Positions 1-64,000 of a DNA stretch of 64,000 nt are shown here, one piece after another (position 1 is the first letter of the stretch; every line of letters begins with the position of its first letter). The notes below the pieces were generated by a model. That model was not told the origin of the DNA. It worked only from the letters and a program-made list of their open reading frames with translations, and made no database searches. Source of the DNA: Heptranchias perlo. Taxonomy: Eukaryota. Both the position numbers and the translations under genes were made by a program. The stretch spans positions 62,001-126,000 of the forward strand of contig NW_027139436.1 of the NCBI RefSeq assembly GCF_035084215.1. Direction: 5' to 3'.

Positions 1-3000
1 GTTCTAATATTGGCAGGGGATCCAGAGATTGTACTAATATTTAGAGGGGAGCCAGAGATTGCATAAAAATTTTCAGGCGATCCAGAGATTGTACCAATAT
101 TTACAGAGGATCCAGAGATTGTACTAATATTTACAGGAGATCCAGAGATTGCACTTATAATTACAGTGGATCCAGAGATTATACTAATATTTAAAGAGGA
201 TCCAGAGATTATACTTATTTTGACAGGGGATCCAGAGATTGTACGAATATTACAGGGGATCCAGAGATTGCACTAATATTTACAGAGGATCCAGAGATTG
301 TACTAATATTTACAGAGGATCCAGAGATTGTACTAATATTAACAGGGGATCCAGAGATTGTATTAACGTTCACAGGGGATCCAGAGATTGTACTAATATT
401 TACAGGGGATCCAGAGATTGTACTAATATTTACAGGGGATCCAGAGATTGCATTAATATTTTCAGGGGATCTAGAGATTGTACTAATATTTACAGGGGAT
501 CCAGAGATTGTACTAATAATTACAGGGGATCCAGATATTCTACTAATATTGACAGGGGATCCAGAGATTGTACTAATATTTACAGAGGATCTAGAGATTG
601 TACTAATATTGACAGGGGATCCAGAGATTATACTAATATTCACAGAGGATCTAGAGATTGTACTAATTATGACAGGGGATCCAGAGATTACACTAATATT
701 TACAGAGGATCCAGAGATTGTACCAATATTTACAGGGAAGCCAGAGATTGCAGTAATATTTTCAGGGGATCCAGAGATTGTACTAATATTTACAGAGGAT
801 CCAGAGATTGTACCAATATTTCCAGGAGATCCAGAGATTGCACTAATATTTACAGAGGATCCACAGATTATACTAATATTTACAGAGGATCCAGAGCTTA
901 TACTAATTTTGACAGGGGATCCAGACATTGTACGAATATTACAGGGGATCCAGAGATTGGACTAATATTTACAGGGGATCCAGAGATTTTACAAATATTA
1001 ACAGGGGATCCAGAGATTGTGCTAATATTTACAGGGGTTCCAGAGATTGTACTGATATTTACAGAGGATCCAGAGATTGTACTAATATTAACAGGGGATC
1101 CAGAGATTGTACTAATATTTCCAGGGGATCCAGAGATTGTACTAATATTTAAGGAGGATCCAGAGATTGCATTAATATTTTAAGAGGTCCAGTGATTGTA
1201 CTGATATTTAGAGGGGATCCAGAGATTGTACTAATATTTGCAGGTAATCCAGAGATTGTACTAATATTGACAGCGGATCCAGAGATTGTACTAATATTTG
1301 CAGGGGATCCAGAGATTGTGCCAATATTTACAGGGGATCCAGAGATTGTACTAATATTTACAGGGGATCCAGCGATTGTGCCAATATTTACAGGGGATCC
1401 AGAGATTGTAATAATATTTGCAGTGGATCCAGAGATTGTACCAATATTTACATGGGAGCTAGAGATTGCATTAATATTTTAAGAGGATCCAGAGATTGTA
1501 CTGATATTTACAGGGGATCCAGAGATTGTAGTAATATTTGCAGGGGAGCCAGAGATTGCATTAATATTTTCTGGGGATCCCGATATTGTACTAATATTTA
1601 CAGAGGATCCAGAGATTGTACTAATATGTACAGGGGATCCAGAGATTGTACCAATATTTACAGGGGATCCGGAGATTGTACCAATACTTAAAGGGGAGCC
1701 AGAGATTGCATTAATATTTTCAGGGGATCCAGAGATTGTGCTAATATTTACAGAGGATCCAGAGATTATACCAATTTTGACAGGGGATCCAGAGATTGTA
1801 CTAATATTTACAGAGAGTTCCAGTGATTGTCCTAATATTTACTCAAGATCCAGAGATTGCACTAATATTTACAGTGGATCCAGAGATTGTACCAATATTT
1901 ACAGTGGCTCCAGAGATTTTATTGATATTTACAGGGGATCCAGAGATTGTACCAATATTTACAGTTGATCCAGAGATTGTACAAATATTAACAGGTGATC
2001 CAGAGATTGTACTAATATTTACAGTGGATCCAGAGATTTTATTGATATTTACAGGGGATCCAGAAATTGTACTAATATTTACAGGAGATCCAGAGATTGC
2101 ACTAATATTTACAGGGGATCCAGAGATTACACTAATATTTACATAGGATCCAGAGATTATACTAATTTTGACAGGGGATCCAGAGATTGTACGAATATTA
2201 CAGGGGATCCAGAGTTTGTACTAAAATTTACAGAGGATCCAGAGATTGTACTAATATTTACAGGGGATCCAGAGATTGTATTAATAATTACAGCGGATCC
2301 AGAGATTGTACTAATATTTACAGGGGAGCCAGAGATTGCATTAATATTTTCAGGGGATCCAGAGATTGTACTAATATTTCCAGGAGATCCAGAGATTGCA
2401 CTAATATTTACAGAGGATCCACAGATTATACTAATATTTACAGAGGATCCAGAGCTTATACTAATTTTGACAGAGGATCCAGACATTGTACGAATATGAC
2501 AGGGGATCCAGAGATTGGACTAATATTTACAGGGGATCCAGAGATTTTACTAATATTAACAGGGGATCCAGAGATTGTGCTAATATTTACAGGAGATCCA
2601 GAGATTGTACTAATATTTACAGTGGATCCAGACATTGTACTAATATTTACAGGAGATCCAGAGATTGTACGAATATTTACAGTGGATCCAGAGATTGCAC
2701 TAATATTTACAGAGAGTTCCAGTGATTGTACTAATATTTACAGGTGATCCAGAGATTGTACTCATCTTTACAAGTGATCCAAAGATTGTACTAATATTTA
2801 CAGGGGATCCAGTGATTGTACTAATATTTACAGGGGATCCAGAGAATGTACTAATATTTACAGGAGTTCCAGAGATTGTACTAATATTTACAGTGGATCC
2901 AGAAATTGTACTAATATTTACAGGGGATCCAGAGATTGTACTAATATTCACAGGGGATCCAGAGATTGAATTAATATTTACAGGGTATCCAGTGATTCTA

Positions 3001-5088
3001 CTAATATTCCAGGGGATCCAGAGAATGCACTAATATTTGCAGAGAGGTCCGGTGATTGTTGTGATATTTTCAGGGGATCCAGAGATTGTACTAATGTTTA
3101 CAGCGGATCCAGAGATTGTACAAATATTTACAGGGGATCCAGAGATTGTACTAATATTTACAGGGGATCCAGAGATTGTACTAATATTTCCAGGAGATCC
3201 AGAGATTGCACTAATATTTACAGAGGATCCACAGATTATACTAATATTTACAGAGGATCCAGAGCTTATACTAATTTTGACAGGGGATCCAGACATTGTA
3301 CGAATATGACAGGGGATCCAGAGATTGGACTAATATTTACAGGGGATCCAGAGATTTTTCGAATATTAACAGGGGATCCAGAGATTGTGCTAATATTTAC
3401 AGGGGTTCCAGAGATTGTACTAATATTTACAGAGGATCCTGAGATTGTACTAATATTAACAGGGGATCCAGAGATTGTACTAATATTTCCAGGGGATCCA
3501 GAGATTGTACTAATATTTAAGGAGGATCCAGAGATTGTACTAATGTTTACAGAGGTCCAGTGATTGTACTGATATGTAGAGGGGATCCAGAGATTGTTCT
3601 AATATTTGCAGGTAATCCAGAGATTGTACTAATATTGACAGCGGATCCAGAGATTGTACTAATATTTACAGGGGATCCAGAGATTGTGCCAATATTTACA
3701 GGGGATCCAGAGATTGTAATAATATTTACAGTGGATCCAGAGATTGTACCAATATTTACATGGGAGCCAGAGATTGCATTAATATTTTCAGAGGATCCAG
3801 AGATTGTACTAATATTTACAGGGGAGCCAGAGATTGTACTAATATTTACAGAGAGTTCCAGTGATTGTACTAATATTTACAGGGGATCCAGAGATTATAG
3901 CAATATTTACAGTTGATCCAGAGATTGTACAAATATTAACAGGTGATCCAGAGATTGACTTCATATTTACAGGGCATCCAGTGATTGTACTGATATTTAC
4001 ACAGGATCCAGAGATTGTATGAATATTTACAGGGGATCCAGAGATTGTACTAATAATTACAGGGGAGCCAGAGATTGTAATAATATTAACAGGGGATCCA
4101 GAGATTTTATTAATACAATAGGGGATCCAGAGATTGTACTAATATTTACAGGGGATCCAGAGATTTTATTAATACAGCAGGGGATCCAGAGATTGTACTT
4201 ATATTTACAGGGGATCCAGAGATTGTACTAATATTTACAGGGGATCCAGAGATTTTATTGATACAACAGGGGATCCAGAGATTGTACTCATATTTACAGG
4301 GGATCCAGAGATTGTACTAATATTGACAGGGGATCCAGAGATTGTACGAATATTTCCTGGGGATCCAGAGATTGTACTAATGTTTACAGGAGTTCCAGAG
4401 ATTGTACAAATATTTACAGGGGATCCAGCGATTTTATTAGTATAACAGGGGATCCAGAGATTGTACAAATATTTACATGGGATCCAGAGATTGTACTGAT
4501 ATTTACATGGGATTCAGAGATTGTACTAATATTTACAGGGGATCCAGAGATTTTATTAATACAACAGGGGATCCAGAGATTGTACGAATATTTACAGGGG
4601 ATCCAGAGATTGTACTTATATTTAGAGGGGATCCAGAGATTGTACTAATATTTAAAGGGGATCCAGAGATTGTATGAATACAACAGGGGTTCCAGAGATT
4701 TTACTAATATTTACAGGGGATCCAGAGATTGTACTAATATTTGCAGGGGATCCAGAGATTGCACTAATATTTACAGGGGATCCAGAGATTGTACTAATAT
4801 TTACAGGGGACCCAGTGATTGTACTAATATTTACAGAGGATCCAGAGATTGTACTAATATTTACAGGTGATCCAGTGATTGCACTAATCTTTACAGGGGA
4901 TCGAGAGATTGTACTAATATTGACAGGGGATCCAGAGATTGTACTAATCTTTACAGGGGATCGAGAGATTGTACTAATATTGACAGGGGATCCAGAGATT
5001 GTACTAATATTGAGGGATGATCCAGTGATTGTACTAATATTTGCAGGTGACCCAGAGATTGTACTAATATTTACAGGGGATCCAGCCT
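1..5088. repeat. 30-bp minisatellite (CCAGAGATTGTACTAATATTTACAGGGGAT)n, roughly 170 units, in the intron upstream of the GPR139-like exon
   Basis: Periodic 30-bp unit is directly visible. All ORFs here are repeat translations (RGSRDCTNIY / TGDPEIVLIF). Confidence 0.97.
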
Positions 5089-5124
5089 AATGTATAATTT
5101 TCTGCTTCTTTCCTTTCCTTCCAG

Positions 5125-6023
5125 TGAACTTATTGACGATTGTGATCTTGTCTCGGGGAAAGTGCGGACTCTCCAAATGTGTCACTCTCTACCTGGTTGC
5201 CATGGCAGCGGGGGATCTACTGGTCGTTATCACCGATCTGATCCTCAGGCAGATTCCGATTGTGTTTTACATTTATTTCTACTTCCTCTGGTCCATCCCC
5301 GTGTGTAATATCCACGCTGTCCTACTTTTCGCAGCCACTGACTGTTCTGTCTGGTTCACCGTCTCTTTCACCTTTGATCGATTTGTGGCCATTTGTTGCC
5401 AGAAGCTGAAAACTAAATATTGCTCCGAGAGGACGGCGTCTGTGGTTCTGGGAACAGTGACTGTGCTGAGCTGTTTGAAGAGTATTCCCTGGTATTTTAT
5501 GTTTACACGTTGGTATACACTAATCAATGAGCCCTGGTTCTGTGCTGTAACACCCAGTGTTATGATTTCACCGATATGGGGAGTATTCGAACTCCTCCAT
5601 AATATCCTCACCCCGTGTGTCCCATTTATTCTGGTTCTGCTGCTCAATGCTTTCACCGTCAGACACATTTTCGAGGCCAACAGAGCCCGCAGGAGACTCC
5701 GGGGCCACAGCAGTGGGGAGAGCCCCAGTGACCCAGAGATGGAAAGCCGAAGGAAATCCATCATTTTACTGTTTGTTATATCAGGGAACTTTATCCTGTT
5801 ATGGGCCCTGTTTATGGTGTATTCGATGTGGAATCGGATGTTGTGGTTGGGGTTTAGGTCTGTAATTCTACCTAACGTTATACAAGAAATGGGGTTCATG
5901 CTCCAGCTCTTGAGTTGCTGCACAAACACTTGTATTTATGCCGTGACACAGACTAAATTCAGAGAGCAGTTGAAGAATGTGGTGAAATATCCTTTTACTG
6001 TCATTGTGAAATTCATTAAATAA
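5125..6023 (+). CDS. Class A GPCR, GPR139/GPR142-like; large terminal coding exon (TM1 C-terminal half to stop), first exon outside the window
   Basis: Pyrimidine tract plus AG acceptor (ttcctttccttccag) ends at 5124. The frame is open to TAA at 6021-6023 with hydrophobic helices, NLLTIVILSR, LVAMAAGDLL, TDCSVWFTVSFTFDRFVAIC and SCCTNTCIY, which match GPR139-family motifs. Confidence 0.88.
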
Positions 6024-6266
6024 TGAGAGGATCTGAAGACTTTCTAAGAGCAGAGTCAGTTCTGTGTCGTACGGTGTCTGATTCTCTCTCCACCAGGCCG
6101 CGGTGCTGGAAACACCGTCTATTCTGCAATCACTGAAACCTTTATAAACGGAGGCTATTTATCAACTCATTTTACAGAGTTTCTCAAAGTTTATATCTCA
6201 TGAAAGGACAAGTTGTAAAATAATATGTGGCTCCTGATCGCACCAAAAGTTTGACCATATTGGAGA

Positions 6267-6288
6267 AATAAAATGTTAATAAAATAAA
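6267..6288 (+). terminator. Clustered polyadenylation signals of the GPCR gene
   Basis: Three AATAAA hexamers about 245-265 nt after the stop codon. Confidence 0.6.
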
Positions 6289-6302
6289 CTAAATACAAGC
6301 AA

Positions 6303-6620
6303 TCGGTGATCAGTGTGTTAATGGGACGGGAGGTCGAGGAGGTCCCAGGACTGTAGGTGTCGGTGATCAGTGTGTTAATGGGACGGGAGGAAGAGGAGAT
6401 CCCAGGACTGTCAGTGTCGGTGATCAGTGTGTTAATGGGACGGGAGGGAGAGGAGATCCCAGGACTGTTGGTGTCGGTGATCAGTGTGTTAATGGGGCGG
6501 GAGGTAGAGGAGATCCAGACTGTTGGTGTCGGTGATCAGTGTGTTAATGGGACGGGAGGTGGAGGAGATCAGTGTGTTAATGGGGCGGGAGGGAGAGGAG
6601 ATCCCAGGACTGTCTGTGTC
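6303..6620. repeat. About 58-bp tandem repeat (GGTGATCAGTGTGTTAATGGGACGGGAGG...)
   Basis: Five to six visible copies. Confidence 0.85.
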
Positions 6621-6644
6621 ATTGATCTCCGACCCCCCCATGGG

Positions 6645-7575
6645 AGAGAGAGAGAGAGAGAGACCAACAGAGTGAGATTGATAAAGGTAAGACTGAGTGC
6701 AGTGAGAGAGAGAGAGAGAAAGACACCAACAGAGGGAGATTGATAAAGGTGAGACTGAGTGTAGTGATGGAGAGAGAGAGACACCAACAGAGGGAGGTTG
6801 ATCAAGGTGAGACTGAGTGCAGTGATGGAGAGAGAGAGAGACACCAACAGAGGGAGATTGATAAAGGTTAGACTGAGTGCAGAGAGAGAGAGAGACACAC
6901 ACACCAACAGAGGGAGATTGATCAAGGTGAGACTGAGTGCAGTGATGGAGAGAGAGACACACACCAACAGAGGGAGATTGATAAAGGTGAGACTGAGTGC
7001 AGTGATGGAGAGAGAGAGAGACACCAACAGAGGGAGATTGATAAAGGTGAGACTGAGTGCAGTGATGGAGAGAGAGACACACCAACAGAGTGAGATTGAT
7101 AAAGGTAAGACTGAGTGCAGTGAGAGAGAGAGAGAGAGAAAGACACCAGCAGAGGGAGATTGATCAAGGTGAGACTGAGTGCAGTGATGGAGAGAGAGAG
7201 AGAGACACCAACAGAGGGAGATTGATAAAGGTAAGACTGAGTGCAGAGAGAGAGACACACACCAACAGAGGGAGATTGAAAAAGGTGAGACTGAGTGCAG
7301 TGATGGAGAGAGAGAGAGAGAGAGACACCAACAGAGGGAGATTGATAAAGGTAAGACTGAGTGCAGAGAGAGAGACACACACCAACAGAGGGAGATTGAA
7401 AAAGGTGAGACTGAGTGCAGTGATGGGGAGAGAGAGAGACACCAATAGAGGGAGATTGATAAAGGTGAGACTGAGAACAGTGATAGAGAGAGAGAGACAC
7501 CAACAGAGGGAGATTGATCAAGGTGAGACTGAGCACAGTGATAGAGAGAGAGAGACACCAACAGAGGGAGATTGC
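6645..7575. repeat. About 60-bp tandem repeat with a variable (GA)n tract; same family as 16050-16795
   Basis: Unit GACACCAACAGAGGGAGATTGATAAAGGTGAGACTGAGTGCAGTGATG(GA)n. Confidence 0.93.
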
Positions 7576-7589
7576 CATCTGGGTGAATT

Positions 7590-7760
7590 GAAGGAAAGAG
7601 AGACTTGCATTTCTGCAGCACCTTTCAGAACATCATGACGTCCCAAAGTGCTTGACATCCAATGAAATAGTTTTGAAGTGTCGTCGCTGTTGTTGGAAAC
7701 GCAACAGCCAATATGAGCACAGCAAGATCCCACAAACAGCACTGTGATGATAATGCGATT
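7590..7760 (-). mobile_element. 3' fragment of a shark SINE (Deu/SacSINE1-like family)
   Basis: Reverse complement of the SINE tail seen at 25330-25490 (cacagcaagatcccacaaacagca). Confidence 0.7.
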
Positions 7761-7761
7761 G

Positions 7762-8463
7762 GGCAGTTTCCTGACCAGACGGTCGAATCCATTTGGCAGA
7801 ACGTCTCATCACCAGAACTGACCAACAGACACCAGGATGGAGCCTGGATGGTGGTGAGAAGGACCCTCCCAGTGCGGTCCTTCCAACACGCACAGAATCT
7901 CAGCACCACCCCGAGCTCCCTCGAGGCTCCGGCGGGGAGGAGACTGTCGTCCACCTCCTGATGGACTGCCCCTTCGCACAGAGGGTGTGGAGAGAGATGT
8001 GTTGGTATCTGTCCCGGTTCATCCCCAACAGTTCGGTAACACAGGACGCCGTGCTCTACGGGCTGTTCCCAGGACGCACACCGAGACAGATACCACCTGT
8101 GGCTGGAAGACCATTAACTCGGTGAAGGAGGCCCTTTGGCCCGTCCGAAACCTGCTGGTCTTCCAGCTGAAGGAGCTGTCCATGACCGAGTGTTGCCGAC
8201 GGGCACACTCCAAGGTCCAGGAGTCCGTGCTGCGGGACGCACTGAGGCGAGGTGCGGCCGACGCAAAGGCTGCACGGGGAGAGGTCACCGTGTGAGGCCA
8301 CCCCACCCTGTATCGTACAGAATGCATTCGGAAATATGCTCTGTGTTTTAAATTGTGTCCGATCTGTATTGTCTTGTTGAATTGTAATTGTGTATTTACA
8401 TTGAACTGTGGGTATCATTAAATTTTATGAAATAATGTAAATTTTGAGATTAAAAAAAACAAA
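7762..8463 (+). mobile_element. Tx1/L1-clade LINE 3' fragment (ORF2 C-terminal zinc-finger region, 3'UTR, A tail)
   Basis: Frameshifted peptides IWQNVSSPELTNRHQD, EETVVHLLMDCPFAQRVW and WKTINSVKEALW, ending in an A-rich tail. Confidence 0.8.
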
Positions 8464-8529
8464 CCTCATTCAATCTGCACCTTGAGGACTGGGTCCCTCC
8501 ATCCCCGTCTCCCCCGATCTCTCTGACGC

Positions 8530-10970
8530 CCTATCTCTCTCTCTCTCTCTCTATCCCCCTCTCTCTATCCCCAATCTCTATCCCCCAATCTCTCTCTCTC
8601 TCTATCCCCCAATCTCTCTCTCTCTCTCTATCCCCCAATCTCTCTCTCTCCTCTCTATCCCCAATCTCTCTCTCTCTCTCTATCCCCCAATCTCTCTCTC
8701 TCTCTCTATCCCCCTATCCCTCTCTCTCTCTATCCCCCTATCCCTCTCTCTCTCTATCCCCCTATCCCTCTCTCTCTCTATCCCCCTATCCCTCTCTCTC
8801 TCTATCCCCCTATCTCTCTCTCTCTCTCTCTATCCCCCTATCTCTCTCTCTCTATCTATCCCCCTATCTCTCTCTCTCTATCTATCCCCCTATCTCTCTC
8901 TCTCTAACCCCCTATCTCTCTCTCTCTCTCTCTCTATCCCCCTATCTCTCTCTCTCTCTCTCTCTATCCCCCTATCTCTCTCTCTCTCTCTATCCCCCTA
9001 TCTCTCTCTCTCTCTCTATCCCCCTATCTCTCTCTCTCTCTCTATCCCCCTATCTCTCNNNNNNNNNNNNNNNNNNNNNNNNNNNNNNNNNNNNNNNNNN
9101 NNNNNNNNNNNNNNNNNNNNNNNNNNNNNNNNNNNNNNNNNNNNNNNNNNNNNNNNNNNNNNNNNNNNNNNNNNNNNNNNNNNNNNNNNNNNNNNNNNNN
9201 NNNNNNNNNNNNNNNNNNNNNNNNNCTCTCTATCCCCCTATCTCTCTCTCTCTATCCCCCTATCTCTCTCTCTCTCTCTCTCTCTATCCCCCTATCTCTC
9301 TCTCTCTCTCTATCCCCCTATCTCTCTCTCTCTCTCTCTATCCCCCTATCTCTCTCTCTCTCTCTATCCCCCTATCTCTGTCTCTCTATCCCTCTCTCTC
9401 TCTCTCTATCCCCCTCTCTCTCTCTCTATCCCCCTCTCTCTCTCTATCCCCCTCTCTCTCTCTATCCCCCTCTCTCTCTCTCTATCCCCCTCTCTCTCTC
9501 TCTATCCCCCTCTCTCTCTCTCTATCCCCCTCTCTCTCTCTCTATCCCCCTCTCTCTCTCTCTATCCCCCTATCTCTCTCTCTCTATCCCCCTATCTCTC
9601 TCTCTCTATCCCCCTATCTCTCTCTCTCTATCCCCCTATCTCTCTCTATCCCCCTATCTCTCTCTATCCCCCTATCTCTCTCTATCCCCCTATCTCTCTC
9701 TATCCCCCTATCTCTCTCTATCCCCCTATCTCTCTCTATCCCCCTATCTCTCTCTCTCTCTCTATCCCCCTATCTCTCTCTCTCTCTATCCCCCTATCTC
9801 TCTCTCTCTATCCCTCTCTCTCTCCCCCTATCTCTCTCTCTCCCCCTATCTCTCTCTCTCCCCCTATCTCTCTCTCTCTCTATCCCCCTATCTCTCTCTC
9901 TCTCTCTATCCCCCTATCTCTCTCTCTCTCTCTATCCCCCTATCTACTCTCTCTCTATCCCCTCTCTCTCTCTCTATCCCCCTATCTCTCACTCTCTCTA
10001 TCCCCCTATCCCCCTATCTCTCTCTCTATCCCCTATCTCTCTCTATCCCCCTATCTCTCTCTCTCTCTATCCCCCCTATCTCTCTCTCTCTCTCTATCCC
10101 CCTATCTCTCTCTATCCCCCTCTCTCTCTCCCCCTATCTCTCTCTCTCCCCCTATCTCTCTCTCTCTCTATCCCCCTATCTCTCTCTCTCTCTATCCCCC
10201 CTATCTCTCTCTCTCTCTCTATCCCCCTATCTCTCTCTATCCCCCTATCTCTCTCTCTCTCTCTATCCCCCTATCTCTCTCTATCCCCTATCTCTCTCTC
10301 TCTCTCTATCCCCCTATCTCTCTCTCTCTCTATCCCCCTGTCTCTCTCTCTCTATCCCTCTCTCTCTCTCCCCTATCTCTCTCTCTCTCTATCCCCCTAT
10401 CTCTCTCTCTCTCTCTATCCCCCTATCTCTCTCTCTCTCTATCCCCCTATCTCTCTCTCTCTCTATCCCCCTATCTCTCTCTCTCTCTCTCTATCCCCCT
10501 ATCTCTCTCTCTATCCCCCTATCTCTCTCTCTCTCTCTCTATCCCCCTATCTCTCTCTCTCTCTATCCCCCTATCTCTCTCTCTCTCTATCCCCCTATCT
10601 CTCTCTCTCTCTATCCCCCTATCTCTCTCTCTCTCTCTATCCCCCTATCTCTCTCTCTCTCTATCCCCCTATCTCTCTCTCTCTCTATCCCCCCTATCTC
10701 TCTCTCTCTCTCTCTATCCCCCTATCTCTCTCTCTCTCTCTATCCCCCCTATCTCTCTCTCTCTCTCTATCCCCCTGTCTCTCTCTCTATCCCCCTATCT
10801 CTCTCTCTCTCTATCCCCCTATCTCTCTCTCTCTCTATCCCCCTATCTCTCTCTCTCTCTCTCTATCCCCCTCTCTCTCTCTCTCTCTATCCCCTATCTC
10901 TCTCTCTATCCCCCTCTCTCTCTCTCTCTCTCCCCCTATCTCTCTCTCTCTCTCTCTTTCACACTCTCTC
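8530..10970. repeat. Pyrimidine-rich (CT)n/ATCCCCCT compound microsatellite, with an assembly gap at 9059-9224
   Basis: Direct inspection. Confidence 0.97.
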
Positions 10971-10976
10971 TATTAC

Positions 10977-11058
10977 CGAAGTCACTCTTTATCTGTTTTT
11001 CTCTCACGGCTCCCGGCGCCACATCGCCGATCAGTTTGTCCAATCCCTGGATCCCCAT
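10977..11058 (-). pseudogene. FEN1: FEN1 first coding exon, isolated (MGIQGLDKLIGDVAPGAVREKQIKSDF+G); no further exons recognised in the window
   Basis: ATG at 11058, then 27 codons plus 1 nt and a GTAATA donor. The peptide matches the conserved FEN1 N-terminus [28 protein letters not shown]. Confidence 0.75.
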
Positions 11059-11480
11059 CGGGCCTCGGGCCTCGGGCTCCGCCGCTCCCGCTTCTTCCAA
11101 CCGATCAATTTGGCGCGCGATGGACCCCGCTCCTCCAGTCCGCCCAATCGACCCCCCCGATCGCATCGATCCCGCTCCTCCAGTCCGCCCAATCCACGCC
11201 TCGATCGCATCGATCTCACACCTCCAGTCCCGCCCAATCGACCCCACGATCGCTTCCATCCCGCTCCGTTCCCGATGCAGCGACTCTACCGATTCGATTG
11301 CGCGGGTGTAACAGCGATCAATCGCTCCCCATCGTTCAGGCACGCCGGGATACCGGCCGCCACCTTGATCAGGGAGTCGTCCCGCAGCTGAAAAAATAAA
11401 CCGGTCCCGCCATCTTGGTGAAGGAGAGGGAGGCGCTTGAGCGGCGGCCATCTTGGTAAAGGAGGAACAATGGCCGCCTG
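11059..11480 (-). promoter_or_regulatory. CpG island / housekeeping-type promoter and 5'UTR of the FEN1 exon
   Basis: Very high CpG density and two YY1-type AAGATGGC motifs (plus-strand gccatctt at about 11409 and 11447). Confidence 0.6.
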
Positions 11481-11502
11481 TCACATTGACCTGAACTCAT
11501 GT

Positions 11503-11636
11503 TTACAACATTTACCTGAGGAAGGAGAAAATCTCCGAAAGCTTGTGAATTTAAAATAAAATTGCTGGACTATAACTTGGTGTTGTAAATTGTTTACAAT
11601 TGTCAACCCCAGTCCATCACCGGCATCTCCACATCA
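11503..11636 (+). mobile_element. Short Penelope-derived insertion with a minimal hammerhead motif and an 11-bp target-site duplication
   Basis: TGAACTCATGT flanks both sides (11492-11502 and 11637-11647). The insert contains ATTTAC-CTGAGGA-A-GGAGA-aaa-TCTCC-GAAAGCTT-GTGAAT. Confidence 0.75.
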
Positions 11637-11654
11637 TGAACTCATGTCAGCAAT

Positions 11655-12870
11655 CTTCCAACACCAGGTTCCAGTCCAAGAGTTTTATTTGAAAATCACA
11701 AGCTTTCGGAGGCTTTCTCCTTCGTTGGATTCCTTGAAAATTACCGCAAATATAGTCAGAGAACAGTGCCTGGTGATTACAGATAATCTTTCCAACTGCC
11801 CGTTGTCAAGGCGATCAGACGGAGAGACATTACATACAGGACGACTGAATATACAAATGGCCAGAACCAAAGACAGAGAGAGAGAGAAACATCCGAAAGG
11901 AAGAGAAAGACAGAGAATGACCAGTTGTATTAAAAACAGATAACTCTTTTTCCCCCTCTGGTGGGGCTACGTGCAGCGCGACATGAACCCAAGATCCCGG
12001 TTGAGGCCGTCCTCATGGGTTTCAAACAGCCACCCAACCTCAAACAGACCATCGTTCGCAGCAAATTACCCAGCTCTCAGGAGAACAGCGTCCACGACAC
12101 CACACAACCCTGCCACGGCAACCTCTGCAAGACATGCCAGACCATCGACACAGATACCACCATCACACGAGAGGATACCACCCACCAGGTACATGCTCCT
12201 GTTACTCGGCCAACGTTGTCTACCTCATACATTGCAGGAAAGGATGCCCTCCGCGGAGCATGGTACATCGGCGAGACCATGTAGACGCTGCGACAACGGA
12301 TGAACGGACACCGCGCAACAATCGCCAGACAGGAGGGTTCCCTCCCATTCGGGGAACACTTTAGCAGTCAACGACATTCAGCCACCGATCTTCGGGGAAG
12401 CGTTCTCCAAGGCGGCCTTCGAGACACACGACAACGCAAAATCGTCGAGCAGAAATTGATAGCCAAGTTCCGCACCCATGAGGACGGCCTCAACCGGGAT
12501 CTTGGGTTCATGTCACGCTACACGTAACCCCACCAGCGGGAAAAAAAGTTATCTGTTTTTAATACAACTGGACATTCTCTCTCTCTCTCTGCCCTTCGGA
12601 TCTCTTTCTCTCTCTGTCTGTGTAATCTGACCCACTGTGTGTTCAGTATACTGGGATGTAATGTTTTCCGTGGCTAATCTGTCTGAACACCAACGACACC
12701 TTTGATTGCTGTGATTGTCTCCCAGCCTAATATGTGATTGTCTCCCAGCCTAATATATGATATGCGATTTTAAAACCCTTCACTCACGAACCTGACGAAG
12801 GAGGTAAGCTCCGAAAGCTTGTGATTTTCAAATAAAACTGTTGGACTATAACCGGGTGTTGTAAGATTCC
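11655..12870 (+). mobile_element. Penelope-like element remnant: GIY-YIG endonuclease region with inverted terminal repeats
   Basis: Disrupted ORF QPPNLKQTIVRS...CHGNLCKTC...NVVYLIHC...WYIGET...RMNGHR...HF...GLNRD. The segment at about 11860-12020 is the reverse complement of about 12475-12610. Hammerhead-like motifs occur at both ends (12792-12824 +, about 11695-11730 -). Confidence 0.88.
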
Positions 12871-12874
12871 TAAA

Positions 12875-13197
12875 ATAATGAAGCAGTCCGTGCCCGCATG
12901 CAGAAGACCTGGACAACATCCAGGCTTGGGCTCAGGAAGTGGCAAGTAACATTCGCGCCAGACAAGTGCCAGGCAATGACCATCTCCAACAAGAGAGAGT
13001 CTAACCACCTCCCCTTAACATTCAAACAGCATTACCATCGCCGATCCCCCACCATCAACATCCTGGGGGTCACCATTGACCAGAAACTTAACTGGACCAG
13101 CCATATAAATACTGTGGCTACAAGAGCAGGTCCAGAGGCTGGGTATTCTGCAGCGAGTGACTCACCTCCTGACTCCCCAAAGCCTTTCCACCACCTT
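12875..13197 (+). mobile_element. LINE reverse-transcriptase fragment, same family as 15005-16052
   Basis: Frameshifted peptides KWQVTFAPDKCQAM and ILGVTIDQKLNWTSHIN. Confidence 0.85.
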
Positions 13198-13545
13198 GTG
13201 ATAATAACCGTCGGCCACTGGGTGTCGGTTGCAACAGCACCAGATGTCTGCTTCTGTATCTCTCCCACTCTCGCTCTCCCTCCTGTTGCTTCTCTCACTC
13301 TAATTCTCTCTCTGTCTGTGGGTATCGTTAAATTTTATGAAATAAAGTAAAATTTGAGATTAAAAAAAACCGAACCTCATTCATTCTGAACCTTGAGAAT
13401 TGGGTCCAGTTCTGGTCAGACTGCATCTTGAGGACTGGGTCCAGTTCCTGGTCAGACTGCACCTTGAGGACTGGTCCAGTTCTGGTCAGACTGCACCTTG
13501 AGGACTGGTCCAGTCTGGTCAGACTGTGCCTTGAGGACTGGGAGA
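13195..13545 (+). repeat. Composite module (Tx1-type tail plus ggtccagttctggtcagactgcaccttgagga repeats); copies at 14155-14380 (+) and about 63110-63300 (-)
   Basis: Closely similar sequence is readable at the three positions. Confidence 0.75.
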
Positions 13546-14115
13546 ACGAGACAGTGGGATGAGTTTGGGATTGATACAGGACGATGGGGAGAGAGTGGGG
13601 CAGTGGGATTAGTGTGAGATTGATACAGGTCTATGGAAGAGAGTGGGGCAGTGGGATTAGTGTGAGATTGATACAGGACTATGGGGAGAGAGTGGGGGAG
13701 TGGGATTAGTGTGAGATTGATACAGGGACTATGGGGAGAGGGTGGGGCAGTGATTGATGCAGGACTATCGGGAGAGAGTGGGGCAGTTGGATTAGTTTGG
13801 GATTGACACAGGACTATGGGGAGTGTGGGGCAGTGGGATTAATGTGAGATTGATGCAGGACGATGGAGAGGGAATGGGGCATTGGGATGAGTTTGGGATT
13901 GATACAGGACTATGGGGAGAGAGTGGGGCAGAGGGATTCGTGTGAGATTAATACAGGGCAATGAGGAGAGAGCGTGCAGTGGGATTAGTGTGAGATTGAT
14001 ACAGGACTATGGGAAGAGAGTGGGCAGTGGGATTAGTGTGAGATTGATACAGGACTATGGGGAGAGAGTGGGGCAGTGGGAATAGTGTGAGATTGATACA
14101 GGACTATGCGGAGAG
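13545..14115. repeat. 49-bp minisatellite A (GAGTGGGGCAGTGGGATTAGTGTGAGATTGATACAGGACTATGGGGAGA)n
   Basis: Tandem units, with a reverse-complement array at 63585-64000. Confidence 0.9.
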
Positions 14116-14384
14116 AGAGTTTAGCAGAAACCACACCAAAGACAGCTGGTTCCTTGTGATAATAACCGTCGGCCACTGGGTGTCGGTGTAACAGCACCAG
14201 ATGTCTGCTTCTGTATCTCTCTCACTCTCGCTCTCTCTCCTGCTACCTCTCTCACTCTAATTCACTCTCTGTCTGTGGGTATCCTTAAAGTTTATGAAAT
14301 AAAGTAAAATTTCAGCTAAAAAAAACAAATCTCATTCATTCTGCACCTTGAGGACTGGGTCCAGTTCTGGTCAGACTCCAAATG

Positions 14385-14995
14385 TGTTTATGTTGAGTTC
14401 CCTCACTCTGTGTATTCCCACACTGTAACTGTGTTTATGTACAGTTCCCTCACTCTGTGTATTCCCACACTGTAACTGTGTTTATGTACAGTTCCCTCAC
14501 TCTGTGTATTCCCACACTGTAACTGTGTTCATGTACAGTTCCCTCACTCTGTGTATTCCCACACTGTAACTGTGTTTATGTACAGTTCCCTCACTCTGTG
14601 TATTCCCACACTGTAACTGTGTTTATGTACAGTTCCCTCACTCTGTGTATTCCCACACTGTAACTGTGTTTATGTACAGTTCCCTCACTCTGTGTATTCC
14701 CACACTGTAACTGTGTTTATCTACAGTTCCCTCACTCTGTGTATTCCCACACTGTAACTGTGTTTATGTACAGTTCCCTCACTCTGTGTATTCCCACACT
14801 GTAACTGTGTTTATGTACAGTTCCCTCACTCTGTGTATTCCCACACTGTAACTGTGTTTATGTACAGTTCCCTCACTCTGTGTATTCCCACACTGTAACT
14901 GTGTTTATGTACAGTTCCCTCACTCTGTGTATTCCCACACTGTAACTGTGTTCATGTCCAGTTCCCTTACTCTGTGTATTCCCACACTGTAACGG
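14385..14995 (-). repeat. 47-bp minisatellite B, about 13 units, each with a 12-RSS-like motif on the minus strand
   Basis: Unit ACAGTTCCCTCACTCTGTGTATTCCCACACTGTAACTGTGTTTATGT, with a reverse-complement array at 61730-62895. Confidence 0.95.
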
Positions 14996-15004
14996 CGTTT
15001 ATTT

Positions 15005-16052
15005 ATTTTTTTCATTCATTCATGGGATGTGGGCGTTGCTGGCGAGGCCGGCATTTATTGCCCATGCCTAATTGCCCTTGAGAAGGTGGTGATGAGCCGC
15101 CTTCTTGAACCGCTACAGTCCATGTGGTGAAGGTTCTCCCACAGTGCTGTTAGGAAGGGAGTTCCAGGATTTTGACCCAGTGACGATGAAGGAACGGCCG
15201 ATATATTTCCAAGTCGGGATGGTGTGTGACTTGGAGGGGAACGTGCAGGTGGTGTTGTTCCCATGTGCCTGCTGCTCTTGTCCTTCTCGGTGGTAGAGGT
15301 CGCGGGTTTGGGAGGTGCTGTCGAAGAAGCCTTGGCGAGTTGCTGCAGTGCATCCTGTGGATGGTACACACTGCAGCCACTGTGCGCCGGTGGTGAAGGG
15401 AGTGAATGTTTAGGGTGGTGGATGGGGTGCCACTCAAGCGGGCTGATTTGTCCTGGATGGTGTCGAGCTTCTTGAGTGTTGTTGGAGCTGCACTCATCCA
15501 GGCAAATGGAGAGTATTCCATCACACTCCTGACTTGTGCCTTGTAGATGGTGGAAAGGCTTTGGGGAGTCAGGAGGTGAGTCACTCGCTGCAGAATACCC
15601 AGCCTCTGACCTGCTCTTGAAGCCACAGTATTTATATGGCTGGTCCAGTTCAGTTTCTGGTCAATGGTGACCCCCAGGATGTTGATGGTGGGGGATTCGG
15701 CGATGGTAATGCCGTTGAATGTCAAGGGGAGGTGGTTAGACTCTCTCTTGTTGGAGATGGTCATTGCCTGGCACTTGTCTGGCGCGAATGTTATTTGCCA
15801 CTTGTGAGCCCAAGCCTGGATATTGTCCAGGTCTTGCTGCATGCGGGCTCGGACTGCTTCATTATCTGAGGGGTTGCGAATGGAACTGAACACTGTGCAT
15901 TCATCAGCGAACATCCCCATTTCTGACCTTATCATGGAGGGAAGGTCATTGATGAAAGAGCTGAAGATGGTTGGGCCGAGGACACTGCCCTGAGGAACTC
16001 CTGCAGCAGTGTCCTGGGGCTGAGATGATTGGCCTCCAACAACTACGACCAT
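15005..16052 (-). mobile_element. 5'-truncated LINE (RT C-terminal half and 3' end)
   Basis: GVPQGSVLGP, FINDLP, FADECT (degenerate YADD) and YKAQVRSVMEY in ORF 15150-16637. Confidence 0.92.
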
Positions 16053-16724
16053 TGATAAAGGCTGGACTGAGCACAGTGATGGAGAGAGACACCAACAGAG
16101 GGCGATCGATAAAGCTGAGACTGAGTGCAGTGATGGAGAGAGAGAGAGACACCAACAGAGGGAGATTGATAAAGGTGAGACTGAGTGCAGTGATAGAGAG
16201 AGAGACACCAACAGAGGGAGATTGATAAAGGTGAGACTGGGTGCAGTGAGAGAGAGAGAGAGAGAGAGACACCAACAGAGGGAGATTGATGAAGGTGAGA
16301 CTGGGTACAGTGATGGAGAGAGAGAGAGAGAGAGACACCAACAGAGGGAGATTGATAAAGGTGAGACTGAGTACAGTGATAGAGAGAGACACCAACAGAG
16401 GGAGATTGATAAAGGTGAGACTGAGCACAGTGATACAGAGAGAGAGAGACACCAACAGAGGGAGATTGATAAAGGTGAGACTGAATACAGTGATGGAGAG
16501 AGAGAGAGAGAGACACCAACAGAGGGAGATTGATAAAGGTGAGACTGAGTACAGTGATAGAGAGAGAGAGAGAGACACCAACAGAGGGAGATTGATAAAG
16601 GTGAGACTGAGTACAGTGAGAGAGAGAGAGACACCAACAGAGGGAGATTGATAAAGGTGAGACTGAGTACAGTGAGAGAGAGAGAGACACCAACAGAGGG
16701 AGATTGATCAAGGTGAGACTGAGT

Positions 16725-16764
<40 letters not shown>

Positions 16765-16795
16765 ACAGAGGGAGATTGATCAAGGTGAGACTGGG
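16050..16795. repeat. About 60-bp (GA)n-containing tandem repeat, same family as 6645-7575
   Basis: Direct inspection. Confidence 0.93.
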
Positions 16796-16799
16796 TCCG

Positions 16800-17510
16800 G
16801 CCATGTCGATACTCAGTTGGAATCGTGTGTCCAGTTTTGTTCCCCTCACATGGTTGGTGTTATTGCAGCTTTGGAAAGTGTGCAGACGAGGCCATTGGAC
16901 CAATTCCATCTTAAAGCAGCTTCGTTATCAAGACAGGGTAATATTTGTGGAACTGTAGACTTTCGAGAAGCCCAGACTCGGGGGTGATCTGATCAAGGTT
17001 TATCAGATGATGAAAGGATTGGGTTCCAGTGGACAGTTTGTTCCAATTAAACAGGTTCGGGAGGACCAGGAGTGACAATTGTCAGTTGTCCGAGGCCTGA
17101 TCGAGGTCAGATGTCAGGAGGTGGTTCTTTCCCAGAGAACAGTGGGCCTCTGGGACAGGCTGCCGCCTCGTACGGTGGACCCCGATTCCCAGAATTCCTT
17201 CAAGCGAGAGCTCGGCCTGTTCCTGTCTGGGGCGGAGATCACCTCGTACAAAAGGTGTGTAATGTGTAGAATTATCAGGGCCAGACCGATCTCCTGGACC
17301 AGTTCCGATCGCCAAAGGGGTCGGAGAGGAATTGCCCAGACTTTTCCCCCCCAAATTAGCCAGGGTTTTTAACTGGTTTTTCGCCTCTCCCAGGAGATCA
17401 CATGGTTTTGGGTGGGGTGGGGATTGTACATATTGTGATACACTAGGGATCACAATTATGTGGGACAGGCTGGATGGACCAAAGGGTCTTTTCCTGTCCC
17501 TCATTGTTCA
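16800..17510 (+). mobile_element. Degenerate CR1-type LINE 3' fragment
   Basis: Contains gggggtgatctgatcaaggtttatcagatgatgaaagg and ttctttcccagagaacagtgggcctctggg, and ends in a gatggaccaaagggtcttttcctg 3' end. Confidence 0.65.
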
Positions 17511-17511
17511 T

Positions 17512-17970
17512 ATACACGGGACTGGGAATCTCCCCAATATCAGGTCCTGGGGTTTATTCCCCAATGACTGTACTGGGGGGATTCCCTCAGACACGGGACT
17601 GGGAATCTCCCCAATATCAGGTCCTGGGGTTTATTCCCCAATGACTGTACTGGGGTGATTCCCTCATACATGGGACTGGGAATCTCTCCAATATCTGGTC
17701 CTGGGGTTTATTCCCCAATGACTGTACTGGGAGGATTCCCTCATACACGGGACTGGGAATCTCCCCAATATCAGGTCCTGGGGTTTATTCCCCAATGACT
17801 GTACTGGGGGGATTCCCTCATACACGGGACTGGGAATCTCCCCAATATCAGGTCCTGGGGTTTATTCCCCAATGACTGTACTGGGAGGATTCCCTCATAC
17901 ACGGGACTGGGAATCTCCCCAATATCAGGTCCTGGGGTTTATTCCCCAATGACTGTACTGGGGTGATTCC
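17512..17970. repeat. 77-bp tandem repeat, about 6 units
   Basis: Unit CACGGGACTGGGAATCTCCCCAATATCAGGTCCTGGGGTTTATTCCCCAATGACTGTACTGGG... Confidence 0.92.
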
Positions 17971-18177
17971 CGATTGGCCTGTTCCTATTGCTGTAGATTG
18001 GGTGTAATTCTCTCCAGTGATGCCAGGGAGTTCCTCACACGGGGAATGGACTCTCCCAGATAAGTCGTGCAGGCGAAGCCCCTGCTGTGGGGAGGGAACT
18101 AAGATGGGCCGAACGACCTCCCCCATCCTTCTCCATCCCTTCACACCTCCACTTATCTCATTTCAACTCTGAGCTTT

Positions 18178-18183
18178 TTTATT
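18178..18183 (-). terminator. Polyadenylation signal for the membrane IgW transcript
   Basis: AATAAA on the minus strand about 350 nt after the TM2 stop. Confidence 0.55.
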
Positions 18184-18529
18184 GAACTGATTTCAAACCA
18201 AAACTTTTACACCAGTGGAAAACGTGAAGAAAAGTGAGAGGCAGTAATTGGAACCACGTTTCTTGTTACAATATTTTCAATCACAAGATCCCGAGAAACG
18301 GCCCTCGCCCCCCCCTCCCCTCCCCCCACTTCTCCCTCTACCCTCTCAACCTTCCCCCGGTCAATTGAAAGGTTTATCTCCCGGAATGAGCAGTTGCAGT
18401 GCAGTAGCCGAGCATTCCCCAGTGTGCGATGGGGAGGCTCCATTCCCAAATATCGGCCGCCTCACGGGGACATTTCTGGACAATTGGCATCTCGGACTGG
18501 TCTGAATGTGAGGCACAGGAATCTGCTGG

Positions 18530-18541
18530 TCACTGCTGGAC
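18530..18541 (-). CDS. IgW: IgW TM2 exon (cytoplasmic VQQ-stop)
   Basis: Acceptor ctgtctgtattccag is followed by GTC CAG CAG TGA. Phase 0 matches the TM1 end, giving K-V-Q-Q, similar to the short K-V-x Ig tails. Confidence 0.75.
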   Translation of the reverse strand, partial: VQQ

Positions 18542-18599
18542 CTGGAATACAGACAGCAGAGTCATTTGCTTGTGTGTGTCAAGGTGTAACAGGTAGTGT

Positions 18600-19048
18600 C
18601 ACCCTAAAGGACAGGCGGTCTGTCCTTATTCTAGGAGATTGACCCGAAAGGACAGGCGGTCTGTCCTTACTCTCGGAGATTGACCCTAAAGGACAGGCGG
18701 TCTGTCCTTACTCTCGGAGATTGACCCTAAAGGACAGGCGGTCTGTCCTTACTCTCGGAGATTGACCCAAAAGGACAGGCGGTCTGTCCTTACTCTCGGA
18801 GATTGACCCTAAAGGACAGGCGGTCTGTCCTTACTCTCGGAGATTGACCCTAAAGGACAGGCGGTCTGTCCTTACTCTCGGAGATTGACCCTAAAGGACA
18901 GGCGGTCTGTCCTTATTCTCGGATATTGACCCTAAAGGACAGGCGGTCTGTCCTTACTCTCGGAGATTGACCCTAAAGGACAGGCGGTCTGTCCTTACTC
19001 TCGGAGATTGACCCTAAAGGACAGGCAGTCTGTCCTTACTCTCGGAGA
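18600..19048. repeat. 41-bp minisatellite, about 11 units, in the TM1-TM2 intron
   Basis: Unit GACCCTAAAGGACAGGCGGTCTGTCCTTACTCTCGGAGATT. Confidence 0.95.
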
Positions 19049-19429
19049 TGGGGCCGACAGAATAAGCCCTCAGTTGGGCTCAGGCCCATGGGTACAGAGC
19101 CCAGTGTTGGTCAGGGTCACGGCTGGTGACCTGAGTCTATCTGAACCCTCTTTGATTTCCCCGTCCCAGCCCAGAAGCGTTGACCCAAATTCCCATCACC
19201 CCCAGTCACCAGCGGTGCTGAATCGAGGCCCTGGGGACAGGAGAAAAGGGGAAAGGTTCAAGGTGCCAGAGGTGGTGAAGGGTTCCACACTGCACTGTTA
19301 GTCTGGCCCTCGGGTGATGGCTGGAATCTCAGAGTCACATCATAAGATGTGGGGAGAAATTGAAGGTCAAACCGTGGGCATTATGGGATGTCTGTGCTGC
19401 TGCTCATTTGATAGTCAAAGGCTGGTTAC

Positions 19430-19572
19430 CTTGATAACGGTGACGAAGGTGCTGTAGAGGAAACTTAGAATGAAGAGGATGGCGAAGGCAGCGACTGTTA
19501 ACACATTGTCGTCTCCATCCCAATCTCCTGCTTCTTCCTTCCCTTCCTCTCCTGCCTCGTCTGGAGGGAATT
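19430..19572 (-). CDS. IgW: IgW TM1 exon (acidic spacer plus transmembrane helix)
   Basis: Acceptor ttcctttcag; peptide (E)FPPDEAGEEGKEEAGDWDGDDNVLTVAAFAILFILSFLYSTFVTVIK with the Ig CART motif; donor AAG/GTAACC. Absent from the ORF track. Confidence 0.95.
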
Positions 19573-19699
19573 CTGAAAGGAATGAGAAATTGGGGCTGTT
19601 AGAGTTTCCTGTGGATGTTTCATAACCATCGACAATATCTCAATAGTTTGGAGATAACACAGTGAGGGGGGAGTGGCACTGGGAGCAGAGAATCATTAG

Positions 19700-20055
19700 A
19701 GAGTCTCCCTCTCTCTCTCTCTCGCTCTCTGTCTCTCTCGCTCTCTCTGTCTCTTTCTCTACCTCTCTTTCTCTTTCTCACTCTCACTCTGTCTCTCTCT
19801 CTCTCTTTCTCTGTCTCTCTCTCTCTCTATCTTTCTCTCTCTTTTCCTCTCTCTCGCTCTCTCTTTCTCTGTCTCGCTCTATCTCTCTCTCTGTGTTTCA
19901 GTGTGTCTCTCTGTATCTCTCTTTGACTCTCTCTCTCTCTTTGTCTCCCTCTCTCTGTCTCGATCTCTCTGTCTCACTCTTCATCCCTCCCTCTCTCTCT
20001 GTCTCTGACTCTCTCTCTTTCTGTCTGCTTCTTTCTCTGTGTTCCAGTGTGTCTC
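19700..20055. repeat. (CT)n-rich microsatellite followed by an assembly gap (20056-20314)
   Basis: Direct inspection. Confidence 0.9.
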
Positions 20056-20314
20056 NNNNNNNNNNNNNNNNNNNNNNNNNNNNNNNNNNNNNNNNNNNNN
20101 NNNNNNNNNNNNNNNNNNNNNNNNNNNNNNNNNNNNNNNNNNNNNNNNNNNNNNNNNNNNNNNNNNNNNNNNNNNNNNNNNNNNNNNNNNNNNNNNNNNN
20201 NNNNNNNNNNNNNNNNNNNNNNNNNNNNNNNNNNNNNNNNNNNNNNNNNNNNNNNNNNNNNNNNNNNNNNNNNNNNNNNNNNNNNNNNNNNNNNNNNNNN
20301 NNNNNNNNNNNNNN

Positions 20315-20660
20315 GCGCCTTTCAAGAGCTCAGGACATCCCAAGGTGCTTTCCAGCCAATGAAGTACTTTCGAAGTGTAGTCACTGTTGTAATGTAGGAA
20401 ACATGGCAGCCATTTTGTGCACTGCAAGATCCCACAAACAGCAATGTGATAATGAGCAGATAATCTGTTTTTTGGTTGAGGGATAAATATTGGCCCAGGA
20501 CACCGGGGAGAACTTCCCTGCTCTTCTTCAAAATAGTGACCGTGGGATCTTTTCGGTCCACCTGAGAGGGGCAGACGGGGGCCTCGGTTTAACATCTCAT
20601 GCGAAAGACGGCACCTCCGACAGTGCGGCACTCCCTCAGTACTGCACTGGAGTGTCAGCG
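20315..20660 (-). mobile_element. Deu-domain SINE (SacSINE1-like)
   Basis: Reverse complement of the core ggagtgc.gcactgtcggaggtgccgtctttcg...gttaaaccgaggcccc. Confidence 0.85.
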
Positions 20661-21132
20661 GAACTTGTAAATCGGAAGGAGTCACCAGGTTCAGCATTGA
20701 GCAGCTCCGCTCAATGAGACAATCTCTTGTGATTGGTGATGTGAGGGAGTGAGGGGCTGAATGGGATGGGAAAGCCTGTGATTCACGGCTCACTGGGATG
20801 GAATAAGGGGGAAGTGATCCAGTGAGGGTCAGTGGGCAAATGTGAAGGGGTCTTCCAGCCTCATTGATCCAGGGCCCTCTGTCATTGTGAGCCCATTAAC
20901 TCTACTTTCCCACAGGATCGTTTCATTCTCAAGAGTTACGGCCCAGCTGAGATTTACTTTGGGTGCTGACAGACAGACGTTTAACTGGACCATTGGTCCA
21001 GAAAAGTCACCAATGCCCAGACACGCCTCTCCTGTTATTCAGCCTCACACATCCACACCTGGTCGAGCAGCACTGGGGTGCCTGAGCACGGGGACCCCTC
21101 AAACAGGGACCCCCACCCCACCACCTAACACG

Positions 21133-21476
21133 GGTGCCAGCTGTGGCTCAGTGGGTAGCACGCTCGTCTCTGAGTCCGAAGGTTGGGGGTTCCAGTCCCA
21201 CTCCAAGGACTTGAGTCCATAATCCAGGCCGACACTCCCCGGTGCCAGTACCGAGGGAGTGCTGCACTGTCGGAGGTGCCGTCTTTGGGGTGAGACGTTA
21301 AACAGAGGCCCCTCAGGTGGATGTAAAATATCCCACGGCCACTATTGGAAGAAGAGCAGGGGAGTTCTCCCCGGTGTCCTGGGCCAATATTTATCCCTCA
21401 ACCAACATCACTAAAATACAGATGATCTGGTCATTATCACATTGCTGTTTGTGGGAACTCGCTGGGTGCAAATTGG
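21133..21476 (+). mobile_element. Deu-domain SINE with a tRNA-derived head
   Basis: A-box tggctcagtggg, B-box-like ggttccagtcc, and the Deu core. Confidence 0.85.
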
Positions 21477-21478
21477 AG

Positions 21479-21746
21479 TTGGTGGGCCGAGAAAGACCAA
21501 AGGCCGTCTGGTTCCCCTTCTCCCACCCTGGTCGCTGTGTGATACGATGATAATGGAGTTGTTGACTAATCAGAGCAATCGATCTCCATCAATTAGTCTC
21601 CAACAGACCCAGACATGAGGTGAGGAAAACCCCCAGTGGTGGAGAGCTTTGGGGAGCCATTGGTCCAAAGTCACCTGTTCCTCCCGAGCCCTGTTCCACT
21701 TCCCGCACCTCATGTCCCCAAATTACTCGGAGACTCTCTCCCCAAA
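21479..21746. repeat. 268-bp dispersed repeat, copy 1 (CH6-TM1 intron)
   Basis: About 4 mismatches against 33692-33959, with the same orientation and end points. Confidence 0.9.
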
Positions 21747-22135
21747 CAACACCCACAATGAAGACCCGGAAATCCAAACCTTTTCCCATCTCCTTTATTG
21801 ATATTGGATTGGTACATTGACATTTTACAACAGGCATTTAACCCTTCGTGAGGGTCTCACACAGGTTTCAAACTCAGTCAAACGAGGCACAAAAAAGGTT
21901 TTCAGGAGGGAGTCCAGACCTTGTGAGACTTGGAGCCAATAATGTTTGTGTCCTGATTCGATCATTTCGATATTTTTCTCAATTACTGAACAAGGTCTGA
22001 TTTTGATGACGTTTTAAGTGTTCTGTTACCAAAAGGGAGATTTGATAGTGAGCACAAGACCCCCCCTGGTGGGGTTAACGGTACATTTACAGGGATTATT
22101 TTCTATCTGAAGGTCACTCATTGAATCATTCGATG

Positions 22136-22521
22136 TTAGAAACAGGATTTCAAGCTATCGGCTAGAACAAGTGAGATGTTCACCAGGGTGGGTTTGCTGT
22201 GAGATTTATTGATGCTTCTGAACAGATTGGTTGTGAGCGACTCGTGTCCCACCACACAGGAGAAAGTGGTGCTGCTGTTCCACTCCTCTGCGGGGACCGT
22301 CAACCGGCTGCCCGCCGAGTTCCAGCCCCTTCCGCCGTCCTCGGTCACCGGCTGGTTCACGAAGCCCGACTTCAGAAGGGTGTCGTTGGCCATCCAGGCC
22401 ACGTAGATCTCTGCGGGGGAGAATCGGGTGACCAGACACACCAGGGTCGCCGTCTGATCCGTCTCCATCTCGTCCGGTGAAGGGGGGAGGATGTAGACTT
22501 GAGGGCGAGTCTGCGCGTCCA
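22136..22521 (-). CDS. IgW: IgW CH6 exon plus secretory tailpiece
   Basis: C1-set Ig domain (ATLVCLVTRFSP...W...FSCVVGHE) followed by the tailpiece KPTLVNISLVLADSLKSCF-stop with an NIS glycosylation site and penultimate Cys; acceptor tgtttccag. Confidence 0.96.
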
Positions 22522-22839
22522 CTGGAAACAGAGACAACCTTGGTTAGACTGAGTCTTTCACCCATCCTGGATTTACCTGAGACGTTCTACTCTTACACAA
22601 ACCCTGGGCACCTTTTACATCCCCAGAGACCCCCGTCTATCTCGGAAACTAAAGGCATTTCTCCGTTTGTTTATTGTTGGGGGGAGGGAGAGGAGGAATC
22701 TTCAATCTTGCTGATTTTATAACCTCCAGTGAGGTTAGTGTGTCCCGTTTAAACATCTGGAGCCAGTGAACAACTGGAACTCTGCAGAAAGAGAGTCCGA
22801 CTGGTTAAGGGGACGGGCTGCTCTTCCAATGATAGATTT

Positions 22840-23205
22840 AATAGCGGGGTTCGAAATCATGGGGGGTTTTGAGAGAGTAAATCAGGAGAAACTGTTTCCA
22901 GTGACAGGAGGGTCGGGAACCAGAGGACACAGATTGAAGAGAATTGGTGAAAGAACCAGAGGAGGAGATGAGGAGAATTTTTGACGCAGTGAGTTGTTCC
23001 AATCTGGAATTCACTGCCTGAAAGGGCGGTGGGAGGAGATTCAATAATAACTTTCAAAAGGGAATTGGATCAATATTTAAAAAGGAGAAAATTTGCAGGG
23101 CTCTGGGGAAAGAGCGGGGGAGTGGGATTAATTGGATAGTTCTTTCAAAGAGCTGGCACAGGCATGATGGGCCGAGTGGCCTCCTTCTGTGCCGTATGAT
23201 TCTAC
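22840..23205 (+). mobile_element. CR1/HER1-type LINE 3' end
   Basis: FEIMGGFERVNQEKLFPV...TRGHRLK and the typical gatgggccgagtggcctccttctgtgc 3'UTR. Confidence 0.85.
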
Positions 23206-23244
23206 GAGAAACACCAGACATAAATCCATTTCCCACCGTCAGAC

Positions 23245-24290
23245 GGTAATAAATCACTCCCCTGTACTAGACAGCTTCCCCCTAGACAGTAATAAATCAC
23301 TCCCCTGTACTAGACAGCTTCCCCCCAGACAGTAATAAATCACTCCCCTGTACTAGACAGCTTCCCCCTCGACAGTAATAAATCACTCCCCTGTACTGGA
23401 CAGCTTCCCTCGAGACAGTAATAAATCACTCCCCTGTACTAGACAGCTTCCCCCCAGACAGTAATAAATCACTCCCCTGTACTAGACAGCTTCCCCCTCG
23501 ACAGTAATAAATCACTCCCCTGTACTAGACAGCTTCCCCCCAGACAGTAATAAATCACTCCCCTGTACTAGACAGCTTCCCCCTCGACAGTAATAAATCA
23601 CTCCCCTGTACGAGACAGCTTCCCCCTAGACAGTAATAAATCACTCCCCTGTACTAGACAGCTTCCCCCCAGACAGTAATAAATCACTCCCATATACTAG
23701 ACAGCTTCCCCCTAGACAGTAATAAATCACTCCCCTGTACTGGACAGCTTCCCTCGAGACAGTAATAAATCACTCCCCTGTACTAGACAGCTTCCCCCGA
23801 GACAGTAATAAATCACTCCCCTGTACTAGACAGCTTCCCCCGAGACAGTAATAAATCACTCCCCTGTACTAGACAGCTTCCCTCGAGACAGTAATAAATC
23901 ACTCCCCTGTACGAGACAGCTTCCCCCCAGACAGTAATAAATCACTCCCCTGTACTAGACAGCTTCCCCCTCGACAGTAATAAATCACTCCCCTGTACTC
24001 GACAGCTTCCCTCGAGACAGTAATAAATCACTCCCCTGTATTGGACAGCTTCCCTCGAGACAGTAATAAATCACTCCCCTGTACTAGACAGCTTCCCCCG
24101 AGACAGTAATAAATCACTCCCCTGTAATAGACAGCTTCCCTCGAGACAGTAATAAATCACTCCCCTGTACGAGACAGCTTCCCCCCAGACAGTAATAAAT
24201 CACTCCCCTGTACTAGACAGCTTCCCCCTCGACAGTAATAAATCACTCCCCTGTGCTAGACAGCTTCCCCCCAGACGGTAATAAATCCCT
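23245..24290. repeat. 43-44-bp minisatellite, about 24 units, in the CH5-CH6 intron
   Basis: Unit GACAGTAATAAATCACTCCCCTGTACTAGACAGCTTCCCCC. Confidence 0.96.
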
Positions 24291-24335
24291 TCATTTGCTG
24301 AGATCAGACTCACACCGAGCTCTGTCCACACCTAC

Positions 24336-24656
24336 CTTGCATCTTCTTGATCGCCCTCTTCTCCGGCGTTGGCAAACTCTCGTCCTCCACCAAACACAAA
24401 TACTCGACCCCACTCTCCCACTCTGCGGCGGGGACCGTCAGTCTGCTGGAGATCCTTTCTTTATCTCCATTCCTCTCGGGCCCCTGAGTCTTCACCCCAT
24501 CTTCTCGCTCCTTTCCGTCCACCTGCCAGGTTACCCTCACCCCCTCTAAATCACCGTGAAGCACCTCACAAATAATGGTTGCCGTCCTGTTCCTCCAGAT
24601 CTCTTCGAAGGAAGGTTTGCTTAAGGTGACTGAGATGCCGGTGTCCAAACATTGAT
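24336..24656 (-). CDS. IgW: IgW CH5 exon
   Basis: (D)QCLDTGISVTLSKPSFEEIWRNRTATIICEV...W...EYLCLV; 321 nt, phase 1/1, AG and GT boundaries. Confidence 0.95.
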
Positions 24657-25019
24657 CTGGGAGAAATATTATCATTATTATTTCATGATTCCCTCATGGG
24701 ATGTGGGCGTCGCTGGCAAGGCCGCCATGTCTTGCTCATCTCCAGAGGTACAACTGAGTGGCTTGCTGGGCCCCTTCAGAGGGCAATTAAGAGTCGACCA
24801 CTTTGGTGTGAGACGGGAGTCACGTGTAGGCCAGACAGGGGAAGGACGGCAGGTTTCCTTCCCCAAAGGGACGTTAATGAACCAGTTGGGTTTTTCCTGG
24901 TTCACGCTCACTTTTACTGAGACCAACTTTTCATTTCCAGTTTTCACTTTTCAAACTGATTTCAAATTCTCCAACTGCCCTGGTGGGAATTGAACTCAGT
25001 TCTGTGGATTATTAACTGT

Positions 25020-25495
25020 AAGTGTCAGCCTTGGCTCAGTGGGTCGGACCCTCGCCTCTGTGGTCAGAAGGTTGTGGGCCCAGAGCCCCACTCCAGAGAC
25101 TTGAGCCCATAACCCAGGCCGACAATCCCCGGTGCCAGTACTGAGGGAGTGCTGCACTGTCGGAGGTGCCGTCTCTCGGCTGAGACATTAAACCCAGGCC
25201 CCGTCCGCCCCTCTCAGGTGGATCGAAAAGATCCCATGGCACTATTTCGAAGAAGAGCTGGGGAGTTCTCCCTGGTGTTCTGGGGCCAATATTTATCCCT
25301 CAACCAACAGCACTAAAACAGATGATCTGGTCATTATCACGTTGCTGTTTGTGGGATCTTGCTGTGCGCAAATTGGCTCCCGCGTTCCCTACATTACAAC
25401 AGTGACTAAAAGAAAGGACTTCATTGGCTGCAAAGCGCTTTGGGACGTCCTGAGGTTGTGAAAGGCGCTACATAAATGCAAGTGTTTCTTTCTTT
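25020..25495 (+). mobile_element. Full-length Deu-domain SINE
   Basis: tRNA-like head, Deu core, and 3' tail ending in aaatgcaagtgtttctttctttctt. Confidence 0.88.
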
Positions 25496-25646
25496 CTTAG
25501 CCCAGGCCTCTGGATTACTAGTCCCGTCACATTAACCACTACGTTCCCATATCTATGGCGTCAGTGTTGAACTTGTCTGGCCCGAGTAGAGTTTATAGCA
25601 GTGGGGACAAAGGATGTCAATATTGGAGTCAGGCCCAGGACCTTAC

Positions 25647-25964
25647 CTTGAACGTCCTTCACCTCCTGGCTGGTGGTGGAGTTGGTGGGTGGATGAGACA
25701 CTGTACAGGTGAAGACTGAGCCTTTCTTCCACTCCTCTGTACTCACGGTCAGGTAGTGCCTGGCGCTGAAAGTCCTCGCCTGTTCCAGGGCGGTGGGTGC
25801 AGCGCTGGTGTTGGAGGAGATCGGGGAGCCGTCTTTCTCCCAGGAGACGTGTATGAGGTCCGGGTAGAATCCCGTGATCATACACTCGAGTGTGGCCGTG
25901 TTCTTACTCTTGGTCTCTTGGGCTGGTGGAGGCAGCAGTCTGACCGTGGGACTCTTGGGCTCGA
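25647..25964 (-). CDS. IgW: IgW CH4 exon
   Basis: (V)EPKSPTVRLLPPPAQETKSKNTATLECMITGFYPDLIHVSW...FTCTVSHP; 318 nt, phase 1/1. Confidence 0.95.
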
Positions 25965-26054
25965 CTGGAACAGACGGGCAAACAAAGAAAGTGTTAAACT
26001 CTTTCCCCTCAAGGTTATCAAAGGCAGGCCTTTAATTTCTGATCTCTTGCCCAC

Positions 26055-26357
26055 CTTTTGCACTTCTTGTCCGTTTGGACACGGGCGAGGATGAGGAAGG
26101 ACCTTGGGCAGAGCACACGTACTCTACCCCACTGGCCCACTCCATCGCGCTGGTTCGGAGTCGGCTGACGACCGTGCGTTGGGAACCTTCCTCTCTCGGC
26201 CCCTGGGTCACAATCCCTTCACTTCTCTCCTTCCCGTTCACCTCCCAGGAGATCTGGACCTGGCTCGGATCGGCACAGACCACCTCGCACACCAGGGTAG
26301 CAGTGTTGTTGATCCAAACCTCTTCAATAGAAGGATTTCGGATAAAGACAGACATTC
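26055..26357 (-). CDS. IgW: IgW CH3 exon
   Basis: (G)MSVFIRNPSIEEVWINNTATLVCEV...W...EYVCSA; 303 nt, phase 1/1. Confidence 0.95.
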
Positions 26358-26939
26358 CTGGGAATGAGAAAGGGGAAACCTTCAGAAGAATGGACAATAT
26401 CTGGTGTCAAGGGGCTTCAGAATTTTAGGAGAGCCTTTTCTATTGGTGATCAGTGATGGAAGGTCAAGACAGAAGTGACTGTAAACAGTTTTAACCTGAG
26501 TCCTTTTTAACCTGTAATATCTTGGGCTGTTATTGGATCAAACTGGACTGGAGCTAAATTTGTAGCAAATCGAACATTAGCAAATCCCAGGGTTGTTTAA
26601 AATATATCTTGCATTTCTTGGTTTGCATGTTTTGACCGAGAAAACAGAATCAAAGCATCAAGAACTGTCGGGATGCGATTTTAATGCGTTTCCCGTAACC
26701 GTGCCCACTGGATCCACAATGGGGACTGCGATTGAGTTGCGGGGCTGAGCGACATTTAGTTCCAGTGATGTTAATAAAATGCAATCTCAGGTTTGTGGGA
26801 TGGAGCGAGAGAGAGATGCAGACTGGTTAGCAAAAGAAACAATTGGATAAAAGCTTGTTTGCTCAGACACCTGGTGTGAGCTGTGGATTGATTTGTGACA
26901 CTGAGCACACTGAGTCAATGAGGACCCCTCTTCTCCACT

Positions 26940-27360
26940 CGGAGTGAGCCCCGGGATTGCCTCGATTTTAAAATTCTTTCCTCCTGTTCCAATCCCCCCT
27001 CCATGGCCTCGCCCCCCGCCTCCCGATCTCTGTGACATTCTCCAGCCCTACAACCCTCCGAGATCTCTGCCTTCCTCCAACTCTGGGCTTTTGTACATGG
27101 CCCACTCCCTCCGCCCCACTATTGGCGGCCGTGCCTTCAGCCGTCTGGGCCCTAATCTCTGGAATTCCCTCCCTAAACCTCAATGATTTGCCTCCTCTCT
27201 CTCGTCCTTTAAGACCCTCCTTAAAACCTGCCCCTTTGACCTGTCCTAATATCTCCTTCTTTGGCTCAATGTCAATTTCTGTCTGATTACGCTCCTGTGA
27301 AGCCCCTTGGGACGTTTTGCTCCATTAAAGGCGCTATATAAATGCAGGGTGTTGTTGTTC
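26940..27360 (+). mobile_element. L2-type LINE 3' end
   Basis: YNPPRSLPSSNSGLL...GGRAFSRLGPNLWNSLP and the tail ggcgctatataaatgc. Confidence 0.8.
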
Positions 27361-27778
27361 ATGACTCCCTGTCAAGGAAGAACGTTAGTTTGTAACGGCA
27401 GAGCAACCCATGAATCAGAGGAGGTGACAGAAGGTCCCCCCTCTTGCTACTGGTTGGGGATCTTTTCTCCATAACCTGTACTTCCTCCCCGTTTCATGTC
27501 CCTGAGTCATTGGACGAGGAAGAGGAGGATTTATCGAATTCTTCACCCATTATCTCCATTGTCACTCGTCTCCCAAAGGACCAACCTCACGTCAGAGATC
27601 CCACAGCTCTCCGTGTGTTCAGTGCACGATTAACACACACACTCACTGTGCAAATCACAACTAAGCTGTCTGCTTTGGTCCACAGCAGCTGTTCTACCGT
27701 GATATAATGTGAAGTTAACACTTGGGGAGGGACGACTATCTTTGTGTCAGGATCAAAACCTTTAATGAACATCTCGAA

Positions 27779-27828
27779 TCAATTGCTCCGTCTGCAGTTG
27801 GAGCCGATGTTCAGCAGACCGTGTCTGC
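27779..27828 (-). CDS. Candidate second interspersed IgW secretory exon (G)RHGLLNIGSNCRRSN-stop
   Basis: Acceptor cggtcctctcag in phase 1, compatible with CH2; one Cys; ATTAAA 13 nt after the stop (27761-27766). Confidence 0.4.
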
Positions 27829-27939
27829 CTGAGAGGACCGTGTCTTTTATTAAATTAAGATGTTATCTCCCCCTTCTGTTTGAACAAAATGGTCAGCAAC
27901 TTCCTTCCAAAATTTGGGATTGGTCACATTAAAGCTTCT

Positions 27940-28320
27940 CACCGTATCCAGTCAATGATTTGTAAACTTAGGTTTAATATACACCGTTTATAGTCAATGA
28001 TTTGTGAACTTTGGTTTAATATACACCGTTTATAGTCAATGATTTGTAAACTTTGGTTTAATATACACCGTTTATAGTCAATGATTTGTAAACTTTGGTT
28101 TAATATACACCGTTTATCGTCAATGATTTGTAAACTTTGGTTTAATATACACCGTTTACAGTCAATGATTTGTGAACTTTGGTTTAATATACACCGTTTA
28201 CAGTCAATGATTTGTGAACTTTGGTTTAATATACACCGTTTATAGTCAATGATTTGTAAACTTTGGTTTAATATACACCGTTTACAGTCAATGATTTGTA
28301 AATTTACATTTAATCTACAC
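27940..28320. repeat. 42-bp AT-rich minisatellite, about 9 units
   Basis: Unit GTCAATGATTTGTAAACTTTGGTTTAATATACACCGTTTATA. Confidence 0.93.
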
Positions 28321-28684
28321 TCTGCTGACATTAATTATTGCAGTTTTTGTAAGGTGCTCAGCCCAGCCCTACATTGGTGACCGAGTCTCGAGGTTTAACA
28401 GTCCCTGGTGATGGGTGGTCTCCCATCATAAAACCTCACAGGGTCGGGTGAATTCCCCTTATTATTGTAAAATGCTGATATTGAGTGACAGGAGGTTAAT
28501 TCTGTTTACCCCGTGCGGGGGGGGGGGGGAATTAAAAAGAAACACTTTCCCCCCTCTCTCCGCATCTCCGACAAAGATGCTGGCTCTCCGATGCACTTTC
28601 ATCCCCACGGACACCCTGGGCAGGATTTGAACCCCCCAAACGGGTTTGTAATGAAATCCAACGGCCAATTCAATTCACAACCAA

Positions 28685-28815
28685 TCATTTTATTGTGCAC
28701 ATTTGATGGCGACATTGATATTCGCGCTCGGTCCCATCGGCGAGCATCATATTAAGCTGAGTCTGTTGGATGAATCTCGGCATACACCCAGAACAAGAAC
28801 AAGTGGAGTTCCCAC
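28685..28815 (-). CDS. IgW: IgW-short Cys-rich secretory tail exon, spliced after CH2
   Basis: Strong acceptor ctcttccatttccag, phase 1. Peptide (G)GNSTCSCSGCMPRFIQQTQLNMMLADGTEREYQCRHQMCTIK-stop has 5 Cys, and AATAAA overlaps the last codons. Absent from the ORF track. Confidence 0.88.
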
Positions 28816-29398
28816 CTGGAAATGGAAGAGTTGCAGATTTAAGTGTTAAACATTCTCATCTCCCCCTCCCCTGTGCTGGGAAAGTGGGAGCTCCACACGG
28901 GCCCCTGAACTCTGCTCCGTCCTGAGTTTTTCGGCTGCGAAAGGCTCTCGATCATGGAGACCACGACAAGCTGTTTCACCGTGTCCAGAACAGGAGAACC
29001 AGAGGACACGGCCTGCGCTCGAAGTGGGGGGAGCGGGAGGGCGCGGGGAGGGTCAATTGGGAACCAATATTTCAGTGAGTGAGTGGTCAATCTATGGAAC
29101 AGGCTCCCGAGGGAGACGGTGGGAGCGGAGAGTAAAATCGGGCAAGGGGGTAAATCGGGGAGAGGGGGGGGTCGACCCAATCCAGGCAGTTTCCCCGCCC
29201 CGTGCGTCAGGTTAAATTTACCCCCTTTTAAATGTGGGTTCAATATCAAAACACACAAGACTGAAAATCTCGCCTCTCCCAACGAGGTGGATATTAGGGC
29301 CAGTGGTTAACAGATTGAAGGCCAGGGGTCAGCGCATTAAGTTAATATAAGGTGGAATTCCCCACAGGACGTCCTTTTCCCCCTCAGACACCACTTAC

Positions 29399-29704
29399 CC
29401 CCTCGATACCACATGCTGATCCTCCCATTGAAGTTCGAAGGTGCGTGGGTCACTTCACAAGTGTAGACATCCCTTTCGGTCCATTCCACCGTCGGCACCG
29501 TCAGGAAAGTGACCGTTTCGAAGTCACCGTCTTTTCTCGTGTTTGAAGGGAGAACAACAGCCTCTTGCTGCACTCCGGCTTTCCTCCAGGAAACCTTCAC
29601 AGCGTCGGGATAGAATTCCGATATTACACAGCCCAGGACAGCAGTGGTTTGATTGTAGACAACCTCCAGGGATGGAACAAGGGAGATGAGCTTTGGAGCT
29701 TGAG
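29399..29704 (-). CDS. IgW: IgW CH2 exon
   Basis: (P)QAPKLISLVPSLEVVYNQTTAVLGCVISEFYPDAVKVSW...YTCEVTHAPS; 306 nt, phase 1/1. Confidence 0.95.
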
Positions 29705-30049
29705 CTGGAAGACATTGGAATATTTCAGATGAGGAGATTGTTTTGGCCACAGTGAAGGTGGACTCCATTCCCCAAGTTCGAACCCCGTCATCCTCTCCCC
29801 TCGATACTCAGTCCCATTGACTTTAATGGAACTGATTATCGGGCGTGTCGTATAACGGGCGGCAAATGCGATCCCGCCGATTTTGCGTTCCCCGCCCGTG
29901 TCCAATCTCACGTGATTTCTCGTTGTCCTTTATTTCATTCCCATCAGCACCGCTGGCCGACAGGGATAGAATATATGGGCACGAGAATTCAGGCAGGTTC
30001 TATCGTGCAACGACCTGTGACATTGGTTGGGGGGAAATTACGTGGAGAG

Positions 30050-30470
30050 ACCGGAGAAACTGGGGTTGTTCTCCTTGGAGCAGAGAAGGTCAAGGGGAGA
30101 TTTGAGAGAGGTGTTCAAAATCATGAAGGGTTCGGATAAAGTAAATAAAGAGAAAACTGTTCCCATCGGCGGGAGGGTCGGTAACCAGAGGACGCAGATT
30201 TAAGGTGATCGGCAAAAGAACCAAAGGGGACGTGGGGAAAATCTTTTTGAGGCAGCGAGTGGTTCTGATCTGGAATGCGCTGCCTGACGGAGAAGGTGGA
30301 TTTAATCGTGGCTTTCAAAAAGGAACTGGATAAATACTTGAAGGGAAAAAATTAGCAGGGCTCCGGGGAAAGAGCGGGGGAGAGTGGGACTAACTGGATC
30401 GCTCTTACAAAGAGCTGGCACGGGCTCGACGGGCCGAATGGCCTCCTTCTGTGATGTAACCGATCTGTGA
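30050..30470 (+). mobile_element. CR1/HER1-type LINE 3' end
   Basis: Contains ttgttctccttggagcagagaagg...gtgttcaaaatcatgaaggg and the CR1 3'UTR. Confidence 0.85.
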
Positions 30471-30543
30471 TTCGAAGTTTCCTTGTCCAATTTCACCCCG
30501 ACACCAGTGAAGTTTTAAATGGTAAATAATATCTTGTACTCAC

Positions 30544-30870
30544 GTTTCGGTTCAGGTTTTTTGGGGATGATCTGAGCTTCCACCATCTCGTCCGACTTGA
30601 ATCCCGCCTTGCAAGCGTAGAAGCTTTTGGTTTTCCAATCTGAGGCAGAGACTTTGAGCACAACGCTCATTGTGTACTTCATGTTTTGCCCCAAGGCTGC
30701 CGGATATTTCTTGATTCCGGTGGAGATGTCTCCACTGTCAGTGGACCATATCTGACTGATGCTCTCGGGCCGAAAGTCCTTGACCAGACACAGGAGGCTG
30801 ATCTCATCTTGGTCGGAGCTCGTGCCGCAGTAAGGGTTGGCGATGTAGACGGAGGGTGCGGACTGGACAT
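30544..30870 (-). CDS. IgW: IgW CH1 exon
   Basis: (D)VQSAPSVYIANPYCGTSSDQDEISLLCLVKDFRPE...W...FYACKAG. The extra N-terminal Cys is typical of light-chain linkage; 327 nt, phase 1/1. Confidence 0.95.
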
Positions 30871-31869
30871 CTGAAAGGTAAATAGGTGCAGACGGATAAG
30901 TCCAGTCAACAAATACATTACAGGCGTCCGCAGCAGGAGGGATTTTGTTCTGTATAAAACCAGCCATTTCCGAAAACGATTACACTGCTACGCAAGGGGC
31001 TTATGTTTTGAAGTCTTGAGCGCATAATCTAGGCCGACACTCCATTCCACCGCTGAGGGAGTGCTGCACTGTCGGAGGTGCCGTCTTTCGGGTGAGACGT
31101 TAAACCGAGGCCCTGTCTGCCCTCCCGAAACCAATTCATGTTTCCCATATAACTGTTAGCACCAGATGACAGGAGTTTACAGAAATGGAAGGATTTGGCA
31201 CCAAGTTATTCGAATAACGGAGACTTGTTTTGGGGTGACATTGATCGGGAGATTGAAATCCCAGAGAGTCTCACACAAGTGACAGGCATAACCTGGTGGG
31301 AATGGTAATCTGGGTAAGAGGGCAAATAGGACCCGTAGAGATACATTGTGGAAGAGGTTACGAGTTCAAATCCCACCACGGCAAGTTGGGAAATCAAGGC
31401 CATTCAATCTGGCGATTTCTGGGCTGGCACCAGATAAAATGACCTGGTCAAAAAAACCCAACTGGTTCATTAAAGTTCTTGAGGGAAGGGAATCTGCCGC
31501 CCCTCCCTGGTCTGGGCCTACACGTGACTCCAGTCCCACACACCACATGGCTGACTCTTAATCCCCCCTCAGGGCAACTAGAGGTGGGAAATAAATGGCG
31601 GCCACACTGGCCGAAGGAATTAGAAAGAAAATGTGAGCTGAGGTGGTGGAGGTGCAACGAGATGAGGTCAAGGACAGGAAAGCAAGAAGGCAATTAATGG
31701 CTGTTGTTACTGAACTCAGACACAAGGCGAAGATTGGAAGGGCAATAGTTTGACCGGACAGAGAGATGTGAACAATGACACAATGTTCATCACAGAACGT
31801 TCAATTCCCCAGATTTTGACCGGGGATCTTGCTGGAAAACTAAGGAGCAAGTGTGGAGATTGGGCAGGA

Positions 31870-33150
31870 TAGAGATGGCGCGAGAGTAACAGAGGGAGAC
31901 AGGGAGAGATAGAGATGGAGAGAGAGTAACAGAGAGAGACAGGGAGAGATAGAGATGGAGAGAGAGACAGGGAGAGATAAAGATGGAGAGAGAGTAACAG
32001 AGAGAGAAAGGGAGAGATAGAGATGGAGAGAGAGTAACATAGAGAGAAAGGGAGAGATAAAGATGGAGAGAGAGTAAGAGAGAGACCGGGAGAGATAGAG
32101 AGGGAGAGAGAGTAACAGAGAGAGATGGGGAGAGATAGAGATGGAGTGAGGGAACAGAGAGAGAAAGGGAGAAATAAAGATGGAGGGAGAGTAACAGAGA
32201 GAGAAAGGGAGAGATAGAGATGGAGAGAGAGTAAGAGAGAGAGACAGGGAGAGATAGAGATGGAGAGAGAGTGACAGGGAGAGATAGACATGGAGAGAGA
32301 GTAACAGAGAGAGATGGGGAGAGATAGAGATGGAGAGAGAGTAACAGAGAGAGATGGAGAGAGATGGAGATGGAGAGAGAGTAACAGAGAGAGAAAGGGA
32401 GAGATAGAGATGGAGGGAGCGTAAGAGAGAGATGGGGAGAGATAGAGATAGAGATGGAGAGAGAGCAACAGAGAGAGACAGGGAGAGATAGAGATGGAGT
32501 GAGAGTAACAGAGAGAGAAAGGGAGAGATGGAGAGGGAGAGATAGAGATGGAGAGAGAGTAAGAGAGAGAGACAGGGAGAGATAGAGATGGAGAGAGAGA
32601 CAGGGAGAGATAGAGATGGAAAGAGAGTAACAGAGAAAGATGGGGAGAGATAGAGATGGAGTGAGGTAACAGAGAGAGAAAGGGAGAGATAAAGATGGAG
32701 GGAGAGTAACAGAGAGAGAAAGGGAGTGATGGAGATGGAGAGAGAGTAAGAGAGAGAGACAGGGAGAGATAGAGATGGAGAGAGAGTGACAGGGAGAGAT
32801 AAAGATGGAGAGAGAGTAACAGAGAGAGATGGGGAGAGATGGAGATGGAGAGAGAGTAACAGAGAGAGATGGGGAGAGATAGAGATGGAGAGAGAGTAAC
32901 AGAGAGAGATGGGGAGAGATGGAGATGGAGAGAGAGTAAGAGAGAGATGGGGAGAGATAGAGATAGAGATGGAGAGAGAGCAACAGAGAGAGACAGGGAG
33001 AGATTGAGATGGAGAGAGAGTAACAGAGAGAGACAGGGAGAGATCGAGATGGAGAGAGAGTAACAGAGAGAGACAGGGAGAGATAGAGATGGAGTGAGAG
33101 TAACAGAGAGAGACAGGGAGAGATCGAGAGGGAGAGATAGAGATGGAGAG
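31870..33150. repeat. Purine-rich (GA)-type compound repeat in the J-C intron
   Basis: Units of the form GGGAGAGATAGAGATGGAGAGAGAGTAACAGAGAGAGA. Confidence 0.95.
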
Positions 33151-33691
33151 AGATTTCCAAGTTGTGCAGGATTGTTGAAATCTTGTTTTTTGGGATAAAA
33201 CTGGAAAATACAGAAAGCTGCAAATAATAATGTGTAAAAAAAGTGACTATTTCCAGTTGCATTTTGAAGAATCCGTTTTCTCAGTGACCAATGTTCATCG
33301 TTCCATAAAAAAACTGCACTGTTGGGTTAATGCGCGTGATTGACAGGGATAGAAAGGAGGGCGGGAGAGAGGAATTCTCTCTTTCTCTCTCCTTATTCTT
33401 TTCGATTACACAGGCTAAAACTGACGGTGTCGGAGCAGTAAATCACTCATCTAATTCTGGCCCTTGGCGATACAGCTTCTGTTAATCAGACACACAAACC
33501 AATCCGTACTTTAGGGAAAGTGTCACAGAACAGAAACCAGAAGATACGGTGCCTGATACACAATCTGGAAACACCCAGTATCCACTGACGGCTTCTCAGG
33601 GTTTGAAGTGACTCATGAAGGGGAGATCCAGTCGGCGGTCTTGGGAATCTTGCTATTTGTCATTGATATGAGCGGCTTAGGGACATGGGAA

Positions 33692-33959
33692 TTGGTGGAC
33701 CGAGAAAGACCAAGGGCCGTCTGGTTCCCCTTCTCCCACCCTGGTCGCCGTGTGATACGATGATAATGGAGTTGTTGACTAATCAGAGCAATCGATCTCC
33801 ATCAATTAGTCTCCAACAGACCCAGACATGAGGTGAGGAAAACCCCCAGTGGTGGAGAGCTTTGGGGAGCCATTGGTCCAAAGTCACCTGTTCCTCCCGA
33901 GCCCTGTTCCACTTCCCGCACCTCATGTCCCCAAATTACTCGTAGACTCTCTCCCCAAA
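33692..33959. repeat. 268-bp dispersed repeat, copy 2 (J-C intron)
   Basis: Near-identical to 21479-21746. Confidence 0.9.
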
Positions 33960-34199
33960 TGTTATTTTCTGGAAAAGGTTCTCCTGAGAATTCCCCTCAA
34001 GTTTGCCTGTTGTACAGGAAAAGGAGGCAGTGGAAATGGGGAAAAATATAGCTGGATACGGGAAGACTGGGAGCCTGGAAGCTATTAATGAGCTCGTTAT
34101 TTTTACCAGTGGGGTATTAATGAGCTCCCCCACTGGTATCAAATCACTTTGTTCACTAATTAATGGGTGACTGCATCCACTGAAATAGGGGACAGGGAA

Positions 34200-34552
34200 C
34201 GGTGAGGGAGTGCTGCATTGTCGGAGGTGCCGTCTTTCGGATGAGACGTTAAACCGAGGCCCCATCTGCCCCTCTCAGGTGGATGTGAAAGGTCTCACTG
34301 CACTATTGGAGGAGGAGCAGGGGAGTTCTCCTCGGTGTCCCGCCCAATATTTATCCTTCAACCAACATCACTAAAGCACAGATTATCTGGTCATTATCAC
34401 ATTGCTGTTTGTGGGATCTTGCTGTGCACAAATTAGCTGCAGCGTTCCCTACATTCTAACAGTGACTGCACTTCAACAAGTCCTTCACAGGCTGTAAAGC
34501 ACCCTGGGACGTCCTGAGGTCATGAAAGGCGCTATATAAATGCAAGACCTTT
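34200..34552 (+). mobile_element. Deu-domain SINE, 5'-truncated
   Basis: Deu core and 3' tail. Confidence 0.85.
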
Positions 34553-34999
34553 CTCTCACAACCACTTTTAATGCACGACAACCAATCCTGGTTAATATAA
34601 TAACAAAGGAGATTTGAAATCTTAGCCAGTGGGACAATAAAGGACGACATGGAATTGGTCCCGCACTTCCTTGTCTGCTGAACTAAGAACGAGCAGCTCA
34701 TTAGGAAAGTAAAGCTCGAGAACACATCAGGAACGGAAAGTAATTTGGCTCAGAATCGAAACCCGGACCAGTCACTGACTTCAAAATGAAGGAAACATTT
34801 ATTCAGTCGCTGAGCGTCACCGAATATTTAAATTCAGCAAAGCTTGTATTTCTTTCAGAGATAATAACTGACGAGCAGACTCCCACAATTAGGACCCCAG
34901 AGAACGCTCTCTGTCGATTTGTTTTGTGTTTCTGTTTTCGAATCAAACTGCAGCAATTTGCTTTAACATCGAAAGAACGACATGTGTTCAAAGTATCTG

Positions 35000-35815
35000 A
35001 GCTGGGAGTGTTTGATGGGACAGTGTAGAGGGAGCTTTACTCTGTATCTAACCCTGTACCTGCCCTGGGAGTGTTTGATGGGACAGTGTCGAGGGAGCTT
35101 TACTCTGTATCTAACCCGTGCTGTATCTGCCCTGGGAGTGTTTGATGGGACAGTGTAGAGGGAGCTTTACTCTGTATCTAACTCGTGCTGTACCTGCCCT
35201 GGGAGTGTTTGATGGGACCGTGTAGAGGGAGCTTTACTCTGTATCTAACCCTGTACCTGCCCTGGGAGTGTTTGATGGGACAGTGTAGAGGGAGCTTTAC
35301 TCTGTATCTAACCCATGCTGTACCTGCCCTGGGAGTGTTTGATGGGACAGTGTAGAGGGAGCTTTACTCTGTATCTAACCCATGCTGTACCTGCCCTGGG
35401 AGTGTTTGACGGGACAGTGTAGAGGGAGCTTTACTCTGTATCTAACCCGTGCTGTACCTGTCCTGGGAGTGTTTGATGGGACAGTGTAGAGGGAGCTTTA
35501 CTCTGTATCTAACCCGTGCTGTACCTGTCCTGGGAGTGTTTGATGGGTCAGTGTCGAGGGAGCTTTACTCTGTATCTAACCCGTGCTGTACCTGCCCTGG
35601 GATTGTTTGATGGGACAGTGTCGAGGGAGCTTTACTCTGTATCTAACCCGTGCTGTACCTGCCCTGGGAGTGTTTGACGGGACAGTGTAGAGGGAGCTTT
35701 ACTCTGTATCTAACCCGTGCTGTACCTGCCCTGGGAGTGTTTGATGGGACAGTGTAGAGGGAGCTTTACTCTGTATCTAACCCGTGCTGTCCCTGCCCTG
35801 GGAGTGTTTGATGGG
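35000..35815. repeat. 67-bp satellite, about 12 units, in the J-C intron; same family as 59095-60860
   Basis: Unit CCTGCCCTGGGAGTGTTTGATGGGACAGTGTAGAGGGAGCTTTACTCTGTATCTAACCCGTGCTGTA. Confidence 0.95.
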
Positions 35816-48700: not shown

Positions 48701-51178
48701 CTGGTATTTCTAATCCTGACAGTATTACTGGTCTAGATCTGGTATTTCTGATCCTGACAGTATTATTGTTCTAGATCTGGTATTTCTAATCCTGACAGTA
48801 TTACTGGTCTGGATCTGGTATTTCTAATCCTGACAGTATTACTGGTCTAGATCTGGTATTTATAATCCTGACAGTGTTACTGGTCCAGATCTGGTATTTC
48901 TAATCCTGACAGTATTACTGGTCTAGATCTGGTATTTATAATCCTGACAGTATTACTGGTCTGGATCTGGTATTTCTAATCCTGACAGTATTACTGGTCT
49001 AGATCTGGTATTTCTAATCCTGACAGTATTACTGGTCTAGATCTGGTATTTCTAATCCTGACAGTATTACTGGTCTAGATCTGGTATTTCTAATCCTGAC
49101 AGTGTTACTGGTCCAGATCTGGTATTTATAATCCTGACAGTGTTACTGGTCCAGATCTGGTATTTTTAATCCTGACAGTATTACTGGTCTAGATCTGGTA
49201 TTTCTAATCCTGACAGTGTTACTGGTCTAGATCTGGTATTTCTAATCCTGACAGTATTACTGGTCTAGATCTGGTATTTCTAATCCTGACAGTATTACTG
49301 GTCTAGATTTGGTATTTCTAATCCTGACAGTGTTACTGGTCTAGATCTGGTATTTCTAATCCTGACAGTATTACTGGTCCAGATCTGGTATTTCTAATCC
49401 TGACAGTATTACTGGTCTCGATCTGGTATTTCTAATCCTGACAGTATTACTGGTCTTGATCTGGTATTTCTAATCCTGACAGTGTTACTGGTCTAGATCT
49501 GGTATTTCTAATCCTGACAGTGTTACTGGTCTAGATCTGGTATTTCTAATCCTGACAGTATTACTGGTCTAGATCTGGTATTTCTAATCCTGACAGTGTT
49601 ACTGGTCTAGATCTGGTATTTCTAATCCTGACAGTGTTACTGGTCTAGATCTGGTATTTCTAATCCTGACAGTGTTACTGGTCCAGATCTGGTATTTCTA
49701 ATCCTGACAGTATTACTGGTCTAGATCTGGTATTTATAATCCTGACAGTATTACTGGTCTAGATCTGGTATTTATAATCCTGACAGTGTTACTGGTCCAG
49801 ATCTGGTATTTCTAATCCTGACAGTATTACTGGTCTAGATCTGGTATTTCTAATCCTGACAGTGTTACTGGTCTAGATCTGGTATTTCTAATCCTGACAG
49901 TATTACTGGTCTAGATCTGGTATTTCTAATCCTGACAGTATTACTGGTCTAGATTTGGTATTTCTAATCCTGACAGTATTACTGGTCTAGATCTGGTATT
50001 TCTAATCCTGACAGTATTACTGGTCTAGATCTGGTATTTCTGATCCTGACAGTATTATTGTTCTAGATCTGGTATTTCTAATCCTGACAGTATTACTGGT
50101 CTGGATCTGGTATTTCTAATCCTGACAGTATTACTGGTCTAGATCTGGTATTTATAATCCTGACAGTGTTACTGGTCCAGATCTGGTATTTCTAATCCTG
50201 ACAGTATTACTGGTCTAGATCTGGTATTTATAATCCTGACAGTATTACTGGTCTGGATCTGGTATTTCTAATCCTGACAGTATTACTGGTCTAGATCTGG
50301 TATTTCTAATCCTGACAGTATTACTGGTCTAGATCTGGTATTTCTAATCCTGACAGTATTACTGGTCTAGATCTGGTATTTCTAATCCTGACAGTGTTAC
50401 TGGTCCAGATCTGGTATTTATAATCCTGACAGTGTTACTGGTCCAGATCTGGTATTTTTAATCCTGACAGTATTACTGGTCCAGATCTGGTATTTATAAT
50501 CCTGACAGTGTTACTGGTCTAGATCTGGTATTTCTAATCCTGACAGTATTACTGGTCTCGATTTGGTATTTCTAATCCTGACAGTGTTACTGGTCTAGAT
50601 CTGGTATTTCTAATCCTGACAGTATTACTGGTCCAGATCTGGTATTTCTAATCCTGACAGTATTACTGGTCTCGATCTGGTATTTCTAATCCTGACAGTA
50701 TTACTGGTCTAGATCTGGTATTTCTAATCCTGACAGTGTTACTGGTCTAGATCTGGTATTTCTAATCCTGACAGTGTTACTGGTCCAGATCTGGTATTTC
50801 TAATCCTGACAGTATTACTGGTCTAGATCTGGTATTTCTAATCCTGACAGTGTTACTGGTCCAGAACTGGTATTTCTAATCCTGACAGTGTTACTGGTCT
50901 AGATCTGGTATTTCTAATCCTGACAGTGTTACTGGTCCAGATCTGGTATTTCTAATCCTGACAGTATTACTGATCTAGATCTGGTATTTCTAATCCTGAC
51001 AGTTTTGCTGGTCCAGATCTGGTATTTCTAATCCTGACAGTTTTACTGGTCTAGATCTAGTATTTATAATCCTGACAGTGTCACTGGTCTAGATCTGGTA
51101 TTTCTAATCCTGACATTATTACTGGTCCAGATCTGGTATTTCTAATCCTGACTGTGTTACTGGTCTAGATCTGGTATC
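42722..51178. repeat. 8.5-kb 38-bp minisatellite, about 220 units
   Basis: Unit AGATCTGGTATTTCTAATCCTGACAGTRTTACTGGTCY. Confidence 0.98.
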
Positions 51179-51189
51179 AATTCTGTGAA

Positions 51190-51748
51190 CAGGGAGATAT
51201 CTGTGCACTGACTGGTGTCTCTCAGTCCCTCTCTCTCAGGGTGATATCTGTACACTGACTGGTGTCTCTCAGTCCCTCTCTCTCATGGTGATATCTGTAC
51301 ACTGACTGGTGTCTCTCAGTCCCTCTCTCTCAGGGTGATATCTGTACACTGACTGCTGTCTCTCAGTCCCTCTCTCTCAGGGTGATATCTGTGCACTGAC
51401 TGCTGTCTCTCAGTCCCTCTCCCTCAGGGAGATATCTGTACACTGACTGGTGTCTCTCAGTCCCTCTCTCTCAGGGTGATATCTGTACACTGACTGGTGT
51501 CTCTCAGTCCCTCTCTCTCAGGATGATATCTGTGCACTGACTGGTGTCTCTCAGTCCCTCTCCCTCAGGGAGATATCTGTACACTGACTGGTGTCTTTCA
51601 GTCCCTCTCTCTCAGGGTGATATCTGTACACTGACTGGTGTCTCTCAGTCCCCTCTCTCTCAGGGTGATATCTGTGCACTGACTGCTGTCTCTCCGTCCC
51701 TCTCTCTCAGGGTGATATCTGTACACTGACTGGTGTCTCTCAGTCCCT
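51190..51748. repeat. 47-bp tandem repeat, about 12 units (unrelated to minisatellite B)
   Basis: Unit CTCAGGGTGATATCTGTACACTGACTGGTGTCTCTCAGTCCCTCTCT. Confidence 0.93.
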
Positions 51749-51749
51749 T

Positions 51750-51988
51750 CTTTGCATGGTGTTACTAATGCGGCCAACACAATGGCTGTCTGTGGAGAGG
51801 CCACCGTGTATGGCCACCAAATCCTGTATCTTACAGAATGTATTCGGAGATATGCTCTGTGTTTTTAAATTGTAATATTTGGAATCGTATTGTTTACGAT
51901 CCGTGTTGTATTGTTTTGAAATGTGTGGCCTTGGAATTGTGGTGTCTTTAAATTTGATGAAATAAAGTATATTTTGAAATATTAAAAT
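51750..51988 (+). mobile_element. Tx1-type LINE extreme 3' end
   Basis: Similar to 8260-8460 (ggagaggccaccgtgt...acagaatgtattcgg...aaataaagtatatttt). Confidence 0.7.
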
Positions 51989-52339
51989 AAATTCCGACAT
52001 CTGATGGTGTTCCTGACGGTGTTTCACTCCTACACTAGATGCCATTATTGGGACATGTAGTCCTGCCAATGGAAACAGTCTATTGACGGTGACCTTGCCT
52101 GTTCATTTGATCATTTTGAACACCTCGATCACATATCCTGGGTTCCAATTCGAGTCTGACATCGATCCCATCTCAGGTTCAGGGTCTCCACTCCCGTTAA
52201 GCAGTCTGGGAATCTTAATATTAAGGCAGTTGATTCCCGCTGCCCTGGATCGACTCGTCCCACAGTGAGACCCGGGGATGGAACAGTGATCTCCCCCTTG
52301 TGATCCCCACCCCACACTCATGTCTTTTCCACCTGGGCC

Positions 52340-52795
52340 TCTCAGCCTGGGCTCAGTGGGGATCACTCTCACCTCTGAGTCACAAGGTCGTGGGTTCAAG
52401 GCCCACTCCAGAGACTTGAGGCCCTAATCTCGGCTGACACTTCGGTGCAGTGCTGAGGGAGTGCTGCACTGCCGGAGGTGCCGTCTTTCGGATGGGACGT
52501 TAAACCGAGGCCCTGTCTGCCCCTCTCCGGTGGATAGAAAAGATCCCACGGCCACTATTGGAAGAAGAGCAGGGGAGTTCTCCCAGGTGTCCTGGGCCAA
52601 TATTTATCCCTGAACCAATATCATTAAAATAGATTATCTGACCATTTTATCTCATTGCTGTTTGTGGGATCTTGCTGTGCATAACATGGCGGCCGCGTTT
52701 CCGACATTACAACAGTGATTACACTTCAAAAAATAATTAATTGTCTGTAAATCACTTGGGTCCTGAGGTTGTGAAAGGCACTGTATGAATGGAAG
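52340..52795 (+). mobile_element. Deu-domain SINE
   Basis: tRNA-like head, Deu core and tail. Confidence 0.85.
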
Positions 52796-52957
52796 TTACT
52801 GCCAGTTACAGGAAGAGGAGGGGAACTTGAGATCGATTTGTAAACTCACGGGGAAAGGGCGGGGGAATGGGACCAACTGGATTGGTCTTACAAAGAGCCA
52901 GCATGGGCTGGATGGGCAGAATGGCCTCCTTCTGTGCTGTAATCATTCGATGATTCG

Positions 52958-53600
52958 ATGAGGGGAAACAGAGAGACCGTGAGGGGAATCGGAGAGACCG
53001 TGAGGGGAATCGGAGAGACCGTGAGGGGAATCAGAGAGACCGTGAGGGGAATCCAAGGGACCATGAGGGGAGTTAGATAGACCGTGAGGGGAATCAGAGA
53101 GACCGTGAGGGGAAACGGAGAGACCGTGAGGGGAGTCAGAGGGAACGTGAGGGGAATCAGAGAGACCGTGAGGAGAATCAGAGAGACCGTGAGGGGAATC
53201 AGAGAGACCGCGAGGGGAATCAGAGAGACCGCGAGGGGGAATCAGAGAGACCGCGAGGGGAATCAGAGAGACCGTGAGGGGAATCAGAGAGACCGCGAGG
53301 GGAATCAGAGAGACCGCGAGGGGGAATCAGAGAGACCGCGAGGGGAATCAGAGAGACCGTGAGGGGAATCGGAGAGACCGCGAGGGGAATCAGAGGGAAC
53401 GTGAGGGGAATCAGAGAGACCGCGAGGGGAATCGGAGAGACCGCGAGGGGAATCAGAGAGACCGCGAGGGGAATCGGAGAGACCGTGAGGGGAATCGGAG
53501 GGAACGTGAGGGGAATCGGAGAGACCGCGAGGGGAATCGGAGAGACCGCGAGGGGAATCGGAGAGACCGCGAGGGGAATCGGAGAGACCGTGAGGGGAAA
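52958..53600. repeat. 21-bp minisatellite (GAGGGGAATCRGAGAGACCGY)n
   Basis: About 30 units visible. Confidence 0.95.
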
Positions 53601-54974
53601 CAGCTTTGTTCTTATTTTTATTTTCACACCAGGCAGCATCTTAATGAATGTTTGCTGCACCGTCTCGATTGCCTCAACACAGTGTGGATCCCCACACTGC
53701 ACACAGTGCTCCGACTGTGGTCTTACTGTCGGTTTATAAAGATTCACCATTTACCCCTCGACCTTGAGATTCCAGCTCGGGACGGACAAACCAAGGAGGA
53801 GGGGCAAACTCCCAGCCCCGCCTGAGGGCTCAGAGAGAGGGAGAGCTGAATTTAAAAAGGCTCCATATTCAGAGAGGGTGTGTTCAGATCCCCAGGGGGT
53901 AACAGGGGGTTTGGGCCCTGAGGCCTGCACCCAAAAGCATGCAGGAGGAACCAGCTTTATGTGTCTTACCTGATCAAGGGAGAGGAGACATGGGAGCCCA
54001 CATGGTGCACAGACAGACGGGGACATGTTATGTCATTCCATGGGTGCGGTTCCCTGGTCTAGACGGCCGAGGGACAGGTGGAGACGGCCCCGATGGGAGA
54101 ACCCGGAATAAATCTGGAAATAAAAAGTTGGGATCAGGAAAAGTGACCGTGGAGCTGTCGGATCATCGTGAAGACCCAACTGCTTCAGGAACTACCTGTG
54201 GGGAACCTGCCGTCCTTCCCCAGTCCGGCCTATACGTGACTCCAGTCCCACACCAACCTGGTTGACCCTTAGCTGCCCTCTGAAGTGGACGAGCAAGATA
54301 TTCATTTGTATGAAACCACATCCAGCGGTTCAAGATGAAGGCCCACCCCCACCTTCTCAGGGCAACTCGAGACGGGCAATAAATGCCGGCCTTGCCCAGC
54401 GGTGCCCCGCACCCCGAGAATTAATCAAAGAAACAGAGACTCCTAGACGGCCGGTGGGTAATTTGCTGATCGGGAGTTGTCTCTCCCAGAGACCGGACAA
54501 TAAGTGTTTCATTTGTCTGGGTTTTGGGAAAGACGCCTCTCCCCACATTGTGTTCGAAAACCCTTTGATCTCTGTCAGTCTGCGAGAGGGGGTTCTTTTA
54601 ACACAGAGCTTTGAGGAGCGGGACGCAGACACCAAGAGAGGCAGTCAGGCTTTTGGAAACAGAAGGCTGCCCAGTCAGGCGGGCAGCCGAGTGCTGCTCG
54701 AAGGTTCAGTGAAGACGGGGAACTGCAGAGAGAGAGGTTCTGCAGAGGAGTTATTCTGTTTGGATCAAGATTCCCCTCCCAGGTGGTGGGAGGACAGTGG
54801 ATTCTCGAGACCCTTTCATCACTCGAATGTGAGCTGGACTGATTGAATGAAGTGACTCTGATTGTCCCTGTTGTTCTGAACATCTCACCCGGCTTTGGAA
54901 TAAAGCAGCAAACAAATCGAACCAAAGTTCACCTCCTCTCACAGTAACTCCCGGTAACTTTCCTTCATACAGAG

Positions 54975-55410
54975 CCTTTCACAAACCTCAGGACCTCCCA
55001 AAGAGCTTTACAGACAATTCAGGATTTTCTGAAGTGCAGTCACTGTTGTAATGTAGGAAAGGCGGGAGCCAATTTGCGCACAGCAAGATCCCACAAACAG
55101 CAATGAGATAAAATGACCAGATAATTTGTTATTTAATGATGTTGGTTGAGGGATAAATATTGGCCCTGGACACCGGGGAGAACTTCCCAGCTCTTCTTCG
55201 AAATGGTCCCATGGGATCTTTTACACCCTCCTGAGAGGGCAGGCGGGGCCTCGGTTTAACGTCTCACCCGAAGGACGGCACCTCCGACAGTGCAGCTCTC
55301 CCTCAGTGAGTGTCAGCTGGGATTATGGGCTCAAGTCTCTGGAATGGGGTTTGAACCCACGACCTTTCTGACTCAGAGGCGAGAGTGATCCCCACTGAGC
55401 CCAGGCTCAG
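54975..55410 (-). mobile_element. Deu-domain SINE
   Basis: Reverse complement of the family at 52340-52795. Confidence 0.85.
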
Positions 55411-55764
55411 GAGATCCAGGCGCAGAAGACATGAGTGTGGGGTGGGGATCACAAGGGGGAGATCACTGTTCCATCCCCGGGTCTCACTGTGGGACGAGTC
55501 GATCCAGGGCAGCGGGAATCAACTGCCTTAATATTAAGATTCCCAGACTGCTTAACGGGAGTGGAGACCCTGAACCTGAGATGGGATCGATGTCAGACTC
55601 GAATTGGAACCCAGGATATGTGATCGAGGTGTTCAAAATGATCAAATGAACAGGCAAGGTCACCGTCAATAGACTGTTTCCATTGGCAGGACGACATGTC
55701 CCAATAATGGCATCTAGTGTAGGAGTGAAACACCGTCAGGAACACCATCAGATGTCGGAATAAC

Positions 55765-56312
55765 ACACCCGCACTAAACACCATCGAAAGTATTAGTACT
55801 ACACCTGCAGCAGTAACAGCACCAGGTGTACGTGTATCACACCCACACTAGTAACACCATGTGAAGTATTAGTACTATACCTGCAGCAGTAACAGCACCA
55901 GGTGTCCGTGTATCACACCCACACTAGTAACACCATGTGAAGTATTAGTACTATACCTGCAGCAGTAACAGCACCAGGTGTCCGTGTATCACACCCACAC
56001 TGGTAACACCATGTGAAGTATTAGTACTATACCTGCAGCAGTAACAGCACCAGGTGTCCGTGTATCACACCCACACTAGTAACACCATGTGAAGTATTAG
56101 TACTATACCTGCAGCAGTAACAGCACCAGGTGTCCGTGTATCACACCCACACCAGCAACACCATGTGAAGTATTAGTACTATACCTGCAGCAGTAACAGC
56201 ACCAGGTGTCCGTGTATCACACCCACACTAGTAACACCATGTGAAGTATTAGTACTATACCTGCAGCAGTAACAGCACCAGGTGTCCGTGTATCACACCC
56301 ACACTAGTAACA
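55765..56312. repeat. 76-bp tandem repeat, about 7 units
   Basis: Unit GTGAAGTATTAGTACTATACCTGCAGCAGTAACAGCACCAGGTGTCCGTGTATCACACCCACACTAGTAACACCAT. Confidence 0.94.
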
Positions 56313-58009
56313 CTGTATAAAGGAGGGGAGTTGATCTCATTCCCTGTGACGGGCTCTGATCCGAGATCCCCTCACTTGACCTGGGCCACATTCAGCGAAA
56401 TGTTATTCTAATCGAAATGGATGAAGAGAAACGATGGCCGTACTCACTGAGCCTGAGATTTGATTCCCTGCTGCTGCTGCTCCCCGATACCGGGCACCTC
56501 TCGGCCTGCACCATTGCCTCAACATGTGGAGCCAATGACTTGGGCCTGAGGCCTGTCTTGGGTAAAAACCCCAGGGCCACTTGTCACCACACAACTCTGG
56601 GCCCAAACCACTGACCTGCTTCTCATCTTTTTCTCAGCTCTTTCTTTCTTTCTCAGCCTTCCTGTTTCTGCTCCTTTTTATTTAATGAGGGGGTGGGGTG
56701 GGACGGGGGAGGGGGTGAAGAGGGGCCTCTCCCCCTCAAACCCCCTCTGCTTTTCCCCTCCTCCCTTTTTCTGATGGATTGAGGTGATTTTAAAGGGTGT
56801 TTAACTGCGGGGCGGAGGAGCCCGAGTGAGTGAAGGTGAGTGAAGGACGTGCTTCGCGAGCTCGGCCTTCAAACCCCAACAGGAAAAGCNNNNNNNNNNN
56901 NNNNNNNNNNNNNNNNNNNNNNNNNNNNNNNNNNNNNNNNNNNNNNNNNNNNNNNNNNNNNNNNNNNNNNNNNNNNNNNNNNNNNNNNNNNNNNNNNNNN
57001 NNNNNNNNNNNNNNNNNNNNNNNNNNNNNNNNNNNNNNNNNNNNNNNNNNNNNNNNNNNNNNNNNNNNNNNNNNNNNNNNNNNNNNNNNNNNNNNNNNAG
57101 GGAGAGGAGGGGGGAGGTTTGTCCCGAACTCAACAGCGGGCGGGGCTCTTTGGTGGGGAGTGGGAAACACCTCAGAGCCCCGGGAAAGAGCGGCTTCAGA
57201 AAGTTCCAATGATTCAAATTCATGTGTGAAGGTTTCGGGAGTGCGGCCAGAATAATGTCCAGTATTAGTCCAATCCCAGCAGCAGTCTGTCTGTCTATCT
57301 ATTTATCTCTCTATCTCGATATCTATCTCACACTCTTCTGTCTATCTCCATCTCTTTCTCTCGATGTAACACCATCAGATGTCTGAATAACACACCCACA
57401 CTAGTAACACCATCTATAGTATTGGTCCTATATCTCCAGCAGTCTATCTATCCCCCACTCTGTCTATCTCCATCTCTCTCTCTATATATATTGATATATA
57501 TATTTATAAAATCTCTCTCTCCGGATACTTGAATCATTTTGTGGAACGTTCCCCATTCCAGTCTCACAGTTTCTCCTCCAGTCTCTGTTCCTGATTTCCA
57601 GAGCTGTACAGGGGGCTCAGAACCAGGAGGGGCTCCGTTAGATTTTACTGACCGGCCCCCGAACACAGCTCAGTGGGTTTGCTCACAGAACCGGTCTGCT
57701 GCTCCGTTGGAGATAAACAGCAGAAGAGCCTGTTTGGACCGAGGCCTTATCAGCAACACGCAGCGACACACACCCAGAACTAAACTCACCCCGTCAGCAA
57801 TGATTGATGGAAACCGCACTCAGTGTTTGCTGACTGGGCCGGGTCCACATCCAGCAAATTGTTTCTGAGCTGAAAGTGTTCCCCAGCCTTGGATGCCCCT
57901 CCCCTGTGTTTCCCATCCTGTTGCCTCCTTCACTGTTTACCCCACACCTCAGTCAGGCCGTGTTGGGAAGTCTTGCCCAGAACAACCCAAGGCTGCCCCG
58001 AGCTCGACT

Positions 58010-58790
58010 GACCAGCGAGTGATTCATTTTGGTCGGAAGAGTGAGGAGAGGCAACATTAACTAAATGGTCCAATTTTAAAGGGGGTGCAGGAACAGAGAG
58101 ACCTGGGGGGGGGTGTGTACACAAATCTTTGAAGGTGGCAGGACAAGTTGAGAAGGCTGTTAAAAAGACAGACGGGATCCTGGGCTTTATAACTCAAGGC
58201 ATAGAGAACAAAAGCAAGGGAGTTATGCTGAACCTTTATAAAACACTGGTTAGGGCCCCAGCTGGAGTATTGTGACCAATTCTGGGCACCGCACTTTAGG
58301 AAGGATGTCAAGGCCTTGGAGAGGGTGCAGAGGAGATTTACTAGAATGGTTCCAGGGATGAGGGGCTTCAGTGATGTGGAGAGACTGGAGAAACTGGGGT
58401 TGTTCTCCTGAGAGCAGAGAAGGTTAAGGGGAGATTTGATCGAGGTGTTCAAAATCATGAAGGGTTTTAATAGAGTAAATAAGGTAACCAGAGGACACAG
58501 ATTTACGGTAATCGGTAAAAGAACCAGAGGGGGAGATGAGGAAACATTTTTTTACGCAGCGAGTTGTGATGATCTGGAATTCACGGCCTGAAAGGGCGGT
58601 GGAAGCAGATTCAATAATAACTTTCAAAAGGGAATTGGATAAATACTTGAAGGGGGAAAATTTGCAGGGCTACGGGGGAAAGAGCAGGGGGAGTGGGACT
58701 GATTGGATCGCTCGTCCAAAGAGCCAGCACAGGCACGATGGTCCGAATGGCCTCTCCCAGTGCTGTATCATTCTCTGATTCTATGATGTG
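58010..58790 (+). mobile_element. CR1/HER1-type LINE 3' fragment
   Basis: Contains caggaacagagagacctggg...ctttataaaacactggttagg, the peptide FFTQRVVMIWNS, and the CR1 3'UTR. Confidence 0.9.
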
Positions 58791-58799
58791 GTTTAAGGA

Positions 58800-59075
58800 G
58801 TGTGTGTGGAACAGTTCAATGACCGTCCGTTCCCAAGTGTGTTTCCCAAGGGTTCCATTCTGATCTCTCCAGTCGTAGCCAGAGAATCACCTGCAATGGC
58901 GTCTCTTCCCACCCCCACACCGTTACCTCTGGAGTCCCCCAAGGATCTACCCTTGGCCCCCTCCCATTTCTCATCTACATGCTGCCCCTCGGTGATATCA
59001 TCCGAAGACATGACATCAGGTTCCACATGTACACTGACGATACCCAGCTCCACCTCACCACCACCTCTCGACTCC
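58800..59075 (+). mobile_element. L2-type LINE RT fragment
   Basis: ggagtcccccaaggatct (GVPQGS) and ttccacatgtacactgacgatacccagctc (FHMYTDDTQL). Confidence 0.8.
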
Positions 59076-59094
59076 TTCTATACTCTGGATCGAA

Positions 59095-60860
59095 CCTGTG
59101 CTGTACCTGCCCTGGGAGTGTTTGATGGGACAGTGTAGAGGGAGCTTTACTCTGGAGCAAACCCGTGCCGTACCTGCCCTGGGAGTGTTTGATGGGACAG
59201 TGTAGAGGGAGCTTTACGCTGTATCTCACCCGTGCTGTACCTGCCCTGGGAGTGTTTGATGGGACAGTGTAGAGGGAGCTTTACGCTGTATCTCACCCGT
59301 GCCGTACCTGCCCTGGGAGTGTTTGATGGGACAGTGTAGAGGGAGCTTTACTCTGTATCTAACCCGTGCTGCATCTGACCTGGGAATGTTTAATGGGGCA
59401 TTGTAGATGGAGCTTTACTCTATATCTAACACGTACTGTACCTGCCCTGGGAGTGTTTTACGGGACAATGTAGAGGGAGCTTTACTCTGTATCTAACCCG
59501 TGCTGCACCTGTCCTGGGATTGTTTGATGGGACAGTGTAGAGGGAGATGTGCTCTGTTTCTAACCCGTGCTGTACCTGCCCTGGGAATGTTTGATGGGTC
59601 AGTGCAGAGGGAGCTTTACTTTATATCTAACCCGTGCTGCAACTGCCCTGGGAGTGTATGATGGGTCAGTGTACAGGGAACTTTCCTCTGTATTTAACCC
59701 ATGCTGTCACTGCCCTGGGAGTGTTTGATGGGACAGTGTTGGGGGAGCTTTACTCTGTATCTCACCCTGTACCTGCCCTGGGAGTGTTTGATGGGACAGT
59801 GTAGAGGGAGCTTTACTCCGTATCTAACTCGTGCTGTACCTGCCCTGGGAGTGTTTGATGGGACAGTGTAGAGGGAGCTTTACTCTGTATCTAACCCGTG
59901 CTGTTGCTTCCCTGGGACAATTTGATGTTTGTAAACAATTTTACAACACCAAGTTACAGTCCAACAATTTTATTTTAAAATCCACAAGCTTTCGGAGGCT
60001 TCCTCCCTCCTCAGGTGAATGTGGGACTGAAATCACATTCACCTGAGGAAGGAGGAAGCCTCCGAAAGCTTGTGGATTTTAAAATAAAATTGTAGGACTG
60101 TAACTTGGTGTTGTAAAATTGTTTACAATTTTCAACCCCAGTCCATCACCGGCATCTCCACATCACAATTTGACGGGACAGAGTCGCGGGAGCTTCTCTG
60201 TATCTGACCCGTGCTGCACCTGCCCTGGGAGTGTTTGATGGGACAGTGTCGAGGGAGCTTTACTCTGTATCTAACTCGTGCTGTACCTGCCCTGAGAGTG
60301 TTTGACGGGACAGTGTAGAGGGAGCTTTACTCTGTATCTAACTCGTGCTGTACCTGCCCTGGGAGTGTTTGATGGGACAGTGTCGAGGGAGCTTTACTCT
60401 GTATCTCACCCGTGCTGCACCTGCCCTGGGAGTGTTTGATGGGACAGTGTAGAGGGAGATTTGCTCTGTATCTAACCCGTGCTGTTCCTGCCCTGGGAGT
60501 GTTTGATGGGACAGTGTAGAGGGAGCTTTACTCTGTATCTAACCCGTGCTGTTCCTGCCCTGGGAGTGTTTGATGGGACAGTGCAGAGGGAGCTTTACTC
60601 TGTATCTAATTCGTGCTGCACCTGCCCTGGGAGTGTTTGATGGGACAGTGTAGAGGGAGCTTTACTCTGTATCTCACCCGTGCTGTACCTGCCCTGGGAG
60701 TGTTTGATGGGACAGTGTAGAGGGAGCTTTACTCTGTATCTAACCCGTGCTGGACCTGCCCTGGGAGTGTTTGATGGGACAGTGTAGAGGGAGCTTTACT
60801 CTGTATCTAACCCGTGCTGTACCTGCCCTGGGAGTGTTTGATGGGACAGTGTTGAGGGAG
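59095..60860. repeat. 67-bp satellite, interrupted by a palindromic insertion
   Basis: Same unit as 35000-35815. Confidence 0.95.
59928..60164. mobile_element. Palindromic Penelope-derived element with two hammerhead motifs and a target-site duplication
   Basis: 95-bp inverted arms (59929-60023 and 60034-60128); flanks ACAATTTGATG (59917-59927) and ACAATTTGACG (60165-60175). Confidence 0.82.
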
Positions 60861-61239
60861 TGGATGAAATGTGTAATATTTGCTTGATGTGTAACAGACA
60901 ACTGGCAGGTTTAGGTGTTGGAATTAACCCTGAATGAAAGCTTGAGAAGCTTCTCACTCTCCAGCCCTTGGTTTACTCGAAGCACAGTGACTATTTGTTA
61001 TTACCAGTTGACAGATGTTCGAAACTCAACGATAACATCAAGTCTGGTTGCTTCTCCTTCCACTTCCTCTCAGATTTCACAGCCAGGCTTATTCTGAGCA
61101 GGGGGACCTCCCACAGGGACCTTGTTGCTAAAAAGAATAAGCAGGCGGCTTTAGATATGGAAATACAGTTGTGATTTTGTCCATTGCACCAATAAACAGG
61201 TTTATATTTACTGAAAGGAGCCAGACTCTCAGAACAAAA

Positions 61240-61636
61240 ACTTTATTGAAATTTTAAAATATACTTTATTTTATAGAATTTAAAGATACTCAGTTCAATG
61301 CAAATATCACAATTCCAAACCAGTACAATTCAAACTAATACAATACAGATCGTACACAATACGATCCCAATGTTACAATTCAAACACAGTCCATTTCTTA
61401 TGATTCATGGTGTACGATACAGGGTGGGGTGGCCTCACACGGTGGCCTCTCCCCTTACAGCCGTTGCGTAGGCCGCACCTCGCCTCAGTGCGTCCCGCAG
61501 CACGTACTCCTGGACCTTGGAGTGTGCCAGTCGGCAACACTCGGTCGTGGACAGCTCCTTCAGCTGGAAGGCCAGCAGGTTTCGGACGGGCCAAAGGGCC
61601 TCCTTCACCGAGTTAATGGTCTTCCAGCCGCAGGTG
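61240..61636 (-). mobile_element. Tx1-type LINE 3' fragment
   Basis: TCGWKTINSVKEALWPVRNLL...VLRDALRRG, closely matching 8095-8460. Confidence 0.85.
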
Positions 61637-61729
61637 CGGATAAGAAATTGGGTTATTGTGCAGCAAATTTTACTCTTCACAGTGTGAGGGTGTTGGTCAG
61701 TTTATCAAAATAACGGACCGGAGAATTCA

Positions 61730-62895
61730 ACATAAACACAGTTACAGTGTGGGAATACACAGAGTGAGGGAACTGTACATAAACACAGTTACAGTGTGGG
61801 AATACACAGAGTGAGGGAACTGTACATAAACACAGTTACAGTGTGGGAATACACAGAGTGAGGGAACTGTACATTAACACAGTTACAGTGTGGGAATACA
61901 CAGAGTGAGGGAATTGTACATAAACACAGTTACAGTGTGGGAATACACAGAGTGAGGGAACTGTACATAAACACAGTTACAGTGTGGGAATACACAGAGT
62001 GAGGGAACTGTACATAAACACAGTTACAGTGTGGGAATACACAGAGTGAGGGAATTGTACATAAACACAGTTACAGTGTGGGAATAAACAGAGTGAGGGA
62101 ATTGTACATAAACACAGTTACAGTGTGGGAATACACAGAGTGAGGGAATTGTACATAAACACAGTTACAGTGTGGGAATAAACAGAGTGAGGGAACTGTA
62201 CATAAACACAGTTACAGTGTGGGAATACACAGAGTGAGGGAATTGTACATAAACACAGTTACAGTGTGGGAATAAACAGAGTGAGGGAATTGTACATAAA
62301 CACAGTTACAGTGTGGGAATACACAGAGTGAGGGAATTGTACATAAACACAGTTACAGTGTGGGAATAAACAGAGTGAGGGAACTGTACATAAACACAGT
62401 TACAGTGTGGGAATACACAGAGTGAGGGAATTGTACATAAACACAGTTACAGTGTGGGAATAAACAGAGTGAGGGAACTGTACATAAACACAGTTACAGT
62501 GTGGGAATACACAGAGTGAGGGAACTGTACATAAACACAGTTACAGTGTGGGAATACACAGAGTGAGGGAACTGTACATAAACACAGTTACAGTGTGGGA
62601 ATACACAGAGTGAGGGAACTGTTCATAAACACAGTTACAGTGTGGGAATACACAGAGTGAGGGAACTGTACATAAACACAGTTACAGTGTGGGAATACAC
62701 AGAGTGAGGGAACTGTTCATAAACACAGTTACAGTGTGGGAATACACAGAGTGAGGGAACTGTACATAAACACAGTTACAGTGTGGGAATACACAGAGTG
62801 AGGGAACTGTACATAAACACAGTTGCAGTGTGGGAATACACAGAGTGAGGGAACTGTTCATAAACACAGTTACAGTGTGGGACTGTACACAGAGT
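61730..62895 (+). repeat. 47-bp minisatellite B, about 25 units, 12-RSS-like motif on the plus strand
   Basis: Unit CACAGAG-TGAGGGAACTGT-ACATAAACA-CAGTTACAGTGTGGGAATA. Confidence 0.95.
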
Positions 62896-63584
62896 GAGGG
62901 AATTTAATACAAAGTCATTTCCTGTCCCTTTCCTATCTTGTATCCCTCTCCAAGGTCTCCTCTCAGACACTTCACATCCACTCTCAGAAGCCCAAGTCTC
63001 TCCAGTCTTTCCTCATTACTCAGACCCGCCCCTGATACTGGGGAGCTGCCTCGAGACTCTTCTCTGTGCTGCCTCCAGCAGTCGATTGTCTCCCTGGTAT
63101 CTCGGTGACCAGAAATTGACCCAGTCCTCAAGGTGCAGTCTGACCAGAACTGGACCCAGTCCTCAAGGTGCAGTCTGACCAGAACTGGACCCAGTCCTCA
63201 AGTTGTAGAATGAATGAGGTTTGATTTTTTATTCTCAAATTTTACATTATTTCTGAAAATTTACGGATACAGAGAGAGAGAGAGGGAGAGAATTCGAGTG
63301 AGAGAGAGAGGCAGCAGGAGAGAGAGAGCGAGAGTGAGTGAGAGCGAGAAGCAGACAGTGAGGACGACAGAGTGAAAAAGACTAGAGAGTGAGAAAGACA
63401 GAGGGAGTGAGAGAGAGAGAGAATGAACGAGACAGAGTGAGAGAGACAGAGAGAGTGAGAGAGACAGAGGGAGTGAGAGATTTTATTTATAAAATCCCCT
63501 TCACATCCTCGAGGTGTCGGAAATCTCCTCACTGTCAATGAGCAACTAACTGTTTCACCGAATCCCGGCCCTTTCTCTGTCTGT

Positions 63585-64000
63585 CCCACACTAATCCCAC
63601 TGCCCCACCTGCTCCCCATAGCCCCGTATCAATCCGGAGCTAATCCCACTGCCCCACCCTCTCCCCAGAGCCCTGTGTCAATCTCACACTAATCCCACTG
63701 CCCCACTCTCTCCCCATACTCCTGTATCAATCTCACACTAATCCCACTGCCCCACTCTCTCCCCATACTCCTGTATCAATCTCACACTAATCCCACTGCC
63801 CCACTCTCTCCCCATACTCCTGTATCAATCTCACACTAATCCCACTGCCCCACCTGCTCCCCATAGCCCCGTATCAATCCGGAGCTAATCCCACTGCCCC
63901 ACCCTCTCCCCAGAGCCCTGTGTCAATCTCACACTAATCCCACTGCCCCACTCTCTCCCCATAGTCCTGTATCAATCTCACACTAATCCCACTGCCCCAC
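63585..64000. repeat. 49-bp minisatellite A in reverse orientation, running off the window
   Basis: Reverse complement of 13545-14115. Confidence 0.9.

Follow-up and report, generated by a model that had tools for sequence, protein, structure and literature searches.

The window, i.e. the whole stretch of 64,000 nucleotides analysed here, contains one intact Ig heavy-chain cluster on the minus strand, bracketed by two arrays of a 47-bp minisatellite, referred to as arrays A and B (Table 1). The signals of the cluster follow each other in the order V-23, 12-D1-23, 12-D2-12 and 23-J, and all six of these real RSSs have a T at heptamer position 6. The C-domain exons start near 30871, 29705, 26352, 25962, 24642 and 22516; the last C domain matched IgH constant domains in PDB with a best E-value of 5e-38. 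The layout, one V-D-D-J-C cluster with six C exons, agrees with the long IgW form of cartilaginous fish (PMC5192425), and the assignment as IgW-type is due to this six-C-domain layout, not to a named match. The nonamers of the J and V 23-RSSs are far from the consensus (GCAGTAACT, 5/9, and GCAAGAACT, 6/9) and flank open segments. An array of a 38-bp unit (222 copies, 8.5 kb, 42723-51177) begins upstream of V, some 550 bp from the leader, and its start occupies the place expected for the V upstream promoter elements. Four assembly gaps are present (9059-9225, 20056-20314, 36220-36800 and 56890-57098); the J-C intron has one of them and the stretch from array A to V another, which makes distances across the gaps approximate.

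Table 1 Features of the Ig heavy-chain cluster, the two 47-bp arrays and their flanks (positions in the window)
Feature	Position	Strand	Remarks
Leader, V exon and V 23-RSS	41661..42166	-	V-set E 8e-14, open frame; leader and V exon 42166-41700; 23-RSS starts 41699
D1	40426..40508	-	5' 12-RSS CACTGTG (40481), 3' 23-RSS CACAGTG (40464)
D2	40033..40100	-	Two 12-RSSs, CACAGTG (40073) and CACAGTA (40060)
J segment with 23-RSS	39604..39692	-	CACTGTG (39654), nonamer 5/9
C region	19420..30871	-	Six open C-domain exons, secretory tail, transmembrane exon (near 19510)
Left flank of array A	61637..61729	+	Diverged match in organisms C and D; contiguous with array start in C
Array A, 47-bp minisatellite	61730..62902	+	TRF: 24.9 copies, 97 % matches
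Decayed LINE remnant adjoining array A	62905..63110	-	Aligns to 37880-38480 (score 76) and 58200-58800 (score 103)
Shared block on the side of array A	63106..64000	+	35-bp repeat, retroposon 3' tip, GA-rich tract, 49-bp repeat
Counterpart block on the side of array B	13245..14380	-	Two 35-mer/retroposon-tip junctions around a 49-bp array
Array B, inverted copy of the array A minisatellite	14383..15002	-	TRF: 13.2 copies; 13 units, all with CAC

Cut at the heptamer, array A yields 24 full units (61758-62885). As noted in the preliminary description, the 47-bp unit reads CACAGAG, 12 nt and a nonamer-like sequence, and some units have lost the CAC. The heptamer was CACAGAG in 19 of the 24 units and AACAGAG in the other 5, the spacer had 12 nt in every unit, and the nonamer was ACATAAACA in 20 units, TCATAAACA in three and ACATTAACA in one. 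The complete form CACAGAG-12-ACATAAACA, with 6/7 heptamer and 7/9 nonamer positions of the consensus, was present in 15/24 units. The nonamer count of 7/9 equals that of the genuine signals, as had been stated: the three real 12-RSS nonamers of the cluster also score 7/9. The five units lacking the CAC lie in a 94-bp alternating stretch (62040-62510). The final unit of array A is a 49-nt form; its heptamer is also CACAGAG, as is that of the terminal unit of array B. Head-to-tail arrangement at a period of 47, copy numbers of 24.9 and 13.2, 97 % matches and the 94-bp alternation are the properties of a minisatellite. Five registers of the unit start with CAC, and a single one of them has a nonamer above 3/9. 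This register has the A5-A6-A7 of the nonamer and the 12-nt spacer of a functional 12-RSS, and heptamer positions 1-3 are CAC in 19/24 units of array A and 13/13 of array B, 32 copies in total. A D segment consists of a short coding part flanked by two RSSs, a structure not found in the unit. Nine types of variants were observed across 35 units, eight in the 28-nt RSS-like part and one in the 19-nt linker; the 16 positions of heptamer and nonamer hold five of the nine types, small numbers on the whole, the nonamer being affected at positions 1, 2 and 5. The change that destroys the CAC has spread to five units. With the reservation of small numbers, this pattern is not the one expected under selection for a signal.

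Array B, overlooked in the preliminary description, lies about 4.4 kb past the transmembrane exon; 10 of its 13 units have the nonamer ACATAAACA. The two arrays are 96-97 % identical, compared with 81-87 % for the inverted blocks that flank them (63106..64000 and 13245-14380), and the heptamers of both point inward, toward the IgW-type cluster between them. The inverted symmetry is explained by the duplication of a block of decayed LINE pieces and minisatellites. The LINE remnant next to array A (presumably CR1, judged from its translated motifs) is less well preserved than the copies at 37880-38480 and 58200-58800. A derivation of the unit from this remnant was considered and found unsupported, as the alignment enters the last unit by just about 15 nt. 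The CACAGTG at 61678 was examined as the 23-RSS of a V-like end, and this reading was rejected: the spacer has 22 nt, the nonamer matches at 6/9, an upstream V frame is lacking, and organisms C and D have CTC instead of CAC at this site.

The surroundings are rich in repeats. Tandem repeats detected by TRF cover 30,010 of the 64,000 bases (47 %) and several families occur twice. The junction of a retroposon 3' end (poly-A) with the LINE-derived 35-bp repeat was found four times, at 8460, 13370, 14340 and 63215, which may reflect either one duplicated block or a target-specific insertion; the copy at 7858-8460 retains several hundred bases of a retroposon frame that we take to be Tx1/L1-like from its motifs. 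Related retroposon 3' ends at 61242 and 51980 have different neighbours. Pfam gave no match for three of the four frames tested (retroposon fragments), and the protein atlas none for the one frame tested. The 35-bp minisatellite (63106-63202 and 13386-13541) can be aligned with the beginning of the LINE remnant and was thus apparently amplified from part of a LINE coding region. Another 47-bp minisatellite, distinct from the studied one (51190-51748), resembles the studied unit over about 30 nt, a hint of a wider family. An 850-bp inverted repeat of 89 % identity (51991-52841 and 54912-55761) surrounds a 21-bp minisatellite. Six units of a 76-bp minisatellite (55764-56313) have a far weaker 23-spacer RSS-like register (5/7 and 6/9), thus looser RSS matches arise in other satellites too.

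By letter count, the RSS match of the unit is rarer than chance. Circular dinucleotide shuffles of the unit (60000) were scored for a CAC together with at least 6/7 and at least 7/9, a cut-off set post hoc at the observed level and weighing all positions alike: 84 shuffles reached it with a spacer of 12, 142 with a spacer of 12 or 23, and 467 when the spacer was allowed to deviate by one. For all 18 minisatellite families together, the expected number of hitting families is between 0.009 (exact spacers) and 0.025 (deviation by one). The studied family was the sole one of the 18 tested with an RSS-like register at 6/7 and 7/9, and, the two arrays and the V-J region aside, the window has no site at this level.

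Such counts of consensus matches are misleading in this case, because the single heptamer mismatch sits at position 6. A functional 12-RSS has a pyrimidine there; the unit has an A in 35/35 full units, the terminal unit of each array being excluded. According to PMC9723617, a pyrimidine is favoured over a purine at this position more than tenfold, and in PMC12205992 a T at heptamer position 6 is the most influential feature. The SARP-seq table of PMC9723617 lists more than 1800 of 4096 possible sequences; CACAGAGTG, the CACAGAG of the unit followed by TG, has a mean of 0.0039 % of the signal joints and stands in row 1668. The starts of the real 12-RSSs of the cluster have values of 1.15 % (CACAGTGCT, D2 5'), 1.09 % (CACTGTGAT, D1 5') and 0.22 % (CACAGTAGT, D2 3') in the same table, i.e. 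58-299 times more. The value for CACAGAGTG is six times below an even share of the 4096 sequences, yet above zero, and its recombination is reproducible in this assay (33, 3 and 81 reads). By arithmetic on these values, the 19 intact units of array A add up to 0.07 %, 15 times below the single 5' RSS of D1. The published assays used core RAG1/2, cultured mammalian cells and spacers other than that of the unit (293T cells and a mouse spacer in the SARP-seq assay, with a nonamer that is likewise not the one of the unit), and shark RAG may differ. ACATAAACA is missing from the top 1000 predicted nonamers in Table S2 of PMC12711392, which include two of the three real 12-RSS nonamers of the cluster and lack the third (TCATAAACC). 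The unit is predicted to be a weak cryptic RAG site, 58-299 times below the real 12-RSS starts of the cluster. The preliminary description had ranked its nonamer as good as the genuine ones; for the signal as a whole, such an equivalence is not supported once the position of the heptamer mismatch is taken into account.

Contigs from four of 19 listed sequencing runs (organisms A-D) were compared with the 170 bases 61637-61806. Organism A is likely the species of the window, a contig continuing with the letters of 62883-62912. Just two of its contigs matched the unit at a likeness of at least 82 %. The depth was 292.6 for the unit and 13 for the end junction of the array, a ratio of 22.5, to be read as depth in filtered records and not as true copy number; it equals the mean of 22.7 copies of each consensus 31-mer in the window. 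Provided that organism A is the species of the window and has the junction as a single copy, the unit is restricted to more or less the two arrays. A uniform genome-wide spread from an unrelated transposon, named in the preliminary description as evidence against an RSS-related array, is thus not what organism A presents; there the unit is apparently local. Organism C had 91 matching contigs with a summed depth up to 269,084 at a flank depth of 113, and organism D 21 contigs with up to 3,626 at a flank depth of 11. In organism C, the bin of the heptamer start reached a summed depth of 15,959, about 6 % of the peak, so most of the amplified relatives end or differ there. The abundance of the family swings about 100-fold between species, as that of satellites does. 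The 49-nt form is present in organisms B, C and D and is likely older than the 47-nt unit. The flank of array A was found in organism C, contiguous with the array start, and in organism D, which indicates an old site; runs X1 and X5 gave no cover of this flank, a gap that proves nothing. None of the 19 listed runs (seven studies), among which no RNA run was recorded, contained half of 28 query words, and a scan of metagenome contigs for an exact 29-nt match gave zero hits.

The loose alignment of the unit with D1 and its heptamers, from which the preliminary description suggested an array amplified from a D segment and its signals, exists as written: its score is 35, and its roughly 35 nt take in two CACAG words as well as the first letters of the spacer. 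It is weak, however, and is matched by other satellites. An origin from a real D segment or RSS, a stray D1-like piece with a shortened 23-spacer, amplified and now neutral, is consistent with several observations. Of 5000 mononucleotide shuffles that kept the heptamer, 11 matched the score; just one of 331 non-repeat tiles compared with the unit scored at least 35, and those of V, D1 and D2 were in the top eight (34, 33 and 33). The spacer start TGAGGGAAC is like those of the D1 and V 23-RSSs, and the unit is seemingly local to the locus in organism A. The score was, on the other hand, matched by 176 of 5000 dinucleotide shuffles (p 0.028-0.035), and depending on the null model the uncorrected p for the homology is 0.002-0.035. 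Eight of 72 satellite-by-segment tests (18 families, 4 segments) gave p below 0.05, six of them from other satellites (6/68), and an unrelated 77-mer outscored the unit on D1 (36, p 0.003). The 49-nt form, known from organisms B, C and D and from the last unit of array A, aligned with D1 more poorly than the 47-nt unit (p 0.12). The likeness to the neighbouring 47-mer (51190-51748) was about equal to that of D1 (25 of 3000 shuffles). Both CACAG words of the D1 alignment, taken for heptamers, stem from how the unit is built, as an internal dimer with the halves ACACAG..AGTGTGGGAA and ACACAG-AGTGAGGGAA (self-alignment score 21, matched by 11 of 1000 shuffles; 24 of 1000 for the 49-nt form). Finally, a CAC is lacking at the 5' site on the required strand. 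The D1 likeness is above average, yet not special, and the D-derived array has to be seen as unlikely.

The geometry of the arrays deserves a separate consideration. Array A (plus strand, 12-spacer) faces the V 23-RSS (minus strand, 41699) at a distance of 20 kb, and array B (minus strand, 12-spacer) the J 23-RSS (plus strand) at 25 kb. In both cases spacer class and orientation permit a deletional pairing, a Kde-like layout as far as geometry goes, and either pairing would leave the signal joint on the chromosome. It had been proposed correctly, as a matter of geometry, that a 12/23 reaction of array A with the V 23-RSS would excise V and its promoter. In a selected device of this kind the arrays would serve as low-efficiency 12-RSS acceptors, RAG deleting V and its promoter through array A or J and all C exons through array B; many weak sites would replace a strong one and the copy number of the minisatellite would set the rate. 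The inward heptamers and deletional orientation on both sides fit a deleting element, as do a match that is rare by letter count and in organism A apparently restricted to this cluster, the probable homogenisation of the arrays beyond their flanks, and the old flank-array junction. We regard such a function as very unlikely: heptamer position 6 is an A throughout, the summed predicted activity falls 15 times short of the D1 RSS, a variant without CAC is spreading, heptamer and nonamer are not spared from change, one duplicated junk block holding both arrays explains the symmetry, and the relative depth differs about 100-fold between organisms. Rearrangement of shark IgH stays inside a minilocus and unused miniloci remain germline in B cells, according to PMC2435157, thus exclusion requires no deleting element; in thymocytes most IgH loci are reported to be partly rearranged (PMC2435157). 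Least probable of all is a decoy or loading site tuning rearrangement, at which RAG1 binds the nonamer-like sites and leaves them uncut: A5-A6-A7 of the nonamer is intact in most units and the V-J region has 37 sites at distances of no more than 25 kb, but nonamer positions 1, 2 and 5 vary and ACATAAACA is outside the top 1000 of PMC12711392, where two of the three real nonamers are inside.

With a probability of about 0.8, arrays A and B are simply two inverted arrays of a 47-bp minisatellite, in which the RSS likeness is a by-product of origin; the unit would be a weak, cryptic site for RAG that has not been selected for any role. This minisatellite reading is supported by the A at heptamer position 6, the unspared heptamer and nonamer, the internal dimer and the ordinary D1 likeness, furthermore by the 47 % of tandem repeat, the abundant relatives in organisms C and D and the unused miniloci remaining germline. 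It is weakened by the rare letter match, the local unit in organism A and the inward heptamers, by arrays more alike than their flanks, by the old flank-array junction, and by the high rank of the V, D1 and D2 tiles and the recombination of CACAGAGTG in the assay. The apparent locality in organism A speaks against dispersal as a satellite and is the strongest argument for the initial interpretation. From the latter, the geometry, the rarity by letters and the non-dispersed occurrence in organism A have been retained, whereas signal quality and descent from D1 have not; the chance resemblance it had offered as an alternative fits best.

The minisatellite may have arisen by the doubling of a short subunit to the 49-nt unit, which would have been shortened to 47 nt in this lineage and expanded through slippage or unequal exchange; the arrays were probably homogenised after the block duplication. 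At a locus accessible to RAG, the predicted partner of the V 23-RSS is the D1 12-RSS at 1.2 kb. It would be preferred over the array sites, which are 20 kb off and each about 280 times weaker. Rare deletions of V or J-C via the arrays may happen as accidents.

Several known systems share single traits with the arrays. Ordinary minisatellites of Ig regions have units of 20-80 bp in 10-200 copies, higher-order alternation and repeated arrays, and 18 such families are present here; from the other families of the window the studied one differs in its RSS-like register. Bird IgH regions are likewise located on minisatellite-rich chromosomes, according to a preprint (bioRxiv 10.64898/2026.09.05.749481). 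On the likely reading, the arrays are one more minisatellite and of little import. In the open literature, as far as it was searched, RSS-like minisatellites have not been found described for the Ig loci of sharks. The D1 of the cluster shares the loose alignment with the unit, but D1 has a 12- and a 23-spacer signal, both intact, while the unit has one 12-spacer site and no 5' signal. RSS-like motifs inverted around a segment are also known from the ends of RAG/Transib elements (ProtoRAG TIRs). Those ends are single, with the heptamers outermost; here 12-spacer tandem arrays with inward heptamers lie on both sides, and no transposase frame was seen.

A closer relative is the cryptic RSS (cRSS), in PMC12711392 a weak off-target substrate outside a gene segment that has, like the unit, a CAC-intact heptamer, a correct spacer and a partial nonamer. 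The difference lies in the arrangement, the site being here the repeat unit of a minisatellite with 32 CAC-intact copies in two arrays that flank one Ig cluster. With these 32 sites of predicted weak RAG activity, which surround an IgW cluster in an orientation for deletion, the off-target action of RAG could be measured in sharks.

Kde/RS, as described in PMC8873125, is an RSS lacking a coding segment and located outside the gene segments, whose joining to a V or an intron signal inactivates the locus. Kde is one signal with demonstrated recombination; the arrays are predicted weak tandem sites known from sequence alone. The products would also be reversed: at Kde the coding joint stays on the chromosome and the signal joint leaves on a circle, whereas with the arrays the signal joint would stay and the circle would carry off the coding joint. 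A deleting element exists at the mammalian TCR delta locus as well. Should joints of the arrays be common, they would be a switch-off for one of many autonomous IgH clusters and bear on the question of one heavy chain per cell in sharks. If the function as a deleting device were true, cartilaginous fish would have made from a minisatellite an equivalent, for the heavy chain, of the kappa-deleting element, and deleting elements would extend beyond the mammalian kappa and TCR delta loci.
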